From positions 94 to 64,093 of the forward strand of contig CAZJZI010000008.1 of NCBI GenBank assembly GCA_964550435.1: a stretch of DNA of 64,000 bases, read 5' to 3'. Numbering within the stretch: position 1 is the stretch's first letter; each line of letters begins with the position of its first letter. Both the position numbers and the translations under genes were made by a program. Origin of the DNA: an uncultured Chitinophagales bacterium (GTDB lineage: Bacteria > Bacteroidota > Rhodothermia > Balneolales > HLUCCA01). Positions 1 through 64,000 of the stretch are shown here, piece by piece. The notes under the pieces were generated by a model. That model saw only the letters and a list, made by a program, of their open reading frames with translations, searched no databases and was not told the origin of the DNA.

Positions 1-522
1 GATGCCCGGATTCATCCAGATACTTCCGCCGAAGGTGTTCAACCAGTCGGGATTAGCTTTTGTAATATGTTGTGGTTCGTTAGCAACGGCATAAGCGTCG
101 ATTTCTGAAGTATTACCAACGTTAAACACATTGTACCAGGCATGGACTTCGAGACCGTACTTTTTAGATTCATCGATGACAAATTGAAGTGGATCCCAAC
201 CTGGATTCTGGCCCATTGTACCTGTTAATCGTATGGCCCAAGGAAGTCTTTCGCTAACATAGTGAGCATCTCCCCTTGCTGTTACCTGAAATACAATAGC
301 GTTCATGCGCATATCAGCGTGACGCTGAACGATTGCACGTAGGGTGGCTTGCTGTTCTGCAACATTAGTGGTTTTGGGCCAGTCTAGGCCTAGTGCAGTT
401 GCAACCCATATCGATCTGAACTCTTCTTTTGGTGGTTCTGATGAAGGTTGTTGGAGAGCTTGGGAGAACATGGTAGTCGCCAAAAGCATCCATCCGGTGA
501 TCAGTAGTAACGTTTTTTTCAT
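1..522 (-). CDS. Glycoside-hydrolase-like family 10 (GHL10/DUF187, YngK-like) secreted protein, N-terminal part only (3' end beyond window)
   Basis: Not in the ORF track because it is edge-truncated. The reverse complement of 1..522 reads without stops from the ATG at 522. It gives MKKTLLLITGWMLLATTMFSQ (signal peptide), then FRSIWVATALGLDWPK..MNAIVFQVTARGDAHYVSERLPW..GWDPLQFVIDESKKYGLEVHAWYNVF, the GHL10 pattern. Confidence 0.8.
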   Translation of the reverse strand, partial: MKKTLLLITGWMLLATTMFSQALQQPSSEPPKEEFRSIWVATALGLDWPKTTNVAEQQATLRAIVQRHADMRMNAIVFQVTARGDAHYVSERLPWAIRLTGTMGQNPGWDPLQFVIDESKKYGLEVHAWYNVFNVGNTSEIDAYAVANEPQHITKANPDWLNTFGGSIWMNPGI

Positions 523-547
523 AAACGATTGTATTGTAGATGATTGA

Positions 548-586
548 AAACAAAAAGAGGCACTTACTCCAGACGAGCAAGTGCCT
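548..586 (-). terminator. Rho-independent terminator downstream of 621..1991
   Basis: Perfect 9-bp stem GAGGCACTT/AAGTGCCTC (556..586) with a 13-nt loop. On the minus strand it is followed by a U-rich tract (CUUUUUGUUUUC). Confidence 0.6.
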
Positions 587-620
587 CAAACTCGATTAGA
601 TCGAATAGTTCATCGTTAAT

Positions 621-1991
621 TTATTTAACGAGTGTCATTTTGTTGGTCAGACGAACGTTACCGCTGTTCAATTCATACAGGTAAACACCTGATCCGAGTT
701 GATCAGCATTGAAGGTTACGTTGTGTGTACCAGCAGGCATATCCTGATTAACAAGAGTTGCCACCACGCGACCCAGCATGTCATACACACGAAGTGTGGT
801 CATGCCTGCCTCACCGATGCTATATCGGATTGCGGTAGTTGGGTTAAATGGGTTTGGATAGTTCTGCTCGAGTGTGAATCCTTCTGGGATTTCAGCACCA
901 CGATCGATACTAACGGCCTCAGCACGGGTGAACTTCTGGAGACTTCCAGGTCCGTTATTGAATGATCCAACATATGCAGTTAGTCCATCAGGACTGAATG
1001 CCATAGAACGTGGAACCTGATACACAGTTGCTTCACCATAGTTCCAGGTAAATTCATCAACTACTGAAGCAGATGTCAATGAAAACCCATAGTATGTGTT
1101 TGAAATCCATGGTTCGACGGCATCTGGGTTGTTACCAACACCGGCACCTGAGAAATACAGGATTTCTGAGTCAGGATATCTGGCAATTGAACCTGGATTT
1201 GCACCAATTGCAATTGGAAGACCAACTGTGTACTCTTCGAATACTCCACCTTCCCATACTCGAATGTGTCCAGCTGGACCACCTTCTTCGTAAGCATCGG
1301 TCTGTGGGTTGAAGATTTTCGAACCGTCATTTGAGATCTCAAGAGTCCTTGAAAATCCTAATTTCTCGGTAGTAACTGTATTCAAGACTGCCCAGCTATC
1401 ACTTGGATCGTAAATCACGATTGGTGATCCAGGAAATACGAAAGACACAGCAACAAAGCCATCCACTGTGATCGCAGGACGGTTTGGTGCGTGAGAAGCA
1501 GTTTCGGTACGCATGAAAGTAACTTCAGCTACTTCAAGTGGTTCACCAGTTTCTGCATCGAATACATGTATAAATGAACGAGACTGATTCCAGACTCCAC
1601 CAATCACCGGATTAGGTGCTGCATCTGTAGCAGCGGCAGTCATCCGAAAACCGTGTGATGACACATAGATTTTCCCATCGTAGAAATTTGCACCAGTTAA
1701 TGGGCCAAATCTCAGGAGGGAATCGCCAACTGTTGAACCAATGATTGGTGAAAACTCAGCTTGGGTTCCGTCTTCGTTATAAATATAAATTGGATTGAAG
1801 CGTCTATTATTTTCGCTATCCAACGTACTGTAATATGGGGTAAGCCATACTTTTCCATCTGTATCAACAGCCAATCCATGCGCATTGGTGTTTGCAACAG
1901 AATCCGGGAATACACTGTCGAATTCCCACTGTGCTGAAGCCACCATTGGCACCAACAGCATCATCATAGTGATTCGTATCACATGTTTCAT
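621..1991 (-). CDS. Secreted beta-propeller-like protein with T9SS type-A C-terminal sorting domain; function unknown
   Basis: 456-aa ORF with a signal peptide (MMMLLVPMVASAQ). The C-terminal ~80 aa (LEQNYPNPFNPTTAIRY..RVYDMLGRVV..GVYLYEL..KMTLVK) match the T9SS CTD pattern. The body is repetitive and strand-rich. Confidence 0.8.
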   Translation of the reverse strand: MKHVIRITMMMLLVPMVASAQWEFDSVFPDSVANTNAHGLAVDTDGKVWLTPYYSTLDSENNRRFNPIYIYNEDGTQAEFSPIIGSTVGDSLLRFGPLTGANFYDGKIYVSSHGFRMTAAATDAAPNPVIGGVWNQSRSFIHVFDAETGEPLEVAEVTFMRTETASHAPNRPAITVDGFVAVSFVFPGSPIVIYDPSDSWAVLNTVTTEKLGFSRTLEISNDGSKIFNPQTDAYEEGGPAGHIRVWEGGVFEEYTVGLPIAIGANPGSIARYPDSEILYFSGAGVGNNPDAVEPWISNTYYGFSLTSASVVDEFTWNYGEATVYQVPRSMAFSPDGLTAYVGSFNNGPGSLQKFTRAEAVSIDRGAEIPEGFTLEQNYPNPFNPTTAIRYSIGEAGMTTLRVYDMLGRVVATLVNQDMPAGTHNVTFNADQLGSGVYLYELNSGNVRLTNKMTLVK

Positions 1992-2022
1992 CTTTATTTC
2001 TCCTTTTTGTATTTAACTAAAT

Positions 2023-2047
2023 GTGGACCGGACTCAAACCGGTCCAC
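2023..2047 (-). terminator. Hairpin / probable terminator closing the TBDT operon
   Basis: Perfect 9-bp stem GTGGACCGG/CCGGTCCAC with a 7-nt loop, 35 nt downstream of the stop of 2082..3293. The U-tract on the minus strand is weak (AUUUAGUU). Confidence 0.45.
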
Positions 2048-2081
2048 TTTTCAAACATTTCGTCTGAAATTCGTCCGTAGA

Positions 2082-3293
2082 TCAGGGAGCGTCTTTCTGA
2101 ACATTCAGAGAGATGACCCTGTTATTGCCAGTAGTTGGCAATAATGTCATTAATAAGTTCTGAGTACCGTCAAGATACTCCATTTTTAAGATGGTACCAG
2201 GAATAATGCCCGGGTACATTTGGGACACTTGTCCACTTGGTGTGACCTGATACAGAGGTTTCGTTTCGTTCATACCAACAAACACCGTACCATCGGCGGC
2301 AACGGCAATGGCGGTCGGACGACCTTCACCACCAGCTTCCGTAAGGTTTGCAACTACTTGTTCAGGTCCCGGAACTAGGTCTGCAAGTAGTTCTACCTTC
2401 CATACATAAGAAACGTTTTCTTTTGTGCCTGCTACATAAATGTGGCCGTCAAAATAATCCAACGCGTAGATAGTAGCATCAAACGGGAATCGCACTACAG
2501 CGCCAGCGGGACTTATTCGGTTTAAACGAGCATTAGAAGCATTTCCTTCGTTTGTACCACCTGACCATACGTTTCCGGCTTCATCTATAGTGATGTCTTC
2601 TGTTCTGCCTATCCCTCTACCCCATGTAGATGGGGTTCCACCTGATGGATCGATACGGTAAACAAACGGTACCGCTCCACCACGCACCATATAAACGGAT
2701 CCATCCGGACCAACCTTAACGGATCTAAAGAACCAGGATTGAGCGGTTCCAAAAGCAGGATTGATAACCGTTTCACCATCTGAAGCAACTTTTTTAACGC
2801 CTGCAGGTGCACCACTTGCATCGTAAGAGACATAATAGTTGTTATCAGAGTCGTAGCCGGCCGCCCATGGATTTTCGTTATCAGGGAATGATACAGCCGT
2901 TCTAAACAAGGCCTGGAGTCTGTATTTCACCGAATTACTGAACGCTTCTACACCTAAAACTCCTACCTTGATCCCGATTGAGTCGGCAACAAGATTTGGT
3001 GTTTTTACTACTATTTGCGATGGTGACGCACTGACTATTTCTGCTCTTACATTATTGAAATAGACAAATAGTTCTGTTGTATTTGCTGTGAAATTACTAC
3101 CAGAAATCGTTACTTCCTCGAAACCGGCGAAGTATCCCCCTTCAGGTGATACAGCACTAATAACAGGTGTTGTGCCTTTATTGTAGTCCTCGTCGAACAG
3201 GCTGGCCGATTCCGGGGTTTCACACGCTACCACAGCCATTCCGATGGCTAGTATCGGCAGAATTCGTTTGAAAAATGAGTACCCGTATTTCAT
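2082..3293 (-). CDS. IPT/TIG-domain lipoprotein with NHL/beta-propeller-like repeats
   Basis: 403 aa with a lipobox (LAIGMAVVAC followed by ETPES). It has an Ig-like IPT/TIG segment (ISAVSPEGGYFAGFEEVTISGSNF..IVVKTP) and repeats of the type GPDGSVYMV, DEAGNVWSG and AADGTVFVG. Confidence 0.8.
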   Translation of the reverse strand: MKYGYSFFKRILPILAIGMAVVACETPESASLFDEDYNKGTTPVISAVSPEGGYFAGFEEVTISGSNFTANTTELFVYFNNVRAEIVSASPSQIVVKTPNLVADSIGIKVGVLGVEAFSNSVKYRLQALFRTAVSFPDNENPWAAGYDSDNNYYVSYDASGAPAGVKKVASDGETVINPAFGTAQSWFFRSVKVGPDGSVYMVRGGAVPFVYRIDPSGGTPSTWGRGIGRTEDITIDEAGNVWSGGTNEGNASNARLNRISPAGAVVRFPFDATIYALDYFDGHIYVAGTKENVSYVWKVELLADLVPGPEQVVANLTEAGGEGRPTAIAVAADGTVFVGMNETKPLYQVTPSGQVSQMYPGIIPGTILKMEYLDGTQNLLMTLLPTTGNNRVISLNVQKDAP

Positions 3294-3317
3294 GTTGTTC
3301 TCAGGTATTAATTAATA

Positions 3318-4331
3318 TTAAAAACTTAGTTGTACCGAGAGTCGGTTCACACTGTTAAAGACACCGAAAGCGGTGTGGCTGTAGTCAGCCCGGATTCCAT
3401 ATCGACGTGCGAACGGGAGGTTAACACCCACACCCATCGAAATACCTTGTTCATCGGTTGGGAATACATATCCACCACGGAGGAATAGTCGGTCCATGAA
3501 TCCGTACTCTGCACCGATCATCAACTGTTCGAAGTAATCACGTGGTCTGTTTGCATCGATACTCACCAGGAGTTTATGCATTTCAGGATTAATTGACGTC
3601 AAATCCAATACATTCATCGCCAATCCGATTCTGAATGTAAGTGGCAGTTCTTGTGTATCCTGAATGTAGGTCACTTCATTGGAGTAGTTTCTGACCGACA
3701 TCGCAAAGTTCAGACTTTCGAAACCGGTTTTGTAGAGAACCCCGAAGTCAACTGCATAGGTTTGTAGATCGAACTGTTGTCGTACAAGGCTTCCTTCGTT
3801 CAGACCAATAGGTGCATTAGAAAGGTTTATATCAACATATCTGACATTTGCACCTACCGAAAACTGACTCGATATCGCCCTTGAGTAGCTTATCCCAAAC
3901 GCAATTGCATTCGGATTGTAAGTCCCAAGAACCTCATACCCAAGATCACTGTTATCACGAATGGTTTCAGTCAGGTCGCCGTAATCGACGCCCATGAATG
4001 AGAGACCAATAACTCCGTATAATCCATTTTTCGGAGCAAATGTAAGTGCAGCATACTGATAATCGATATCAGCGATCCAACTCACATTACCAATACTCAC
4101 ATCAAATAAAGAAGTTTGAAACGCCGAGTTTGCAGGATTGTAGAAAATTGACAATGAACGATCTTCTACAGCTGTCATTGCATCTCCCATTCCAGTAGCG
4201 CGTGCACCCAGAGGAGCTGAGAGAAACTTCATAGTTGTTTGTCCACGCTTGCGTTGAGCTTCTGCCACATCATGTAACACGAAGCCGAAGACAAGAGTAC
4301 TTATAAATAGGGTATAAATTACTTTTTTCAC
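3318..4331 (-). CDS. PorV/PorQ-family outer-membrane beta-barrel protein (T9SS-associated family)
   Basis: 337 aa with a signal peptide. The N-terminal motif KFLSAPLGARATGMGDAMTAVEDRSLSIFYNPANSAF is characteristic of PorV/PorQ-type barrels. The protein has alternating beta-strand character and ends in ..SVQLSF. Confidence 0.72.
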   Translation of the reverse strand: MKKVIYTLFISTLVFGFVLHDVAEAQRKRGQTTMKFLSAPLGARATGMGDAMTAVEDRSLSIFYNPANSAFQTSLFDVSIGNVSWIADIDYQYAALTFAPKNGLYGVIGLSFMGVDYGDLTETIRDNSDLGYEVLGTYNPNAIAFGISYSRAISSQFSVGANVRYVDINLSNAPIGLNEGSLVRQQFDLQTYAVDFGVLYKTGFESLNFAMSVRNYSNEVTYIQDTQELPLTFRIGLAMNVLDLTSINPEMHKLLVSIDANRPRDYFEQLMIGAEYGFMDRLFLRGGYVFPTDEQGISMGVGVNLPFARRYGIRADYSHTAFGVFNSVNRLSVQLSF

Positions 4332-4344
4332 GGGATAGCCTTTA

Positions 4345-6465
4345 TTACATGATTACGACAAATTTCCGGGTTGTTTTTTCACCGGTATCCAGATTTTCAA
4401 TAACTGCGATGTAGACACCACTCACTACACGCTGACGCCATTTGGTATTCAGGTTCCATGAGGCATCACCGCTACCGTTTGTATGGTTAATGGTTTGAAC
4501 CAATTCTCCAAGTTCGGTGTAGATATCAATTCTGGCACGTCCCGGGACTTCGAAGAACTGAATTTCGAATCCTGCGTAGGATACATCGGTACTTGCTGAA
4601 CGGACAAATGGGTTAGGAACGATCGTAATCTGATCCATGCTGGTTCCAGGAGGTCTCAAAAGACGTGCTGGATCGTAAGTCTGGGTCAGATATCTGTTGC
4701 TTTTCAACGGTCCTGAAGGAGTTAAACCTGTTCCATTGTTATCAGAAGCATTTCCAATAGCTTGTATATAGTAATAATGATCCAGACCTCGGATTGGACC
4801 ACCGACAGGATTCTGATCAGTATCGGCGAATTCTCTTGCCGATGCAGGTAGTTCAGCTACTTTTGTATAGACACTATCACGTCTGAATTGAGCGCGGTAG
4901 ATTTCAAATCCTGTGATGTTTCCAACTTCTTCATCAGGATATTCCCATTCGAGATAGACACCATCACCACCCGAATTCACGCGAAACGTGCTTGGAGGTG
5001 TTGGAGCTTTCGGGATGTTGAAACCTGAGTCAAAATTGGCTTTAGCACGGGCAAAGGTCTGCATAAGTGAATCACGACTTGTAAATACCCACTGGTTTTT
5101 TGTCATGGTTGCATTTACACTGTGCCCATCGTTGTAGGAGATTTGTAGGTTATTATTACCACCTGATCTCTTGTAAGCAGTTCCAATTTGTGTTGCAGCT
5201 TCACGGCTAAGACCTGCTGAAGCCTCAACTATTACTATACGCACACTCTCACCTGGTGCCAGGGTATATGGGCCAATACCTTTTGCCGCTGAGAATCCAC
5301 CTGAAGTACCACGAGATGGATCACCAGTAGGATTCAAAAAGCCCGGTTCGCCGGAAGGCTCTACCAGGTATGCGTGACGATTGGTTCTTCCACGCATCAT
5401 GAATTCGAGGTATTCTCGTTCCATTCTGGCGTTATTAAACGGGTCATTTGATGAATTCAACCCATCATCAGATCCGGTTTCGGTCATCGTATATGGTTGA
5501 TTTGGGTCATCTGCTGAGTTGCCAGGAGCAGTATCTGCATGAAGAACCGCGTTTCCAACAAATTGATGTGCACCCAGTCGTCCGGTAGTATCTTGGGGTT
5601 GAACGAGTCCGGAAGAGGTTGATGCTGTCCAGATTGGAGCTCCGATGTTGTCATATTGGGTAAATGCAGGAAGCTTTCCATGCCAAACGAAGTGACCTCT
5701 AAGCCCTTCAGGAGCACCATAATCGGGTCCTAAGTCATCTCCAAATCTATCAACCATTGCGTTTATTCCCCAACCAGTAGCATTACCAATCACATAACGT
5801 GTTTGATGCAGAACTGAATAGCGTTCCTGCCAGAAGAACATTACGTCGGTAAGGGTTTTATTCGGGTAGATGACCGCATCGGTGTTATCCGCTTTACCGG
5901 TATTGGTAAATATGTACTCACGAACGTGGTAATTGTCATGATATTCGTTACTAAATGCCATAACACGACGTTCCATAGTTATACCAATGGAAGTATTGAT
6001 TCGAGAATAGATCATTCGATCAGCCGGAATCGTTGGATCTACTTCATCCACTTCATCAGCAACGTTAAATGTTTCTTCATCATTAACCAGTACTTCAACT
6101 TTCGGAAATCTTCCGATGAGTTTATGTTCCATCGGAAAAAATGATCCCAATCCGGAGACACGTGGTCCCACATGGACTACTTTATATGGGAAACTAGTGT
6201 TACTTGCATCTGTAAAGGCAGTAGTTCCAATCCAAAATGCTTTAGCTGCCTGTGAGTCCTGGTGATCGTACAATGCTGGCCAGCGCAATCCATACTGCTG
6301 TTGTGCGACAAGAGCATGTTCGCGCTCGGTACCGTTTGGCATGTAGAAGTTTTGAAGGGAACCAATTCCCAACCATCGGGCCTGTTGCGCAGTACCTTCG
6401 TGAGCACTCATCCCGAGGATGAACGCCGCAAACAGGACAATGTGTATGATTCTATTTTTAGACAT
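4345..6465 (-). CDS. Large secreted protein: unrecognised N-terminal region, FN3-like domain, T9SS-CTD-like tail
   Basis: 706 aa with a signal peptide (IVLFAAFILGMSAHEGTAQ). It has an FN3-like segment (PPSTFRVNSGGDGVYLEWEYP..ITGFEIYRA). The C-terminus (ITIVPNPF..RIDIYTELGELV..SGVYIAVIEN..RKFVVIM) resembles a T9SS sorting / FlgD-Ig-like domain. Confidence 0.78.
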   Translation of the reverse strand: MSKNRIIHIVLFAAFILGMSAHEGTAQQARWLGIGSLQNFYMPNGTEREHALVAQQQYGLRWPALYDHQDSQAAKAFWIGTTAFTDASNTSFPYKVVHVGPRVSGLGSFFPMEHKLIGRFPKVEVLVNDEETFNVADEVDEVDPTIPADRMIYSRINTSIGITMERRVMAFSNEYHDNYHVREYIFTNTGKADNTDAVIYPNKTLTDVMFFWQERYSVLHQTRYVIGNATGWGINAMVDRFGDDLGPDYGAPEGLRGHFVWHGKLPAFTQYDNIGAPIWTASTSSGLVQPQDTTGRLGAHQFVGNAVLHADTAPGNSADDPNQPYTMTETGSDDGLNSSNDPFNNARMEREYLEFMMRGRTNRHAYLVEPSGEPGFLNPTGDPSRGTSGGFSAAKGIGPYTLAPGESVRIVIVEASAGLSREAATQIGTAYKRSGGNNNLQISYNDGHSVNATMTKNQWVFTSRDSLMQTFARAKANFDSGFNIPKAPTPPSTFRVNSGGDGVYLEWEYPDEEVGNITGFEIYRAQFRRDSVYTKVAELPASAREFADTDQNPVGGPIRGLDHYYYIQAIGNASDNNGTGLTPSGPLKSNRYLTQTYDPARLLRPPGTSMDQITIVPNPFVRSASTDVSYAGFEIQFFEVPGRARIDIYTELGELVQTINHTNGSGDASWNLNTKWRQRVVSGVYIAVIENLDTGEKTTRKFVVIM

Positions 6466-6486
6466 CAGATTCTTGTTTTATATGTA

Positions 6487-9400
6487 TTAGAAGGTAATTC
6501 GCACACCAAAAATGACGTTACGCGGATTAAAGAAAGCGAACGATGACAAGTTTGGCATATCGATGTACGCCTTATCATCGAGTACTTGCTGAACGAAGTC
6601 CTGATTAGCCGCTACCCAGCTTCCGTTGCGGAACTGGTAGTACGTTTGATCAGCTTCGTTAAAGTAAAGCGGGCGCTCGTGCGGGTTTTGTACATTCTGG
6701 ATGTTAATGACTGCAACAATCGGTTGGAACGCGATGTTTTCTTTTCGGTAGGTTCCTGGCTTGTCGTCACCAGGTACAGATAAATAGGATCCACGAAGTG
6801 GCTGAAGTTTATCTGCAGGTAAATGCAGAGATCTCATGTAGTCGTTGTAATCATCCCCATCAACAAATCCATTTTGGGTGAGATAACGTGTGTTAAACAC
6901 GTTGCTCACGTCAATAAAGAAGTTTAGATCGGTTTCAAGTGCACGGAGTGTACGTGTGAATCTTAAGTCCACATTATAATCATCAACCCACCGAAGGTTG
7001 TTACTGATACCCGGGATGGATCCACCGCCTGTCCAGGTAACCGCATAACCACGTACCCAGGAAGCAAGGATTGTAGCTCTCCAGTTCGCCAATGGACGGA
7101 ATCCAAGGATTGCTGGACCGAAGTCATCGGGACTGAAGAAATCCAGGTTCAAACGGGAATAAGGCTGAGCAACTGGTTTTGACTGTGGGTTAGCAGAGTT
7201 TACTCTTTCGAACTCACGTTGGTCTTTAGAGTTTTGGTAGTAGGTAGCATAGCCAAATCGACCGGTTGAACGCACCATGTAGGTAAAGTTCACGAATCCT
7301 GTCCAGAAAGACCCTTGTGCCTTACGTAAGGTCAACTCAAATCCCTTGGTGTCACGGTATGAGTCGGCCGTTGGTACTGAATACAATCTACCACCACCTG
7401 ACGCAATCAAGTTTCTGCTAGACCCTGGAATATTTGTTTCATCTTTGTAGTACCCGGCTACACGAATCAGGTACCGTTCGGTGAAAGCTTGTTCGTAACC
7501 CAACTCATAGGATACTGTTTTAGGTAGGTCAAGACTTGGATCAGCGATTCGCGATATCGATTGGTCTTCAAGAAACTTTTCAACCAAATAAAGAGAAGTT
7601 GGAGTCGGCATGGAGCGGAAATGCCCATAGTTGAAATACAACTTACTCATAATCGTGATCGGGAATGAAACCGCAAGTCGAGGACTTAAATCAAAGTTTG
7701 GTTTCGTGCGCTCGGTTTCGAATACTTCATCAAGATTTTCTACGGGTTGACTGAATCGAGGATCAAATTCATCATATACAATCCAATCCGTATTAGCATC
7801 AGAGTAGTCTAAACGGAGTCCTACTTCAGCAACGATACCCTCGTACTCGAATTTGTTTTGAGCATACAAGGCACCACGACGTGGAGAGTTGTTCCATATT
7901 ACCTGTGAACGTCCGCTAGGAAGATAAATATCTACTGAGGCATAATTTACGTCACTGAAGGTCTGCACAAACTGTACACCAGTTTTTAGCTGGTTGTAGC
8001 GATTATACTGGTTTGTGTAGTCAAAGCGTGCGTTGATATATTCTACTTTCGAGCTATCACGCGAGTTTGACATCCCGACTCCCATACGCAGACCGGATCC
8101 GATTCCGGAGGAAGGAAGTTCATAGAATCCGAATGGCCCCTCATCCACTGCATATCCGTTCCCAAAAGTGCGGACTGGAGTCAGGTCCCGTGCTCTACCC
8201 GGGTTAGTATCGTATTCAGAACTGAAATAGTTAGCAAGTACCTCGAAATACGATTTATTATTGATGGTCTTAGTAAACTTACCTCCAAGCAAACGGTATT
8301 CAACTCGTGTTGGAGCCCAATAGTCTGAGGCAAAAATTCGGGAGTTTCCGAATGAATTTCTGTTTCTGACGTTATTGGCGATACCCGCAGCACTTACAAA
8401 GATTCCAGGTGCGCCAACGTTATTGCTATTGGTACCGTTTTCGGCTCCGATCATCGCATCGATCGAGAGTTTCATACCACGACCAACGTCACTGGTTAGT
8501 TTAAGGTTGGAAGTATATGTTTCGTAACGATCTCGTGATAGTGGAATTACGTACATGGTTTGTGAGCGTCTGTGAGATGCCCAGAAACGCATGTTACCCA
8601 ATTTATCACTAACTACAGGAATTGGACCACCAAAACCAAAGTCCAATGTATAATCAGGCTCTGTAATTGCCATATCTTTACGGTGTTGCCATAAAAATAC
8701 TTGCTGAGCAGCGGCCGGGGTTAAATGTCGTGTTGGATCCGGATCATCTAAGGTTCCTTCGGCAACAGATATCCATCCCTCAAACTGTGGATACTGACGG
8801 CGAGTCCATGGATCCCATGCATTAGTACCTGTCCAGGCTACTTCTGGATCCAGAAATGGTCTGATCCAATACGAATTAGGATCATTCACCAATGGTCCGA
8901 AGTGTTTCTTTCTTGGAGGCTCATGCTGATAATAGATATCGAAATTATATCGGTCACGGCTTCCTTCTTTAGTCACCACGTTGACAATACCAGACTGGAC
9001 ATCGCCATACTCGGCGCTGAATCCACCTGATTGTACCTGGATTTCAGAAATGGAAGTAATTGATACAGCGGTAAATGGTGAGTTGTTACGCTCATCCTTT
9101 AATGAAATACCGTTCAGGTTGAATGATACCTCACTTGATGCACCCCCACGAACGCTAAGTCCCTGAAATCCTGCTTGAAGACCAACTATACCGGCAACTG
9201 AGGTAACAGGAAGGTTTTTGACTTCTTCAGCGTCGATGTTTACCCGGCTGGCGCCTACATCTCGTTGTACAATCGGACGATCAGCCACAACAACGACTTC
9301 TTCGCCTGAGAATACTTCTTCAGACATTCGAAAATTCAATGTTGTTGTTTGGTTGATGTTGATTCGAACATCCTCAACAACGACTGTAGAGAATCCGATC

Positions 9401-9669
9401 ATAGATGCCTTGATGGTGTAGGTACCTGGGCGAACGTTGATCACTGAAAAATAACCATCGGCATTCGTTGCTGCACCGATAATCAATTCTTCAATAATGA
9501 CGTTTACTCCGATAAGTGGCTCACCGGTTTCGGCGTCGGTTACTGTACCCTCCAAACGACCTGACTGTGCCAGTACACTCGCTGAAGAAACCAGCAGGAA
9601 TACGGCCATTAGTGCAAATCGTTTGAGCACCGATGCAATCGTTTCAGATTGTATATGTACTTGATGCAT
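6487..9669 (-). CDS. TonB-dependent receptor with N-terminal CarboxypepD_reg-like domain (SusC/RagA-like architecture, no SusD partner)
   Basis: 1060 aa with a signal peptide. It has a carboxypeptidase-regulatory-like domain (GRLEGTVTDAETGEPLIGVNVII..DGYFSVINVRPGTYTIKASMIGF) and a plug region (GLSVRGGASSEVSFNLNGISL). The long barrel ends in ..FGVRITF with a terminal aromatic residue. Confidence 0.9.
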   Translation of the reverse strand: MHQVHIQSETIASVLKRFALMAVFLLVSSASVLAQSGRLEGTVTDAETGEPLIGVNVIIEELIIGAATNADGYFSVINVRPGTYTIKASMIGFSTVVVEDVRININQTTTLNFRMSEEVFSGEEVVVVADRPIVQRDVGASRVNIDAEEVKNLPVTSVAGIVGLQAGFQGLSVRGGASSEVSFNLNGISLKDERNNSPFTAVSITSISEIQVQSGGFSAEYGDVQSGIVNVVTKEGSRDRYNFDIYYQHEPPRKKHFGPLVNDPNSYWIRPFLDPEVAWTGTNAWDPWTRRQYPQFEGWISVAEGTLDDPDPTRHLTPAAAQQVFLWQHRKDMAITEPDYTLDFGFGGPIPVVSDKLGNMRFWASHRRSQTMYVIPLSRDRYETYTSNLKLTSDVGRGMKLSIDAMIGAENGTNSNNVGAPGIFVSAAGIANNVRNRNSFGNSRIFASDYWAPTRVEYRLLGGKFTKTINNKSYFEVLANYFSSEYDTNPGRARDLTPVRTFGNGYAVDEGPFGFYELPSSGIGSGLRMGVGMSNSRDSSKVEYINARFDYTNQYNRYNQLKTGVQFVQTFSDVNYASVDIYLPSGRSQVIWNNSPRRGALYAQNKFEYEGIVAEVGLRLDYSDANTDWIVYDEFDPRFSQPVENLDEVFETERTKPNFDLSPRLAVSFPITIMSKLYFNYGHFRSMPTPTSLYLVEKFLEDQSISRIADPSLDLPKTVSYELGYEQAFTERYLIRVAGYYKDETNIPGSSRNLIASGGGRLYSVPTADSYRDTKGFELTLRKAQGSFWTGFVNFTYMVRSTGRFGYATYYQNSKDQREFERVNSANPQSKPVAQPYSRLNLDFFSPDDFGPAILGFRPLANWRATILASWVRGYAVTWTGGGSIPGISNNLRWVDDYNVDLRFTRTLRALETDLNFFIDVSNVFNTRYLTQNGFVDGDDYNDYMRSLHLPADKLQPLRGSYLSVPGDDKPGTYRKENIAFQPIVAVINIQNVQNPHERPLYFNEADQTYYQFRNGSWVAANQDFVQQVLDDKAYIDMPNLSSFAFFNPRNVIFGVRITF

Positions 9670-9876
9670 GTTAATTGGACTTAGGATTATTCAGATAAGA
9701 AAATTCTGTTGACGTATGAATGCCAAAAGCTGGTTGAGGTTCTGAAAGCTGGATTGCTATTCTCATATTCATACATTCTGTTTACGGTTACCCCCAGAGA
9801 AAAGCGCTTCCTCTGAAATCACACTCATATTGGTTCTATCACATAGCTTCAAGCTATAAAAATTGAGGTGATTTGT

Positions 9877-9884
9877 CAAAGGTA
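9877..9884 (-). promoter_or_regulatory. Candidate Bacteroidota-type -7 box (TAccTTTG) for the TBDT operon
   Basis: The plus strand reads CAAAGGTA, which is TACCTTTG on the minus strand and matches TAnnTTTG. I saw no well-spaced -33 TTTG. It would imply a leader of about 200 nt. Confidence 0.25.
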
Positions 9885-9968
9885 TCTACGCATTTTTACG
9901 TAGTTTTTGACAATTACTATCAACTCTCGATAATTATCACCGCCTATCTTTTTGTTATACAATAAGTT

Positions 9969-10021
9969 AATCCTCATTCATATTCAATATAAAATGTTGA
10001 ATATCAATCTAAATGAGGATT
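9969..10021 (-). terminator. Long imperfect hairpin downstream of the amidase gene (terminator-like)
   Basis: The outer arms AATCCTCATT (9969..9978) and AATGAGGATT (10012..10021) and the inner arms ATATTCAA (9980..9987) and TTGAATAT (9997..10004) are all perfect complements. The structure starts 13 nt after the stop at 10035. There is no clean U-tract. Confidence 0.45.
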
Positions 10022-10034
10022 TTCATATTCAATT

Positions 10035-11852
10035 TTAACGAAGTAACAACATTTTTCGGGTCTTCACCACTATACCATCGACTTCCAGGGCATAAACAAG
10101 TACCCCACTTGCAACACTGCTGGCTTCAAAAGAAACACTGTGTCTCCCTGCCGAGTAGGAACGGTCGGCCGGTACAGCAATCATTTGTCCCTGAGAATTG
10201 TACACCAATACACGTACGTTTGACGCTTGTGGAAGCTCAAAACTTATACTGGTACTCGGATTGAATGGATTCGGGTAGTTCTGTTCAAGTACGAATCCAT
10301 TTGGAGATTCTTCGTCATCGATTGAAGTCGGTGATGCCGTGGTGAACGTGTAGGTTTGAGACACCGTGAAAGTATCCGAATTGACCGCAACAATACGATA
10401 GTGATATAATGTTGCAGGCATCAGATTCTCTAACTCAAAGCGTATTGTTTCTATAGCATCTGACGCTTCAACTTCGATTTCATCAGTAGACATTGAAAGG
10501 TTATCTACTTCTGATCCGTATTCCATGAACAATTCTATGTCAGATTCAAAATTTCTTACTCCGACTTCAGCATTGAATCGTGTCGTAACTGCAGTAGTAT
10601 CCTCTGCAGTTAAGATGGCAACCTCGGGTGGATTCAGAAACGCGTGGGTTCTGTTTCTAAGCGTTGGGAGATAATTGTACAGTCTCTGTCCCGGACACTC
10701 GGTCGCAGATCCATCTCTATGCCCGGAAATTGTATAGTAGTTTCGACTGGTAAATGGATGAATATTCCGTACTCGCACATCAATTCCCTTGTCATACGCC
10801 TTCCATGCCAGCACACGCATCAAAGAGTTGATTGCATTTTGAGTTGGCATCACAGTGGTATAATGTCCAATGACACAGACACCCATTGAATTCGTGTTCG
10901 AACCACCTACGTGGGCACCAATGACATCCACGAATCCGTTAAAGTTATGTGCACGACCCTGATATACAACGCCATTTCCATCTACAAGCCAATTATATCC
11001 AATGTCTGACCATCCGTTGGTCTGGGTGTGCAAAATGTAATACGAGCGAACTACAGCAGCAAAATCTGATGAGTTGGTATGTCCTGCCGAATGGTGGACA
11101 AACATGTGCGTTACATTAGTTTGAGACCTGCTTGCAGTGTTTGTAAGTCCTAATGTGGCTCCCCAGCTTGAACGGTCTACATACACGGGAATTGGGTAGG
11201 AAGATATTTCACCCATAGGCCCACCTGATGTTGATTTCTCAAGGGATCGGACATCAGGAATACGGTTTTTAGCTTCGGTAAATGGAATTACAGTCGATTT
11301 GTGCGTCTCCAGATCTGACTGTGGAGTTACGCCAGGATTAATGAAGTGAAATGAAATCTCGTCCAGGGTTGGTTGGAGCTGCCTCATTTCAGCGTGTAAC
11401 GTTGCGCGATATTGTATGTATTGCGTGCCAACCGGGAAAAATACAAGTACACTTGCAATACGGCCGTCTTCGAATTCAACATGATGGTCCACATCAGCGA
11501 CCATCCAGTCGCTCCATTCGCGAGTATTTTTGCTACCTCTGACTTCGATTACTATCTGATGATCGTTGGCAACTTCACCCTTCCAGTTTAAAGCCACGGC
11601 AACGAAAGGATGTTCTTTGGTCAGTGGAACCAGCTCCTCAGGACCTGTATATCTGATTATTTTATCTGCAACAAGCTCAGTTCCATATCCAGGTCTGGCT
11701 TTCCCAGGTGACATTCCCAACTCAGGACTTCTGTTGACTACAATTCGTTCGGTCCCGGAATCTGAAGCATTTGGATTATTGTCTTGCGCATTCAAAGTTG
11801 AACTTGTGACCAAAACAGCCAGCAAGAGTATCAACATTTTTTTTAAGTACAT
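10035..11852 (-). CDS. N-acetylmuramoyl-L-alanine amidase (Amidase_2/PGRP type) with T9SS C-terminal sorting domain
   Basis: 605 aa with a signal peptide (LLLAVLVTSSTLNAQ). Catalytic-domain motifs are VTHMFVHHSAGH, WSDIGYNWLVDGNGVVYQGR, GAHVGGSNTNSMGVCVIGHY and SGHRDGSATECPG. The C-terminus reads LEQNYPNPFNPSTSISFEL..VLVYNSQGQ..GVLVYALE. Confidence 0.85.
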   Translation of the reverse strand: MYLKKMLILLLAVLVTSSTLNAQDNNPNASDSGTERIVVNRSPELGMSPGKARPGYGTELVADKIIRYTGPEELVPLTKEHPFVAVALNWKGEVANDHQIVIEVRGSKNTREWSDWMVADVDHHVEFEDGRIASVLVFFPVGTQYIQYRATLHAEMRQLQPTLDEISFHFINPGVTPQSDLETHKSTVIPFTEAKNRIPDVRSLEKSTSGGPMGEISSYPIPVYVDRSSWGATLGLTNTASRSQTNVTHMFVHHSAGHTNSSDFAAVVRSYYILHTQTNGWSDIGYNWLVDGNGVVYQGRAHNFNGFVDVIGAHVGGSNTNSMGVCVIGHYTTVMPTQNAINSLMRVLAWKAYDKGIDVRVRNIHPFTSRNYYTISGHRDGSATECPGQRLYNYLPTLRNRTHAFLNPPEVAILTAEDTTAVTTRFNAEVGVRNFESDIELFMEYGSEVDNLSMSTDEIEVEASDAIETIRFELENLMPATLYHYRIVAVNSDTFTVSQTYTFTTASPTSIDDEESPNGFVLEQNYPNPFNPSTSISFELPQASNVRVLVYNSQGQMIAVPADRSYSAGRHSVSFEASSVASGVLVYALEVDGIVVKTRKMLLLR

Positions 11853-11890
11853 ATCTATTGTTTTCTATCCGTTTACATTTAAATACAGCA

Positions 11891-12427
11891 TTATTGGAAG
11901 TAATCCAGAATGCCGGATTGTATTATCCCATTGAATTCATCCATTTTAAATTCAATGACCATTTCGTTTTCGAAAAATATATAGAGCCCGGTTGAGTCAT
12001 CTTGATAGGGCATATAAATACGAATTTCTTTGCGGATTGGGGCGCCTTTGATGCTTTGCTTGACTACGATCGGAGCGTCTCCCAGTGCTTCATCGATTTC
12101 ATTCATTGTTCTGCCATTCAAATCCAGAAATCCGTCTGTGTTTAAAAATGTGTGATAAGGGGCAACATCCAAACGATAAAGGTTTACTTCCGAAGTTTCA
12201 GCATCTGGTGACTCTATTGGATTCAGACGATCCTGTATTGCGGCTATTTTGTCGGCTGTGTCCGTGGAATTGTAAGTACTGTCTGAAATAGCCTGAGTGT
12301 TTGTGTCACGCTGTACGAACTCTTCTGAAGTCGAATCAGACTGATTCCGATTTTGGTCAATCGTACAACCAAGCAGTGAGAAAACAAAACCTAACCAAAA
12401 CAAATATCTGTGTGGTACAAAAATCAT
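11891..12427 (-). CDS. Hypothetical lipoprotein
   Basis: 178 aa with a lipobox (FVFSLLGC followed by TID) and a low-complexity S/T/D-rich linker, then a globular C-terminal half. It lies 38 nt upstream of the amidase on the same strand. Confidence 0.7.
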   Translation of the reverse strand: MIFVPHRYLFWLGFVFSLLGCTIDQNRNQSDSTSEEFVQRDTNTQAISDSTYNSTDTADKIAAIQDRLNPIESPDAETSEVNLYRLDVAPYHTFLNTDGFLDLNGRTMNEIDEALGDAPIVVKQSIKGAPIRKEIRIYMPYQDDSTGLYIFFENEMVIEFKMDEFNGIIQSGILDYFQ

Positions 12428-12560
12428 GAAATAATGATGATAAACGTGGTAACTTTAGGACTAAATTAAGACGATAAATGATTATTCAAAAAGAATTGGA
12501 TTATTTTTTACCATTCATTTATCTAAGATTTGAACACTACAATTGGGTTTAGATTTCCGC

Positions 12561-12950
12561 ATGCGAAACATTCTGTTTTTATTGACTGCCTGCGTTATCC
12601 TTTCAGGTTCTCTGTTGGTTCTGGGCCCGGTCAATTCTGTAAAAGTGTTCACTTCAGAACAGGCATTTGAAGATTTTCTACTCATACAGGTGTATAACTT
12701 CGGTTATCCTCATGAACGGGTAAGAACCCGGGAAATCCAGGTAAATGAGGGGTTTTCACGCCAAATCATAACAATTGATATAGCGAGAGACTTCCCGAGA
12801 ACACGGTTCCATAAAAATCTGGCCGACTCTTTACGCCCTTACGGAGTGACTACCTATGGTGTAGTGCAAATGACAGAACCGATAACTGAAATTCACCTCA
12901 GTTTGGATAATACCGTTCTCAAAACTATCAGACTTGTTAGAAATAACTGA
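12561..12950 (+). CDS. Hypothetical exported protein
   Basis: The ORF-track entry 12543..12950 starts at a TTG. The first ATG (12561) gives MRNILFLLTACVILSGSLLVLG, a signal- or TM-like N-terminus. I recognised no family. Confidence 0.55.
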   Translation: MRNILFLLTACVILSGSLLVLGPVNSVKVFTSEQAFEDFLLIQVYNFGYPHERVRTREIQVNEGFSRQIITIDIARDFPRTRFHKNLADSLRPYGVTTYGVVQMTEPITEIHLSLDNTVLKTIRLVRNN

Positions 12951-12956
12951 ATCATT

Positions 12957-13721
12957 TCAGATATCCATCATTTTGAATGTCTTGAAAATCTCGTGAGCGG
13001 TGAGGTCGTACTGAATAGGTGTTACTGATGCGAATCCATCTTGCAGAACTTTAACGTCGAGATCTTCGGCGTTATCCAGAAGTTCGAATTTACCTGTCAT
13101 CCAATAGTAAGGCCTGTTAAAAGGATCTACCCTACCGTCGTATTCTTCAATGTAACGGCTTTCTGCCTGACGAGTCCACTTTAGACCCTTAAGGGGTCCG
13201 GCAGGCGCATTAATGTTGAGTGTTATTCCCTTGGGAAGCCCGTTTTTAAAAACAAATTCAATCATTCTGGCAGCTGCTTCCTGGCAACCGGTCAGATCCG
13301 CATCTTCTTTGAATTCACCGCAACTAACAGCGATTGCCGGATATCCAAGAATGGTAGCTTCAGTGGCTGCACTAACCGTACCCGAATAAATGATATTTAT
13401 ACCTGCATTTGAGCCATGGTTTATCCCGCTCAGAACTAAATCAGGTTTTCGATCCATGAGTTTATCGTGCGCCAGTTTAACACAATCGGCCGGAGTCCCG
13501 TTAATTGCGATTGCATCCATCCCGTTCTGCATTTTGACTCTTGTTGCCCTTAGCGGAGTATTTATTGTAATAGCATGACCTACCGCACTTTGTTGACGAT
13601 CCGGAGCAATAATCTGCACGTCTGCATACGTAGCAGCGACTTCAGCGAGAGCTCGTATTCCAGGTGAATAATATCCATCGTCGTTACAAATGAGAATCAG
13701 GCGGCGTTCAGTTACTGACAT
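12957..13721 (-). CDS. surE: 5'/3'-nucleotidase SurE
   Basis: 254 aa with LILICNDDGYYSPGIRALAE, SGINHGSNAGINIIYSGTVSAATEA and other SurE family motifs. Confidence 0.9.
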   Translation of the reverse strand: MSVTERRLILICNDDGYYSPGIRALAEVAATYADVQIIAPDRQQSAVGHAITINTPLRATRVKMQNGMDAIAINGTPADCVKLAHDKLMDRKPDLVLSGINHGSNAGINIIYSGTVSAATEATILGYPAIAVSCGEFKEDADLTGCQEAAARMIEFVFKNGLPKGITLNINAPAGPLKGLKWTRQAESRYIEEYDGRVDPFNRPYYWMTGKFELLDNAEDLDVKVLQDGFASVTPIQYDLTAHEIFKTFKMMDI

Positions 13722-13751
13722 TCGTTAAATAGTATTCGTGTAGATTCAGAA

Positions 13752-14579
13752 TTAATTGTATTGCTCGTCACTGGAAGGAAAACTTTCAGATTTCACATCA
13801 TCGACATAGCTTTTAACAGCTGCGGACATATCCTCATACAGGTTCATATAGCGTCGAATGAACCGAGGTTTAAAATCTTTGGTGAGTCCCAGCATATCAT
13901 GTACCACAAGTACCTGACCATCGCAGGCTGAACCTGCACCTATACCAATGGTTGGGATATTCAGTGATTCTGTCACTTTTTGAGCTAATGAGGCAGGAAT
14001 TTTTTCGAGAACTAGTGCAAAACAACCTGCCTCCTGGAGTTTGAGTGCATCTTCGATGAGTTGATTCGCTTCAGTTTCTTCTTTTGCCCTGACTTTGTAC
14101 GTTCCAAACTTGTAAATCGACTGCGGTGTTAGCCCCAGGTGACCCATAACTGGTATCCCAGCATCAACAATTCTTTTTACGGTATCAACGATATAGGTTC
14201 CACCTTCGAGTTTAATGGCATGGGCTCCAGCCTCTTTCATCATGCGACCGGCGCTGATCAAAGCTTCTTTTATGGTGACCTGATAACTCATAAACGGCAA
14301 ATCTGCGACCACAAGTGCACGGTCCACACCTCTGACCACACAGCTGGTGTGATAGATCATTTGTTCCAACGTAATTGGAAGTGTAGTTTCGTGACCAGCC
14401 ATTACGTTACTTGCCGAGTCGCCTACCAGAATCACATCAATTCCGCCGTTATCAACAATTTTGGCCATGGTGTAATCATAGGCGGTGATCATACTGATCT
14501 TTTCGCCACGTGATTTCATATCTACGACCGTTCGGGTAGTCACTTTGTCTGGTCTGCCGTCTTGTTTTGCAGTACTCAT
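13752..14579 (-). CDS. panB: 3-methyl-2-oxobutanoate hydroxymethyltransferase
   Basis: 275 aa with [57 protein letters not shown] and GHLGLTPQS. Confidence 0.92.
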
Positions 14580-15013
14580 TTTTTATTTGGAATCAGTGCA
14601 GCGGTTGCATCTAGTTCGCATGTTACTTGTCCGTCTACAGAGGCTTTAGAGTGCATTGTTATGAACATTCGTTTTAAGCCTGTGATTTCGACTTCAAGTT
14701 TAAGTTGGTCTCCTGGAACGACGGGTCTGCGAAATTTACAGTTGTTGATTGCAGAGAAGACTATAGTATGTTCATCTGCATTCAGATTATTCGTTTTTAG
14801 AAAATGAATACAACCAGCCTGGGCCAGTGCCTCCACTTGCAGAACTCCCGGCATAATGGCGCTGGCTGGGAAATGTCCATTAAAAAACTCTTCGTTAGCT
14901 GTGACATTTTTTATAGCTACAATCGAAGTGGGAGTCATTTCAAGCACTCGGTCAACGAGCAAAAATGGATATCTGTGAGGAATAATCGCTTTAATTTCTT
15001 CTATGTTCATCAT
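14576..15013 (-). CDS. fabZ: 3-hydroxyacyl-ACP dehydratase FabZ (stand-alone)
   Basis: 145 aa with [20 protein letters not shown] and [11 protein letters not shown]. It overlaps the panB start by 4 nt. Confidence 0.92.
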
Positions 15014-15053
15014 CTGAAAGTAGGATTTTAGTTATAAGTGCTTAACGGTAACG

Positions 15054-15743
15054 TTATTTAACTACACCGACATAAATATAGGCAATGCCCCCGTTAAGTT
15101 TATGCGAATCTTGAGTAGAGAACGATCCTGATTTTTTCATAAGCTCAAGAAACGCATCCCCAGCGGGGAAAGCAGCGCTGGTTTCGGGCAGGTATTGATA
15201 CGCATCACGATTACCGGTGAGAAGCCCACCCACAAAAGGGATTATGTATTTGCTGTAGAATCGGTATGGCCAAGACATGATCCCTTTGGGCTGACCAAAT
15301 TCCAGAACCACGACCCTACCGCCTGAGCGTACAACACGAGACATTTCTTGTAGACACACCAAAGGGTCATCCACATTCCTGATTCCGAATGAAATCGAAG
15401 AAATGTCGAATGAATTGTTGGCATAGGGTAAATCCATAGCATCAGCAACTTCAAAATCGATCAGAAGACCATTCTTCTTGGCTTTTGATGGCGCTGGATC
15501 AATCATTTCCTGACAGAAATCTGTTCCTTTAACATATCCAGTGTCTCCCACTTTCTTTTTGAAAGTAATTGCCAGATCTCCAGTTCCTGTAGCACAATCC
15601 AGTACTTTATCACCCGGTTTAGCGCCACTCAAGCGTACGGCTTTTTTCCTCCACAAATGATGGATTCCGAGGGACAATACACTGTTCGTAACATCATATT
15701 TGTCCGCAATAGACGCAAACATGGAACGGACTTTTTCACTCAT
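15054..15743 (-). CDS. ubiE: Demethylmenaquinone/ubiquinone methyltransferase (UbiE/MenG)
   Basis: 229 aa with MFASIADKYDVTNSVLSLGIHHLWRK, the SAM motif VLDCATGTGDLA, and FGIRNV. Confidence 0.9.
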   Translation of the reverse strand: MSEKVRSMFASIADKYDVTNSVLSLGIHHLWRKKAVRLSGAKPGDKVLDCATGTGDLAITFKKKVGDTGYVKGTDFCQEMIDPAPSKAKKNGLLIDFEVADAMDLPYANNSFDISSISFGIRNVDDPLVCLQEMSRVVRSGGRVVVLEFGQPKGIMSWPYRFYSKYIIPFVGGLLTGNRDAYQYLPETSAAFPAGDAFLELMKKSGSFSTQDSHKLNGGIAYIYVGVVK

Positions 15744-15814
15744 AAGTTATTTAATAATAATGTATTTAGATAAATAATATTTAAATCCATGCAACACTTC
15801 GCAACCGTTTAAAA

Positions 15815-16453
15815 TTACGCCCTGCGTTTTTTGGATTTATTTCTCGTCATGGCATCAATTAGATCTTGCTCCATGCCCTTTAATCCGGGGACTTCCAATC
15901 GGTTGGAAATCGCAGTTTTAACCACAACCATTTTCATTACCCTATCATTCAGTGTCATTGATCCTGATCTGTTTTGATAAAAAGTATCAAATAGTTTCCT
16001 TAGCCACCCAAAGCGTAAAACCAAAAAGAAAAGCAGTGACAGAATCAAGTCAGTATACAATTCAGAAATTCCCAGATAACTAATGGATGCAACAGCTGCT
16101 ATCAATATCACCGATTCAGCCGATAAAAATTGTACCACGATGGTTAATGGCTTATTGATCAATGCACTTTTACCAAGATGCCACAAGTACAATACTCCGA
16201 TCGCAGTGAAAAATGCCAGAGAAACGGGTGCCAGATGAATCAATAGTATAAAAACCCAGACTGCAATGGAATCTGTACTCCGGACCCAGGTCTCGGAGTC
16301 CTTGACGATCTCGTCGAGTGATTTATGAGACAATACTTCGGGTGAGAGCTTGCGAATTAGCTCGGTTGTCATAAAATACCAGTTGCCATTTTTAGTAAAA
16401 ATACCAGCTGGTGTCTCAACATAATCAGATGCTGTAGAATTTAGTAGACTCAT
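15815..16453 (-). CDS. Hypothetical integral membrane protein
   Basis: 212 aa with about four hydrophobic helices in the central part and a basic C-terminus (KSKKRRA). I recognised no family. Confidence 0.6.
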   Translation of the reverse strand: MSLLNSTASDYVETPAGIFTKNGNWYFMTTELIRKLSPEVLSHKSLDEIVKDSETWVRSTDSIAVWVFILLIHLAPVSLAFFTAIGVLYLWHLGKSALINKPLTIVVQFLSAESVILIAAVASISYLGISELYTDLILSLLFFLVLRFGWLRKLFDTFYQNRSGSMTLNDRVMKMVVVKTAISNRLEVPGLKGMEQDLIDAMTRNKSKKRRA

Positions 16454-16467
16454 AGCTAGTAAAGATA

Positions 16468-16490
16468 CAGATTAATCCTAAATTAATCTG
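16468..16490 (-). terminator. Hairpin downstream of comF (terminator-like)
   Basis: Perfect 9-bp stem CAGATTAAT/ATTAATCTG with a 5-nt loop, 27 nt after the comF stop. It is followed on the minus strand by UAUCUUU. Confidence 0.4.
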
Positions 16491-16516
16491 CATGACAGAG
16501 CCTTAACAGCATCATT

Positions 16517-17239
16517 TCACGCCATACATACCGTCAGAATACCCGATTTATCCATGCCACTGTCGTTCAGGATTTTACTCAGAGCAAATGCTGTAGCTCC
16601 TGTGGTGAAAACATCATCAATGATTATGATTCTTCTGCCCGATATTTCCTCCTGTCTCTGTACTCTAAACGCTTCCTGAAGATTTTTCATCCTTCCCTGT
16701 AAATTTTGTCCGGTCTGCGTAATTGTAAATCGATGTCTGACAACCGAATCTTCATGAATCATAGGTATCCCAGTGATTTCTGAGACTCCCGATGCAATAA
16801 GTTGAGCCTGATTATAACCACGATACCTTTTCTTTTTGGGATGAAGTGGAACCGCCAAGAGTATGGGCTTGGATTCGGAGCTTAATAATTGATCCCAAAT
16901 AGATGACTTCATAAACTCGGATCCGAGTAAGACACCAAGCTCAAAGCCCAATCGACCCATACCTCCATATTTTATCATTCTCATTATCTTTTGAAGTCCA
17001 CCAGCTTTATCGTACTTCCAGAGTGCATACTGGAAATCAATTTCATCTGGTAGAATTACACCCTTTCCGGATTTAAGTCCAGACAACATTGCCTTATCAA
17101 AGGCTGAATCCTGACAAAAAGGACACATCATATTACCGTCGGAGTGTGTCGGAAGTCCACAACAAACGCATACTTCGGGGAACAACATCTCTTTGAAACC
17201 GGCAATCGACTCCGAAACAATCATATTCAATAATTTCAT
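16517..17239 (-). CDS. comF: ComF-family phosphoribosyltransferase
   Basis: It has N-terminal Cys pairs (CVCCG .. CPFC) and the PRTase motif RRIIIIDDVFTTGAT. The ORF-track start at 17272 is a TTG; I use the first ATG (17239, MKLLN). The exact start is uncertain. Confidence 0.78.
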   Translation of the reverse strand: MKLLNMIVSESIAGFKEMLFPEVCVCCGLPTHSDGNMMCPFCQDSAFDKAMLSGLKSGKGVILPDEIDFQYALWKYDKAGGLQKIMRMIKYGGMGRLGFELGVLLGSEFMKSSIWDQLLSSESKPILLAVPLHPKKKRYRGYNQAQLIASGVSEITGIPMIHEDSVVRHRFTITQTGQNLQGRMKNLQEAFRVQRQEEISGRRIIIIDDVFTTGATAFALSKILNDSGMDKSGILTVCMA

Positions 17240-17453
17240 CTCACTTCTTATTATACTCGAACCAATGTTCAAGTTGAGTTCATGTTCAAAGTATACCCGG
17301 TTTAAGTATGAGTCTGAATCTGTTAATTCCTTGCAAAAAAACGTTTTATTTCACATTAATGGCTTATATATTCGGATGTTCGTGTCATTACGGACTTTCA
17401 TCTAGTTGTGTTGATTGATTTGGTGTTTGTCCTTTGTAAACCAAAAATGTTAT

Positions 17454-18569
17454 ATGGCTTCATTACACGCTGATCTACAAGAAATCAGAGAAAAATCCGG
17501 ACAATCGGTTATTGATATTAATTCAAAGACCAGAACTCCGGTTAGCGTCATTCAAGAGATTGAAAAAGGTGTCTTTTTCGAGAAGGGTGACAAACAGAAA
17601 ACATATATCAGAAGCTTTGTCAGAACATATGCCAAGGCAATAGGTATCAAAGATGAAGACATTATTCGAGCACTCGATGCACAGGAAGCAGGCACATATT
17701 CTGGTGGTCTTCGTAAAAAGTATTTACCTGAAACGCTGCAGGGTGATTTAGAAGACCCGGATGCTCCGATGAGTTCCGATCATAGTAACGACATAGCTAA
17801 TGACAACGAAGACACCGGTTTGGTTCGGCCGGGACCGACGTCTACAATTGGGTACGATGAGTTTTCACGACCTGATCCGTCTCGCCAGCATAATAGAGTA
17901 ACACCTCCCCCACCGAAGCTTGATTCTGTTGATTGGGCAAAATTCAATGAAGGATTCTCTGCACTGAGTACACCGGTCTTGAAATATTTGGTAATTGCAA
18001 TTGTTGTAATTGTGGTCGGAGCAGGTGGATATTACGGATTCACTTTGCTTAGCGACTTTGATTTTGGAGGTTCCGATGAGGTCAGTGTTGCCGATGCGAT
18101 GCAGACAAGTCCCGATTCCGATTCGGTGGTGATTCCGGATACCTCGTTTGCAGCTCTTGGTGCCGACTCACTTTCTGTAATTCCACCTGAAATCCCTTCT
18201 TCTGTGGAAGCTGTGGTACTACCTGATACCCTTTATTTGGTGGTATATGCCCAAAACGGCAAACTTGAACCTGTTAGAATCACTTCTGATGTGAACAATA
18301 CACGCAGTCCTTATTGGATTGAGCAAAATGAAGCCATGAGGTTTGATTTTTTCGAGCAGGTCAGAGTCGAAGGTGCCCTCGACCGTGCATCATTCATGGT
18401 GAACGGCCATTTAATCACCGATCTGGATTCAATATTGCTAAATAACAGCTCAATTCAAATAACCCGTGATTTTCTGTTCAGAAGGCCTTACTTGTTCAAT
18501 AATAGCCAACCTGAATTGCCGGATGGATTCACACAACCATCTGTAATCAGAGATCGACCCGTTTTTTGA
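17454..18569 (+). CDS. RodZ-like cytoskeleton protein (HTH + TM + DUF4115-like C-terminal domain)
   Basis: The N-terminus has HTH-like character (LQEIREKSGQSVIDINSKTR), followed by a disordered linker and a single TM (LVIAIVVIVVGAGGYYGF). A C-terminal beta-rich domain follows. The track start at 17415 is a TTG; the ATG at 17454 is preferred. Confidence 0.65.
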   Translation: MASLHADLQEIREKSGQSVIDINSKTRTPVSVIQEIEKGVFFEKGDKQKTYIRSFVRTYAKAIGIKDEDIIRALDAQEAGTYSGGLRKKYLPETLQGDLEDPDAPMSSDHSNDIANDNEDTGLVRPGPTSTIGYDEFSRPDPSRQHNRVTPPPPKLDSVDWAKFNEGFSALSTPVLKYLVIAIVVIVVGAGGYYGFTLLSDFDFGGSDEVSVADAMQTSPDSDSVVIPDTSFAALGADSLSVIPPEIPSSVEAVVLPDTLYLVVYAQNGKLEPVRITSDVNNTRSPYWIEQNEAMRFDFFEQVRVEGALDRASFMVNGHLITDLDSILLNNSSIQITRDFLFRRPYLFNNSQPELPDGFTQPSVIRDRPVF

Positions 18570-18575
18570 TTACCC

Positions 18576-20615
18576 ATGGATAGAGATCAGGCTATAAAAC
18601 GTGTAGAGTCACTTAGGGAGCTACTCGACGAGGCGAATCGGGCTTATTATGACAAAGCCGATCCAATCATGTCTGATCGAGAGTTCGATCGGCTTTTGGA
18701 TGAACTGGATCAACTCGAACAAAAATTCAATCTTGTCACCGCAGACTCTCCTACTCAACGCATAGGTGGCAATTATGGAACCCCTATTGCTGACACTCAA
18801 GTTGAGAACTCAGACTTAAAACAGACGGTGCACCCCACACCGATGATGAGTCTTGCTAATACATACAATGAGCAAGAACTTCGTGATTTTGACCGGCGCG
18901 TCCGGGATATTTTGGGACATTCTGATTACACATGGTTCGTGGAGCTAAAGTTCGACGGCATGGCACTCCGACTTCGCTATGAAAATGCGAAACTTGTATT
19001 AGCTGCAACCAGAGGTGATGGAAAAAAAGGTGACATTATTACAGCTAATGCGCGCACAGTTAATGACATCCCTGAACGACTTGACGATTCATCCAGATCC
19101 ATTTTTGAAATCCGTGGCGAGGCTTTTATGGAAAAAGATGCTTTCGCCAAATATAATGAATCACGAGTCTCAGTTGGACTACAGGCTTTTGCAAATCCAC
19201 GCAATGCTACAGCGGGGTCATTGAAAATGCTGGATTCGTCGGAGGTTGCCAAGCGACCCATTCGATTTTATGCCTATGATATATCATTGGATGAGGCAAC
19301 GGATGAACTTCAATCTGAGTTCATTACTCATGCATCCAGGATGCTTCTGTTGGAAAAACTTGGCCACCGCGTTTGTAAAACTCGTTGGCATGTAAACACC
19401 ATTGACGAAGTATTGGATCTCATCGTCGAGTTGAACGAAACCAGAAAATCACTCCCGTTTGAGACAGACGGTGTCGTTATCAAAATCAATGAAGATGTAT
19501 TCAGGTCAGAGTTGGGTTCAACAGCCAAGGCCCCTCGATGGGCTATAGCCTATAAATTTGAGGCAGAACAGGCTGAATCTACCATCAATGGAATCACACT
19601 CCAAGTGGGCAGACTCGGCACAATCACTCCAGTGGCGGAACTTGAACCTGTTTTACTTGCTGGTACTACAGTCAAACGGGCATCGCTGCATAACGAAGAT
19701 GAAATCCGCCGGAAGGATATCCGTGTTGGCGACAAGGTCATTATCGAGAAAGCCGGTGAAATTATTCCACAGGTGATTAAAGTAATCGATCTGAATGCTC
19801 CAGATCGTGGTCCTGAATTTAAAATACCATCTCATTGCCCGGCTTGTGACTCTTTACTTGAACGCGTTGAGGATGAAGCCGCCTGGAGATGTAATAATCC
19901 GAGTTGCCCGCCTCAAGTTCGCATCAGAATAGAGCATTTTGCGTCCAGAGACGCCATGGACATCGACGGATTGGGCAACGCATTGGTCGACCAGTTGGTT
20001 TCTGCAGGATTGATCCATTCTTACGCTGATTTGTATTCTCTGAGCACCGAAGATATTTTACCCCTTGAGAGAATGGCCGAAAAGAGTGCAAATAATCTCA
20101 TTCAGGCTATTGAAAACTCCAAGCAACAGCCTTTTGAAAGGCTACTTTACGCGTTGGGAATCCGTCACATTGGTGTGACTGTTGCCCGTGAATTGGCCCA
20201 GGCATTTGGATCTATGGAAGCATTGATGGCTGCAGATGAACAAGAAATTGCTTCCATACACGGAATCGGGACCAAAATTGCAGAATCTGTGACTTCATTT
20301 TTCAGTCAACCAAAATCTGTGGAGTTAGTTTCTAAACTCATATCTTTCGGGCTGAAAACTGAGTTTAAAAAAACCGAATCAAGTGGATCATCACTTGATG
20401 GAATGACATTTGTACTTACCGGGACACTACCATCACTTTCACGAGCGGATGCTTCTGAATTAATTGAAAAAAACGGGGGTAAAACCACCGGTTCTGTCAG
20501 TAAAAATACAACGTTCGTACTTGCTGGCGAGGCTGCAGGAAGTAAACTCGATAAAGCCAAAAAGCTCGGGATCAAGGTCATCACCGAGGAAGAATTTTTA
20601 TCCATGATTTCTTAA
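18576..20615 (+). CDS. ligA: NAD-dependent DNA ligase
   Basis: 679 aa with the adenylation-site motif VELKFDGMA, a Zn finger (CPACDSLLERVEDEAAWRCNNPSCP), HhH repeats and a C-terminal BRCT (FVLTGTLPSLSR). Confidence 0.95.
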   Translation: MDRDQAIKRVESLRELLDEANRAYYDKADPIMSDREFDRLLDELDQLEQKFNLVTADSPTQRIGGNYGTPIADTQVENSDLKQTVHPTPMMSLANTYNEQELRDFDRRVRDILGHSDYTWFVELKFDGMALRLRYENAKLVLAATRGDGKKGDIITANARTVNDIPERLDDSSRSIFEIRGEAFMEKDAFAKYNESRVSVGLQAFANPRNATAGSLKMLDSSEVAKRPIRFYAYDISLDEATDELQSEFITHASRMLLLEKLGHRVCKTRWHVNTIDEVLDLIVELNETRKSLPFETDGVVIKINEDVFRSELGSTAKAPRWAIAYKFEAEQAESTINGITLQVGRLGTITPVAELEPVLLAGTTVKRASLHNEDEIRRKDIRVGDKVIIEKAGEIIPQVIKVIDLNAPDRGPEFKIPSHCPACDSLLERVEDEAAWRCNNPSCPPQVRIRIEHFASRDAMDIDGLGNALVDQLVSAGLIHSYADLYSLSTEDILPLERMAEKSANNLIQAIENSKQQPFERLLYALGIRHIGVTVARELAQAFGSMEALMAADEQEIASIHGIGTKIAESVTSFFSQPKSVELVSKLISFGLKTEFKKTESSGSSLDGMTFVLTGTLPSLSRADASELIEKNGGKTTGSVSKNTTFVLAGEAAGSKLDKAKKLGIKVITEEEFLSMIS

Positions 20616-20626
20616 CACACTTTACT

Positions 20627-20974
20627 ATGAAATTCTCTTTAACACACTCAGATGACACTACGATTTTAAAAATCGGCGTCGAAAAACTAGACTCCAAAGT
20701 CGCACCTGACCTTAAAAGTCAATTTATCCTACTTGCAAATGACGAGAACTCCGGACACCTGCTTGTTGATTTGTCGACTATTTCATTCGCAGATTCCAGC
20801 GGACTCAGTGCTCTGTTACTAGCTCACAGATTATATCGTGAATCCGATCGAGAGCTGGTCTTCTTCAGTGTTCAGGAACGAATCATGAAATTGATTGAGA
20901 TTTCACAACTTACCAGCGTTTTGAACATAACAGCAGACGAGACAGCAGCGGTCGAGTTCCTCAACGCAGATTAA
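20627..20974 (+). CDS. STAS-domain protein (SpoIIAA-like anti-sigma-factor antagonist)
   Basis: 115 aa. The sequence VDLSTISFADSSGLSALLLA carries the conserved phosphorylatable DSSG serine. Confidence 0.85.
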   Translation: MKFSLTHSDDTTILKIGVEKLDSKVAPDLKSQFILLANDENSGHLLVDLSTISFADSSGLSALLLAHRLYRESDRELVFFSVQERIMKLIEISQLTSVLNITADETAAVEFLNAD

Positions 20975-22413
20975 TGCCTATCCCTTTCATAGATATATTT
21001 GTCATTATTGGCTATCTGGTTCTTTGTGTAACGATCGGTCTCAAGATGGGTGGCAAACCCACCGATGCCAAAACATACTTCACATCCAGGGGAACAGTCC
21101 CCTGGTGGGCCGTTTCGTTTTCGGTTGTTGCTACCGAAACAAGTATGCTTACCGTGATTTCCATACCTGCTGTTGCTTATCTCGGAAGTCTGGTTTTTTT
21201 GCAACTCGTTGTTGGATATATAATTGGAAGATTTCTCATCGCCTGGATTATTCTTCCAACTTATTTTAAAACGGAACACTTCACAGCATACAGTTTTTTC
21301 GAAGAACGTTTCGGAAGCAGATTCAAACAAAGTATTTCGGCTACTTTTTTGGTCACCAGAATACTCGCCGACGGAGTGCGACTTTTTGCAGCAGCAATAC
21401 CGTTAAAAGTAATCACTGGCCTTGATTATCCCACCTCTATTGCGATCATTGCTGTTCTTACCCTGGCTTACACCTATTATGGTGGATTGAAATCTGTAAT
21501 ATGGATTGATGTTCTACAATTAGCAGTTTACCTGACTGGGGGTGGTCTGATCATCTATTTTGCCGGATCAATGGCTGAAAGCATCTCCATTTCCAATCTG
21601 TCAGCAATCGGAAAACTAACCGTCGTTCAATGGCCTACTTCCATCACTGACGTTTTCTTCAGTACCTATAATCTGGTAGGTGCTGTTATAGGTGGGATAT
21701 TCTTCACAGCAGCTTCACATGGAACAGACCATCTTATTGTTCAACGATTACTGGCATGCGGACAGCTCAATCTGGCAAGAAGGGCGCTTATAACCAGTGG
21801 ATTTGTAGTACTGTTTCAGTTTTTGCTCTTTCTGAGTGCAGGTCTGGCGTTATTCTCCTACTATGATGGAGCCTCTGTTGATACCCTCGGTCTTGCTAAT
21901 CCGGACGAAATCTCGCTGAAATTCATCAAGGAAGTCATGCCTGCAGGATTTTCAGGACTTATTATCGCCGGATTGTTTGCAGCAGCTATGAGCACCTTAA
22001 GCAGTTCTCTGGCTGCTTTGAGTTCCACAACACTCTATGACTTGATTCCAGCTCTGGCCATAAGGGAAGATTCAATGCATGTATCGAGATATCTAATGAT
22101 CATCTACAGCTTAATTTTTGTTTCGTTCGGTATCTTTTTTTCTGATACAGAAAATCCGGTTATCGAGTTAGGACTCGGTATTGCAGGATTTACTTACGGG
22201 GGATTACTTGGGGCCTTCATTGTTGGAAGGTTTACAAACGTTTCAAGGAATGCTGCCTTTGCGGGATTAATTGGCTGCATTTCCCTAATGGCAGTTATCA
22301 TATTGCTTACAACAATTGCCTGGCCATGGTATACGTTGATTGGAATAGTCATCTTTTATTGCGTGTCCACTTTGACTAACTTGGTAGAGAATACACTAAA
22401 GGCACGAAACTGA
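20974..22413 (+). CDS. Sodium:solute symporter (SSS) family transporter
   Basis: 479 aa with about 13 TM helices. The N-terminus (YFTSRGTVPWWAVSFSVVATETSMLTVISIPAVAY) is typical of the SSS family. Its start overlaps the STAS stop (TAATG). Confidence 0.85.
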   Translation: MPIPFIDIFVIIGYLVLCVTIGLKMGGKPTDAKTYFTSRGTVPWWAVSFSVVATETSMLTVISIPAVAYLGSLVFLQLVVGYIIGRFLIAWIILPTYFKTEHFTAYSFFEERFGSRFKQSISATFLVTRILADGVRLFAAAIPLKVITGLDYPTSIAIIAVLTLAYTYYGGLKSVIWIDVLQLAVYLTGGGLIIYFAGSMAESISISNLSAIGKLTVVQWPTSITDVFFSTYNLVGAVIGGIFFTAASHGTDHLIVQRLLACGQLNLARRALITSGFVVLFQFLLFLSAGLALFSYYDGASVDTLGLANPDEISLKFIKEVMPAGFSGLIIAGLFAAAMSTLSSSLAALSSTTLYDLIPALAIREDSMHVSRYLMIIYSLIFVSFGIFFSDTENPVIELGLGIAGFTYGGLLGAFIVGRFTNVSRNAAFAGLIGCISLMAVIILLTTIAWPWYTLIGIVIFYCVSTLTNLVENTLKARN

Positions 22414-22422
22414 GGGTAATGT

Positions 22423-24801
22423 ATGATCGATCTCGAGAAAATCGGGTTAGGCAGAAAGAAAAAAGGATATTTCCCAGACAGAAAGGTGCGTGCACAACGT
22501 GTTGATGGACTCAAGAATAATCCTTACATCAAAGCGTTGATTATTCTCTCTTTTCTTGGAATTTTTATCATATTTATGCCCGGGATATCGTTTAGGGACA
22601 TGTCCTATAAACTTGGTGATCCTTGGAGAGACGAGGATCTGAACGCTCCGTTTACCTTTAGTCTACTAAAGGATCGCTCTGAAATCCAGGCAGCGGAGGA
22701 GTCAATCAGACAAAATACGCCACCGATTTTCTATCACGATGCAGAGGCAATTAAAAGGGTGGAAATTCGGACCGATTCGATTTTCAGAGGTCTAACGCCA
22801 GTCTTGGAGTCGTATTTAACTTATGTTCGCTCCTACTCCAGAAATCCATCTGAAGCATACACCGATAGTATTCAACATGTCAGAGCTAAAGACAATTATC
22901 TATTGAATCTGTCGGATGATACCTGGGAAACACTTTTAGATAACTATGCACGATTGAACATATCCTCTTACAGACAAGACATCCAGCGTCCGACCCGGTT
23001 TATAGGGATTGATTTTCGGGTTAGTCTTGATCGAATTATCCAGGATCTATTTGCAAACGGGGTTGTAGATATTCCGAAATCAGAAATTTCAGCATCCGAG
23101 ATCTTTGTCAGAGACTCATCAGAACGCACACAAAGAATTCTTGGAGTTAGCACTATCAGAGATCTAAATGAAGCACGGGAAGCAGCGCTTTACATGATGA
23201 ATCGATCATTTAATGCAGAGGATGCCGAAGCAGCATTTGAAATCATAGACAATATCCTGGTTCCGAATTATTTATTGAACACCGAAGAAACCCAGATGGC
23301 GATTCAGGAGTCCATTCAGGATATTTCTCCAACCAAGGGAGCTGTTACTGCCGGTCAGGTGATCATCAGAAAGGGTGACCTGATTACCGAGGACAGACTA
23401 AACATGCTGTTGAGTCTGGAGGCAGCCCGAACCGCTCGAGCCAGTGACATCGAAGTATGGCAACATCATCTTGGCAATGCGATCATTTTCAGTTGCATAT
23501 TTTTGTTCTTTCTTATGTACCTGTTCTTATATCGTAATCCAATCTTCGACAACAACGCTATGCTCTTGCTCGTACTTTTGGCAATCAGCCTGGTACTCAC
23601 TTTTGCAATTTTCATTATTAGGTCGGAGAATTTATCTATATACATAGTGCCCATGGCTATAGCACCAATTATATTAACGATTATATTTGACTCACGTGTT
23701 GGACTGATGACAACCATGACACTGGCACTTGCAGTGTCATTTATGAGTGGAAACAACTTCGAATTTGCAGTTGCCGCCATGACCGGAAGTAGTATTGCTG
23801 TTTACTCCGTTCGTGATATTAAGAATAGAAGTCAATTCTTTCTAACCACACCGGCATTGGTTTTCTTGTCATATGCAATGATACTGCTTGGATTCACACT
23901 CATTAAACCAACCGGATGGGATAACTATTACTCTCAGGTAGTTTTTGTTGTTGGTAATGCGATATTAATCTGGTTAAGCTATCCATTAATCCTACTGTTT
24001 GAAAAACTTTTCAAAGTTACAACTGAAGTATCTCTTCTTGAGCTTAACAATAACAATCATCCACTACTAAAAGAGCTTATGGTCAGGGCTCCGGGTACTT
24101 TTCAACATAGTTTGCAAGTAGCTAACCTGGCAGAAGCGGCATCCAGTGCCATTGGTGCAAATGCACTTCTTGCACGAGTTGGAGCGTTATATCATGATAT
24201 TGGTAAAACTGACAAACCTGAGTACTTCGTAGAAAATCAGTTTGGAGAGAATGAACATGATAAACTTAAGCCACGAATGAGTGCTTTGGTGATAAAAAAT
24301 CACGTAAGTGCGGGTGTTAAGATGGCAGAAGAAGCCGGGTTACCTGCCGTAATTATCGATTTTATACGAACACATCACGGTACATCAATTATCAAGTACT
24401 TTTTTGACAAGGCCAAAAAAGCAGCTGAAAAAGGTTCCGAAGTTAGAGAAGAAGATTTTAAATATGACGGTCCACTACCGAATACAAAAGAAACCGGGAT
24501 TTTATTGCTCGCCGATTCAATCGAAGCTGCCTCCAGAGCAATGAGTGAGCCCTCCTATCAAAAACTTGAAAATCTGGTTGGTAGGCTTATCGATGAAAAA
24601 GTTGATGAGGGCCAATTAAATAATTGCTCCCTTACTTTCCAGGATCTCAGAATTATCAAAGAGAACTTCCTGAACATATTGGTTGGAGTGTATCACAGCA
24701 GAATCAAGTATCCTGGGCAAGATGAGATGGAAAAGTCTGGTACTTCCCAAGGTAAACCGAATTCCAACAACCCGGTCAACATGCCTGCTGAATCTGATTA
24801 A
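22423..24801 (+). CDS. 7TM receptor with intracellular HD/HDIG phosphohydrolase domain (PgpH-like)
   Basis: 792 aa with a large extracytoplasmic N-domain, a 7-TM block, then an HD domain (FQHSLQVANLAE .. ALYHDIGK .. IRTHHG). Confidence 0.88.
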   Translation: MIDLEKIGLGRKKKGYFPDRKVRAQRVDGLKNNPYIKALIILSFLGIFIIFMPGISFRDMSYKLGDPWRDEDLNAPFTFSLLKDRSEIQAAEESIRQNTPPIFYHDAEAIKRVEIRTDSIFRGLTPVLESYLTYVRSYSRNPSEAYTDSIQHVRAKDNYLLNLSDDTWETLLDNYARLNISSYRQDIQRPTRFIGIDFRVSLDRIIQDLFANGVVDIPKSEISASEIFVRDSSERTQRILGVSTIRDLNEAREAALYMMNRSFNAEDAEAAFEIIDNILVPNYLLNTEETQMAIQESIQDISPTKGAVTAGQVIIRKGDLITEDRLNMLLSLEAARTARASDIEVWQHHLGNAIIFSCIFLFFLMYLFLYRNPIFDNNAMLLLVLLAISLVLTFAIFIIRSENLSIYIVPMAIAPIILTIIFDSRVGLMTTMTLALAVSFMSGNNFEFAVAAMTGSSIAVYSVRDIKNRSQFFLTTPALVFLSYAMILLGFTLIKPTGWDNYYSQVVFVVGNAILIWLSYPLILLFEKLFKVTTEVSLLELNNNNHPLLKELMVRAPGTFQHSLQVANLAEAASSAIGANALLARVGALYHDIGKTDKPEYFVENQFGENEHDKLKPRMSALVIKNHVSAGVKMAEEAGLPAVIIDFIRTHHGTSIIKYFFDKAKKAAEKGSEVREEDFKYDGPLPNTKETGILLLADSIEAASRAMSEPSYQKLENLVGRLIDEKVDEGQLNNCSLTFQDLRIIKENFLNILVGVYHSRIKYPGQDEMEKSGTSQGKPNSNNPVNMPAESD

Positions 24802-24803
24802 CA

Positions 24804-25727
24804 ATGCCCGGTGATCCTAAAAATGCTTTTTCTGCCATACTTGAGGACTACATACAGTTTGTCCAACTTGAAAAAGGACTTGGCGAGCTATCCGTCGACG
24901 CCTATTCCAGAGACCTGGTCAGATACCTGGATTTTCTTGATTCGGTAAGAGGACTCAAAGATCCTGAATCGATTGATGTACATCATATCGAGGCATTTCT
25001 AGAGGAATTGGTCGCTATGGAACTTGCTCCGACTACCCTTGCCCGTAATATTTCATCAATCAGAAATTTCCACAAGTTTATGGTAAATGAGGATTATTCA
25101 AAAAGTAATCCCGCTGCTATTATTGACCTTCCAAAAAAGTCCAGAAAGCTACCCGATGTACTTAATCCTATTGAAGTAGAGCAGTTGCTTAATGCATTTA
25201 GTGATCTGGAAAATCCAGCCCATGGCAGGAACCGCGCAATATTAGAAGTTATGTATGGTGCAGGACTACGAGTCTCTGAGCTGACTGAACTCGCACTGGA
25301 ACAGTTATTCTTTGAAATTGGATTCATTCGTGTTATCGGTAAAGGCAACAAAGAGCGATTGATTCCTATAGGTGAACCAGCCATAGAGGCAACTAACTAT
25401 TACCTGAAACAAATAAGACCTGAATTCATTAAAAACCGAGACACTACGGACGGAAAAGTTTTTTTGAATCAACGTGGAACGCCAATAACCAGAATGTCTA
25501 TCTGGAATATCATCCAGGAAGCGGCAAAAATTTCGGATATCACAAAGAAAGTATATCCCCATATACTCAGACACTCGTTTGCGACTCATTTAATTGAAGG
25601 TGGTGCTGACTTACGGGCTGTTCAGGAAATGTTGGGTCATGTTTCTATCATGACTACTGAAATCTATACGCATGTAGACAGATCACTACTACACCAGGTA
25701 CACAAACAGTTTCACCCACGTGCCTGA
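24804..25727 (+). CDS. xerD: Tyrosine recombinase XerD/XerC
   Basis: 307 aa with LEVMYGAGLRVSEL and HILRHSFATHLIEGGADLRAVQEMLGHVSIMTTEIYTHV, which supply the R..HxxR..Y catalytic residues. Confidence 0.88.
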   Translation: MPGDPKNAFSAILEDYIQFVQLEKGLGELSVDAYSRDLVRYLDFLDSVRGLKDPESIDVHHIEAFLEELVAMELAPTTLARNISSIRNFHKFMVNEDYSKSNPAAIIDLPKKSRKLPDVLNPIEVEQLLNAFSDLENPAHGRNRAILEVMYGAGLRVSELTELALEQLFFEIGFIRVIGKGNKERLIPIGEPAIEATNYYLKQIRPEFIKNRDTTDGKVFLNQRGTPITRMSIWNIIQEAAKISDITKKVYPHILRHSFATHLIEGGADLRAVQEMLGHVSIMTTEIYTHVDRSLLHQVHKQFHPRA

Positions 25728-25789
25728 TGAACTCGGTTTATTATTGGTAGGGTTCTTATATTCGGAGCAACAAACGAAAACGTTTTATT

Positions 25790-26842
25790 ATGCAGCAAGA
25801 ACAAGAAGTATTACAGTCGATTGAATGGAAAGAAACCCATGTCAGATTATTGGATCAGACATTTCTTCCTTCCAGAACCGTATTTATTGATATCAGGGAT
25901 GTGGGCAGAATGTGGGAAGCCATTAAGAGTCTTCGTGTAAGAGGTGCACCAGCAATTGGTATAGCTGCAGCATATGGAGTTTATCTTGGAATCAAAGATC
26001 TTCCCGAAAGATCCTTTGCCAGTTTCGAAATTGAATTGAACGGAATCTGTGATTATCTGGCAAGTTCACGACCCACTGCTGTCAATTTGTTTTGGGCTAT
26101 TGAACGTATCAAAAAAACAGTTCATGCCCACAGAAATGACTCCCTTTCATCAATAAAAGAACGAATCCTTCGGGTTGCGCTGACCATTCACGAAGAAGAC
26201 AAGAGGGTTTGTAAACAAATCGGGTTGAATGGAGTTGAACTTGTTCCAAAAGGTGCGAACATCTTGACACACTGCAATACTGGTGGTCTGGCAACCGGAC
26301 AATACGGAACGGCACTTTCTATAATTTATCATGCTTTTGATATTGACAAAAGCATTCACGTTTGGGTAGACGAGACACGCCCATTGCTTCAGGGAGCACG
26401 CCTTACTGCGTGGGAACTGATGCGTTATGAAATTCCAATGCATTTGGTAACCGATTCAATGGCGGGACACTTGATGTCAACCGGAAAAGTTGATCTTGTG
26501 ATTGTTGGAACCGACCGAGTCGCTGCAAATGGCGATATGGCTAACAAAATTGGAACCTATTCTCTTGCTGTTTTGGCGAAGCACCATGGGATTCCTTTTT
26601 ATGTGGCTACACCGGCATCAACCATTGATTTATCGTTAGCAACCGGCGCGCAGATTCCTATTGAAGAACGGGATGCTAAAGAAGTTTCCAGCATATCGGG
26701 ACATGATATTGCACCAGCTAAAGTACCGGTATACAATCCGGCATTTGATGTCACTCCTGCCGAGCTCATTACGGCTTTTGTAACAGAAAAAGGCATTCTG
26801 AAACCCCCATTTTCCCAGACCCTTAAGGTATTTTCTTCATAG
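25790..26842 (+). CDS. mtnA: S-methyl-5-thioribose-1-phosphate isomerase
   Basis: 350 aa with LRVRGAPAIGIAAAYG, HCNTGGLAT and VGTDRVAANGDMANKIGTYSLAVLAKHHGIPFYVA. Confidence 0.9.
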   Translation: MQQEQEVLQSIEWKETHVRLLDQTFLPSRTVFIDIRDVGRMWEAIKSLRVRGAPAIGIAAAYGVYLGIKDLPERSFASFEIELNGICDYLASSRPTAVNLFWAIERIKKTVHAHRNDSLSSIKERILRVALTIHEEDKRVCKQIGLNGVELVPKGANILTHCNTGGLATGQYGTALSIIYHAFDIDKSIHVWVDETRPLLQGARLTAWELMRYEIPMHLVTDSMAGHLMSTGKVDLVIVGTDRVAANGDMANKIGTYSLAVLAKHHGIPFYVATPASTIDLSLATGAQIPIEERDAKEVSSISGHDIAPAKVPVYNPAFDVTPAELITAFVTEKGILKPPFSQTLKVFSS

Positions 26843-26858
26843 AATTCACTTGATGAAT

Positions 26859-26885
26859 ATGTCTGGGATTTAATCCCCCAGACAT
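26859..26885. terminator. Hairpin between convergent mtnA and pfkA
   Basis: Perfect 9-bp stem ATGTCTGGG/CCCAGACAT with a 9-nt loop. It overlaps the last codons of pfkA. There is no clear U-tract. Confidence 0.35.
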
Positions 26886-27955
26886 ATCCCCAACTCTCTG
26901 GCCGTAGAGATACCTTGTCCATCCACTGGAACACATTTCATCTTTCCGGCAATTTCTGATATAGGAACCCGCTTAACATTGAGCCCCTTTACGATAACCA
27001 GCTTATTAAAATCACCTTCTTCAACCATTTTTACTGCTTCAGCACCGCATTTCAGTGAAATCAACCGATCAAACGTACTTGGTGATCCGCCGCGTTGAAG
27101 ATGTCCTAATACCACATGTCTGGTTTCTTTACCCGTTAACTCTCCCAATCTTTTTGAAAGATACTCAGCAGCACCCCCGAGTTGTTCGGCTTGTCCCACG
27201 ACTTTGCCTTTAACAAAATGAGAACTACCTTTTTCTTTAGCTCCTTCAGCCACTACGATAATAGTATAATGACGACCGGACTTTTCCCGATCCTGGATTT
27301 TTTTCACAATGGAATCCAGGGTATAAGGAATCTCTGGAATGAGTATCACATCAGCCGTTGAAGAGAGCCCGGAATGAAGTGCGATCCATCCGGCATACCT
27401 ACCCATAACTTCTACGATCATCACTCTGTCGTGCGACTCTGCTGTTGTTGTAATACGGTCGATGGACTCAGTAGCGATCGAAACAGCAGTATCGAATCCG
27501 AGTGTAAAATCCGTTTCAGGTAGATCATTATCGATTGTCTTTGGAACTCCAACTACAGGAATACCCTTCTCAATTAATCTTGAAGCAATTTTCATGGACC
27601 CGTCACCCCCAATTGCTACCAATGCATCAATGTTTTCTTCCTTGAAACGTCTAACCAGAAGGTCAGACTGGTCTTCTGTAGTCCATGTACCATCGCTTTC
27701 TTGGACGGGCATTTCAAATGGATTCCCTCTATTTGCCGTACCCAGAATAGTTCCACCCATCATGGTAATCCCACGAACTGCTTTCCTGTCTAACGTAATC
27801 AAAGGTACCGAGGGATCGAGTAGACCGCGATAACCGTTGCGAATTCCGACCACTTCCCAGCCTCGAGCGAGTCCAGCCAACGTTACAGCCCTGATTACTG
27901 CATTAAGTCCGGGAGCGTCACCTCCACCGGTGTTAACAGCGATCTTTCGAATCAC
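26870..27955 (-). CDS. pfkA: ATP-dependent 6-phosphofructokinase
   Basis: 361 aa with IAVNTGGGDAPGLNAVIR, IGGDGS (the Gly-Asp-Gly-Ser version typical of ATP-dependent enzymes) and PKTIDNDL. Confidence 0.9.
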   Translation of the reverse strand: MIRKIAVNTGGGDAPGLNAVIRAVTLAGLARGWEVVGIRNGYRGLLDPSVPLITLDRKAVRGITMMGGTILGTANRGNPFEMPVQESDGTWTTEDQSDLLVRRFKEENIDALVAIGGDGSMKIASRLIEKGIPVVGVPKTIDNDLPETDFTLGFDTAVSIATESIDRITTTAESHDRVMIVEVMGRYAGWIALHSGLSSTADVILIPEIPYTLDSIVKKIQDREKSGRHYTIIVVAEGAKEKGSSHFVKGKVVGQAEQLGGAAEYLSKRLGELTGKETRHVVLGHLQRGGSPSTFDRLISLKCGAEAVKMVEEGDFNKLVIVKGLNVKRVPISEIAGKMKCVPVDGQGISTARELGICLGD

Positions 27956-28641
27956 AAGGCCTCCTCAACGTCCAATTCATAGTTCATAACTGAAAATACC
28001 TCTTCAACTTTTTCAAAATTGAGTCCTTGTCTGTGTACTCTGGCGGGTTCATCTGTCAAATTAATCACTGAAGTCTGGTCTAGTTGTAACTCTTCACTAT
28101 GCCCTGAAATATGGTCATCAATAATGATATCAACTTTACCATGATAATATTCAAAAAGTTCATCCCTGAAACCTATAGTACTAAGAACAGGATGTTTGTC
28201 GGAAATCGCAGAAACCGCAAGCAGAGGTTCGCCCAATTCTTTGATGATCTGCTCAACAATACTATAACCCGAAACACGAAATCCGATTGTTTTCCTTCTT
28301 GGATGCAACAACAACTTTGGGACAAACTTGGTAGCTGGCATGATGAAAGTAAACGGCCCGGGTATTAGCCTTTTTATCAATTTAAAGTTCAAATCGGAGA
28401 CCTGTGCAAAATTGGAAATTCCGTTCATTGAGTCGATTAAAAGAGTAAAAGTATGGTCTTTGTCCAAGTCTCTAATCTGTCGAATACGATCTAAACCTTT
28501 CTTATTTGAATACATACAGGCTAAAGCGAACTGGGATTCGGTTGGCAATAACACCACCGATCCGGCTCTAAGTGCATCGACTACCTCAAAAATTCGTTTC
28601 TTTGGTGGTGTGACTGGATGAATGTTTAATTTTGTGCTCAT
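27952..28641 (-). CDS. Sua5/YciO/YrdC/YwlC-family protein (L-threonylcarbamoyladenylate synthase-like, single domain)
   Basis: 229 aa with LLPTESQFALACMYSNKKGLDRIRQIRDLDKDHTFTLLI and PGPFTFIMPA. There is no Sua5 C-terminal domain. Confidence 0.82.
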   Translation of the reverse strand: MSTKLNIHPVTPPKKRIFEVVDALRAGSVVLLPTESQFALACMYSNKKGLDRIRQIRDLDKDHTFTLLIDSMNGISNFAQVSDLNFKLIKRLIPGPFTFIMPATKFVPKLLLHPRRKTIGFRVSGYSIVEQIIKELGEPLLAVSAISDKHPVLSTIGFRDELFEYYHGKVDIIIDDHISGHSEELQLDQTSVINLTDEPARVHRQGLNFEKVEEVFSVMNYELDVEEAL

Positions 28642-28731
28642 AATGCAACGAAAAAGATTAGATTTGGGGTTTAGTGAAAAAGTTTGTGAGTATATTTAAC
28701 CCAAATGAACAATTAATATTTTGTACACACT

Positions 28732-29301
28732 ATGAATAAAAGTTTTGAAGAGCAAGTTACTATTGAAGCGTTGAAGAATGTGAGTCTTTATAAAGCCGTT
28801 ATTATTATATTAATGGTCAGCGCTTTGGCTTTTTTGTTTTTGGTTTGGCTGATTTATTTCAAAGATACACCAGAAAATGTGGCCAGTTGGGTTTATAACC
28901 TCCCTGCATTGAACGCTACATTCAATTCGATCAGCACAATTTTACTGATTCTAGGTCTGCGCGAAATAAAAAAACGTCAATTTGATAAACACATGCGCTT
29001 CATGCTGGGTGCTTTTGCAATGTCGACACTGTTTCTTGTCAGTTATGTGGTCTATCATAACTTTATTGGACATACACCATTTCCTGGACAGGGTATCATA
29101 CGACCGGTGTATTTTTTCATCCTCATCTCACACATTATATTGTCAGCGGCTGTCGTACCTCTGATTCTGACCAGCTTCTTTTTTGCCTTCTCAGGAAAGT
29201 TTAAATCTCACAGAAAGATTTCAAAAATTACGTTCCCGATTTGGTTGTATGTTTCAGTGACCGGAGTCATGATCTTCTTTATTCTTAACGCTTATATCTG
29301 A
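28732..29301 (+). CDS. DUF420 membrane protein (CtaM-like, oxidase-associated family)
   Basis: 189 aa with 4 TM helices. LPALNATFNSISTILLILGLREIKKRQFDKHMRFMLGAFAMSTLFLVSYVVYH matches the DUF420 pattern. Confidence 0.82.
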   Translation: MNKSFEEQVTIEALKNVSLYKAVIIILMVSALAFLFLVWLIYFKDTPENVASWVYNLPALNATFNSISTILLILGLREIKKRQFDKHMRFMLGAFAMSTLFLVSYVVYHNFIGHTPFPGQGIIRPVYFFILISHIILSAAVVPLILTSFFFAFSGKFKSHRKISKITFPIWLYVSVTGVMIFFILNAYI

Positions 29302-29523
29302 TCTACTATTTGTGAACTTATTCCAATAGTCCTTGATATCTTTATTATTTAAAGACTTCCAAGGCTTATTAAACTAATCACAAAACAAGCATAAAATCGA
29401 AGGTTTTTTAGTTTTTATGCAGTATTTTTACTCCGACTTCGAAGGTTCAGAAAAGGCTTATGTATATTGTTTAGAATTTATACAAATAAGCTTTTGGCGG
29501 TCCGTCAGGTAAGCATTAAATCG

Positions 29524-29531
29524 TATATTTG
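29524..29531 (+). promoter_or_regulatory. Candidate -7 promoter box TATATTTG upstream of actA
   Basis: It matches the Bacteroidota TAnnTTTG consensus and lies 70 nt upstream of the actA ATG. There is no TTTG at the ideal -33 spacing. Confidence 0.3.
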
Positions 29532-29600
29532 CGAACTGTATTTGCATCTGTACGACAACCAATCGTACGAACACGAATAACTTACAACAACTGGTCAAAC

Positions 29601-30248
29601 ATGGCTCAATTATTTCCGGAATGGAGTAATCGTGTACCCCGCGTGATACTCATTGGATTAATTTTATTAGTAACCTCTATCGTCTTCGGTTTCTGGTATT
29701 TCGCATCGCCAAAGTACATGGAAGTAGGTTACGCTCCTAAACAACCTATCGACTATAGCCACCGCTTACATGCTGGTGAACTCGGCATAGATTGCCGTTA
29801 CTGTCATACCTCAGTTGAAGTGTCTGCGGTTGCGTCCATCCCTCCTTCACAGACTTGTATGAACTGCCATAATGCAATTAAGCCCGACAGCGACAAATTG
29901 GCTGAACTACGCAAAAGTTGGGAAGAAGGCACAGCTGTTGAGTGGGTAAAGGTACACGACATCCCAGATTACAGTTATTTCAACCACGCAGCTCACGTGA
30001 ATGCGGGAGTTGGGTGTGCTTCGTGTCATGGGCGCGTAGATAGAATGGAAGTTGTGATGCAAACACAACCATTGAGTATGGGATGGTGTCTGGATTGCCA
30101 CACCGCACCTGAACCACATTTACGTCCGATTGACCAGATCACGAACATGGGTTGGCAGGCTCCTGAGAACCAGTACGAACTGGCTGCTCAAATTATAGCC
30201 AAGAAAAATATTGCCCCGCCAATCTATTGTAACGCGTGCCACAGATAA
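29601..30248 (+). CDS. actA: Alternative complex III subunit ActA (pentahaem cytochrome c)
   Basis: It has five CXXCH motifs (CRYCH, CMNCH, CASCH, CLDCH, CNACH) and an N-terminal TM anchor. The track start at 29529 is a TTG; the ATG at 29601 (MAQLFPEW) is preferred. Confidence 0.88.
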   Translation: MAQLFPEWSNRVPRVILIGLILLVTSIVFGFWYFASPKYMEVGYAPKQPIDYSHRLHAGELGIDCRYCHTSVEVSAVASIPPSQTCMNCHNAIKPDSDKLAELRKSWEEGTAVEWVKVHDIPDYSYFNHAAHVNAGVGCASCHGRVDRMEVVMQTQPLSMGWCLDCHTAPEPHLRPIDQITNMGWQAPENQYELAAQIIAKKNIAPPIYCNACHR

Positions 30249-30284
30249 TCAGATTTTTAACCGAATACACCAACGCTATTTAGC

Positions 30285-33200
30285 ATGAGTAAACAGCAGC
30301 AGCAAACCTACTGGCGAAGTCTGAACGAACTTGCGAACAATGAAGAGTATCGCAAATTTGTAGACCGTGAATTCCCTGAAGACGCTTCAGAGCTTAAAGA
30401 TGGCTACACCCGCAGGAACTTCTTGCAGATCATGGGAGCCTCTATCGCATTAGCTGGATTCGCAGCATGCCGTAAGCCCGTACAGAAGATTGTTCCTCAA
30501 ACACGTATGCCCGAATATACTGTAGCCGGAAAACAGGTGTTCTATGCTACGAGTATTCCATTCATGGGATACACAACCGGACTACTTGTCGAAACAAATG
30601 CAGGTCGTCCGACTAAAATCGAGGGTAATCCTGATCACCCTGCAAGCCTTGGTTCTACCAACACATTCCAGCAGGCTGCCATCCTAGATCTATACGATCC
30701 AGACAGGAGTCGATCAGTCAGATTCAACGGAGAAACCCGTACTTTTGCAGATTTTGTGACTACCAGTAATGAGTTATTGAATGCTTCCAGTAATATCGTA
30801 TTTGTAACCGAAGCAAACTCTTCAGCTACGCTAAACCGATTCAAGCGTGAGGCACTAGCCAAGTATCCAAACGCTAAATGGGTAACGTTTGAACCGTTTG
30901 GTGAAGAGAATCAACTATTAGGTTCTCAAATCGCATTTGGCCGAAAACTTCGTGTCTCTCCCGACCTAAGCAAAGCTAGAGTAATCATCAGTTTAGATGC
31001 TGATTTTATGGGTACTGGCGCAGATAGTGTTCGCAATATTAAAGGTTTCACCAGAGGACGTAAAATCAACACCTCCAGTGATGATATAAACAGACTTTAT
31101 GTTGCTGAGGCTAATTACAGTCTTACTGGATCCAATGCAGATCACAGACTCAGAATCAAAACAAGCGACATCAAGCCATTCGTTTTTGCCCTAGCTGCAA
31201 AACTATCTGAATCAGTGAGTGGAATGAGTGCTTTCGCTGGGTATTCTAATGCGTTTTCCAGTCATGAGTGGATTAGTATACTTGCCGACGAACTACGTTC
31301 AAACAATGGACAATCGGTGCTTCTTGCCGGGGCAGATTATGATGCAGAAACACATGCTGTTGTAGCTGCAATTAACGTTGCCGTTGGAAATGCAGGTTCA
31401 ACAGTTACGTATCTCGAGGTCCCTCACGTTGACGAAGCAAATCAACATACACTCTTCGCTGATGCTGTTACACAAATGGCAAGCGGATCCGTTGACGCGG
31501 TAGTAATGCTGGGCACAAATCCAGTATACAATGCGCCCAAAGACTTAAACGTGGCAGATGCACTAAGTAAGGTGCCATTCACTGTACATCTAGCCAACCA
31601 TTACGACGAAACCTCCAGAGCATGTAAATGGCACATAAACCGTGCTCATTTCCTTGAATATTGGGGAGACGGATATGATTTCACAGGTGTTCCATCTGTG
31701 ATACAACCAATGATTCAACCATTGTTTGGTGGAAAAAGCGAAATTGAAGTTCTTGGTGCTATAGTTAAAGGTGCTGAGATCAATGCTTCAGATGAGGTAC
31801 GCTCCACGATGGGGGCAATACTTGGCTCCTCAGATAACTCAGCTTGGAGATCTCTTCTTCATGACGGAATGGTGAAAGATTTTCAGTTCCGTGATGCGAA
31901 TGTATCAATTTCTGGTGGTTTTGCCAGTGCGATTCAAACCGCTGCGTCTAGTATTTCTACTTCCGGAAATGAAATGGAAGTTACTATAAAACCAGATGCC
32001 AAGCTCTTCGACGGTCGATTCTCCAATAATGGCTGGCTCATGGAGCTTCCTGATCCAATTACAAAACTCACGTGGGACGCTGTTGCGCTCATAAGCCCAA
32101 CTACTGCCGAGTCTTTGGGAATCAGAATTCGAAAATTTGGTGATTACACCTATGACTTACTTCGCATTGAAGTAAATGGACGTTCTGTTGAAATGCCAGC
32201 ATGGGTATTACCTGGTCATGTGGATAACGCTATAACCGTCACAACCGGATACGGTCGTGATCAAATTGGACGTGTGGCAAATGGTGTTGGGTTCAATGCC
32301 TGGGAACTATACACCACCGACACCCAACTTTTCGCTAGAAACGCTTCAGTATCAACTACTGGTTCAAAATATGAGTTAGCTTCGACGCAAGACCACCATA
32401 GTATGGAAGGTCGCCCTTTCGTTAGAGAAGCTTCAGTAGCAGAATACCGCGATAATCCACTTTTTGCTGCCAAAATGGTATATGTGCCGGGTAGAAAAGA
32501 AGGCGAAGAATTTGCAATCAATCTTTTTACACCACAAACGTTCCCTGAGCACCAACCTCAGTGGGGTATGGCAATTGATTTGACCACTTGCATTGGATGC
32601 GGAGTTTGTACAATTGCATGTCAGGCCGAGAACAACATCCCTGTAATAGGCAAAACTGAAGTTCGTCGTGGCCGGGAAATGCATTGGATTCGTACCGATC
32701 GATACTTCAGTGGCGATGTCAAAGGTAACCCACAGGTAGTACATCAGCCTGTTCCTTGTATGCAGTGTGAGCTGGCACCTTGTGAGCAGGTTTGTCCAGT
32801 TGCGGCAACTACTCACAGTGATGACGGTCTTAACCAAATGACCTATAATCGTTGTATTGGAACCCGTTACTGCGCAAACAACTGCCCATTCAAAGTTAGA
32901 CGTTTCAACTTCTTCAATTACCCTGTTGAATATCTAACTCAAGGTGACGATCCTGAGGTTATCCAAATGGCAATGAATCCGGATGTATCTGTTCGATTCC
33001 GCGGAGTTATGGAGAAATGTACCTACTGTGTACAAAGAATCAGCAGAGCTAAAATTCAGACCAAACTGGATACCGGTAATTCTTCAAAACCTGCTGATGG
33101 CACAGTCAAGACTGCTTGTCAACAAGCTTGTCCTGCCGATGCTATCACATTTGGCGATCTAACCGACAAAAACAGTATTGTTTCCAGAACAAAAGCAAAC

Positions 33201-33293
33201 GAACGAAACTATTTGCTTCTGGAAGAACTGAACATCAGACCAAGAACATCCTACCTGGCCAAAATCAGAAATCCACATCAGAATCTGGCCTGA
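30285..33293 (+). CDS. actB: Alternative complex III subunit ActB (molybdopterin-oxidoreductase-like + 4Fe-4S domains)
   Basis: 1002 aa with a Tat signal (YTRRNFLQIMGASIALAGFAAC). Fe-S cysteine clusters are CIGCGVCTIAC, CMQCELAPCEQVCP, CIGTRYCANNCP and CTYCVQR. Confidence 0.92.
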   Translation: MSKQQQQTYWRSLNELANNEEYRKFVDREFPEDASELKDGYTRRNFLQIMGASIALAGFAACRKPVQKIVPQTRMPEYTVAGKQVFYATSIPFMGYTTGLLVETNAGRPTKIEGNPDHPASLGSTNTFQQAAILDLYDPDRSRSVRFNGETRTFADFVTTSNELLNASSNIVFVTEANSSATLNRFKREALAKYPNAKWVTFEPFGEENQLLGSQIAFGRKLRVSPDLSKARVIISLDADFMGTGADSVRNIKGFTRGRKINTSSDDINRLYVAEANYSLTGSNADHRLRIKTSDIKPFVFALAAKLSESVSGMSAFAGYSNAFSSHEWISILADELRSNNGQSVLLAGADYDAETHAVVAAINVAVGNAGSTVTYLEVPHVDEANQHTLFADAVTQMASGSVDAVVMLGTNPVYNAPKDLNVADALSKVPFTVHLANHYDETSRACKWHINRAHFLEYWGDGYDFTGVPSVIQPMIQPLFGGKSEIEVLGAIVKGAEINASDEVRSTMGAILGSSDNSAWRSLLHDGMVKDFQFRDANVSISGGFASAIQTAASSISTSGNEMEVTIKPDAKLFDGRFSNNGWLMELPDPITKLTWDAVALISPTTAESLGIRIRKFGDYTYDLLRIEVNGRSVEMPAWVLPGHVDNAITVTTGYGRDQIGRVANGVGFNAWELYTTDTQLFARNASVSTTGSKYELASTQDHHSMEGRPFVREASVAEYRDNPLFAAKMVYVPGRKEGEEFAINLFTPQTFPEHQPQWGMAIDLTTCIGCGVCTIACQAENNIPVIGKTEVRRGREMHWIRTDRYFSGDVKGNPQVVHQPVPCMQCELAPCEQVCPVAATTHSDDGLNQMTYNRCIGTRYCANNCPFKVRRFNFFNYPVEYLTQGDDPEVIQMAMNPDVSVRFRGVMEKCTYCVQRISRAKIQTKLDTGNSSKPADGTVKTACQQACPADAITFGDLTDKNSIVSRTKANERNYLLLEELNIRPRTSYLAKIRNPHQNLA

Positions 33294-33326
33294 TAACAGG
33301 GAATAACAAAAGTAATTGTATCACAA

Positions 33327-34730
33327 ATGAGTCAAAAACTTACCTATATACCTGAACCGGAGTTGGTACATGGTAACCACACTTTCGGAAGTATTACCCG
33401 ATTGGTGGGAGATATCGTAGAAACACCCGCTCCAAAATGGTGGTATGTCGCATTCGCAGTTTCGAATGCTCTTCTTGGACTTTTGCTTGCCATGCTGGCA
33501 TACCTTATCTATGAGGGAACCGGTGTTTGGGGATTAAACAATCCAGTTGGGTGGGGTTGGGCAATCGTCAACTTTGTTTGGTGGGTCGGTATAGGTCACG
33601 CCGGAACCCTGATTTCTGCTATCCTTTTCCTGTTTAGACAGGGATGGAGAACTGCCATCAACCGATTTGCCGAGGCAATGACCATCTTCGCGGTAATGTG
33701 TGCTGGTATCTTTCCCGCTGTTCACGTTGGTCGTATCTGGGTAATTTACTGGGTATTTCCTATCCCAAACCAAATGCAAATGTGGCCGAACTTCAATTCA
33801 CCATTACTTTGGGACGTATTCGCTGTAAGTACTTATTTTACAGTTTCACTTCTATTTTGGTATGTTGGATTGGTACCTGACTTTGCAACACTTCGTGATC
33901 GTGTAAAAAGCAAATTAGGTCGTGTTCTTTACGGTACATTCGCTTTGGGTTGGACAGGTGGTAACCGTCAATGGCAACACTACGAGAAAGCCTACATGAT
34001 TTTAGCAGGTCTTGCTACCCCGCTGGTACTTTCTGTTCACACCATTGTATCCTTTGACTTTGCTGTATCCATCGTACCCGGATGGCACACCACTATCTTC
34101 CCTCCTTACTTTGTTGCCGGTGCAGTTTTCTCTGGTTTTGCAATGGTAATGACTCTGATGCTCATCACTCGTAAGATTTACGGTCTTGAAGACATCATGA
34201 CAATCAATCACGTTGAGAAAATGAATATTATTATCCTGGTGACAGGTAACATGGTTGGTTTCGCCTACATTATGGAGTTTTTCATAGCATGGTACGGTGG
34301 TGTTGAGTACGAGAAAGCAGCATTCATAAACAGGGCAATGGGGCCCTATGCCTGGGCATATTGGACAATGTTCCTCTGTAATGTGATATCACCTCAATTC
34401 TTCTGGTCTAAAAAAATGAGGACAAGCATTACCGCATCCTTCATTCTTTCAATTGTGGTGAACATCGGAATGTGGTTTGAACGGTTTGTTATTACCGTGA
34501 CGTCACTTGCCCAAGACTTCCTACCATCTTCCTGGGGATACTACAGCCCAACTTGGGTAGACATCCTAACCTACGTCGGAACCTTTGGACTGTTCTTCAC
34601 CAACTTCCTGCTTTTCCTTCGCTTCTTGCCCATGGTTGCCATAGCTGAAATCAAAATGGTATTACCACAAGCCGACCCTCATTACTATGATGAGGATGGC
34701 AACGAGCCAAATGCGAAGAATGCTCACTAA
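33327..34730 (+). CDS. actC: Alternative complex III subunit ActC (NrfD/PsrC-like quinol-binding membrane subunit)
   Basis: 467 aa polytopic membrane protein of NrfD-like character, in the canonical position after actB. Confidence 0.9.
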
Positions 34731-34756
34731 TTTTTGAAACGCTAACATCCCAAAAG

Positions 34757-35302
34757 ATGAAAGATCAACAAAATAAATCAACCTTCGGTATCCTCGCGGA
34801 ATTCAAAAATCCGGGTCACCTCATGAAGGCAGCCAAACTTACCAACAAGGCTGGATATACCAAATTTGATTGCCACAGCTCCTTTCCAATACACGGAATG
34901 GATGATGCAATGGGTTTGAAACCATCAAAATTAGGATTCATAGTACTAGGTCACGCCTTACTCGGATTCTTTGGCGGCCTAGCGCTTCAGGCTTGGTCCG
35001 CAAGTATTGCTTATCCGGTTAACATCAGTGGAAAACCATTTTTGAACTGGCCGGCATTTGTCCCTGTTACTTTTGAGTTAACGATTCTTCTGTCCGCTTT
35101 TGGTGCAGTATTTGGTATGTTCTTTTTAAACAACATGCCTAAACACCATAATCCGTTATTTAACTCAGAAACTTTCAAAAAAACCACTGATGATGGGTTC
35201 TTTGTAGTTATTGAGTCATCCGATCCACTCTACAATGAAGAGAAAACCCGCAGGTTTCTCGAAGATGCAGGTGCGATACACATTGAAACTATCGAAAACT
35301 AA
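34757..35302 (+). CDS. actD: Alternative complex III subunit ActD (DUF3341)
   Basis: 181 aa with a soluble N-domain (GILAEFKNPGHLMKAAK), two TM helices and a C-terminal soluble part. Its position in the operon fits ActD. Confidence 0.85.
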   Translation: MKDQQNKSTFGILAEFKNPGHLMKAAKLTNKAGYTKFDCHSSFPIHGMDDAMGLKPSKLGFIVLGHALLGFFGGLALQAWSASIAYPVNISGKPFLNWPAFVPVTFELTILLSAFGAVFGMFFLNNMPKHHNPLFNSETFKKTTDDGFFVVIESSDPLYNEEKTRRFLEDAGAIHIETIEN

Positions 35303-35328
35303 ATCGAAGTACTGATAAACAACGTTCT

Positions 35329-35967
35329 ATGTCTATTTCAAGAACAATAATGGCTATCACACTGACAGCAGCTCTCACTGGATGTCAAGGTATGCCGTCT
35401 GAAAAACCACCTGTTCACGTCAATCCGAACATGGACTGGCAGGATCGATTTAATGCACAGGAAGTAAATCCATTCTTTGATGACAATCGTGCAGACAGGC
35501 AGCCTGTTGAAGGTACTGTCAGCCGTGGGGATTTACAGGCTGACCTTGCATACTATCAGGGAATCGAAGATAACGGCGATTTTGTTGCTAAGATTCCGGC
35601 AACTGTATCAGCCGAGATGATCATGCGTGGAAAAGAACGATTCAAAATTTACTGCAGTATGTGTCACGGTGGAACAGGTGCAGGTAATGGAATCATTACA
35701 AACTATGGTATTGTTCCACCGCCCTCCTTTTATGACGAGCGTATCGTAAATATGTCGGATGGGGAGATTTACAGTGCAATCTACAATGGTGTAAGAACGA
35801 TGTCATCATACCGCCATCAAATACCAGTAGAAGACCGCTGGGCAATCGTTTCATATATTCGTACGCTTCAAAGAAGCCATGCGGTTACTGAACAGGAACT
35901 AGCTCGTTTTGGCACTAGTGCCGACCAAATTAGATCAGCTTCAAGCAACGAAGCATCAGCTGAATAA
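35329..35967 (+). CDS. actE: Alternative complex III subunit ActE (monohaem cytochrome c lipoprotein)
   Basis: 212 aa with a lipobox (LTAALTGC) and a single CSMCH haem motif. Confidence 0.85.
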   Translation: MSISRTIMAITLTAALTGCQGMPSEKPPVHVNPNMDWQDRFNAQEVNPFFDDNRADRQPVEGTVSRGDLQADLAYYQGIEDNGDFVAKIPATVSAEMIMRGKERFKIYCSMCHGGTGAGNGIITNYGIVPPPSFYDERIVNMSDGEIYSAIYNGVRTMSSYRHQIPVEDRWAIVSYIRTLQRSHAVTEQELARFGTSADQIRSASSNEASAE

Positions 35968-35994
35968 GATTATCACCCACTAGCGATAGAATTT

Positions 35995-37179
35995 ATGCAT
36001 CACGCAAAAATTACAGACAACCTTACTTATCCAGAGCAGGAAAACACGCATAAACTGTTTTACGGTGTTGCTGTTGTTGGTGCTTTGGCAAGTGTACTTG
36101 GATATTTCAGTAATCCGGACCAATTCTTTTTCTCATACCTAACCAGTTTTGCTTTCTTTGCAAGTATTACGCTTGGTTGCCTATTCTTTGTGATGATCCA
36201 TCACATCACCAGGTCTGAATACGGTGTTACGCTACGACGAATTCCTGAAACCTTTGCCAAAAACATATATGTCTTTGGTTTTCTGTTTATTCCAATCGTT
36301 ATAGGTGTCGAGAACTTATATCTATGGACCGATGAAGAGCTACTTGCTACCAGTAAGCTCATTGCAGGCAAGACCCCATACCTGAATATTCCATTCTTTA
36401 TCGCTCGTAATATCCTTTACTTCACCATTTGGGGATATATGGGCTATAAACTGTACAAAAACTCTGTCGCAATGGATAAATCAGGCGATTGGGGACTGGA
36501 ACTTGCTCAGCGCAAGATTGCTGGTCCTGGCTTGTTTATCTTTGGTTTCACAGTATCTTTTGCTGCTTTCGACTGGATGATGAGCCTTGATCCGCCATGG
36601 TTCTCAACTATGTTTGGTGTGTACTATTTTGCTATGACATTTCAGGTGTTTTTTGCTGTTACCATCGTAACAGTGTTATTCCTACACAAAAAAGGACTCC
36701 TGTTGAATACCATCAGACTTCCACATCTCACTGATATGTCTAGACTGATGTTTGGATTCACTGTGTTCTATGCTTATATCGCATTTAGCCAGTATTTCCT
36801 TATTTACTATGCAAACATTCCGGAAGAAACACTGTGGTACTACCACAGATTGGAAGGAAGTTGGGAAAACTTCACTTGGTTGCTGTTAGTTGGGCGTTTC
36901 ATCATTCCATTTATCCTGCTTTTACCAGCAGCGGCCAAGTCAAACATGAAATTGGTTGGTGCAATATCAGTATGGTTGATCATCGTTCACTTTATTGAGC
37001 TTCATTGGATCATCATGCCAACAATCCACCATCATGGTATACATTTCCACTGGCTTGACATTACAACGCTCCTAGCCATCGGCGGATTGATAATCGGATT
37101 GTTCTTCCAACAATTGAAAAAAGAGAATATGGTTGCCAATAACGACCCTAAGCTCGAAACATCTTTAAATAAGCACTGA
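35995..37179 (+). CDS. actF: Alternative complex III subunit ActF (ActC-related membrane subunit)
   Basis: 394 aa polytopic membrane protein directly after actE. Size and position match ActF. Confidence 0.82.
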   Translation: MHHAKITDNLTYPEQENTHKLFYGVAVVGALASVLGYFSNPDQFFFSYLTSFAFFASITLGCLFFVMIHHITRSEYGVTLRRIPETFAKNIYVFGFLFIPIVIGVENLYLWTDEELLATSKLIAGKTPYLNIPFFIARNILYFTIWGYMGYKLYKNSVAMDKSGDWGLELAQRKIAGPGLFIFGFTVSFAAFDWMMSLDPPWFSTMFGVYYFAMTFQVFFAVTIVTVLFLHKKGLLLNTIRLPHLTDMSRLMFGFTVFYAYIAFSQYFLIYYANIPEETLWYYHRLEGSWENFTWLLLVGRFIIPFILLLPAAAKSNMKLVGAISVWLIIVHFIELHWIIMPTIHHHGIHFHWLDITTLLAIGGLIIGLFFQQLKKENMVANNDPKLETSLNKH

Positions 37180-37193
37180 TTTAACTCAAGACC

Positions 37194-37550
37194 ATGTCAA
37201 AAAGTTCTAAAGACCTTAACGAGTTTCTGACCGATAAAGAAAACATTGAGTCACTTCAATTAGGTGCAACACCCGATAAACTCAATTACAAGAACCTGTT
37301 TGGATTAACTCTTGCCGGTATTTTGTTGGTTATTGCATTAGTGTTCTTTGCATACACCTATTTCAATTATCTCAGTTTCAAACAGACACAAGAAGCAGCT
37401 GAGTCAGCCGTTTATTATCAATTGGAGACTCTCATGGGTAATGACGCAGAAATTTTAAACAACTACGGTGTCGTAGATGCTGATGCGGGAATTTATCGTG
37501 TCCCAGTTGACTCCGCCACCACTTTAGTAGTTGAAGATTACCAGAATTAA
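37194..37550 (+). CDS. Small single-TM protein between actF and SCO (possible accessory subunit)
   Basis: 118 aa with one TM (LFGLTLAGILLVIALVFFAY). It is tightly packed in the operon, 14 nt after actF, and overlaps the next ORF. Confidence 0.6.
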   Translation: MSKSSKDLNEFLTDKENIESLQLGATPDKLNYKNLFGLTLAGILLVIALVFFAYTYFNYLSFKQTQEAAESAVYYQLETLMGNDAEILNNYGVVDADAGIYRVPVDSATTLVVEDYQN

Positions 37551-38358
37551 TTTGAAGATTTTAGTATACATATCGTTCCTATTTCTTATTGTAACCAGCT
37601 CCATAGCTCAAGTGTCTGATCTGCCACCAGAGCTACGCGATGTAGGAATAGAAGAACGCCTTGGGGATAAAGTTCCTTTAGATGTTACTTTTATCAATGA
37701 AAATGGGGAGCAAGTTACACTAGGTGACTATTTCAAGAGTGGTAAGCCTGTAATTATTACCCCAATTTATTTTGAGTGCCCTATGTTATGTAATCTCATA
37801 ATAAATGGACTTACAGATGGATTGAAGGAGTTGGATTGGGAACCCGGAAATCAGTTTGAAATTGTTACATTCAGTATCGATCCAAATGAGGGGTACGAAC
37901 TCGCAGCTCAGAAGAAGGAAAGCTACATTAGGCTATTAGGCAATCCGGATGCTGCTTCTGGTTGGCACTTCTTGACCACTGATCAGCAGAATATTGACCG
38001 TATGACCGATGCACTTGGATTCAAATTCAAGTGGAGCGACGAGGCACAGGAATTCTTACATGGTTCAGCAATCATGTTTATTAGTCCAAATGGTCAAATC
38101 ACTCGATATTTGTACGGCATTGAATACCCGCAACTTAGCCTTAGAAACGCACTTTTTGATGCTGCAGAGGGTAAAATTGGCACGGTAATGGATAAAGTAG
38201 TGTTGTACTGCTATACCTATGATCCTGACAGCCGATCTTATGTAGCAAGTGCCGTAAATATCATGAAGCTTGGTGGATTGGTAACCCTTTTGGGACTCAG
38301 TATCTTCTTGGGACTTCTCTGGTTCAGAAAGAATACATCGAAAACAACTAACGTTTAA
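37531..38358 (+). CDS. SCO1/SenC-family copper chaperone
   Basis: It has a thioredoxin-like fold with CPMLC and a downstream His (FLHGSAIMFISPNG), plus a C-terminal TM. There is no in-frame ATG before the conserved core, so the start must be a TTG at 37531 or 37552. Confidence 0.85.
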   Translation: MKITRINLKILVYISFLFLIVTSSIAQVSDLPPELRDVGIEERLGDKVPLDVTFINENGEQVTLGDYFKSGKPVIITPIYFECPMLCNLIINGLTDGLKELDWEPGNQFEIVTFSIDPNEGYELAAQKKESYIRLLGNPDAASGWHFLTTDQQNIDRMTDALGFKFKWSDEAQEFLHGSAIMFISPNGQITRYLYGIEYPQLSLRNALFDAAEGKIGTVMDKVVLYCYTYDPDSRSYVASAVNIMKLGGLVTLLGLSIFLGLLWFRKNTSKTTNV

Positions 38359-38375
38359 ATTTAGCATAACTAAAC

Positions 38376-39323
38376 ATGCTGGAGATTATTAATAGATTTA
38401 TCCTACCCCCTGTCAACTCAACCGTTGCCAGTGATGTAGATGCATTGTTTACATTCATAAATGTGACCAGTGCCATCCTGTTGCTTGGTATTACAGCAGC
38501 AATCATTTATTTCGCTGTAAAATACAAGCGTAAGTCTGAGGATGACGTTACCCCGGTTATTAAGCACAATACAGCGCTTGAAGTCACCTGGACCGTTATA
38601 CCTTTGATTCTGATCCTAATCGTATTCTTTTGGGGTTTCAGAGGTTACGTCGATATGAGAAATGCACCAGACAATTCGTACGAAGTTTATGTCACTGCTA
38701 ACTCATTTTTCTGGCAATTTACCCACCCGAATGGAGTGCAGACAACTGGTGAGTTACATGTTCCGAATGGAAGACCCGTAAAACTTGTAATGCAATCAAG
38801 AGATGTGATTCACTCCTTCTTCGTGCCTGATTTCCGAATCAAACAAGACGTTCTTCCAGGACGATATACTACAGCTTGGTTTCAGACAAAAAATGCCGGA
38901 GAGTCAGTAGTATTCTGTACAGAATACTGTGGAACCGGTCACTCTGATATGATGGCCAAAGTTATATCTTTGGAGCCAGCACAGTTCGACGCCTGGCTTG
39001 CTGATGCTAAAGCAGAGTCTGAAAAAGAGTTACCACTGGCCGAACTGGGCCGTCAACTCTATCAACAACAAGGTTGCTTAGGTTGCCATTCTGTTGACGG
39101 AAGCGAAATGATAGGACCAACATTTGCAGGCCTTTTCGGAAAAGAAAGAAACTTCACAGATGGGACCACAGCAGTAGCTGATGAAGAATACTTACGTGAG
39201 TCAATTTATGAGCCTAGAAACAAAATAGTTGAAGGATATAATCCAGTTATGATTTCATATCAAGGTATTCTTAATGACCAACAAGTCAACGCATTAATCG
39301 AATTTATTAAGGAGCAGAATTAA
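38376..39323 (+). CDS. coxB: Cytochrome c oxidase subunit II with fused C-terminal cytochrome c domain (caa3 type)
   Basis: It has the CuA site [13 protein letters not shown] .. [12 protein letters not shown] and a C-terminal CLGCH haem c motif. Confidence 0.92.
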
Positions 39324-39325
39324 AT

Positions 39326-41020
39326 ATGGCAACTACTGCTGCAAAAGAAGTAAAAATCAAAGAGTTTCCGGTAGATGAAAATCCACCAAAAAACTATCTG
39401 AACGTCGAAAAAGGTATTAAATCCTGGCTATTTACAATCGATCACAAACGAATTGGATTGATGTACCTGGCCTCTGTAGTACTGTTCTTCGCCGTTGGTG
39501 GATTTCTGGCCTTAACCCTTCGACTTGAACTTTGGGAACCTGCCAGAACCTTCATGGATGCAGACACTTACAACCGAATATTCACACTCCACGGAGCTGT
39601 GATGGTGTTTTTGTTTATTATCCCATCTATTCCAGCTGCACTTGGTAACATCTTCTTACCAATAATGCTTGGTGCCAAGGATGTTGCCTTCCCAAGACTT
39701 AATTTACTAAGCTTCTGGATTTATGGCATTGGATCGTTATTCACTTTGTATTCTATTGCTTACGGAGGAATCGATACCGGTTGGACCTTCTATACACCAT
39801 ATTCAACCACTACCGGTACTGCTGTTATATCTATGACTCTTGGAGTGTTCATTATTGGATTCTCTTCAATTCTGACTGGTGTTAACTTCATTGTTACGAT
39901 ACATAAAATGCGCGCTCCGGGACAAACATGGGGTAAACTTCCGCTGTTCATCTGGAGTTTGTATGCCACGGCAATCATTCAGGTACTTGCAACCCCAGTA
40001 CTAGCAATCACATTGCTCTTGCTAATTATGGAGCGTACACTTGGTATTGGTATTTTCGATCCAGCTCTCGGCGGTGATCCAGTACTGTATCAACACTTTT
40101 TCTGGTTCTATTCACACCCTGCTGTATATATAATGATCGTTCCAGCCTTTGGTGTTATTTCCGAATTGATTTCAACGTTCTCCAGAAAAACGATATTTGG
40201 CTACTGGGCAATAGCTCTTTCAAGTCTTGCAATTGCCTTCATTGGGTTTCTTGTCTGGGGCCACCATATGTTCGTTTCCGGACAAAGTGCATTGTCAACA
40301 GCTGTTTTCTCGTTCTTAACCTTCTTCGTTGGAATTCCAACAGGTATCAAGATCCTGAACTGGGTTGCGACCATGTACAAAGGTTCAATTTCTTTGAAGA
40401 CTCCAATGCTCTACGCACTTATATTTCTGTTTTTGTTCACCATAGGAGGCGTTACTGGAATCATGCTCGGAGCTATTTCAGTTAACGTACACTTACATGA
40501 TACGTACTACGTAGTGGCTCACTTCCACTATGTAATGATGGGTGGTACCGTGTTCGCTTTCCTTGGTGGGTTACACTACTGGTGGCCAAAAATGACTGGA
40601 AAAATGTACAATGAATTCTGGGCTAAAGTCTCGGCAGTCATTTTATTTATTGGATTCAATATGACCTTCTTACCACAGTTTATAATGGGAAGCCAGGGAA
40701 TGCCAAGACGATACTACAACTACGTTGAGCAATTCCAGACTTTGCATCAATATTCTACCGTTGGATCCTGGATTCTTGGTGTTGGATTTATAATCATTGC
40801 GATATACTTGGTGATTTCAATGAGAAGCAAAGAAAAAGCGCCATCCAATCCATGGGGATCAAGATCCCTTGAGTGGATGACTTCTTCTCCTCCAACTCAT
40901 CACAATTTTGATTACACTCCAGTAGTAGTTCATGGTCCGTATGATTACCACCAACCTATCAACGAATTCCGTTTAGGTATTGAAGGTTCTGATCATCCAC
41001 ATGACGAGCATAAAGCCTGA
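39326..41020 (+). CDS. ctaD: Cytochrome c oxidase subunit I
   Basis: 564 aa with [20 protein letters not shown] and [17 protein letters not shown], which carry the haem and CuB ligands. Confidence 0.95.
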
Positions 41021-41062
41021 TACCAACAAAATCAGTTAACTAAGCTAAATAACTAAGCATTC

Positions 41063-41716
41063 ATGGCCAATTCACATTCAACTCATACAGCAAGTCACGT
41101 TGCACATCACTTTGTTGACTCTGAGCAACAGTTTGATTCCGCGAAGTTCGGCATGTGGGTATTTCTTGTAACGGAAATCCTGTTCTTTGGTGGACTTTTC
41201 GTGGCATATATTATCTACCGTGCATGGAATCCGGAATTGTACTTCCTTGCTGCAAAAGAACTAGATACTTTTATGGGTGGTGTAAACACCCTGGTTCTGA
41301 TTGGTAGTTCATTGACCATGGCTTTGGCCATACGCTCAGCTCAACTCAATCAACAGAGAAACATCATTATATATCTGTTGGTAACTATTGGTCTGGCCAT
41401 GACTTTTATGGTAATCAAATACTTTGAGTACACGCATAAGTTTGACATGGGAATCTTTCCCGGTGAATTTTACACGTACGATGGTATCGATCACCCAAAA
41501 GCAGCCATTTTCTTCAGTATCTATTATATGATGACTGGATTACATGGTATCCACGTTCTTATCGGAGTTGGGCTAATGGTGTATCTACTCATTAAAGTAC
41601 GTCAGAACACCTACAACTCAGAGTATTACACTCCAATTGAAATCACTGGCCTTTACTGGCACCTTGTAGATATCATCTGGATATTCCTATTCCCACTGTT
41701 ATATCTAATCGACTAA
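41063..41716 (+). CDS. ctaE: Cytochrome c oxidase subunit III
   Basis: 217 aa with HGIHVLIG and YWHLVDIIWIFLFPLLY. Confidence 0.92.
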   Translation: MANSHSTHTASHVAHHFVDSEQQFDSAKFGMWVFLVTEILFFGGLFVAYIIYRAWNPELYFLAAKELDTFMGGVNTLVLIGSSLTMALAIRSAQLNQQRNIIIYLLVTIGLAMTFMVIKYFEYTHKFDMGIFPGEFYTYDGIDHPKAAIFFSIYYMMTGLHGIHVLIGVGLMVYLLIKVRQNTYNSEYYTPIEITGLYWHLVDIIWIFLFPLLYLID

Positions 41717-41729
41717 GAGGTAAGTAATC

Positions 41730-42032
41730 ATGAGTGGACACCACATTATTTCAATGAAATATTTACTGGGTACGGCTTTTACACTGCTGATACTCACAAT
41801 TTTGACTGTAGCAGTATACTACATTCACATTCCTGAACCATTTAATATCATCGTTGCTATTGCAATTGCTATAGTTAAAGCAACTGTGGTAGCAGCTTTC
41901 TTTATGGGACTGTATTGGGACAAGAAGATCAATACTATAGCCCTTCTCTTTTCATTTCTATTCTTCATCATCATGGTAGGCATTACGATGCTTGATACCA
42001 TGTTCAGAGATGATCCATTCTGGATTTACTAA
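41730..42032 (+). CDS. Cytochrome c oxidase subunit IV (small prokaryotic type)
   Basis: 100 aa with three TM helices, immediately after subunit III. The call rests mainly on position and size. Confidence 0.7.
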   Translation: MSGHHIISMKYLLGTAFTLLILTILTVAVYYIHIPEPFNIIVAIAIAIVKATVVAAFFMGLYWDKKINTIALLFSFLFFIIMVGITMLDTMFRDDPFWIY

Positions 42033-42052
42033 TACCAGATCAATTCTTTAAT

Positions 42053-42086
42053 GGGGCGGTATCACGAGATATCGCCCCTTTTTTTT
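42053..42086 (+). terminator. Rho-independent terminator ending the act-cox operon
   Basis: 11-bp stem GGGGCGGTATC/GATATCGCCCC (one G-T pair) with a 4-nt loop, followed by T8. Confidence 0.8.
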
Positions 42087-42117
42087 GTAATATTTATAGA
42101 GATGGTACCTTAGTATG

Positions 42118-43047
42118 TTAAAAATCACTACCCGCTTCCCTTAAACTGAAGAGTTTAAGTAGAATTAACGATATCAACACTGCAGATCCAACCAAGTGTA
42201 GGACTTGAAAACTTGCTGGCATTCCTGCATAAGCCAAAACTATTCCAACTATTATCTGGGAAATAATAAATCCGAATATCCACATATTCAGCTTATTAAA
42301 GTATCCCTGAATGGATTGTTTAGTAATGTACCAGGTCATCCAAAATGTAATAATTAAAACTGTCCAGGAAAAAGAACGGTGGATTTCATCAATAAGCCCA
42401 ACTCCTGCAAGCCACTCACCTCTTGGTACATAAATCTCTCCTCTGGAAATGATATCTATAGCTTCCCTAACCTGTGTACCTAAAACCATTTGCGCCATTG
42501 TAAACACAAGGAGCAGTGTTGTTGCTACAAGTAAGGGTTTACGATGAGTTGGGCTTATATGTAGTCTTATATCACCAGCTACAGCTTTGAATGAGGCATA
42601 AATCAATAATCCGACAATGATCATGGCCATAATCATGTGTAAAGTGATAACTCCTTCATGTAATCCAGATCTGACCACCTGACCACCCAACCAACCTTGA
42701 AACAGCACACCTATAAAAGCCAAAAATGAAGCCAGAGTAACACTCGGTCTATTTTTTGTATACTTAAAGGATAATAGAAAAGTCGCTGTAATTAATAGCC
42801 CAATTAAAACCCCAATCAAACGATTTATATACTCGGTCCATGTTTTAAATGCATTAAATTCAGCTGGATTATACTCGGAAGGTAACGTATCAACTGACAT
42901 CGGAGGAACCCACAGTCCGTAACACTTCGGCCAATCAGGACAACCTAATCCGGCACCCGATGCACGCACCAATCCCCCGACCAGAATCAAAAATAAGGTA
43001 GCAAATACGGTGACAATTGCTACAATCTGATATTTGTTGAGTTTCAT
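42118..43047 (-). CDS. ctaA: Haem A synthase (COX15/CtaA)
   Basis: 309 aa with 8 TM helices. It has GGLVRASGAGLGCPDWPKC and His residues in the TM helices. Confidence 0.88.
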   Translation of the reverse strand: MKLNKYQIVAIVTVFATLFLILVGGLVRASGAGLGCPDWPKCYGLWVPPMSVDTLPSEYNPAEFNAFKTWTEYINRLIGVLIGLLITATFLLSFKYTKNRPSVTLASFLAFIGVLFQGWLGGQVVRSGLHEGVITLHMIMAMIIVGLLIYASFKAVAGDIRLHISPTHRKPLLVATTLLLVFTMAQMVLGTQVREAIDIISRGEIYVPRGEWLAGVGLIDEIHRSFSWTVLIITFWMTWYITKQSIQGYFNKLNMWIFGFIISQIIVGIVLAYAGMPASFQVLHLVGSAVLISLILLKLFSLREAGSDF

Positions 43048-43221
43048 AAATAATAGTTTTCAGATTAGAATTTTTATAGCACAAATAACGTTATTTAACC
43101 AAAAATCGATCGAATTATTATAAGACTGAAATGTGCCTTCAAGTTAAAAATTTCTTAACTTATAAGCGTTTGAAAATAAACTTCTCGGGCAATTGATTGC
43201 ACGTATTTTTGAAAGTATTTC

Positions 43222-44127
43222 ATGAAAGAAATTGTTGAAGAAACGCAAACTAGTGTTTCGTTTCGAGGGACATTATTAGCGTATTATGAGTTGACAAAAC
43301 CCGGCATTACTTTTATGGTATTGTCGAGTATGACTGTAGGTTTTTTACTAGCTTCTACTTCAGGAATTGATTTTACTGCATTAATCAATGCAATGCTAGG
43401 TACCTACCTTATAGCATCAGGAACAGCTGCTCACAATCAGTATATGGAGCGGAATCTTGATAAATTAATGCTTCGAACAAGCAAGAGACCATTGCCTATG
43501 GACCGTGTACCAGAAGCAAATGCGAAAATATTTTCGCTTTCATTGATATTTATTGGATTATTATATCTCATAATTACCGTTAATCCACTCGCTGGACTTG
43601 TATCTCTGGCTACTTCATTTGTCTATTTAGTACTATATACCCCTCTAAAACAGATATCGTTCTGGAATGTACCTATAGGATCGGTAGCTGGAGCACTTCC
43701 TCCTGTTGGTGGCTGGGCTGCAGCAACCGGAACAATTGTTGATCCAGGACTATGGATACTTTTTGCTATAGTATTCTTCTGGCAAATACCCCACGTGTTA
43801 TCTATTGCATGGTTATGTTATGATGATTACTCAAGAGCTGGATTCAGAATGCTCCCAAGAACTGATGAAACTGGAATCAAGACATCAATATATAGTTTAA
43901 TCTGTCTGGTTTCACTAATCCCTACAGTTTTTGCTCTCTACTACCTTGGTTATAATGGTTTACTCTTTCTTATTCCAAGTATAATCGTGACACTCTGGTT
44001 TCTTTACATGGGATATAAATTTTATTTGCGACCATCTAAAGAGTCTGCGAAAAAGCTCATGTTCGCTTCCATTTTTTATCTGCCAGTGGTCTGGATTCTG
44101 GTATTAATAGACAAACTCTTTTTCTAA
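43222..44127 (+). CDS. ctaB: Protohaem IX farnesyltransferase (haem O synthase)
   Basis: 301 aa with YELTKPGITFMV, NQYMERNLDKLMLRTSKRPLP and a UbiA-family TM pattern. Confidence 0.92.
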   Translation: MKEIVEETQTSVSFRGTLLAYYELTKPGITFMVLSSMTVGFLLASTSGIDFTALINAMLGTYLIASGTAAHNQYMERNLDKLMLRTSKRPLPMDRVPEANAKIFSLSLIFIGLLYLIITVNPLAGLVSLATSFVYLVLYTPLKQISFWNVPIGSVAGALPPVGGWAAATGTIVDPGLWILFAIVFFWQIPHVLSIAWLCYDDYSRAGFRMLPRTDETGIKTSIYSLICLVSLIPTVFALYYLGYNGLLFLIPSIIVTLWFLYMGYKFYLRPSKESAKKLMFASIFYLPVVWILVLIDKLFF

Positions 44128-44163
44128 AGAATCCACTTACACAATATTTATCTCTTAAAAACC

Positions 44164-44199
44164 AAAAAGGGTCGATGGATAATCCAACGACCCTTTTTT
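44164..44199. terminator. Bidirectional rho-independent terminator (ctaB / fumC)
   Basis: A5-GGGTCGATGG/CCAACGACCC-T6: a 10-bp stem with one mismatch and a 5-nt loop, flanked by an A-run and a T-run. It sits between convergent genes. Confidence 0.72.
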
Positions 44200-44221
44200 A
44201 GTTCTATACATTTGGAAAGAT

Positions 44222-45619
44222 TTATTCTGTGAATCCCCCACGTGTCATTACAATCGGATCCAGTGCTTTATCTAATTCCTCAGCAGAAAGATTGGTCATT
44301 TCCAATGCCACGTCTTTAAGTGATCTGTCCTCTTTATATGCTTTTTTTGCAATTTGAGCTGCTAGATCGTACCCAATAATAGGATTCAATGCCGTGACTA
44401 AAATTGGATTTTTGTCAAGTTGCTCGCGCATTCTATCAGCGTTCACAATAATAGCTTTGACGGATTTATCTGCGAGATTTCGACTTACGTTCGAAATGAT
44501 TTTAATTGATTCCAACAAGTTGTGAGCAGCTATTGGAAGCATGACATTCAATTCAAAGTTTCCAGCTTGTCCGGCAATCGTAATCGCAGCATCATTACCG
44601 ATAACCTGAGCGCATACCATTGTTGTAGCCTCCTCAGCCACTGGATTAACTTTCCCTGGCATGATCGATGATCCAGGTTGTAAAGCTGCCAATTGGATGT
44701 CAGCTAATCCACTTTTCGGTCCCGAGTTCATCCATCTGAGATCGTTTGCTATTTTCATCATACTGACTGCAATTGTTTTAAGCTGACCAGATAGCTCTAC
44801 CGGAGCATCAATAGTTGCCTGTGACTCAAAATGGTCTACAGCTTCCATAAATGATACACCAGTCATTGAAGAGATTTCCTTCGCAAAACGTGATCCAAAT
44901 TCACTGTGAGTGTTGATTCCCGTACCTACTGCAGTTCCCCCCTGAGGTAGTTCACTTATTCTAGGAAGCACTGCTCTTACCCGTTCAGTACCAAGCGTTA
45001 GCTGTCGGGCGTAACCACCAAAGACTTGTTTAAACGTTACCGGCATAGCGTCCATCAAGTGTGTACGACCAGTTTTGACCACATCTCCATACTCGTTTGC
45101 TTTAGCGTCAAAAGCCTCTTTGAGATAATTTAATGATGGAATAAGTGAGTGTACAACTTCAAGTACCGCTGCTATTCTAATAGCGGTTGGAATTGCATCA
45201 TTTGAGCTTTGTCCAAAGTTAACATGGTCATTGGGGTGAATTTTAACCTCTACGCCATCGACTTTAGCCATTTCATTGCCACGATTGGCAATTACTTCAT
45301 TGGCATTCATATTTGTTGACGTCCCTGATCCTGTTTGAAAAATATCAATAGGGAAATGGTCATCAAGCTTCCCATCTATGACTTCCTGGGAAGCTTTCTG
45401 GATGTATTGTGCAACAGTTTTATCTACTAGCCCTAGATCTGCATTGACTTTTGCTGCAGCAGATTTAATGTATCCAAGTGCTTTTATGAAAGATCTTCCG
45501 AATCGGATACCGGAAATTGGAAAGTTTTCGACAGCACGCTGAGTTTGTGCGGCATAATATGCTCCAGCGGGTACTTTAACCTCACCCATGGAGTCTTTTT
45601 CAATTCTGAATTCGCTCAT
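44222..45619 (-). CDS. fumC: Class II fumarate hydratase (aspartase/fumarase superfamily)
   Basis: It has the GSSIMPGKVNP signature, HPNDHVNFGQSSND, and the N-terminus RIEKDSMGEVKVPAGAYYAAQTQRAVENF. The start is set at the ATG at 45619 (MSEFRIEK); the track start at 45688 adds 23 unsupported residues. Confidence 0.82.
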   Translation of the reverse strand: MSEFRIEKDSMGEVKVPAGAYYAAQTQRAVENFPISGIRFGRSFIKALGYIKSAAAKVNADLGLVDKTVAQYIQKASQEVIDGKLDDHFPIDIFQTGSGTSTNMNANEVIANRGNEMAKVDGVEVKIHPNDHVNFGQSSNDAIPTAIRIAAVLEVVHSLIPSLNYLKEAFDAKANEYGDVVKTGRTHLMDAMPVTFKQVFGGYARQLTLGTERVRAVLPRISELPQGGTAVGTGINTHSEFGSRFAKEISSMTGVSFMEAVDHFESQATIDAPVELSGQLKTIAVSMMKIANDLRWMNSGPKSGLADIQLAALQPGSSIMPGKVNPVAEEATTMVCAQVIGNDAAITIAGQAGNFELNVMLPIAAHNLLESIKIISNVSRNLADKSVKAIIVNADRMREQLDKNPILVTALNPIIGYDLAAQIAKKAYKEDRSLKDVALEMTNLSAEELDKALDPIVMTRGGFTE

Positions 45620-45641
45620 TGTAGTAATAATTTTTAGGTTC

Positions 45642-45669
45642 AAAAAAAAGGCCCCGCAAATGCGGAGCC
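45642..45669 (-). terminator. Rho-independent terminator after the E1 gene
   Basis: The minus strand reads GGCUCCGC-AUUU-GCGGGGCC (8-bp stem, one G-U) followed by U8. Confidence 0.75.
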
Positions 45670-45706
45670 AATTTGGTATTTCAAACAAGTAACTGACTAC
45701 ATCTGA

Positions 45707-47779
45707 TCAATAATTTCTGAGGTAATCAATTGCTTCTCGAATGTCTTTATCGTTTGGAAGTACATAATCTTCCATTGGATCCGCAAAAGGAATATACGAA
45801 TATTTAGCAGCTACTCGCTTAATCGGAGCATCAAGATATTCGAATGCCTTATCGGCGATTTGTGCAGATATTTCAGATCCAAGCCCGATGAATTCCAAAT
45901 CCTCATGTACTACCAACACTTTGTTGGTTTTTCGTACAGATTCTAAAACCATATCCATATCGAGTGGAACAATACTTCTCAGGTCTATAACTTCGATTTC
46001 ATATCCGTCCTTAGCGTACTCCTTAGCCATATTCAAGCTTTTTTGTACCAAGGCACCGTAAGTAACGATAGTAAGATCTTTACCTTCACGAACCATTTTA
46101 CCTTTTCCGATCTCTATGAGATAATCGGCGTCAGGTTCCGGAGAACGCGAAAATCCTTGCCGATACAATGCCTTATGTTCAAGGAACAAAATTGGATCAT
46201 CAGAACGAATTGCTGTTTTGAGAAGTCCCTTAGCATCTGCTGCTGTGCTGGGTAATACAATTTTAAAGCCTGGAATGTGGCCAAATATTGATTCAATGTT
46301 CTGTGAATGGCATAATCCACCGTGAATGTATCCGCCTATTGGAACACGGATAACCATTGGAGCTCCAAAATGATTATGGGATCTGTATCTTAATGATGGA
46401 ACCTGGTTGCGTAACTGCTGCATAGCAGGCCAAATGTAATCACCAAACTGTATCTCAACCACAGGTTTATATCCTTGAATAGCAAGCCCACATGCTGTTC
46501 CAATAATAGATGCTTCGGCTAGTGGTGAATTATAGCAACGATCTGCCCCATACTTCTCGGTAAGCCCTCTGGTAGCAGTAAACACCCCACCTTTACCACC
46601 TGCAACATCCTCTCCGAAGACAATCACCCGCTCGTCACGAGCCATCTCTTCGTCTATGGCATGGTTTATGGCATCAACAATAACAATCGGTTCACCTGTC
46701 GGTTCTGTGGCTTCGTATTCAAGTCCAAGATCTTTCTCAGAATACATAAAGCGAACACCATCTTCCGGTTTTGGATCATCCTGTTTCAAACACCATTCAG
46801 TATCTGCATCAATTTGCTTACGTACTTCTTCCTTGATAATCTGGAGTTCCGTTTCAGTAGCGATCCCATTCTCGATTAATTTTTCTCCCAATTTCAGGAT
46901 AGGGTCGGATAATCTGTCCTCTTCAAGTTCCTCAGGAGTGCGGTATTTCCTGTGATCATCAGAGCTTGAATGTGGTAGTAATCGTACAACATGTGCATGA
47001 ACCAGTGAAGGGCCCTCTCCTGCTCTGGCTCTCTTTACAGCAGCCTGCATAGCTGCATATGAGTTTAAATAGTCCGTACCATCTACTTCAAATATTTGCA
47101 AATTCTGAAATCCACTTACTGACTTGGAAATACTATGATTGCTAGTCTGTTCAGTTATAGGCACACTGATGGCATATTTATTGTCTTGCACAACAACGAT
47201 TAATGGCGCTTTGATTCTAGTTGCCCAATTAATCATTTCGAAGAAGGTACCCTGAGATGTTGCTCCATCACCAAGAGATACATAAGTTACCTCATCATTA
47301 CCATTTCTCATTGTCCCCTGAGCCACTCCAAGGCTTGGAAGGTACTGTGCACCCAGGGCACTTGAAACTGATACGATTCTTAACTCGCTTGAATTAAAGT
47401 GCGAAGGCATCTGTTTACCGTGAGATGTATCTGTAACCTTAGACAAGTGTGCAGAAAGTAAATCCTTGGAGGTCATTCCCAATCCAAGTGCCAGAGACAT
47501 ATCACGATAATATGGAAGTGCCCAGTCCTTCCCAGGTGTCATATTTTTAGCCGCTGCCATTTGAATGGCCTCGTGTCCAGAGCAGCCAATATGAAAAAAA
47601 CCTTTCCCTTGTTTCAGGAGAATAAGCATTTTGTCATCAAGTCGGCGTGACACGTGCATAGTTCGATAGACCTCAAGTAACTCTTCTTTACTGAAGTTCT
47701 TGATGCTCGCTGATCTAATCTTATATTTTGAAGTCGCAGGCACTAGGGACCCTGCTCTAGTTAACGTCTTTTCACTCAT
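45707..47779 (-). CDS. Fused E1 alpha/beta component of a 2-oxoacid (branched-chain-type) dehydrogenase, TPP-dependent
   Basis: 690 aa. The N-terminal half is E1-alpha-like (LEVYRTMHVSRRLDDKM, GDGATSQG). The C-terminal half is E1-beta / transketolase-like (VIVFGEDVAGGKGGVFTATRGL, NSPLAEASIIG). Confidence 0.88.
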   Translation of the reverse strand: MSEKTLTRAGSLVPATSKYKIRSASIKNFSKEELLEVYRTMHVSRRLDDKMLILLKQGKGFFHIGCSGHEAIQMAAAKNMTPGKDWALPYYRDMSLALGLGMTSKDLLSAHLSKVTDTSHGKQMPSHFNSSELRIVSVSSALGAQYLPSLGVAQGTMRNGNDEVTYVSLGDGATSQGTFFEMINWATRIKAPLIVVVQDNKYAISVPITEQTSNHSISKSVSGFQNLQIFEVDGTDYLNSYAAMQAAVKRARAGEGPSLVHAHVVRLLPHSSSDDHRKYRTPEELEEDRLSDPILKLGEKLIENGIATETELQIIKEEVRKQIDADTEWCLKQDDPKPEDGVRFMYSEKDLGLEYEATEPTGEPIVIVDAINHAIDEEMARDERVIVFGEDVAGGKGGVFTATRGLTEKYGADRCYNSPLAEASIIGTACGLAIQGYKPVVEIQFGDYIWPAMQQLRNQVPSLRYRSHNHFGAPMVIRVPIGGYIHGGLCHSQNIESIFGHIPGFKIVLPSTAADAKGLLKTAIRSDDPILFLEHKALYRQGFSRSPEPDADYLIEIGKGKMVREGKDLTIVTYGALVQKSLNMAKEYAKDGYEIEVIDLRSIVPLDMDMVLESVRKTNKVLVVHEDLEFIGLGSEISAQIADKAFEYLDAPIKRVAAKYSYIPFADPMEDYVLPNDKDIREAIDYLRNY

Positions 47780-47821
47780 GTACTTATAATTTTAAGAGAA
47801 GCGGAGTAAGTTATTGCGTCC

Positions 47822-47859
47822 CAAAAATACAGTTTTTCGTTTGTTCTTACAAACGAAAA
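47822..47859 (-). terminator. Hairpin terminator after the GNAT-like gene
   Basis: Perfect 11-bp stem TTTTCGTTTGT/ACAAACGAAAA (47834..47859) with a 4-nt loop. The minus strand continues ACUGUAUUUUUGG. Confidence 0.6.
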
Positions 47860-47902
47860 CCCACCTTTTACTGACTTTATCAGACCTAGAGATATGCGTA
47901 TC

Positions 47903-49054
47903 TTATTGTTTTTTATAAACGCGATATTTCTTTTCTTCAATAGCACCAAGTCTTACAGCGACATTTATCATGCTCGTGTTGGTTTCGAGTAACCAGCTCA
48001 ATTCAGATGAACTGAAACCACGACGGATACCATTCATGACACTCCGTTGGTGCATCATTGTATCGATACCTTTACCTTGCCATTCAGGAAGAACTCCCAT
48101 TAGAGCAGTTCTGATTTGACGAATTTTATTTTTGTAGTAGAGTAATTTAAATATTCCAAATGGGAACAATCTTCCACCCATTTTTTTAAACACCTGATTC
48201 ATGTCAGGTAATGATATTGAAAATGCGACTGGTTGTCCATCAACTTCGGCAATATGGGCAAAGTCAACATCTATGATCATCTTGAGTTCCTTAACAAGAT
48301 AATCGAACTCTGCTTCAGAAACCGGAGCGAATCCCCAGTTCTTTGCCCACGCTTTGTTAAATATGTCACGAATGACGACTGCTTCAGATTTTAGATTCTT
48401 CAAATTCACATCTCTGATTACCAAATTCGGAAGCCGTCTCTTAACGATTTCGTCTGCACGGTTAATTTTGTCTTTATCCAGATGTACTTCATCTATTCTG
48501 AAAGCCAATAGATCTACTTTTTTCTCGTATCCAGCTGCTTGGATTAGTTTATCGTAATATGGATAATTATATGGCATCATCAGTCCGGGCTCTTTATCAA
48601 ACCCTTCAATTAGCACACCAATCTCACCCATCATACTTGGGCTAAATGGACCATAAATGGTTTTTAGTCCTTTATTCTTAAACCAACCTTCGGCTACTTT
48701 AAATAGTAAATTTGCGACTTGCTGATTATCAATACACTCGAAAAATCCAAAAAAACCGGCTTCTTCATTATTAAACCGATTGAATGCCTTATTGTGTATC
48801 GCGGCTATCCTACCTGCAGGTTTTCCATTAAACTCCGCTACGAATAGTGCCATTTCAGCATCTTTGAAAAAAGGATGATGCTGGGTATCCAGAATCTCTT
48901 TTTGTTGGATTCTGAGTGGAGGAATCCATTGTTCTGCATCTTTGTAAAGCAGATATGGAAACTCTATAAACTTTTTGAAATCTTTTTTGTCGGCTACGAT
49001 AGTAACACTGCTTTGAGAAGGTACTATATCGTTTTTAGCGGCAAAAGATGCCAT
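47903..49054 (-). CDS. GNAT-like acyl-CoA N-acyltransferase (candidate bacterial ceramide synthase-type enzyme)
   Basis: 383 aa. The C-terminal region (GQPVAFSISL .. LMGVLPEWQGKGIDTMMH .. ELSWLLETN) has the GNAT Q/RxxGxG/A acyl-CoA loop. Its start shares one nt with the stop of the upstream AOS gene (TGATG). Confidence 0.65.
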   Translation of the reverse strand: MASFAAKNDIVPSQSSVTIVADKKDFKKFIEFPYLLYKDAEQWIPPLRIQQKEILDTQHHPFFKDAEMALFVAEFNGKPAGRIAAIHNKAFNRFNNEEAGFFGFFECIDNQQVANLLFKVAEGWFKNKGLKTIYGPFSPSMMGEIGVLIEGFDKEPGLMMPYNYPYYDKLIQAAGYEKKVDLLAFRIDEVHLDKDKINRADEIVKRRLPNLVIRDVNLKNLKSEAVVIRDIFNKAWAKNWGFAPVSEAEFDYLVKELKMIIDVDFAHIAEVDGQPVAFSISLPDMNQVFKKMGGRLFPFGIFKLLYYKNKIRQIRTALMGVLPEWQGKGIDTMMHQRSVMNGIRRGFSSSELSWLLETNTSMINVAVRLGAIEEKKYRVYKKQ

Positions 49055-50295
49055 CAGGCTTCAATCAAAGAGTGACCGTTACTATCGATAATTCCGTGTT
49101 TGATACCAACTTTTTTGAACGCATCCAGAATGAAATCCAGTTGATCGTTGGTATGTGTAGCACTATAGCTGGTTCTAACCAAAGACTGACCACGAGGTAC
49201 GGCAGGTGGTACTACTGCATTGACATAGACACCTGACTCGAACAAGTCTTTCCAGAACTGAAAGCATTTGAACATCTCCCCAATTACAACAGGTATGATA
49301 GGTGTTTGAGAAGTCCACATATTGAAACCTAATTGACTCAAACCGGATCTCATGTAATCAGATATCTCTTTGAGCCTATCCAGTCTCCAGGTTTCTTCCT
49401 GAAGTATTTCAAGCGCTTTAAGTACAGTTGCTACATTTGCAGGAGGCATTGATGCACTAAAAATATGTGCAGGAGAAACGTGTCTTATATATTCGATCAC
49501 TTTGTAATCTCCAACAAGGAAACCACCTAGAGACGCAAAAGACTTGGAAAAGGTCCCACTTATTAGATCCACATCATCGAGTAATCCGAATGCTGATGCT
49601 GAACCACGTCCGGCTTCACCAATTACCCCGATAGCGTGTGCATCATCCAGATATAGACGGGCGCCGAATTCTTTGGCTAAAGAAACAAGTTCAGGAATGT
49701 TGGCAAGTGCACCTGACATTGAAAACACACCATCACTGACAATAATCTTACCAACTTTCGGATCTTCTCTCTCGAGTAGTTTACGAAGATGATCCATGTC
49801 GTTATGAGTAAATCTGACTGTCTTTGCCGCTGAACAAAGAGTACCCACTACAATACATGCATGGTTGTCTTTATCAGAAAAAATTACATCATTTCGACCT
49901 GCAATAGTTTGTATTGAACCCTCATTGGTCTGATACCCTGTACTGAACAAAACACACGCTTCTTTTCTCATGAATACTGCGAGTTTTTCTTCAAGTTCAA
50001 GGTGAATATCAAGTGTACCATTCAGATAACGCGACCCGGTACATCCAGATCCATATTTCAAAATAGCAGCACGGGCAGCCTCAAGTACCCGTGGATCGTT
50101 TGTCAATCCAAGGTAATTATTAGATCCGGCCATGATTACTTCACGCCCTTCAATCTTCACAACGGTACCATCGGTGGCCGTAAGTGGTTTGAAATAGGGA
50201 TATAATCCCGAAGCTCTTACTTCTTCAGCTTTAGTGAATTCGTAGGCTTTATTGAAAATGTCGTTTGGTCTTACACCCGTTTGTGGATTGGCCAT
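49054..50295 (-). CDS. PLP-dependent alpha-oxoamine synthase, serine palmitoyltransferase-like
   Basis: 413 aa with LYPYFKPL, NNYLGLTNDPRV, GSGCTGSRYLNGTLDIH, DDAHAIG, SGTFSKSFASLGGF (PLP lysine) and LYVNAVVPPAVPRGQSLVRTSYSATHT. The GSRxLNGT version resembles Spt/CFAT rather than BioF or Kbl. Confidence 0.8.
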   Translation of the reverse strand: MANPQTGVRPNDIFNKAYEFTKAEEVRASGLYPYFKPLTATDGTVVKIEGREVIMAGSNNYLGLTNDPRVLEAARAAILKYGSGCTGSRYLNGTLDIHLELEEKLAVFMRKEACVLFSTGYQTNEGSIQTIAGRNDVIFSDKDNHACIVVGTLCSAAKTVRFTHNDMDHLRKLLEREDPKVGKIIVSDGVFSMSGALANIPELVSLAKEFGARLYLDDAHAIGVIGEAGRGSASAFGLLDDVDLISGTFSKSFASLGGFLVGDYKVIEYIRHVSPAHIFSASMPPANVATVLKALEILQEETWRLDRLKEISDYMRSGLSQLGFNMWTSQTPIIPVVIGEMFKCFQFWKDLFESGVYVNAVVPPAVPRGQSLVRTSYSATHTNDQLDFILDAFKKVGIKHGIIDSNGHSLIEA

Positions 50296-50332
50296 CCTAA
50301 ATAATTCTAGACTTTACGTTAATTTAATGTTA

Positions 50333-50363
50333 CAAATATAGGTAGTATTCACTTGCAATCAAA
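50333..50363 (-). promoter_or_regulatory. Candidate Bacteroidota-type promoter (TTTG-N19-TATATTTG) for the AOS/GNAT pair
   Basis: The minus strand reads cATTTG-attgcaagtgaatactacc-TATATTTG. That is a -33 TTTG, a 19-nt spacer and a -7 TAnnTTTG box, with the -7 box ending 37 nt upstream of the ATG at 50295. Confidence 0.45.
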
Positions 50364-50385
50364 TGCTGTTAACAGCTCAAATTCG

Positions 50386-51513
50386 TCATTTTCTTGATTC
50401 GCAAACCTGGACTAAATAATCTGTGTATCGAGTTGCAACCTTTTCCCATGTAAAATTATCAAACACATACGATTTACAACTTTCCGAAAGTTCTGTTATG
50501 TCGGAGGAGAGTAATTCATTTATAACTGATGCAAACCTGGAAAAATCTCCAACGGCAATTTTATATCCGTTCTTACCGTCAGTAATTACATCTTTTATAC
50601 CTTCTAAGTCAGAAGCAACAACAGGAGTTCCCAAAAGATTCGCTTCAAGCATCACTACACCAAAACCTTCCATATCTCCTGGTACAACTATGTTGGGCAT
50701 GACAAACAAATCTGAGGCACAATATGAGATATTTAATACTTCATCTGGCTGTTTTCCAAGCAGATAAACACTCTTTTCTACTTTCAGATCAGCTATTGCT
50801 TTTTGAATCGACTGTCGTTCGGGTCCGTCACCAAGAATTAGATATACTACATTATCTCCTAATCGTGGTATTACATTAGTAATAAACCATGCATGTCCCT
50901 TTCTCTTTACCAATCTACCGGTAGTCAAAATGATCTTTTTATTCTCAAGATCCCTGCCAATGAGTCGACCTATCGATTTTCGAGCTTCTGTTTTATTACA
51001 ATCGCCAACATTGAAATCATCGGGTGAGAATCCATTTGGAATTGCTACCCCTTTTTCGGGTATCATTCCACGATCAATACATGCTTGCCGAGTAGCGCGA
51101 CTAACGCTTATGACCCCATCTAGTGCACTAAATATCTTGGGTACGTACTTTTGATAAAAGTAAACCGGCAATGTTACGTCCTGACCGTGGTTAATAGTGA
51201 CCATAGGCACGTTGATGCGCTTTCTCAAAAAGGGTGCCAGAGCTGCCGTCACCATCGAAGAAAAAAGGACAACATCGGGTTTGAAAGCTTCTACTTTTGA
51301 AGGTAATTCAACCAGGTTTTTGAGCAAAAACTTGGTGGTAGATAATCCAATATTACCCCATTCGGCTTCCAACTTAATGGTCTCAATAGTTACGTTTGGA
51401 TTTCGTTTTAATGTTTCAACCAGTTGCAGGCTAACACGTTGCATGCCACCCATGTTCTTCAAAGGTGCGTCAAACGGTGGATGTAAATGCGTCAAATAAA
51501 GAATCTTAAGCAT
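50386..51513 (-). CDS. Family-4 (GT-B) glycosyltransferase
   Basis: 375 aa with RLVKRKG and MEGFGVVMLEANLLGTPVVASDLEGIKDVITDGKNGY (EX7E motif). Confidence 0.85.
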   Translation of the reverse strand: MLKILYLTHLHPPFDAPLKNMGGMQRVSLQLVETLKRNPNVTIETIKLEAEWGNIGLSTTKFLLKNLVELPSKVEAFKPDVVLFSSMVTAALAPFLRKRINVPMVTINHGQDVTLPVYFYQKYVPKIFSALDGVISVSRATRQACIDRGMIPEKGVAIPNGFSPDDFNVGDCNKTEARKSIGRLIGRDLENKKIILTTGRLVKRKGHAWFITNVIPRLGDNVVYLILGDGPERQSIQKAIADLKVEKSVYLLGKQPDEVLNISYCASDLFVMPNIVVPGDMEGFGVVMLEANLLGTPVVASDLEGIKDVITDGKNGYKIAVGDFSRFASVINELLSSDITELSESCKSYVFDNFTWEKVATRYTDYLVQVCESRK

Positions 51514-52664
51514 TACCCTCTTGTGGATTTAAACATTTCTATAGCTTCGTTATAGTTACAAACAAGTTGTGAAAAAATTTGGTCCCAGGTAAATCTGGAA
51601 GCAAACTCGATGGCGTTCCTTCCCATTTGTTTTCGTAGATTCTCGTCATGAGATAACAATAAAATTCTGTCAATAAACTCATTCTCATCTTTTGGAGTGA
51701 CCAGGAATCCGTTGTAACCATGGTCCACTAATGATCTGTTTCCCTGGGCATTCGCAACCACAACTGGAACTCCACTGGCCTGCGCCTCAAGGGTCACATT
51801 TCCAAATGTCTCGGTAATGGAAGGGAACATAAAAACATCACTACTTGCGTAGATTCGGGCAAGATTCTCACCTTTTTGATAACCAACGAAACAAGTGTTT
51901 GGCATAGTCGACCTAAGTTCATCACCTGCTGGACCTTCACCAACTATAACAGTTTTGATTTTAGGATTCCGTTTGTGAAGTTCATTAAATACTGCTCGGA
52001 GAGTCCTCATTTCTTTTTCCCAAACAAGTCGGGAAACAAAACTAACTACCACATCATCTTTTTGAATACCATTATCAGTTCGCCACTCCTCATCTCTTTT
52101 CGTAGGATTAAACGCGTCAGGTTCTATACCTCTAGCCCAAATTCTGAGGCCGTCCCGAATTCCATGTTTTGCTAGCCCCGTAATCATAGATTCTGACGGG
52201 ACGTACGTATGCACGCAGTTGCCGTAGAAAAAACGAAGATACGCCCACAATGCTGGTTCAAGCAGACTCATTTTATAGTATTCCAGATAACTGGAAAAAT
52301 GAGTGTGATAGGATGAGACTACTGCATAATTTCGATCTATAGAGAACATTAATGCCTGCAAACCCGTGTAATCAGGTGTAGCTATGTGAACAAGATTTGG
52401 ATTAAAATGAGCAATTTCATTCTTGATCTTATCGGTCAAACCCAATCCAATTCTGTATTCTGCTCGCCCAGGCATAGCATAAGATGGAATAGCAATCAAT
52501 TTTCCTGCATGCTTAATTGGCGGATTATCGATGGTTGGTGCAACTATTAATACATCATGCCCATGGGACTCCAGATATCGGACAAGTCGATTTAACGTTA
52601 ATGAAACACCATCCGGCACATGGTTGTAATTACCCGTTACTAATACTATTCTGAGTTTGTTCAT
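51513..52664 (-). CDS. Family-4 glycosyltransferase, lipid-glycosyltransferase-like (SqdX / glycosyl-DAG synthase-like N-terminus)
   Basis: It has RIVLVTGNYNHVPDGVSLTLNRLVRYLESHGHDVLIVAP and ETFGNVTLEAQASGVPVVVANAQGNRSLVDHGYNGF. The track start at 52742 is a TTG; the ATG at 52664 (MNKLRIV) is preferred. Its stop overlaps the next start (TAATG). Confidence 0.85.
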   Translation of the reverse strand: MNKLRIVLVTGNYNHVPDGVSLTLNRLVRYLESHGHDVLIVAPTIDNPPIKHAGKLIAIPSYAMPGRAEYRIGLGLTDKIKNEIAHFNPNLVHIATPDYTGLQALMFSIDRNYAVVSSYHTHFSSYLEYYKMSLLEPALWAYLRFFYGNCVHTYVPSESMITGLAKHGIRDGLRIWARGIEPDAFNPTKRDEEWRTDNGIQKDDVVVSFVSRLVWEKEMRTLRAVFNELHKRNPKIKTVIVGEGPAGDELRSTMPNTCFVGYQKGENLARIYASSDVFMFPSITETFGNVTLEAQASGVPVVVANAQGNRSLVDHGYNGFLVTPKDENEFIDRILLLSHDENLRKQMGRNAIEFASRFTWDQIFSQLVCNYNEAIEMFKSTRG

Positions 52665-52678
52665 TTTAACTATGTGAA

Positions 52679-52705
52679 CACGTAAAATGATGCTTATTTT
52701 ACGTG
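52679..52705. promoter_or_regulatory. Perfect 10-bp inverted repeat in the divergent control region (operator candidate)
   Basis: CACGTAAAAT (52679..52688), 7 nt, ATTTTACGTG (52696..52705). It lies 15 nt upstream of the GT4 start and 52 nt upstream of the SDR start. Confidence 0.4.
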
Positions 52706-52756
52706 AAATATGAGCTCCGAAAGCGGTTTGCACAAACTTCAAATATACGAAATATT

Positions 52757-53728
52757 ATGAAAGCCTTTATTACCGGAGGAACGGGATTTATTGGGAGTCA
52801 TTTGGTTGACCAACTGATCAAAGAGGGGGATCATGAACTAAGATGCATGGTCCGAAATAATGAAAAATGGCTTGAAGGAAAAGACTACAAAAAAATTACA
52901 TGTGACCTTAACGATATTTCAGCACTTCAAAAAGCAATGGACGGTGTAGATGTCGTTTTTCATCTTGCAGGTGTTGTGAAAGCAAAGGAGACACGTATTT
53001 TTGAAAGAGTAAATGTGGAAGGAACCGAAAATCTGTTGCGGGTTGCTCAAAAATTAAGTATTCCAAAAATTATCATTTCATCATCACAGGCCGCCGCTGG
53101 ACCAAGTTATAATGAACCTATTTCTGAGGATGACGAAATGATGCCTGTGAGTCGTTATGGTGAGTCTAAAATGCGCATGGAGAACATGATCCATAAAATT
53201 GCTGATCAGTCACAACAAGTTACAATTATCAGACCATCATCAGTCTATGGTCCACGGGAAGAGGATATCTACACGTTTTTCAAAGTAGCTTCCAAAGGTA
53301 TTTGTCCGATTATTGGTCGTGGACATGGCAAGTCGATATCTATGGCACATGTTAATGACATTGTAGATGGGATATTGCTTGCGGCTAAACATGAGCATAC
53401 TGGCGTAAGAACATATTTTTTGTCCAGTGAACGTGGTTATAACTGGCACGAAATACGCGATGCAACATCAAATGCATTGGGCAAAAAACTATTAACGATT
53501 AATGTACCTGCCAGAATGGTGAAATCGGTCGGAAAAATTACTGAGAAAACAGCATCATTTTTTGGCAATTATCCCGTTATGAATGAAGACAAAGCTCGTG
53601 AGATGGTTCTTTCTTGGGTATGCTCGGTAGACAGAGCCATAAAAGAATTGGGATTCAAACAAAAAATCGACTTGAACGAAGGTATTCATAACACAATAAA
53701 TTGGTATAAGCGACATAACTGGCTTTAA
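52757..53728 (+). CDS. NAD(P)-dependent epimerase/dehydratase-family extended SDR
   Basis: It has the Rossmann motif MKAFITGGTGFIGSHL at the N-terminus and the catalytic YGESK. The track start at 52703 is a GTG; the ATG at 52757 is preferred. Confidence 0.85.
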   Translation: MKAFITGGTGFIGSHLVDQLIKEGDHELRCMVRNNEKWLEGKDYKKITCDLNDISALQKAMDGVDVVFHLAGVVKAKETRIFERVNVEGTENLLRVAQKLSIPKIIISSSQAAAGPSYNEPISEDDEMMPVSRYGESKMRMENMIHKIADQSQQVTIIRPSSVYGPREEDIYTFFKVASKGICPIIGRGHGKSISMAHVNDIVDGILLAAKHEHTGVRTYFLSSERGYNWHEIRDATSNALGKKLLTINVPARMVKSVGKITEKTASFFGNYPVMNEDKAREMVLSWVCSVDRAIKELGFKQKIDLNEGIHNTINWYKRHNWL

Positions 53729-53730
53729 AC

Positions 53731-55248
53731 ATGATTAAACTCAAGGTATTCTTTCTACTTATCGCAGGTATATTCTCAAATGATGCGATCGCACAAACAA
53801 CGATAGTAGCTTCACCGCAGAGCGTTAATCGGATTCCCGATCTGATTTCAATCAGTTCAAGTGCAACACACCTTTACGTATTATCAGAATCTGATGGTTT
53901 AATTGTATATCGAACCAACACCGACACATTACAGTATATTTTCACCTCCGAAGGTATGCAGCAACGTGGTCATACTTTGGTATCAGATGTCAGATTTGCC
54001 TATCAATTTGGACAAGGAAACAGGATAACGGTGATCGAACCTACTTCCCTACTTGGTGTGTATTCGTCTACCAATTTACCAAATGACCCACTTTCAGTAT
54101 CAAGGGTTGCAACGACACTATACATAGCCACTGGGTCTGGTGGACTTCTTTCGTTACCATTAGATTCTCCATCTGCTTTTGATACCGAACCTGTTATTGT
54201 AACTATTCCTGGTAATAATGCAGCTGTTATTGATCTCATTTCAGTTTCAAACAGATTCTATGCATTACTCGAAAACGGAAATCTTGCAGAGTTTTCGATC
54301 AGTGGTGACGATATCAAGTTCCTACAAATACTTGTAACTGGCATTTCAGAAGCAAAACGCCTACATCAGGTTGATGGACAGCTTCACGCCAGTGACAATC
54401 TAGGTAACCTTTACATTCTTCAATCAAGTGGCGATGCAAGATTAAAAACCGAATTTGATTCTCCCATATCCAAAATCGATCGCTGGAATGATATTTACAT
54501 TGTTCGTACAGAATCCGGACAATTATTTAGGATGGAGCCAAATGGTAGAAAAACCACATTACTTAGTGAAACGAATAATGGAAATCATTTTGCCATAGCT
54601 GATAATTCATTGTGGATTGCCACCTATGACCTTCTGGCTAGGTATACTATTACTACTCAAAGACCAGGTACCACCGTACTAGCCAACTCCGGGCGCCTAA
54701 GTTTCAGCCCGATACCTAATCAAATCATTACAATCCCAAGAGCTGTCTTACTTCCCTTGGAAACAAGCGGTGTAAAACCCAATGAAGTCCGATTTCAAAT
54801 AGAGAGTGACGTTAATAATGCAGAAATCCGAGGCAATGGATTCTATTGGCAACCCAGTTTGAGTCAAACTGGTATTCACCAGTTTAGCATCAATGCAATT
54901 TCATCAAATGGACAAACAGTCAGGCAATCATTCACGGTAGATGTCAGATCATTTAACTCACCGCCAAGGTTCAACCCTACAAGACCAATTACTATTTCAG
55001 TCGAGGAGAATTTTACCCTTCCAATAAAAGCAATTGACCCGGATGGCGTAGATCAGGATCTTATACGATATCACGGAGTAGATTTACCAGAAGGTTCATC
55101 GATTAGTGAAAGAACTGGAATGTTTAGCTGGACACCGGACAGAAGACAGGTTGGAGACCACGAATTCCGTGTAATTGCTACCGATCAGTTTGGTGCTGCT
55201 ACTTCACAAACCGTATCCATAACTGTTCGAAACCTGAATCGAAACTAA
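53731..55248 (+). CDS. Secreted protein: beta-propeller-like repeats + two cadherin-like/putative-Ig (He_PIG-like) domains
   Basis: 505 aa with a signal peptide (FFLLIAGIFSNDAIAQ). Repeats include THLYVLSESDGLIVYR, TTLYIATGSGGLLSL and DIYIVRTESGQLFRM. The C-terminal segments FYWQPSLSQTGIHQFSINA and FSWTPDRRQVGDHEFRVIATDQFG are typical of putative-Ig domains. Confidence 0.72.
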   Translation: MIKLKVFFLLIAGIFSNDAIAQTTIVASPQSVNRIPDLISISSSATHLYVLSESDGLIVYRTNTDTLQYIFTSEGMQQRGHTLVSDVRFAYQFGQGNRITVIEPTSLLGVYSSTNLPNDPLSVSRVATTLYIATGSGGLLSLPLDSPSAFDTEPVIVTIPGNNAAVIDLISVSNRFYALLENGNLAEFSISGDDIKFLQILVTGISEAKRLHQVDGQLHASDNLGNLYILQSSGDARLKTEFDSPISKIDRWNDIYIVRTESGQLFRMEPNGRKTTLLSETNNGNHFAIADNSLWIATYDLLARYTITTQRPGTTVLANSGRLSFSPIPNQIITIPRAVLLPLETSGVKPNEVRFQIESDVNNAEIRGNGFYWQPSLSQTGIHQFSINAISSNGQTVRQSFTVDVRSFNSPPRFNPTRPITISVEENFTLPIKAIDPDGVDQDLIRYHGVDLPEGSSISERTGMFSWTPDRRQVGDHEFRVIATDQFGAATSQTVSITVRNLNRN

Positions 55249-55255
55249 TCTGACC

Positions 55256-56344
55256 TTGGACCAGTTTCCCGATCAAGCCTTACTGGATTGGTATGACAAA
55301 CAAAAACGCCCTCTTTTGTGGCGCGAGAATACGGATCCCTACCCTATTTGGGTATCTGAAGTCATGCTTCAACAAACCAGAGTAGATCAGGCAAGTCCCT
55401 TCTTTGAACGATTTATGAACCGTTTTCCCAATGTTCATGAACTTGCTGATGCTGAGCAGCAAGAGGTACTAAAATACTGGGAAGGACTTGGATATTACTC
55501 CAGAGCAAGAAATCTACACAACGGCGCAAGACAAGTCATAAATCAGTTTGAGGGTGAAATTCCAGATTCCTGGAATGAGTTAAGAAGTATCAAAGGAATA
55601 GGCGATTATACTGCTTCAGCAATCCTGAGTATCGCATTTAACAAACCATATGGTGTATTGGATGGAAACGTAATTCGGGTTCTTTCTAGATATTTAAATC
55701 ACGAAGGCGATGTAACAAAAACAGTAGTAAAAAAGGAACTACAATCATTTTGCAATCAAATTATACCATTGAAGCGACCTGGTGATTTTAATCAGGCAAT
55801 AATGGAACTCGGCGCAACTGTTTGTACTCCAAAGAAACCAAAATGTGAGGTATGTCCTCTGAATAGCAGATGTTTGAATTCCTTCAACATCAGAAATGAG
55901 CGTATTCCATATAAACCGTGTAAACCCAAGACACCTCATCACAACATAGTTGTAGCAGTAATACTTGATCCAAAAACGAACAGAGTTCTAATTTCTAAAA
56001 GAAAGCAGGATGTCATGTTGGGTGGACTCTGGGAGTTTCCTGGAGGGAAAGTGAAGCAAGGTGAGTCCTTGCATGATGCATTAATTCGGGAGATTCACGA
56101 AGAAACCGAAATAACAGTAGAAAACATCCAAAAGCTCACAACAATTAAGCACGCTTACAGCCACTTTAAAATTACACTTACTGCTTTTGTTTGTTATCAC
56201 TTCAGTGGGTATCCAAAACCTAAAGAATCAGATGAGATACGTTGGGTAAGACTAAACGAGCTTGACGAGTATCCATTCCCAAAAGCAAATTTGAAATTCA
56301 TTCCACTTGTAAAAGATTACTTTTCTAATGATTTTCTTAAATAG
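55256..56344 (+). CDS. mutY: A/G-specific adenine DNA glycosylase
   Basis: 362 aa with PYPIWVSEVMLQQTRV, GLGYYSRARNLH, the Fe-S loop CTPKKPKCEVCPLNSRC and a C-terminal NUDIX-like domain (GLWEFPGGKV). It uses a TTG start. Confidence 0.9.
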   Translation: MDQFPDQALLDWYDKQKRPLLWRENTDPYPIWVSEVMLQQTRVDQASPFFERFMNRFPNVHELADAEQQEVLKYWEGLGYYSRARNLHNGARQVINQFEGEIPDSWNELRSIKGIGDYTASAILSIAFNKPYGVLDGNVIRVLSRYLNHEGDVTKTVVKKELQSFCNQIIPLKRPGDFNQAIMELGATVCTPKKPKCEVCPLNSRCLNSFNIRNERIPYKPCKPKTPHHNIVVAVILDPKTNRVLISKRKQDVMLGGLWEFPGGKVKQGESLHDALIREIHEETEITVENIQKLTTIKHAYSHFKITLTAFVCYHFSGYPKPKESDEIRWVRLNELDEYPFPKANLKFIPLVKDYFSNDFLK

Positions 56345-56396
56345 TCGTTTCAGAATAACTTTGAAAGTACTATTATTTAGCGTTTAACAAGGGAAT

Positions 56397-58559
56397 GTGG
56401 ATTTTATAGTGGCGACAAAAACTAAATACATATCAAATTTAAATACATTCTGGGGATCTGTTCAGTTCCGCATGTTAATTTTAGTTTTCATTGCATATGG
56501 CTGCTCTTCTGTTGCCACAGATAACCAAACGGACCAGGTTGATTCAGATAACATTGAGGTAAAAATTACAGAAGGGCTAAAAAGAGTTAACAGTTCAATT
56601 GATGGTGCTGATTTCAATTATGCCGTAGCAGTACTTGACAGCATCACTGCACTGGCGGATTCAGCTCAAAATCAAAGTCTGAAAGCTCGTGTTGAAGTTC
56701 AACGAGGTCTCATTTTTGCCTATCAGGGACGTTATAATGACGCTATTTCTACACTAGAACAATATCTTTCTGATGCAAAAGAGCACGGTAGCATAAGTCT
56801 CCAATTCTTGTACCATATGAGGTTGGCTTCTATGTACGAACAAATCGGAGATGGTGAGAAAGCTTTGGAATATATCGACATTGCTACCTCTTTCCCCCAG
56901 GATGAACTGAATTCTAACGAAAGATTTGGAGCATTTATCACAAAAGCCTCCATATACTCAGAAAATCGGAGGTTTGCAGAATCGATTGAATTATATCAGC
57001 TAGCAATTTCAATGGCTGATACGGCAAGTAGTATATCCAAATCAAATCTGGCAATCGCTTATAATAACTTAGGATTACTTCTGCATGACCTAAGAAGGTT
57101 CGAAGAGGCACTTCTTGAATATGAAGAATCTATGAGAATAAACACTCAGATTGAAAACAAGCTTGGTCTTTCTCAGAACCTGAACAACATGGCCAATTCT
57201 TATAAAAGCCTGGGTGACTATCAGAAATCTATAGACTTTCTATTTCAGGCTGTTGAAGTAAACAAGTCCGTTAATGCAAGTGCTTCACTAGTCCGAAACT
57301 ATTATAACCTCGGAGAAACGTACATAAGTTTAGAAGAATTCGAAAATGCAGAGGACTACTTCTACATGGCTTATGACATGTCTAAACAAGCATTATTTGC
57401 TCCTGGGATTATGTACAACGCAAATGGATTGGCTAAAGTAAGTGTTGAGAAGGGCTTTCCCGGGCAGGCTATTAACTACGCAATTGAATCTTTAGAACTA
57501 GCTAAACAATCTAAAACCATTGATATAGAAGTTAGTAATTACGAAAATCTGAGTGCCGCCTATGAACAACTTAATGACTTCGAACAAGCCCTGGAATATC
57601 ACAAATTGCATCAAGTTCTAAATGATTCGATAACCTTAAACCGAACTAAAAGAGATATTGAGGAAGTTCGTAGCTCGTTTCAGTTTGAGTTACTAACAAA
57701 TCAGAATGCTTTACTTGAACAGCAAGTTCTTGTTTATGAGCTAAGGTCCAGAAGACAAGTACTTTACCTTGTTATACTTCTTGTCATCGTATTCTCAATT
57801 GCAACTATTCTGTTTGTGATAAACCGGAATAAAAAGAAAATCGATGTCAAAAATAATCAACTGGAGATTCTGAATAACGAAAAGGACACCCTGACAAAAG
57901 TTATCGTCCATGACCTAAGAAATCCCCTTACTGGACTACTAGGCTCGTTAGAACTACTAAAAGATGACAATTTGAATGCTGAACAAGCTGATCTTGTGAA
58001 AATTGCCTTGAGTTCTACCAAAAAAGTATCTGAAATGGTTGACGGACTGCTTGAAATATCTAGGATGAAGGATGAGCAAATCGATGATGCAATCAAGTTG
58101 ACAGATATCAAATCTTTATGTCAGGAAACTATAGAACTTTTCAGACCAAAAGCTCAAATCAAGGATATAAAGATCTCCAGTCGCCTCGAGAATCTTACGC
58201 TTGTCACCCATCCACTGTACATAAGCAGAATACTAGGCAACTTACTTTCAAACTCCATGAAGTTTTCAGAAAATGGTTCTTTGGTCTATGTAGAAACAAC
58301 TATTGACAAAATGAACAATCTTTGGAAGCTGAGAGTGATTGATCATGGACCTGGGTTCACTGATTTAGACAAAGCCTCCGCATTTCAAATGTTTCAGAAG
58401 CTTTCAGCTACGCCTAAAACGGGTGAGAACTCCTCGGGATTGGGACTCTATACAGTCCATTTACTGACAAATAAACTGGGTGGATCGGTAAGAATAGAGA
58501 ACAATACACCAAAAGGTGCAGTAATAACTTGTGAATTCCCATTCACTGCCGTTCAGTAG
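56397..58559 (+). CDS. TPR-repeat sensor histidine kinase (orphan)
   Basis: It has an extracytoplasmic TPR region of about 420 aa, one TM (VLYLVILLVIVFSIATILFVI), the H-box VIVHDLRNPL and an HATPase_c G-box (SSGLGLY). It starts at a GTG at 56397; an alternative ATG at 56472 gives a lipoprotein-like signal (LILVFIAYGC). Confidence 0.85.
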   Translation: MDFIVATKTKYISNLNTFWGSVQFRMLILVFIAYGCSSVATDNQTDQVDSDNIEVKITEGLKRVNSSIDGADFNYAVAVLDSITALADSAQNQSLKARVEVQRGLIFAYQGRYNDAISTLEQYLSDAKEHGSISLQFLYHMRLASMYEQIGDGEKALEYIDIATSFPQDELNSNERFGAFITKASIYSENRRFAESIELYQLAISMADTASSISKSNLAIAYNNLGLLLHDLRRFEEALLEYEESMRINTQIENKLGLSQNLNNMANSYKSLGDYQKSIDFLFQAVEVNKSVNASASLVRNYYNLGETYISLEEFENAEDYFYMAYDMSKQALFAPGIMYNANGLAKVSVEKGFPGQAINYAIESLELAKQSKTIDIEVSNYENLSAAYEQLNDFEQALEYHKLHQVLNDSITLNRTKRDIEEVRSSFQFELLTNQNALLEQQVLVYELRSRRQVLYLVILLVIVFSIATILFVINRNKKKIDVKNNQLEILNNEKDTLTKVIVHDLRNPLTGLLGSLELLKDDNLNAEQADLVKIALSSTKKVSEMVDGLLEISRMKDEQIDDAIKLTDIKSLCQETIELFRPKAQIKDIKISSRLENLTLVTHPLYISRILGNLLSNSMKFSENGSLVYVETTIDKMNNLWKLRVIDHGPGFTDLDKASAFQMFQKLSATPKTGENSSGLGLYTVHLLTNKLGGSVRIENNTPKGAVITCEFPFTAVQ

Positions 58560-58573
58560 CTTAAGACACAAAG

Positions 58574-59416
58574 ATGCCAACACGCTATAGAACGGTATCA
58601 AAAAGACGTCTTTTGGAATTAAAACCTTACCTTGATTCACTCAACGATAAGGTAGAAATACCAGATTACATCCATAGTGACCCGGTCAGTTTCATGCATG
58701 CGTTTACTGATCCACGTGACCAATTAATCGCTGGTTTTTTTGCCGCTATCATGGCCTGGGGACGTCGCGACATAGTGATCGCCAAGGTATCTGATTTAAT
58801 CGAAAGAATGAATCACAAACCCTACGAGTTTGTCACACAATTTGATGATACTTCAGCTCAAAGATTAGTAGGCTTTAAACATCGCACTTTTACTGCAGAT
58901 GATGTTTATTGGCTAATTCGAATACTAAAGAATATCCACACCGATTTTGATTCATTCGAGGCTTTTTGGAGGCATTGTTATAATAAGGCTAATACTTCAG
59001 ATGTCCATTTTATGGATGTTTTTCACGATGAATTTTTTAGTCAAATACCGGAAACACCTCAAAGATCAAGAAAACACATCGCTGATAAACGCAAGAAAAG
59101 CACCTGTAAAAGACTATTTTTATTCTTAAGATGGGCGGTGCGAGATAACAGTCCTGTCGATTTAGGAATTATGAATGCTATCCCAAAATCTGAGCTTAGA
59201 ATCCCTTTTGATGTTCATGTTGCCAGACAAGCACGCATTCTGGGATTACTAGGCCGTAAACAAAATGACTGGGTTGCATTGGATGAACTTCACAATCGGT
59301 TGTTGTTGCTGGATCCAGAAGATCCAGCCCGATACGACTACGCACTTTTTGGTATAGGGGTCCTGAAGATTCCGATTCCAGAAGAATTTATAATAAATAA
59401 AGTAGTTGATGGTTGA
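58574..59416 (+). CDS. TIGR02757/DUF2400-like conserved hypothetical protein
   Basis: 280 aa. DPVSFMHAF..DQLIAGFFAAIMAWGRRDIV and LGRKQNDW..ALDELHNRLLLLDPEDPARYDYALFGIG match the pattern I recall for this family. I am recalling the family from memory, not from a search. Confidence 0.55.
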   Translation: MPTRYRTVSKRRLLELKPYLDSLNDKVEIPDYIHSDPVSFMHAFTDPRDQLIAGFFAAIMAWGRRDIVIAKVSDLIERMNHKPYEFVTQFDDTSAQRLVGFKHRTFTADDVYWLIRILKNIHTDFDSFEAFWRHCYNKANTSDVHFMDVFHDEFFSQIPETPQRSRKHIADKRKKSTCKRLFLFLRWAVRDNSPVDLGIMNAIPKSELRIPFDVHVARQARILGLLGRKQNDWVALDELHNRLLLLDPEDPARYDYALFGIGVLKIPIPEEFIINKVVDG

Positions 59417-59426
59417 CACAACATAT

Positions 59427-60365
59427 CTAAACCATCCAGTAGTAAAGTAATTGGGCGGCTAATCGAGATGTTCTAGAATCTAGGTCGAAGTTTGGATTAA
59501 CCTCTGCTATATCGAAGGCTTGGATTTTATTCAATCGATGAATTTCTCTGAAAATTGAAAAGAATCGAGCATCCGGAGTTAACCCAAATGCTGCTGGCGC
59601 ACTGACACCAGGTGCATAAGCCGCTGAAAAAGCATCCATACATACTGTCAGATAAAGTATATCATATTCTTGAGCAAATAGCCTGACCTGATAAAGGATA
59701 TCCTCAATTGGCATGATTTCCATATCAAACAAGGTCAGTTTACGCACACCGCATTGTCTTGCTCTCTCTTTTAATACCTGTGTATTTGAAGCGTCATTGA
59801 CTCCCAGAATCAAATATCCCGTATCTGGATACTCTCTCAGGATCTGATAGAATCCTGTTCCCGATGTTGGACCAATTTCTGTATCTACGGCTCTGAGATC
59901 ATAATGAGCGTCAATGTTCAATATCCCAATTCGTTTGTCGGGATATGCTTTCTTTAAACCCTTGAAATGTGGGTAAGTTATTTCGTGCCCACCACCAATA
60001 AGAATTGACCTGTTTCTAGTACTGTGAATACCTGATATTACTTCTGAAAGCTCATTCTGATCGTTTTGGAGGTCCGTTTCTGCCACGAAATCACCCAAAT
60101 CTGGTATCACAAAATCGGGCCTGGGTATTGGAAGTGAAGAGGCCGCTTTTCTGATTGATTCAGGCCCATTTTTAGCTCCAACCCGACCATTATTCCGTCT
60201 AACTCCTTCATCTCCTGAAAATCCTATCAGAATCCACTTATCATCAAATAAAGGCACCTCTTCATATACAATGGCTTTAACTACCTGGTGCCATCTTAAA
60301 CTGTCAGGGTCATTGCTATCTATTCTGCCTGACCAGGCGTTCGACTTATGCAATTTTTGATTCAT
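59427..60365 (-). CDS. hutG: Formimidoylglutamase (arginase family)
   Basis: It has WSGRIDSNDPDSLRWHQ, GGGHEITYPHF, NIDAHYDLR and CMDAFSAAYAPGVSAP. The track start at 60395 is a GTG; the ATG at 60365 is preferred and overlaps the hutI 3' end by 20 nt. Confidence 0.88.
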   Translation of the reverse strand: MNQKLHKSNAWSGRIDSNDPDSLRWHQVVKAIVYEEVPLFDDKWILIGFSGDEGVRRNNGRVGAKNGPESIRKAASSLPIPRPDFVIPDLGDFVAETDLQNDQNELSEVISGIHSTRNRSILIGGGHEITYPHFKGLKKAYPDKRIGILNIDAHYDLRAVDTEIGPTSGTGFYQILREYPDTGYLILGVNDASNTQVLKERARQCGVRKLTLFDMEIMPIEDILYQVRLFAQEYDILYLTVCMDAFSAAYAPGVSAPAAFGLTPDARFFSIFREIHRLNKIQAFDIAEVNPNFDLDSRTSRLAAQLLYYWMV

Positions 60366-61596
60366 AGATGCAAACTCCTTTCTTCCAGACCTCACTAGGT
60401 TTCAATAACCCTTGGTGATACAATACTTCTCGATAATCAGTAGTATCATAGCATTGAAAATCAGCGATCATCCCCGACTGTAGTATACCTCTGTCAGTAA
60501 ATTTAAGGGCTTTTGCAGCACGGAAAGTTAATCCACTGAATACCTCAGCAGTTGACATTTTCTGCTTAGTGCCCAAGACAGAAGCTTGAATTAACAAGTC
60601 CCCCATCGGAGCTGACCCTGGATTCCAGTCACTGGCAATCGCTAGAATTCCACCATTATCTAATATCTTTCGAGCTGGCATAAATGGTTCGCCTAATCCC
60701 ATTGACGCACCGGGTAAAGCAACGGCAACACAATCGGAATTTGCCACAGCATGAATTTCAGCATCCCTGCTAACCTCAAGATGATCAACAGACAACGCAC
60801 CCAATTTTACTCCCAGCATGGATCCACCTGTGCTGAACTGATCTGCGTGTATAAGAATATCAAACCCAGATAACTTTGCCTTCGACAAATAATCCCATGC
60901 TTGTTGTGTATCAAAGGCTGTTCTTTCAACAAAAATATCAACCCGAGTAGAGAGAAATTCCGATTTGACAATTGGAAGAATGTGTTCAGTTATATCAGCT
61001 AGATAACTCGTAGCATTACCAGAGTATTCCTTAGGGATTGTATGTGCTGCTAAACAGGTTGAAATTACATCAACTAAGGTCTGATTAGCGGCGTTATTTA
61101 TCACTCGTAAGAGCCTAATTTCTTCGTCAATCGATAATCCGTAGCCGGATTTCACTTCAATGGTGGTTACCCCCCATGTCAAAGCCATTGAAATTCTTTT
61201 TAGCATATTACTGACCAACAAGGCATCCGGGGCTTCACGTGTTTTCTTAACTGTATCCCAAATACCACCTCCAGACTCAGCAATTTCAAGGTATGGATAT
61301 CCTGAGTTTCGCATGGCAAAATCCTTTGCTCTCGAACCTTCCCAACATAAGTGAGTATGACAATCAATGAAACCGGGTAATACTACCACATCTCTGCCAA
61401 ATTCTACTCTTTTCGAGTCAACAAAGCGCTTCAGTAAGTTTTTATAAAGTCCTGTCTCAATGATTTTCCCATTCTGCACAACCAGACCGGCGTTGGGAAT
61501 CACCTCAAGTTGATCATCAGAAATTTTTCCCCTAAGGGAAAGTCCATTCATGGTTAAAAGTTGAGAAATCGGACCTATAAGAATTTGGTTATTCAT
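60346..61596 (-). CDS. hutI: Imidazolonepropionase
   Basis: It has PGFIDCHTHL, IHADQFS and SDWNPGS. The track start at 61605 is a TTG; the ATG at 61596 lies 5 nt after the hutU stop. Confidence 0.9.
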   Translation of the reverse strand: MNNQILIGPISQLLTMNGLSLRGKISDDQLEVIPNAGLVVQNGKIIETGLYKNLLKRFVDSKRVEFGRDVVVLPGFIDCHTHLCWEGSRAKDFAMRNSGYPYLEIAESGGGIWDTVKKTREAPDALLVSNMLKRISMALTWGVTTIEVKSGYGLSIDEEIRLLRVINNAANQTLVDVISTCLAAHTIPKEYSGNATSYLADITEHILPIVKSEFLSTRVDIFVERTAFDTQQAWDYLSKAKLSGFDILIHADQFSTGGSMLGVKLGALSVDHLEVSRDAEIHAVANSDCVAVALPGASMGLGEPFMPARKILDNGGILAIASDWNPGSAPMGDLLIQASVLGTKQKMSTAEVFSGLTFRAAKALKFTDRGILQSGMIADFQCYDTTDYREVLYHQGLLKPSEVWKKGVCIYESKIA

Positions 61597-61601
61597 GTGT
61601 A

Positions 61602-63281
61602 TCAAACCTCCAATCCAAACTTCCTGGCATTGTCTCTGGCAATGTCATATCCAGCGTCCATGTGCCGAAAAATTCCCATAGCTGGGTCATTATGTAAAAC
61701 ACGACGTAATCTTCGCTCGGCTTCCTCTGTTCCGTCAGCAACAACAACCATCCCGGCATGCTGTGAGTACCCCATTCCAACGCCCCCTCCATGATGAAGA
61801 GAAACCCATGTAGCGCCACCACAGGCGTTTGATAACAAATTCAAAAAGACCCAATCCGATACTGCATCAGATCCATCCAACATAGCTTCGGTTTCACGGT
61901 TCGGCGACGCCACTGACCCACAATCCAAATGGTCACGTCCAATTACGATCGGTGCAGAAACTATCCCTTTTCTGACGAGATCATTGAATAGCACCCCAGC
62001 CTTCTCCCTTTCACCCATTCCAAGCCAGCAAATTCTTGCTGGAAGTCCCTGAAATGATATCTTTTCTTTCGCTTGTTTCAACCAACTTATAAGACCAATG
62101 TTTTCAGGAAAAGCCTGAATCAATGCTTCATCCGTTCGGTATATGTCATCTGGGTCACCGGATAGCGCTACCCATCTAAATGGCCCTTTCCCATCGCAGA
62201 ATAATGGACGAATGAACTCAGGGGTGAATCCTGGAATATCGAAAGCATTCTCACAACCCCCCTGCTTTGCAAATTCCCTGATGTTATTTCCATAATCAAA
62301 AGTAACTGCACCACGCTGTTTCAATTTCAGCATCAGTCGAACATGTCTTGCCATGCTCGAAATAGAAGCTTTTATGTAAGTATCGGGTTCGGCTTTTCGA
62401 AGCACAGTAGCTTCATTAAGTGAATACCCATTAGGTATATATCCATTTAACGGATCATGAGCTGAAGTCTGATCAGTGAGGATATCTGGTGTTACCCCAT
62501 CTTCTAATAATTTTTCAAGGACATCACCTGCGTCTCCAACCAAACCTACTGATAACGGTAACTGAGCTTCTATCGCTTCATTAATCCATTTCATTGCTTC
62601 AGCATAATTTGTCGTCATCTTATCTATAAAACGGGTATTTAATCTTTTTTGAATCCTGGCCGGATCAATATCGACTCCAAGACAAACTGCTCCAGCCATG
62701 GTGGCTGCCAATGGCTGTGCTCCACCCATTCCCCCTAAACCCGCAGTAACAAGGAGTTTACCACTCAATTCACCTGCAAAATGTTTCCTTCCACACGCCA
62801 TAAATGTTTCGTAGGTACCCTGAAGAATTCCTTGTGAACCGATATAAATCCAACTTCCAGCGGTCATTTGACCATACATCATTAAATCACGAGAGCGTAG
62901 CTCATTGAAATGATCCCAGGTTGCCCATGCAGGAACCAGATTACTATTGGCAATCAACACTCTGGGTGAATCTTTATGAGTCCGCACCACTCCTACTGGT
63001 TTCCCCGACTGTACAAGTAATGATTCATCATCATTCAATTTCAAAAGAATCTCAATTATCTTTTGGAGTGATGTGACATTTCTTGCTGCTTGCCCAATAC
63101 CCCCATAAACTACCAAATCATCAGGATTCTCTGCCACTTGCTGATCCAGATTATTCAACAACATCCTTATCGGTGCTTCCGTCAGCCAGGTTTTGGCGTG
63201 AAGCGTTGACCCTGTTGGGGACTTGTAAATCGGATGACTTGCATATGTTTCAATAAAGTGAGAAGTGTTCGAATCCATCAT
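61602..63281 (-). CDS. hutU: Urocanate hydratase
   Basis: 559 aa with [38 protein letters not shown] and [15 protein letters not shown]. Confidence 0.95.
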
Positions 63282-64000
63282 TCAACTCAAATGTGTTTAT
63301 AAGATGTGATAATTCTCCGCTGATAATCAACGAATGAATCTGATTGATATCCAGGCTCAACTCACGGTCAGCATCAATGAAATCAACACGTGATCGAATG
63401 AGGTCATATACTTGTTCAATTTTCGGGGTTGATCGGAGTGGACGTCTGAACTCAAGTGCCTGGGTCGCATATAGCAGTTCTATGGCAAGTATATACTCAA
63501 CATTCTCTAGTATTTTCAGAACTTTACGCCCTGATATGGACCCCATAGACACATGATCTTCTTGGCCTAGTGATGTTGGTATACTATCTGCTGATGCCGG
63601 GAAACATAATGTCTTGTTTTCAGAAGCAAGTGCAGCCGTAGTATACTGTGGAATCATAAGCCCTGAGTGCAATCCTGCATTCTGAATCAATAACTTAGGT
63701 AAATTGTATCTACCTTCAATGAGCAAATAGCATCGTCTGTCAGAGATATTACCAAGCTCAGAAACTGCAAAAGCTGCATAATCCATGGGTAAAGCAATCA
63801 ACTGGCCATGGAAATTTCCACCACTAATTGATTCATTGGAGCCGAATATTACTGGATTATCTGTGACTGAGTTCAGCTCTATTTCCAATAACTCTTTCAA
63901 ATGTAACCAAGCATTCCATGAAGCGCCATGTACCTGGGGCATACATCTGAGTGAATATGGATCCTGAACACGATCACAATCTATATGGGCTGTTAGGATT
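63250..64000 (-). CDS. hutH: Histidine ammonia-lyase, C-terminal part (5' end beyond window)
   Basis: The minus-strand frame is open to the window edge: ..[36 protein letters not shown]. The track entry 63250..63942 is only an internal-Met fragment. The stop overlaps the hutU start by 32 nt. Confidence 0.9.

What the first reader, a model, noticed from the sequence alone, without database searches (positions are those of the whole stretch)
2082..9669. SusD-less TonB-dependent receptor operon with its own PorV/PorQ paralogue, a T9SS-tailed 706-aa protein and an IPT/TIG lipoprotein
Seen in sequence:
- Four minus-strand genes are separated by only 21, 13 and 24 nt. They are bounded by a 365-nt upstream region and a 9-bp hairpin (2023..2047), so they look like one transcription unit.
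- The receptor has the CarboxypepD_reg N-terminal domain typical of SusC/RagA transporters. No SusD/RagB-like gene follows.
- The partner positions hold three other proteins. One is a 706-aa secreted protein with an FN3-like segment and a T9SS-CTD-like tail; I could not assign its first ~450 aa to any family. The second is a PorV/PorQ-family barrel. The third is a lipoprotein with an acidic mature N-terminus (C-ETPESASLFDEDY, reminiscent of Bacteroidota surface-lipoprotein export signals) carrying IPT/TIG and propeller domains.

Established knowledge: PorV is the outer-membrane shuttle that binds T9SS cargo CTDs.

Inference: this is a dedicated surface capture and uptake module. T9SS-delivered and lipoprotein partners would assemble around a TBDT with a private PorV-like barrel. 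I do not know this architecture as a characterised system.
Basis: partly seen in the sequence, partly recalled or inferred. Interest (0 to 1): 0.68.

Follow-up and report, generated by a model that had tools for sequence, protein, structure and literature searches.

The report
TonB receptor with T9SS-anchored partner proteins
This is a real, strongly conserved and uncharacterised outer-membrane gene module in which a TonB-dependent receptor travels with a type-IX-secreted protein and that protein's own PorV-like barrel instead of a SusD lipoprotein. It probably captures and imports a polymer, possibly bacterial cell-wall debris.

Summary
The four minus-strand genes, their 21/13/24-nt spacers, the 365-nt upstream gap and the 9-bp hairpin are exactly as described, and every domain call was verified.

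- The barrel scores as PorV/PorQ family (195.8 bits, cutoff 90).
- The gene order is conserved.
- The 706-aa protein matches no CAZyme or peptidase.
- Its tail is a T9SS-type CTD, closest to PorZ's.

The unit is larger than reported. A fifth gene (621-1991, NHL propeller with a T9SS CTD) belongs to it. A T9SS GHL10 gene follows (truncated at 1-522), and T9SS peptidoglycan amidases often flank it.

Conditional on finding a 706-aa homologue, in about 90 loci from Balneolales, Rhodothermaceae and Marinimicrobia:
- the receptor precedes the 706-aa homologue in 61/61 cases;
- a PorV-like barrel follows it in 78/81.

Receptor, 706-aa protein and barrel also duplicate together.

Best reading: a SusD-less surface capture and uptake complex whose SusD-position partner is delivered by T9SS and held on a cognate barrel. 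The neighbouring enzymes hint at peptidoglycan as substrate. All of this is inference, with no experiment and no multimer model. I found no description of it in the searchable literature. I rate it a new variant of a known kind, interest about 0.7.

The parts
6487..9669 (-). Divergent TonB-dependent receptor (1060 aa). It has an N-terminal CarboxypepD_reg-like extension, a TonB-box-like EEVVVVA motif, a plug, a large barrel and a C-terminal Phe. It is not SusC/RagA by the curated model.
   Evidence: -: CarbopepD_reg_2 1.2e-21; Plug 27.8 bits (cutoff 23.9); TIGR04056 scores only 63.7 against a cutoff of 368, and only over the N-terminus.
- a family profile hits the SusC/TBDT N-terminal-extension domains (6ytc, 9hfj), the PqqU and YncD plugs, and the PhuR barrel (2.3e-5).
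- it precedes the 706-aa homologue in 61/61 loci with room.
4345..6465 (-). 706-aa T9SS cargo in the 'SusD position'. Layout: signal peptide, beta-supersandwich domain with no family assignment (about 28-455), long helix (456-479), FN3 (about 487-572), PorZ-like C-terminal domain (about 600-706).
   Evidence: -: no Pfam hit for the N-domain; FN3; PorZ-CTD match in 21/22 family members.
- AF2 model with pLDDT 92.6.
- Foldseek TM only 0.3-0.35, and only to non-catalytic N-domains of GH94/GH116/GH15-type enzymes and YidC P1.
- more than 1100 homologues, 277 representative clusters at E<=1e-30, all unnamed.
3318..4331 (-). PorV/PorQ-family outer-membrane beta-barrel (337 aa). It is neither a PorV nor a PorQ equivalog. 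Proposed cognate anchor or shuttle for the 706-aa protein.
   Evidence: -: NF033709 195.8 bits (cutoff 90); PorV equivalog 90.1 against 250; PorQ equivalog 78.5 against 220.
- matches F. johnsoniae PorV (6h3i_F) at 3.5e-8.
- follows the 706-aa homologue in 78/81 copies.
- orthologues are named 'PorV/PorQ family protein'.
2082..3293 (-). Lipoprotein (lipobox ...VVAC, then ETPESASLFDEDY) with an IPT/TIG domain (43-124) and an NHL/PknD-type six-bladed beta-propeller (about 135-390). Probably surface-exposed.
   Evidence: -: TIG 7.5e-14.
- profile hits to PknD and 'Pizza' propellers.
- every homologue examined has a lipobox Cys followed by a conserved SL(F/Y)D motif.
- 45/46 lipobox-containing homologues have at least one acidic residue just after the Cys.
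- follows the barrel in 60/65 loci.
2023..2047 (-). 9-bp GC-rich hairpin after the TIG gene, with a weak T-tail. It may be an attenuator or processing site, not the end of the unit.
621..1991 (-). Fifth gene: a 456-aa secreted NHL-type beta-propeller with a canonical type A T9SS CTD.
   Evidence: -: Por_Secre_tail 39.7 bits (cutoff 27).
- propeller profile hits.
- follows the TIG gene in 44/50 loci.
- absent in the closest relative, L001.
557..587 (-). Strong intrinsic-terminator-like hairpin (13 bp plus TTTTTGTTTT) 34 nt after the fifth gene's stop codon. It is the likely end of the transcription unit.
1..522 (-). 5' part of a GHL10 (PF02638) gene that runs off the window. In relatives this protein carries a T9SS CTD.
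   Evidence: -: GHL10 90.2 bits.
- a GHL10 gene starts within 1.5 kb downstream of the fifth gene in 26/41 loci with room.
- in several other loci it sits elsewhere in the flank.
10035..11852 (-). Upstream neighbour: a 605-aa Amidase_2 (N-acetylmuramoyl-L-alanine amidase) protein with a T9SS CTD-like tail.
   Evidence: -: Amidase_2 58.4 bits; Por_Secre_tail 26.2 bits against a cutoff of 27.
- this position is kept only in close relatives (L001, L002, L007, L008, L088).
9841..9910 (-). Conserved upstream block: the palindrome CTACGTAAAAATGCGTAG, followed by TTTG-N20-TAGCTTG. It is a promoter-like and operator-like element about 175 nt before the receptor's ATG.
   Evidence: alignment with the upstream regions of L001, L002, L007 and L008. 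Searches show the sequence and palindrome. The promoter reading rests on my own knowledge of Bacteroidota -33/-7 consensus sequences.

Best explanation
The locus encodes a conserved outer-membrane acquisition module of Rhodothermia-type Bacteroidota (Balneolales, Rhodothermaceae) and Marinimicrobia.

**Proposed mechanism**
- A divergent TonB-dependent receptor imports a substrate that is captured at the cell surface by three partner proteins.
- The 706-aa protein sits where SusD would be encoded. It is exported by the T9SS, and its PorZ-like C-terminal domain is held by the adjacent PorV/PorQ-family barrel, in the way PorQ holds PorZ. This would give a barrel-anchored binding protein or lid beside the receptor.
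- The TIG-NHL-propeller lipoprotein is flipped to the surface through its acidic N-terminus.
- A second NHL propeller is delivered by T9SS.
- T9SS-secreted enzymes encoded alongside would cut the polymer outside the cell. These are GHL10 (the fold of the Cwp19 lytic transglycosylase), muramoyl-L-alanine amidases and a NAGPA phosphodiester glycosidase. They make bacterial cell-wall (peptidoglycan) debris the leading candidate substrate.

**Shown here**
- Domain identities.
- Strict gene order.
- Co-duplication of the receptor/706-aa/barrel triad.
- The conserved enzyme neighbourhood.

**Inferred**
- Physical complex formation.
- CTD retention on the barrel.
- Direction of transport.
- The substrate.
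For: - **Domain assignments** were verified.
- **Order conservation**: receptor before the 706-aa homologue in 61/61; barrel after it in 78/81; TIG next in 60/65; fifth gene next in 44/50. This holds down to 32% identity and in Marinimicrobia.
- **Co-duplication.** The triad is tandemly duplicated as a unit in L045, L050, L058 and L076, with a single TIG gene after it. Divergent 706-aa/barrel pairs (34-36% and 24-30% identity) recur in L027, L028, L043 and L062.
- **Conservation levels.** The three core proteins are about equally conserved (0.45-0.49 mean pairwise column identity). The two propellers are at about 0.29.
- **PorZ-like CTD.** The 706-aa CTD matches PorZ's CTD in 21/22 members but TIGR04183 in only 6/22. 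It also matches PorZ structure 5m11.
- **Published precedent.** PorZ's CTD is retained to bind PorQ, and cognate PorV-like barrels have been proposed to protect CTDs from cleavage (PMC10202324). BamG is a FadL-like barrel that docks the surface protein BamH (PMC12578637).
- **Not obviously an enzyme.** The N-domain has no catalytic-domain match, and its near-invariant residues are mostly G, P and W.
- **Lipoprotein signal.** The lipobox followed by acidic residues is conserved.
- **Enzyme neighbourhood.** GHL10 lies directly downstream in 26/41 loci. Amidase_3 with a PD40 propeller, NAGPA, and Amidase_2 recur in different positions and orientations.
- **GHL10 chemistry.** The GHL10 domain of Cwp19 has peptidoglycan lytic-transglycosylase activity (PMC6016235).
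Against: - No experimental data, and no multimer prediction was possible.
- The window protein's CTD is just under the TIGR04183 cutoff (22.7 against 23).
- CTD conservation does not separate 'retained' from 'cleaved'. The fifth protein's ordinary CTD is even more conserved relative to its body.
- Whether the genome has a separate housekeeping PorV could not be checked.
- The enzyme neighbourhood is not universal. It is absent in Rhodothermaceae loci L005 and L089 and in Marinimicrobia locus L087.
- Another GHL10 protein is reported to act on starch (title of PMC9967864).
- One locus has an alpha-amylase neighbour (L064).
- No peptidoglycan-recycling cytoplasmic genes were seen in the flanks examined.
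- No riboswitch or regulator points to a substrate.
Confidence: 0.55

Rival explanations
1. The architecture is the same, but the substrate is some other polymer, such as an alpha-glucan, another glycan or a glycoprotein. On this reading the flanking amidase, GHL10 and NAGPA genes are a lineage-specific add-on or act on something other than murein.
For: - The enzyme neighbours are missing in L005, L089 and L087.
- A GHL10 protein (DogH) is reported to act on starch (title only).
- L064 has a GH13 alpha-amylase beside the cluster.
- The 706-aa N-domain most resembles sugar-enzyme accessory beta-sandwiches.
- Paralogues of that N-domain are fused to beta-helix, BNR and RCC1 domains.
Against: - Two unrelated amidase families (Amidase_2, Amidase_3), both specific for MurNAc-L-Ala bonds, recur beside the cluster, together with a GHL10 whose only biochemically defined relative read here is a peptidoglycan lytic transglycosylase.
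- No classical CAZyme family was found inside the conserved block.
Confidence: 0.2
2. The genes are co-regulated but do not form a complex. The PorV-like barrel is only a dedicated T9SS shuttle for the locus's cargo (the 706-aa protein, the 456-aa propeller, GHL10 and the amidases). These are then released or A-LPS-anchored, and the receptor works alone or only with the lipoprotein.
For: - PorV is an established cargo shuttle (Glew et al. 2017, as cited in PMC12578637).
- Several T9SS cargo genes cluster here.
- In L027, L043 and L062 the extra barrel sits immediately before a GHL10 cargo gene as well as after a 706-aa paralogue.
Against: - The barrel count tracks the 706-aa paralogue count, not the number of cargo genes.
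- The receptor is always directly upstream of the 706-aa gene (61/61), and the three co-duplicate.
- The 706-aa CTD is specifically PorZ-like, and PorZ's CTD is the retained kind.
Confidence: 0.13
3. The receptor-like protein works in export or surface assembly and not in import. This would resemble the Oar-type CarboxypepD_reg TonB-dependent protein needed for PopC secretion in Myxococcus. The module would then build a surface structure, such as an adhesin or envelope layer.
For: - The N-terminal CarboxypepD_reg domain and the roughly 1050-aa size resemble Oar-type proteins (my own knowledge).
- The barrel is too divergent for PF00593.
- The module appears near single-copy and unusually conserved for a nutrient system.
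- Three of the five products are surface proteins with no catalytic domains.
Against: - There was no hit to the Oar-like barrel model, nor to any secretion component.
- A plug and a conserved TonB-box-like motif are present, as in importers.
- Secreted hydrolases next door fit a feeding locus.
Confidence: 0.08
4. The 337-aa barrel is a FadL-type channel for a small hydrophobic compound and has nothing to do with T9SS.
For: - PorV belongs to the FadL superfamily.
- Some orthologues also carry precomputed hits to Toluene_X (FadL) and TraF_2.
Against: - It passes the curated PorV/PorQ family model by a wide margin, and the window protein has no FadL hit.
- It is always encoded directly after a CTD-bearing protein.
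Confidence: 0.04

Closest known systems
SusC/SusD (RagA/RagB) transporter pairs and 'utilisome' complexes of polysaccharide utilisation loci
   Same: - A TonB-dependent receptor with an N-terminal CarboxypepD_reg-like extension.
- A partner gene immediately downstream.
- Additional surface binding proteins and secreted or surface enzymes encoded alongside.
- An acidic lipoprotein export-type N-terminus on one partner.
   Different: - The receptor fails the SusC model (63.7 against 368 bits, N-terminus only).
- No SusD-like protein is present anywhere in the locus or window.
- The SusD-position partner is an all-beta T9SS cargo, not a helical lipoprotein.
- A PorV-family barrel is an obligatory third member.
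PorQ-PorZ and PorV-PorU pairs of the T9SS attachment complex
   Same: - A PorV/PorQ-family barrel is paired with a protein whose CTD is most like PorZ's.
- In the known pairs the CTD stays uncleaved and tethers the protein to the barrel (PMC10202324).
   Different: - The 706-aa protein shares only the CTD with PorZ. It has no double propeller.
- The barrel reaches neither the PorV nor the PorQ equivalog cutoff.
- The pair is wedded to a TonB-dependent receptor, and can be present twice per locus.
PorP/SprF-like barrels encoded next to their type B CTD cargo (SprB-SprF type)
   Same: A dedicated outer-membrane barrel is encoded directly beside the specific T9SS cargo it serves.
   Different: - The barrel here is PorV/PorQ family, not PorP/SprF.
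- The CTD is type A/PorZ-like. The CHU_C type B model scores only 17.6 against 27.
- The linkage to a transporter is not a feature of SprB-SprF pairs.
Non-SusD lipoprotein 'lids' of Bacteroides TonB-dependent transporters (BtuB-BtuG, XusA-XusB; Price & Arkin preprint 10.1101/2023.03.17.533168)
   Same: - A non-SusC receptor has an adjacent co-directional lipoprotein predicted to sit on its outer face.
- Beta-propeller lipoprotein partners are known (my own knowledge for BtuG and XusB).
   Different: - The TIG-NHL lipoprotein is two genes away from the receptor and is less conserved than the core.
- A term search of that preprint's main text found no occurrences of 'PorV', 'type IX', 'FadL' or 'propeller'.
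BamG-BamH of the Bacteroidota BAM complex
   Same: A 14-stranded FadL/PorV-like barrel docks a surface-exposed protein next to a larger barrel (PMC12578637).
   Different: - The BamG model scores only E = 0.034 (13.2 against 250 bits).
- The partner here is a T9SS cargo, and the large barrel is a TonB-dependent receptor, not BamA.

Membership tests
TonB-dependent transporter superfamily (1060-aa protein) | Plug domain | tested here: met
   PF07715 scores 27.8 bits against a cutoff of 23.9. The family profile hits the PqqU (9.9e-7) and YncD (3.4e-6) plugs.
TonB-dependent transporter superfamily (1060-aa protein) | 22-strand barrel recognisable by sequence or structure | tested here: inconclusive
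   There is no PF00593 hit. The family profile matches a 200-residue stretch of the PhuR barrel at 2.3e-5. The C-terminus ends in Phe.
TonB-dependent transporter superfamily (1060-aa protein) | TonB box before the plug | tested here: inconclusive
   The conserved motif EEVVVxA lies just before the plug (window residues 123-129; consensus). Its resemblance to the SusC-type TonB box is from my own knowledge, not a model score.
SusC/RagA family (TIGR04056) | Full-length score at or above the curated cutoff | tested here: not met
   63.7 bits against 368.25, matching only residues 39-190.
Canonical PUL (SusC/SusD pair) | SusD/RagB-like gene adjacent to the receptor | tested here: not met
   There is no SusD-family Pfam or NCBIfam hit at E<=0.1 in the four cluster proteins. 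The fifth protein was scanned only against Pfam at E<=0.001. None appeared in the other 38 window ORFs scanned at E<=1e-3 to 1e-5.
PorV/PorQ family (NF033709) | Score at or above the curated cutoff | tested here: met
   195.8 bits against 90, full length 31-337. Pfam PorV scores 33.2 against 27. PDB PorV 6h3i_F matches at 3.5e-8.
PorV proper (NF033710) / PorQ proper (NF033711) / PorV2 (NF052325) | Equivalog cutoff | tested here: not met
   90.1 against 250; 78.5 against 220; 40.5 against 325.
T9SS type A cargo: 706-aa protein | C-terminal sorting domain model (TIGR04183 / PF18962) | tested here: inconclusive
   - TIGR04183 scores 22.7 against 23; there is no PF18962 hit.
- Only 6/22 relatives reach E<=0.01, but 21/22 match the PorZ CTD.
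- The AF2 model shows a C-terminal beta-sandwich, and Foldseek hits PorZ 5m11.
- Long paralogues pass PF18962 at 41-43 bits.
T9SS type A cargo: 456-aa protein | PF18962 at or above cutoff | tested here: met
   39.7 bits against 27.
PorZ (NF052228) | Full-length equivalog score, including the two beta-propellers | tested here: not met
   29.5 bits against 260. Only the last ~90 model positions (668-756 of 757) match.
Bacteroidota surface-exposed lipoprotein | Lipobox Cys followed by acidic export-signal residues | tested here: met
   The window sequence is ...MAVVAC-ETPES. Of 46 distinct lipobox-containing homologues, 45 have at least one and 33 have at least two D/E in the five residues after the Cys. 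Actual surface exposure is not testable with these tools.
IPT/TIG plus NHL propeller (403-aa protein) | Domain models | tested here: met
   TIG scores 51.9 bits against 20.9. SGL and NHL are below cutoff for the single sequence, but the family profile hits the PknD propeller at 2.3e-12 and designed NHL-type propellers at 2.6e-14.
Known CAZyme or peptidase (706-aa protein) | Any catalytic-domain match | tested here: not met
   There are no Pfam, NCBIfam or PDB sequence hits for residues 1-480. Foldseek matches only non-catalytic N-terminal sandwiches, at TM 0.25-0.35.
GHL10 (PF02638), gene at window 1-522 | Pfam cutoff | tested here: met
   90.2 bits against 27.9 on the truncated 174 aa.

The most novel reading that the evidence does not exclude
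The triad of receptor, 706-aa protein and PorV-like barrel is a third architecture for TonB-dependent surface complexes. In it the lid or binding partner is delivered by the type IX secretion system and tethered by its uncleaved PorZ-like CTD to a dedicated barrel, instead of being a lipoprotein like SusD or BtuG. On this reading the module is the core of a peptidoglycan (bacterial necromass) harvesting locus shared by Balneolales, Rhodothermales and the abundant ocean lineage Marinimicrobia.
Probability: 0.3. Interest if true: 0.85.

Novelty: new variant of a known kind. Interest (0 to 1): 0.7.

Why it matters
- **A new way to build a receptor complex.** TonB-dependent receptors with SusD-like lids define how Bacteroidota feed. 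A conserved alternative that recruits T9SS cargo through a private PorV-family barrel would link two hallmark systems of the phylum, T9SS and TBDT-based foraging, in one machine.
- **New roles for unexplained proteins.** It would give a function to the many unexplained PorV/PorQ paralogues. It would also define a large protein family that has no Pfam model (more than 1100 homologues, 277 representative clusters at E<=1e-30).
- **Ecological relevance.** The module occurs in Marinimicrobia and in saline and soil Balneolales. If its substrate is peptidoglycan, it bears on the turnover of bacterial necromass, a large and poorly understood carbon and nitrogen pool.
- **Testability.** Cultured carriers exist: Gracilimonas sp. 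BCB1 and Rhodohalobacter sp. 8-1.

Tried and rejected
The 84-sequence alignment was too diverse for the metagenome scan, so a 22-sequence alignment was used instead.
- **Whole-protein Foldseek** was dominated by FN3 hits. The N-domain was therefore remodelled alone and searched again. It gave only weak matches to non-catalytic supersandwich domains.
- **Riboswitch or leader RNA upstream of the receptor:** there were no Rfam hits at gathering threshold for the window, nor at E<=1 for 9600-10100.
- **Are the TIG protein and the 456-aa protein paralogues?** There is no pairwise similarity, although both are NHL-type propellers at profile level.
- **CTD conservation as a sign of CTD retention** was uninformative, because the ordinary CTD of the 456-aa protein is equally or more conserved.
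- **Wider flanks for peptidoglycan-recycling or regulatory genes:** the neighbours were heterogeneous. One locus had a ROK/HTH regulator and an SSF symporter, and one had an alpha-amylase.
- **Do long fusion paralogues of the 706-aa N-domain also sit beside receptors or barrels?** They do not.
- **Literature.** Six successful full-text searches found no description of this gene arrangement. That covers only the open-access library.
- **Not possible here:** multimer prediction, a structure model of the receptor (prediction cap reached), and a census of PorV-family genes in the source genome.

Full report
**1. Observation**

| Coordinates | Length |
|---|---|
| 6487-9669 | 1060 aa |
| 4345-6465 | 706 aa |
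| 3318-4331 | 337 aa (GTG start) |
| 2082-3293 | 403 aa |

- The spacers are 21, 13 and 24 nt, and the gap to the upstream gene (stop at 10035) is 365 nt.
- The hairpin GTGGACCGG-N7-CCGGTCCAC lies at 2047..2023. It is followed by ATTTAGTT, a poor T-run.
- A much better terminator (13-bp stem plus TTTTTGTTTT, 587..557) lies just after a fifth co-directional gene, 621-1991.

**2. What the proteins are**

*Receptor (1060 aa)*
- It has CarbopepD_reg_2 (1.2e-21) and Plug (27.8 bits, cutoff 23.9).
- On the SusC/RagA model it scores only 63.7 bits against a cutoff of 368, and only over its N-terminus.
- As a single sequence it matches no solved TBDT.
- A 30-sequence family profile hits SusC/TBDT N-terminal-extension domains, the PqqU and YncD plugs, and part of the PhuR barrel.
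- It is therefore a genuine but very divergent TonB-dependent receptor.

*337-aa protein*
- It passes the curated PorV/PorQ family model (195.8 bits, cutoff 90).
- It is far below the PorV, PorQ and PorV2 equivalog cutoffs.
- It matches F. johnsoniae PorV in the PDB at 3.5e-8.
- Orthologues are named 'PorV/PorQ family protein' by NCBI in Balneola, Gracilimonas, Rhodothermaceae and Neomarinimicrobiota.

*403-aa protein*
- It has a lipobox Cys, a TIG domain (7.5e-14) and, at profile level, an NHL/PknD-type six-bladed propeller.
- Every homologue examined has a lipobox Cys followed by a conserved SL(F/Y)D motif.
- Of 46 distinct lipobox-containing homologues, 45 have at least one acidic residue just after the Cys.

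*706-aa protein*
- Residues 1-480 have no Pfam, NCBIfam or PDB sequence match.
- An FN3 domain lies at about 496-572.
- The C-terminal domain is borderline on TIGR04183 (22.7 against 23) but matches the PorZ C-terminus (2.5e-7; PDB 5m11).
- 21 of 22 relatives match the PorZ CTD, and only 6 match the generic type A model at E<=0.01.
- AlphaFold2 gives a confident model (pLDDT 92.6). Its layout is an all-beta N-domain, a long helix, FN3, and a C-terminal sandwich.
- The N-domain, modelled alone (pLDDT 82), has only weak Foldseek matches (TM 0.25-0.35). These are to the non-catalytic N-terminal supersandwich of GH94, GH116, GH15 and GH161 enzymes and to the YidC P1 domain.
- No catalytic domain is present, and the near-invariant residues across 84 relatives are mostly Gly, Pro and Trp.
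- I read it as a binding or scaffold protein and not as an enzyme. This is inference.

*Fifth protein (456 aa)*
- It is an NHL-type propeller with a clear type A CTD (39.7 bits).

**3. Conservation**

- The 706-aa family is large and unnamed. There are more than 1100 hits in the 90% clustered collection, and 277 clusters at E<=1e-30 among 50% representatives.
- Members come from Balneolales, Rhodothermaceae, Rubricoccaceae and Marinimicrobia.
- I collected 92 loci. The 89 held when searches were run were scored, and all of them encode a 706-aa homologue.
- One search gave these counts, for copies or loci with enough flanking sequence:

| Relationship | Count |
|---|---|
| Receptor directly precedes the 706-aa homologue | 61/61 |
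| PorV-like barrel follows the 706-aa homologue | 78/81 |
| TIG lipoprotein follows next | 60/65 |
| 456-aa propeller follows next | 44/50 |

- Several of the misses reflect the tblastn sensitivity limit and not real absences.
- The order holds at 32% identity (L092) and in a Marinimicrobia genome (L087).
- In L045, L050, L058 and L076 the receptor/706-aa/barrel triad is tandemly duplicated in front of one TIG gene.
- In L027, L028, L043 and L062 a second, divergent 706-aa/barrel pair lies upstream.
- The three core proteins are about equally conserved (0.45-0.49 mean pairwise column identity). The two propellers evolve faster (about 0.29).
- These counts are conditional on the loci having been found through the 706-aa protein.
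- Long paralogues (1000-1600 aa) fuse the N-domain to RCC1, BNR/sortilin or beta-helix domains. They carry unambiguous Por_Secre_tail domains, but are stand-alone genes with no receptor or barrel beside them.

**4. Extended neighbourhood**

- The window itself continues with a GHL10 gene that starts at 522 and is cut by the window edge (PF02638, 90.2 bits).
- Upstream lie an Amidase_2 protein with a CTD-like tail (10035-11852) and a small lipoprotein (11891-12427).
- Across the loci, a T9SS GHL10 gene starts within 1.5 kb downstream of the fifth gene in 26/41 cases with room, and lies elsewhere in the flank in several more.
- By tblastn labelling of the 89 loci, a PD40 propeller recurs in 13 loci, a T9SS Amidase_3/Big_5 protein in 10, and a T9SS NAGPA phosphodiester glycosidase in 12.
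- These genes appear in different positions and orientations: divergent upstream in L006, L014 and L088, and co-directional downstream in L073.
- Linkage that persists despite rearrangement argues for functional coupling.
- The GHL10 domain of C. difficile Cwp19 is a peptidoglycan lytic transglycosylase (PMC6016235). Amidase_2 and Amidase_3 are N-acetylmuramoyl-L-alanine amidases.
- Because these enzymes are T9SS cargo, they act outside the cell. This makes exogenous bacterial cell wall the leading candidate substrate.
- Caveats:
  - The enzymes are absent from the Rhodothermaceae and Marinimicrobia loci inspected.
  - Another GHL10 protein is reported to act on starch (title only).
  - One locus has an alpha-amylase neighbour and another has a ROK-type regulator.

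**5. Mechanism**

- The best-supported model is a surface capture and import complex.
- The 706-aa protein always occupies the SusD position.
- Its CTD is of the PorZ kind. PorZ's CTD is retained to bind PorQ, and cognate PorV-like barrels have been proposed to protect such CTDs from cleavage (PMC10202324).
- A FadL/PorV-like barrel that docks a surface protein next to a larger barrel has a structural precedent in BamG-BamH (PMC12578637).
- Lipoprotein lids other than SusD are already proposed for non-SusC receptors in Bacteroides (10.1101/2023.03.17.533168).
- What is new here is an obligatory triad of receptor, T9SS cargo and PorV-family barrel.
- Rival readings are given separately with lower weight: the barrel as a mere shuttle, an Oar-like export role for the receptor, and a FadL-type channel.

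**6. Regulation**

- No Rfam family matches the window or the 365-nt leader region.
- A block at 9841-9910 is conserved in the upstream regions of four relatives.
- It contains the palindrome CTACGTAAAAATGCGTAG followed by TTTG-N20-TAGCTTG. This resembles a Bacteroidota -33/-7 promoter with an operator (my own knowledge of the consensus).
- It would leave a leader of about 175 nt.

**7. Context**

- The rest of the window is ordinary chromosome. It encodes SurE, PanB, UbiE, LigA, alternative complex III, caa3 oxidase, fumarase, glycosyltransferases and histidine-utilisation genes.
- There are no SusD genes and no T9SS core genes.
- The closest loci carry MAG titles that say 'Chitinophagales', whereas named protein relatives are Balneolales. 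I did not resolve the taxonomy.

**8. Verdict**

- I found no description of this arrangement in the searchable literature.
- It is best classed as a new variant of TonB-dependent surface uptake systems, with a realistic chance of being a distinct architecture.

Noticed in passing
window 1-522 (-): A truncated GHL10 (PF02638) gene runs off the window start. It is the sixth conserved neighbour of the cluster and carries a T9SS CTD in relatives.
   Followed up: yes
window 10035-12427 (-): An Amidase_2 protein with a T9SS-like tail (605 aa) is preceded by a 178-aa lipoprotein with no family. The pair is kept upstream of the cluster only in close relatives (L001, L002, L007, L008, L088). Whether the lipoprotein acts as an inhibitor or immunity factor is unknown.
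   Followed up: partly
window 9841-9910 (-): An upstream block is conserved in four relatives. It holds the palindrome CTACGTAAAAATGCGTAG, then TTTG-N20-TAGCTTG, which looks like a promoter with an operator. It implies a 5' leader of about 175 nt containing a small conserved hairpin (CAGAG...CTCTG).
   Followed up: partly
window about 9985-10034: A long imperfect palindrome (AATCCTCATTT...AATGAGGATT, with an inner TTGATATTCAA/TTGAATATGAA) lies right after the amidase gene's stop. It may be a terminator or a regulatory site.
   Followed up: no
L001:13206-15279: In the closest relative (706-aa protein 93% identical) the TIG gene is followed directly by GHL10. The 456-aa propeller gene is missing, so that component is dispensable or variable.
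   Followed up: partly
L027, L028, L043, L062 (upstream halves): A second, divergent 706-aa paralogue (34-36% identity) with its own PorV-like barrel (24-30%) sits upstream. In three of these loci it is followed by GHL10, and in L028 it is preceded by a partial receptor.
   Followed up: partly
L090:3493-6813; L091:7393-11901: The unassigned N-domain of the 706-aa protein also occurs in 1100-1500-aa stand-alone T9SS proteins fused to RCC1 or beta-helix domains. These have no receptor or PorV-like neighbour.
   Followed up: partly
L061:3715-6808: A ROK-family protein with an HTH domain and a sodium:solute symporter lie directly upstream of the receptor in one lineage. This may be a regulator and inner-membrane transporter for the imported product.
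   Followed up: no
L092:12716-15824: A convergent 737-aa CarboxypepD_reg/Plug receptor paired with a DUF4249 protein sits beside the cluster. It is another SusD-less receptor-partner pair.
   Followed up: no
L001, L002 record titles: The closest MAG records are titled 'uncultured Chitinophagales', while named homologues are Balneolales or Rhodothermaceae. The taxonomic label of the source is uncertain.
   Followed up: no
window 29529-41716 (+): An alternative complex III gene set (multihaem cytochrome, Fe-S subunit, NrfD, ActD, cytochrome c) is followed by SCO1 and caa3-type oxidase subunits. This is an ordinary aerobic respiratory island.
   Followed up: no
window 6487-9669 (-), N-terminus: The annotated start gives about 12 residues more before the signal-peptide 'AQ' than the family consensus does, so the true start codon may lie slightly downstream.
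   Followed up: no

What the first reader, a model, noticed from the sequence alone, without database searches (positions are those of the whole stretch)
47903..53728. Candidate glycosphingolipid (ceramide) biosynthesis locus: Spt-like synthase + GNAT acyltransferase + two GT4s + divergent SDR
Seen in sequence:
- GT4 (51513..52664) and GT4 (50386..51513) overlap by 1 nt.
- After a 90-nt spacer with a good promoter match, an alpha-oxoamine synthase (49054..50295) and a 383-aa GNAT-like protein (47903..49054) again overlap by 1 nt. They end at an 11-bp hairpin.
- An extended SDR (52757..53728) diverges from the same 92-bp control region.
- The synthase carries GSGCTGSRYLNGT, the PLP-lysine motif TFSKS and an LYPYFKPL N-terminus. 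These resemble bacterial serine palmitoyltransferase or cysteate acyltransferase rather than BioF or Kbl. No bio or tdh genes are adjacent.
- The larger GT4 has an N-terminus like lipid glycosyltransferases (SqdX / glycosyl-DAG synthase type).

Established knowledge: bacterial ceramide synthesis, worked out in Caulobacter crescentus and also found in Bacteroidota, uses Spt, an epimerase/dehydratase-family reductase (CerR) and a GNAT-type N-acyltransferase (bCerS). Caulobacter adds sugars with two glycosyltransferases (Sgt1/Sgt2).

Inference: all five enzyme classes are co-localised here, which would make this a compact glycosphingolipid operon pair in an FCB-group organism. A sulfonolipid (capnine-type) or a glycosylated N-acyl amino lipid are alternative products.
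Basis: partly seen in the sequence, partly recalled or inferred. Interest (0 to 1): 0.72.

Follow-up and report, generated by a model that had tools for sequence, protein, structure and literature searches.

The report
Balneolales ceramide operon with two glycosyltransferases
This locus encodes the three core enzymes of bacterial ceramide synthesis, with two lipid-type glycosyltransferases inserted among them, so this Balneolales bacterium very probably makes a sphingolipid and probably a glycosylated one; it is a good but unsurprising new example of a known pathway.

Summary

- **Synthase (49054..50295):** it sits in the serine palmitoyltransferase clade. It is 50.5% identical, without gaps, to Sphingobacterium multivorum SPT, and the active-site residues are conserved. 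It is far from Kbl, BioF and cysteate acyltransferase.
- **"GNAT" (47903..49054):** it is a tandem-GNAT protein of the YghO family. The literature equates this family with Caulobacter CC_1154, the bacterial ceramide synthase.
- **SDR (52757..53728):** it belongs to an SDR family found beside Spt and the GNAT in many phyla. That family also captures the proteobacterial CerR orthologues.
- **Synteny:** the SDR | Spt-GNAT triad recurs in 28 of 54 non-Balneolales loci, and natural Spt-GNAT fusions exist.
- **GT4 genes:** Balneolales alone carry a GT4 pair inserted between the SDR and Spt (21 of 21 loci with enough flank). A GT4a-like gene follows the triad independently in two Gemmatimonadota-like contigs.

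The ceramide core is well supported. Glycosylation of the ceramide rests on gene context and GT4 family precedent only.

The sigma-70 "promoter match" is not above chance.

Verdict: a new member of a known kind, of moderate interest. It gives a testable identity for the "unidentified glycolipids" reported in Balneolaceae.

The parts
47834..47859 (-). Terminator-like hairpin (11-bp stem, 4-nt loop, T-rich tail) ending the GT4a-GT4b-Spt-bCerS transcription unit
   Evidence: It lies 44 nt after the GNAT stop codon and before the next gene, the E1 dehydrogenase.
47903..49054 (-). bCerS-like N-acyltransferase (YghO family, tandem GNAT fold), 383 aa. Predicted to N-acylate the long-chain base.
   Evidence: 38% identity to E. 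coli YghO and 34% (E 2e-72) to the Sphingomonas cerS-position GNAT. YghO = CC_1154 orthologue (PMC9386255). AF2 model pLDDT 80.7 with a tandem-GNAT fold. Natural fusions to Spt exist. CoA-loop motif QGKGID at residues 326-331.
49054..50295 (-). Serine palmitoyltransferase-like alpha-oxoamine synthase, 413 aa; its stop codon shares one base with the bCerS start (ATGA)
   Evidence: NCBIfam best hit is SerpalmtaseCFB at 493.5 bits, below the curated cutoff of 640. PDB S. multivorum SPT scores 417 bits, with 50.5% gapless identity. Of 14 active-site residues, 12 are identical, including Lys251, His145, Asp217 and His220. Clade support.
50296..50385 (-). 90-nt spacer between GT4b and Spt. It has no terminator-like site and contains TATATTTG at 50333..50340, about 38 nt upstream of the Spt ATG.
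   Evidence: Whether this is an internal promoter is inference only.
50386..51513 (-). GT4b, a retaining GT-B glycosyltransferase of 375 aa. Predicted to add the second sugar.
   Evidence: Pfam Glycos_transf_1 / Glyco_transf_4. EX7E motif at 282-290. Nearest solved relatives are a BshA-type protein and PimB', at 49-58 bits. It is replaced by a non-orthologous GT4 in Gracilimonas.
51513..52664 (-). GT4a, a lipid-type retaining glycosyltransferase of 383 aa. Predicted to add the first sugar to ceramide.
   Evidence: Full-length matches to alpha-monoglucosyl-DAG synthase (95.6 bits), GlcN-PG synthase (136 bits) and PimA (62.7 bits). EX7E motif at 285-293. Present in every Balneolales locus with enough flank. 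A GT4a-like gene follows SDR-Spt-bCerS in L051 and L089.
52665..52756 (.). 92-bp divergent intergenic region between GT4a and the SDR; contains TATATTTG at 52740..52747 on the GT4a strand
   Evidence: The divergent SDR | operon arrangement is the commonest layout of the triad in other phyla.
52757..53728 (+). CerR-like extended SDR, 323 aa. Predicted 3-keto reductase of the (acylated) long-chain base.
   Evidence: Pfam Epimerase/3Beta_HSD. GGTGFIG and Y134-x3-K138 motifs. 358.6 bits against the HMM of Spt/bCerS-linked SDRs, which also scores the proteobacterial CerR orthologues at 186-189 bits. 25-30% identity to those and to the SDR overlapping a Spt-bCerS fusion gene.

Best explanation
This is a ceramide (sphingolipid) biosynthesis locus of the bacterial Spt / bCerS / CerR type, in a Balneolales bacterium.

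**Proposed mechanism**
1. The Spt-like PLP enzyme condenses L-serine with a fatty acyl-CoA, probably iso-branched, to give 3-ketodihydrosphingosine. No dedicated ACP or acyl-ACP synthetase gene is present, as in the Bacteroidota-type SPTs.
2. The translationally coupled YghO-family tandem-GNAT protein N-acylates the base.
3. The divergently transcribed extended SDR reduces the 3-keto group to give dihydroceramide.
4. The two GT4 retaining glycosyltransferases lie upstream of Spt on the same strand and were inserted into the triad in the Balneolales lineage. They most likely add one and then a second alpha-linked sugar to the ceramide, giving a mono- or di-glycosyl ceramide.

**Shown versus inferred**
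- Shown: family membership of the three core enzymes, their conserved linkage, and fusion of two of them.
- Inferred: the substrates, the order of acylation and reduction, and the acceptor of the GT4s.

My confidence in the ceramide core is about 0.85. My confidence that the GT4s act on the ceramide is about 0.6.
For: **Spt**
- Best NCBIfam model is SerpalmtaseCFB at 493.5 bits, against 373-385 for BioF/Kbl models.
- 417 bits and a gapless 382-residue alignment to S. multivorum SPT. Kbl/BioF score about 290 and cysteate acyltransferases 221-227.
- 12 of 14 active-site residues described for that enzyme (PMC10196870) are identical, and the other 2 are conservative.
- NJ clade support is 84% and 89%.

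**bCerS**
- Full-length homology to E. coli YghO, and to the GNAT next to lptF/lptG in a Sphingomonas CerR-ACP-Spt cluster.
- YghO is listed as the CC_1154 orthologue.
- Spt-GNAT fusion proteins exist: P0213/L003, L058 and P0266.
- The model has a tandem-GNAT fold.

**CerR**
- Linked-SDR HMM scores: window 358.6 bits, E. coli CerR orthologue 188.5, Sphingomonas 186.1, unlinked SDRs 123 or less. The best curated NCBIfam hit for each is only HpnA, at 142, 93 and 83 bits.
- An SDR gene overlaps the fusion gene in L003.

**Synteny**
- 33 of 54 non-Balneolales loci have Spt next to the GNAT, and 28 also have the SDR within 4 kb.

**GT4s**
- 21 of 21 Balneolales loci with enough flank have SDR(-) | GT4a ... 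Spt-GNAT(+).
- A GT4a-like gene lies directly after SDR-Spt-GNAT in L051 and L089.
- In other phyla the gene linked to the triad is a PAP2 head-group-type gene (11 loci, between the SDR and the GNAT in the Acidobacteriota ones). This fits head-group enzymes being recruited next to the triad.
- The known bacterial ceramide glycosyltransferases are GT4 enzymes related to MGlcDAG synthases and PimA (PMC9692976), which matches GT4a's hit profile.
- Cultured Balneolaceae have unidentified glycolipids on TLC.
Against: - The Spt score is below NCBI's curated equivalog cutoff (493.5 < 640), so exact substrate specificity is not guaranteed.
- SDR identity to the genetically defined proteobacterial CerR orthologues is only 25-26%, which is ordinary for extended SDRs. 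The family link rests on HMM scores and synteny.
- Caulobacter CerR is reported to be periplasmic (PMC11087976), yet this SDR starts directly with its Rossmann motif.
- The whole 20-kb neighbourhood is syntenic within Balneolaceae (MutY, Ig-domain protein, fumarase). Conservation of the GT4s inside the family therefore proves little on its own.
- GT4 similarity to any characterised enzyme is weak (136 bits or less), and no comparison with Sgt1/Sgt2, BF9343_3149 or Z. mobilis Cer-GlcAT could be made.
- 17 of 54 YghO-family loci have no Spt nearby, so the family may not be exclusively ceramide synthase.
- No lipid data exist for this organism.
Confidence: 0.68

Rival explanations
1. The ceramide core is real, but the two GT4s are passengers. 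They would glycosylate another acceptor (diacylglycerol, a polyprenyl-linked glycan, LPS core, or a small molecule as BshA and MshA do). Balneolales would then make plain or phospho-ceramides from this locus.
For: - GT4a's best family hits are glycerolipid enzymes: GlcN-PG synthase 136 bits, MGlcDAG synthase 96 bits, PimA.
- GT4b's best hits are BshA and TuaC-like.
- Of the 54 non-Balneolales genome-scan loci, only L051 carries a GT4 homologue next to the triad; L089, from a separate contig look-up, is a second case.
- Synteny within Balneolaceae extends far beyond the locus.
- A possible separate promoter motif precedes Spt.
Against: - The GT4s sit inside the triad, between the SDR and Spt, on the Spt strand, with no terminator-like site before Spt.
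- A GT4a-like gene follows the triad independently in L051 and L089.
- PAP2 head-group-type genes are linked to the triad in other phyla.
- The characterised ceramide glycosyltransferases are themselves GT4 enzymes that resemble DAG glycosyltransferases.
Confidence: 0.24
2. The locus makes a non-canonical sphingoid lipid: a sulfonolipid (capnine type, from cysteate), or a 1-deoxy or glycine-derived base, which is then acylated and glycosylated.
For: - The Spt score is below the curated SPT cutoff.
- Sulfonolipids occur in Bacteroidota (PMC9304779).
- S. multivorum SPT can also use Ala and Gly, poorly (PMC10196870).
Against: - Solved cysteate acyltransferases score about half as much as SPT (221-227 vs 417 bits).
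- The residues that contact the serine substrate in S. multivorum SPT (Asn52, Gly80/Ser81, His138, Thr241, Ser243) are all conserved.
- The characterised SPT nests inside the same clade.
- None of the ORFs examined between about 43 and 61 kb of the window looks like a cysteate synthase.
Confidence: 0.06
3. The synthase is a housekeeping Kbl or BioF, and the GNAT and SDR are unrelated acetyltransferase and sugar epimerase genes. The clustering would be fortuitous.
For: Kbl and BioF models still score 373-385 bits. Pfam sees only generic families.
Against: - There are no tdh or bio genes nearby.
- The clade placement argues against it.
- Fusion proteins exist.
- The triad recurs in many phyla.
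- The start and stop codons overlap, which suggests translational coupling.
Confidence: 0.02

Closest known systems
Bacterial ceramide pathway Spt / bCerS (CC_1154, YghO) / CerR (CC_1164) of Caulobacter crescentus, Sphingomonas and E. coli B-type strains
   Same: The same three enzyme families are present. The GNAT is 34-38% identical over its full length to the YghO/cerS-position proteins. The SDR falls in the same HMM-defined family as the CerR orthologues. The genes are clustered.
   Different: - There is no dedicated ACP (AcpR) or acyl-ACP synthetase (AasR), and no LptF2/G2 copies.
- The Spt is of the Bacteroidota/delta-proteobacterial subgroup, not the alpha/beta/gamma one (36-40% identity).
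- Here bCerS shares one base (stop/start overlap) with Spt. PMC11324152 appears to say (the passage retrieved is cut off) that proteobacterial cerS always sits in a different operon.
- Glycosyltransferases are inside the locus, whereas Caulobacter sgt1/sgt2 lie elsewhere in the genome.
Sphingobacterium multivorum serine palmitoyltransferase (PDB 3A2B, 8GUH)
   Same: 50.5% identity with no gaps over 382 residues. The PLP-binding and serine-binding residues are conserved. It is a soluble, acyl-CoA-using type.
   Different: It is below NCBIfam's equivalog cutoff. In Bacteroidota the spt, bCerS and cerR genes are reported to be dispersed (PMC11334938), whereas here they are contiguous.
Bacterial ceramide glycosyltransferases: B. 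fragilis alpha-GalCer synthase BF9343_3149, Z. mobilis Cer-GlcAT, Caulobacter Sgt1/Sgt2
   Same: BF9343_3149 and Z. mobilis Cer-GlcAT, like GT4a and GT4b, are retaining GT4 enzymes with the GT-B fold. GT4a and GT4b have the EX7E motif (DX7E in BF9343_3149). They resemble MGlcDAG synthases and PimA. Two sequential enzymes, as with Sgt1 then Sgt2 (whose GT family I could not check).
   Different: The sugar donor and the acceptor are unknown. The second GT4 is swapped or supplemented in some genera (Gracilimonas, L021).
Sulfonolipid (capnine) pathway: cysteate acyltransferase CFAT/SulA plus reductase
   Same: It begins with an alpha-oxoamine synthase and includes a reductase step, and it occurs in Bacteroidota (FCB group).
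   Different: CFAT structures score only 221-227 bits, against 417 for SPT. No cysteate synthase is nearby. The GNAT partner is the ceramide-synthase family.

Membership tests
Serine palmitoyltransferase (bacterial, Bacteroidota/CFB type) | Fold-type I PLP alpha-oxoamine synthase with the catalytic Lys, stacking His and Asp/His PLP ligands | tested here: met
   Pfam Aminotran_1_2, 183.6 bits. Lys251, His145, Asp217 and His220 align with Lys244, His138, Asp210 and His213 of S. multivorum SPT.
Serine palmitoyltransferase (bacterial, Bacteroidota/CFB type) | Falls in the SPT clade, not in Kbl, BioF, ALAS or CFAT | tested here: met
   NJ tree: clade with S. multivorum SPT and GNAT-linked synthases at 84% bootstrap, and all SPT versus Kbl/BioF at 89%. 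phmmer scores: 417 bits (SPT), about 290 (Kbl/BioF), 221-227 (CFAT), about 200-213 (ALAS). CFAT and ALAS were not in the tree itself.
Serine palmitoyltransferase (bacterial, Bacteroidota/CFB type) | Reaches NCBIfam's curated equivalog score (NF047600, 640 bits) | tested here: not met
   493.5 bits. It is the best-scoring model by more than 100 bits but is sub-threshold. I therefore call it SPT-like / SPT-clade, not a certified equivalog.
Serine palmitoyltransferase (bacterial, Bacteroidota/CFB type) | Condenses L-serine with long-chain acyl-CoA | not testable with these tools
   Needs an enzyme assay. The residues contacting serine are conserved.
Bacterial ceramide synthase bCerS (CC_1154 / YghO family) | Full-length sequence homology to CC_1154 orthologues | tested here: met
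   38% identity over 95% of its length to E. coli YghO (E 9e-65). 34% identity, E 2e-72, to the Sphingomonas parapaucimobilis cerS-position GNAT. YghO/ECD_02850 and Swit_3908 are listed with CC_1154 in PMC9386255. CC_1154 itself was not available for comparison.
Bacterial ceramide synthase bCerS (CC_1154 / YghO family) | GNAT-superfamily acyl-CoA N-acyltransferase fold | tested here: met
   AF2 model with pLDDT 80.7. Top Foldseek hits are tandem-GNAT proteins (7q3a, 5kf1, 2wpw, MshD), probability 1.0. Pfam Acetyltransf_1 at residues 229-370.
Bacterial ceramide synthase bCerS (CC_1154 / YghO family) | Genomic association with spt and cerR | tested here: met
   Stop/start overlap with Spt here. 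Adjacent to Spt in 33 of 54 non-Balneolales loci, and fused to it in at least 3 proteins.
Bacterial ceramide synthase bCerS (CC_1154 / YghO family) | N-acylates 3-ketosphinganine or sphinganine | not testable with these tools
   Needs biochemistry or genetics.
Ceramide reductase CerR (CC_1164 family) | Extended SDR with N-terminal GxxGxxG and a catalytic YxxxK | tested here: met
   GGTGFIG at residues 7-13 and Y134-GES-K138. Pfam Epimerase, 125.8 bits.
Ceramide reductase CerR (CC_1164 family) | Specific relationship to CC_1164 orthologues rather than to other SDRs | tested here: inconclusive
   Pairwise identity is only 25-26%. However, an HMM of Spt/bCerS-linked SDRs scores the window SDR at 358.6 bits and the E. 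coli and Sphingomonas CerR orthologues at 188.5 and 186.1. Unlinked SDRs score 123 or less, and the best NCBIfam hit for each is HpnA at 83-142 bits. This supports the link but is not a full phylogeny with outgroups.
Ceramide reductase CerR (CC_1164 family) | Linked to spt and bCerS | tested here: met
   Divergent from the operon here. Within 4 kb of the GNAT in 29 of 54 non-Balneolales loci. Overlaps the Spt-bCerS fusion gene in L003.
Ceramide glycosyltransferases (GT4: alpha-GalCer synthase, Cer-GlcAT; Sgt1/Sgt2) | Retaining GT4 enzyme with GT-B fold and EX7E motif | tested here: met
   Pfam Glyco_transf_4 plus Glycos_transf_1 for both proteins. EX7E at 285-293 in GT4a and 282-290 in GT4b.
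Ceramide glycosyltransferases (GT4: alpha-GalCer synthase, Cer-GlcAT; Sgt1/Sgt2) | Sequence orthology to a characterised ceramide glycosyltransferase | not tested
Ceramide glycosyltransferases (GT4: alpha-GalCer synthase, Cer-GlcAT; Sgt1/Sgt2) | Uses ceramide as acceptor | not testable with these tools
   Only context supports it: insertion inside the triad in 21 of 21 Balneolales loci, and a GT4a-like gene after the triad in L051 and L089.
Cysteate acyltransferase / sulfonolipid pathway | The synthase is closest to CFAT/SulA | tested here: not met
   28eh scores 226.9 bits and 7u7h 220.7 bits, against 416.9 for SPT.
Kbl / BioF | Clusters with Kbl or BioF and is linked to tdh or bio genes | tested here: not met
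   It lies outside those clades, and there are no tdh or bio genes in the neighbourhood.

The most novel reading that the evidence does not exclude
Balneolales make a di- or tri-glycosyl ceramide as a regular membrane glycolipid from one self-contained five-gene locus. This lipid would be the 'unidentified glycolipids' seen on TLC in Fodinibius and Gracilimonas species descriptions. GT4a would define a previously unrecognised family of ceramide glycosyltransferases that was recruited next to the Spt-bCerS-CerR triad independently in Balneolales and in Gemmatimonadota (Longimicrobiaceae). The second GT4 position would be swapped between genera to vary the head group.
Probability: 0.45. Interest if true: 0.5.

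Novelty: new member of a known kind. Interest (0 to 1): 0.4.

Why it matters
- **Extends the known pathway.** Bacterial sphingolipids were long thought rare. The Spt/bCerS/CerR pathway was defined only in 2021-2022, and metagenomic surveys now predict it in dozens of phyla. This locus adds Balneolales, which are abundant in saline and marine sediments. None of the papers returned by my searches of the library reported sphingolipids in this group.
- **Offers a compact test system.** The locus has five contiguous genes and needs no dedicated ACP. That suits heterologous reconstitution of a complete bacterial glycosphingolipid pathway.
- **Gives candidate head-group enzymes.** The comparison shows the triad acting as a core module to which lineage-specific head-group enzymes attach: GT4s in Balneolales and Gemmatimonadota, and PAP2 proteins in Acidobacteriota and others. 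These are concrete candidates for head-group enzymes that are mostly unknown in bacteria.
- **Limit.** None of this overturns current understanding.

Tried and rejected
- **Primary paper.** I used their E. coli and Sphingomonas orthologues, identified from annotation plus PMC9386255.
- **NCBIfam.** It has no model for bCerS/YghO or CerR. The window GNAT, E. coli YghO and the Sphingomonas GNAT all give 0 hits. Absence of a hit there means nothing.
- **PDB sequence search with the GNAT.** It gave only noise (E 0.5-0.8). Fold search gave generic tandem GNATs and no ceramide synthase structure.
- **First genome scan.** The less diverse A3 worked.
- **Exact-sequence look-ups.** Look-ups of the window GNAT and of P0292 found no contig on record, so the source genome was not pinned down beyond Balneolales.
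- **Homologue search with GT4a.** It returned only Balneolales orthologues of 50% identity or more. That gave no view of distant relatives. I used the L051 GT4 fragment instead.
- **Gemmatimonadota-like GT4 contexts.** Of the three new contigs looked up (L088-L090), only L089 carries the triad; with L051 from the genome scan that makes two such contexts.
- **Sigma-70 promoter scan.** Not above chance.
- **First tree script.** It timed out. The first bootstrap count was wrong because the E. coli kbl and bioF loci were mislabelled as ingroup. This was corrected.
- **Sulfonolipid, Kbl/BioF and N-acyl-amino-acid-lipid readings.** Considered and rejected on the scores and context described above.

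Full report
**1. Observation**

The ORF table confirms the anatomy. On the minus strand:
- GT4a, 51513..52664. The ATG start is favoured because most of the listed homologues are roughly 374-388 aa.
- GT4b, 50386..51513, sharing base 51513 with GT4a.
- A 90-nt spacer.
- The alpha-oxoamine synthase (AOS), 49054..50295.
- A 383-aa GNAT-like gene, 47903..49054, sharing base 49054 with the AOS.
- A terminator-like hairpin with an 11-bp stem and T-tail at 47859..47834.

An extended SDR (52757..53728) diverges across 92 bp. The quoted motifs are present. Pfam confirms the five enzyme classes.

Sigma-70-like sites are at chance level (17 vs 14.1 +/- 3.9). A Bacteroidetes-type -7 motif, TATATTTG, lies on the coding strand in both spacers (50333..50340 and 52740..52747). 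That motif is only marginally enriched in the window (68 vs 56 +/- 7), so I treat it as a lead.

Homologues place the organism in Balneolales (Gracilimonas, Fodinibius/Aliifodinibius and Rhodohalobacter relatives).

**2. The synthase is an SPT-clade enzyme**

- The best NCBIfam model is the Bacteroidota-type serine palmitoyltransferase (NF047600) at 493.5 bits. That is more than 100 bits above the beta-proteobacterial SPT, Kbl and BioF models, but below the curated equivalog cutoff of 640.
- Against PDB sequences, S. multivorum SPT scores 417 bits in a gapless 382-residue alignment. Kbl/BioF score about 290, Sphingomonas SPTs 265-284, and the two solved cysteate acyltransferases 221-227.
- Identity to S. 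multivorum SPT is 50.5%.
- Of 14 active-site residues described for that enzyme (PMC10196870), 12 are identical. These include the PLP lysine, the stacking and carboxylate-anchoring His, and the residues around the serine hydroxyl. The other two changes are conservative.
- In an NJ tree, the window protein groups with the S. multivorum enzyme and with GNAT-linked synthases from many phyla (84% of 200 bootstraps). All SPTs separate from E. coli Kbl, E. coli BioF and the Thermus Kbl/BioF (89%).
For those I rely on the phmmer scores.

**3. The "GNAT" is the bacterial ceramide synthase family**

- Pfam sees only a weak C-terminal Acetyltransf_1 hit. NCBIfam and the PDB sequence search see nothing.
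- The family is nevertheless large: 7745 representatives at E <= 1e-3.
- The AlphaFold model (pLDDT 80.7) is a tandem GNAT, like MshD or MAB_4324.
- The decisive result came from tblastn against annotated plasmid and chromid records.
  - The protein is 38% identical over 95% of its length to E. coli YghO.
  - It is 34% identical (E 2e-72, full length) to an N-acetyltransferase in a Sphingomonas parapaucimobilis replicon.
  - In E. coli PN43, YghO sits beside fatty-acyl-AMP ligase, epimerase-family SDR, ACP, AOS and lptG/lptF.
  - In Sphingomonas, the homologue sits just after lptF/lptG copies and a fatty-acid desaturase gene, about 6 kb from SDR-ACP-SPT.
  - This matches the Caulobacter CC_1165..CC_1154 layout described in PMC11324152.
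  - PMC9386255 explicitly lists "aca: CC_1154, yghO ECD_02850, Swit_3908" and "epi: CC_1164, ECD_02852".
- The GNAT is therefore a member of the bCerS/CerS family.
- Rosetta-stone evidence adds to this. P0213 (780 aa) and P0266 are AOS-GNAT fusions, and L058 carries another. In the P0213 contig, an SDR gene overlaps the fusion gene's start and a PAP2 gene follows it.

**4. The SDR is CerR-like**

- Pairwise identity to the E. coli and Sphingomonas CerR orthologues is 25-26% (E 6e-34 and 5e-28). Identity to the SDR next to the fusion gene is 30% (E 3e-45). Taken alone, that is unremarkable for extended SDRs.
- I therefore built an HMM from 30 SDRs lying within 4 kb of a YghO-family gene in non-Balneolales genomes. 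Scores against it:
  - Window SDR: 358.6 bits.
  - Proteobacterial CerR orthologues: 188.5 and 186.1 bits.
  - Unlinked SDRs in the same loci: 123 bits or less.
- The best curated NCBIfam hit for all three proteins is only HpnA, at 142, 93 and 83 bits.
- The Rossmann motif and YxxxK are present.
- I rate specific CerR membership as supported but not proven.
- Caulobacter CerR is reported to be periplasmic. This protein has no visible signal sequence, and from its alignment neither does the E. coli orthologue. I cannot resolve that point.

**5. Synteny**

A genome scan with a GNAT alignment returned 80 loci.
- **Balneolales (26 loci).** All 21 with at least 5.2 kb of upstream flank, plus two with slightly less, show SDR(-) | GT4a, GT4, AOS, GNAT(+).
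- **Non-Balneolales (54 loci).** These come from Ignavibacteria, Melioribacteraceae, Zixibacteria, Chlorobiota, Planctomycetota, Acidobacteriota, Gemmatimonadota, Eisenbacteria, Chitinophagales, Cytophagia and others.
  - 33 have the AOS adjacent to or fused with the GNAT.
  - 29 have the SDR within 4 kb.
  - 28 have both.
  - 17 have no AOS despite adequate flanks. This agrees with published remarks that the genes are dispersed in some lineages.
- The commonest layout is SDR(-) | AOS-GNAT(+). This is the Balneolales layout minus the GT4s.
- The GT4 pair is thus an insertion into a widely conserved three-gene module.

**6. The glycosyltransferases**

- Both are GT4 enzymes with the EX7E motif.
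- GT4a aligns over its full length with alpha-monoglucosyl-diacylglycerol synthase (95.6 bits), GlcN-PG synthase (136 bits) and PimA (62.7 bits).
- GT4b resembles BshA and PimB'.
- All these scores are far below family cutoffs, so donor and acceptor cannot be read from sequence.
- Three pieces of context favour ceramide as the acceptor:
  - (a) Their position inside the triad, on the Spt strand, with no terminator-like site before Spt.
  - (b) A GT4a-like gene (30-36% identity) follows SDR-AOS-GNAT, 3 nt after the GNAT in L051 (Gemmatimonadetes) and about 0.6 kb after it in L089, where a second GT4 and an LPG_synthase_TM protein follow.
  - (c) In 11 other loci the gene linked to the triad is a PAP2_3/PAP2_C protein, the superfamily of phospho-head-group transferases. 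This suggests lineage-specific head-group genes are recruited next to the core.
- The characterised bacterial ceramide glycosyltransferases, B. fragilis BF9343_3149 and Z. mobilis Cer-GlcAT, are GT4 enzymes that cluster with MGlcDAG synthases and model on PimA (PMC9692976).
- The second GT4 is not fixed. Gracilimonas carries a non-orthologous GT4 there (27% identity over part of the protein). One uncultured Balneolaceae contig has three GT4s. That is what one expects of a variable glycan.
- Species descriptions report unidentified glycolipids and aminolipids in Fodinibius and Gracilimonas. This is compatible with the reading but is not evidence.
- Against: the whole neighbourhood is syntenic inside the family. 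Two of the four Gemmatimonadota-like GT4 contexts examined also lack the triad.

**7. Mechanism and rivals**

- **Best reading (0.68 overall; core about 0.85, glycosylation about 0.6).** Serine plus acyl-CoA gives 3-ketosphinganine (Spt). This is N-acylated (bCerS), its 3-keto group is reduced (CerR-like SDR), and one then two alpha-linked sugars are added (GT4a, GT4b). The order of acylation and reduction follows the Caulobacter model and is inferred.
- **Main rival (0.24).** The same ceramide core, but the GT4s serve another acceptor.
- **Sulfonolipid or deoxy-base variants (0.06).** Disfavoured by the CFAT scores and the conserved serine-contact residues.
- **Housekeeping Kbl/BioF reading.** Effectively excluded.

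**8. Novelty**

The Spt/bCerS/CerR pathway, its clustering, and its wide predicted distribution are already published. This is therefore a new member of a known kind.

What I did not find in the searched literature:
- Sphingolipids in Balneolales. Searches for "Balneol*" with sphingolipid, and "Rhodotherm*" with serine palmitoyltransferase, gave nothing relevant.
- The operonic GT4 insertion.
- The Spt-bCerS fusions.

I could not read Stankeviciute et al. 2022, so some of this may already be noted there.

Interest is moderate (0.4). The locus is a clean, testable five-gene glycosphingolipid candidate and offers a way into bacterial sphingolipid head-group enzymes. It is not a surprise.

Noticed in passing
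L003:10001-12343 (P0213, 780 aa); L058:2795-5101; P0266: Natural single-polypeptide fusions of the Spt-like synthase (N-terminal) with the YghO/bCerS-family GNAT (C-terminal). In L003 an SDR gene overlaps the start of the fusion gene and a PAP2 gene follows it. I did not find these fusions mentioned in the papers I could read.
   Followed up: partly
L045, L047, L053, L056, L057, L059, L061, L070, L078, L079, L083 (e.g. L061:9070-9999): A PAP2_3/PAP2_C protein of about 300 aa is linked to the YghO-family gene in 11 loci from Acidobacteriota, Cloacimonadota, Latescibacterota and others. In the Acidobacteriota loci it sits between the SDR and the GNAT. It is a candidate phospho-head-group transferase for bacterial phosphosphingolipids.
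   Followed up: partly
L034, L035, L036, L037, L040, L042, L054, L076 (e.g. L037:11131-12090): A class IV aminotransferase (Aminotran_4, about 319 aa) lies immediately downstream of the YghO-family GNAT in 8 Ignavibacteria/Chlorobiota-type loci. Half of these have no Spt nearby. In addition, 17 of 54 loci have the GNAT without an adjacent Spt, so the family may have roles beyond ceramide synthesis, or the genes are simply dispersed.
   Followed up: no
window 45707..47779 (-): A 690-aa fused E1 alpha+beta 2-oxoacid dehydrogenase lies directly downstream of the locus, after the hairpin. TATTTTTG sits at 47822..47829, about 43 nt before its ATG. It is the immediate neighbour in some Balneolales (L011, L015, L020, L024, 71-75% identity). 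In others a fumarase intervenes and only a 27-33%-identical E1 hit lies beyond it. It may supply branched-chain acyl-CoA primers; no link to the locus was shown.
   Followed up: no
L001:7374-8543; L021:6302-7477: A third, non-orthologous GT4 type (389-391 aa, 27% identity to GT4b over part of its length) replaces GT4b in Gracilimonas. It co-exists with GT4a and GT4b in one uncultured Balneolaceae contig. This suggests genus-level variation of the predicted glycan.
   Followed up: partly
L089:10615-11166; L090:4591-6849: In Gemmatimonadota-like contigs, the GT4a-like genes are followed by an LPG_synthase_TM (MprF-type flippase-like) protein. In L090 a sulfotransferase-family protein also follows. 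These are possible export and sulfation steps for a glycolipid.
   Followed up: no
L004 (E. coli PN43 record NZ_MG591698.1, 849-19949): A complete proteobacterial-type sphingolipid cluster (acyl-AMP ligase, CerR, ACP, Spt, LptG/LptF copies, YghO) sits next to the glc operon. The record is labelled a 354-kb 'plasmid' but carries chromosomal genes (glcDEFGBA), so it is probably a mis-assigned chromosomal segment.
   Followed up: no
window 53731..55248 (+): A 505-aa predicted secreted protein with a C-terminal He_PIG/Big_9 Ig-like domain begins 3 nt after the SDR stop codon. It is conserved in that position throughout Balneolales (34-46% identity over near-full-length matches), followed by MutY. 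Its function is unknown, and it could be co-transcribed with the SDR.
   Followed up: no
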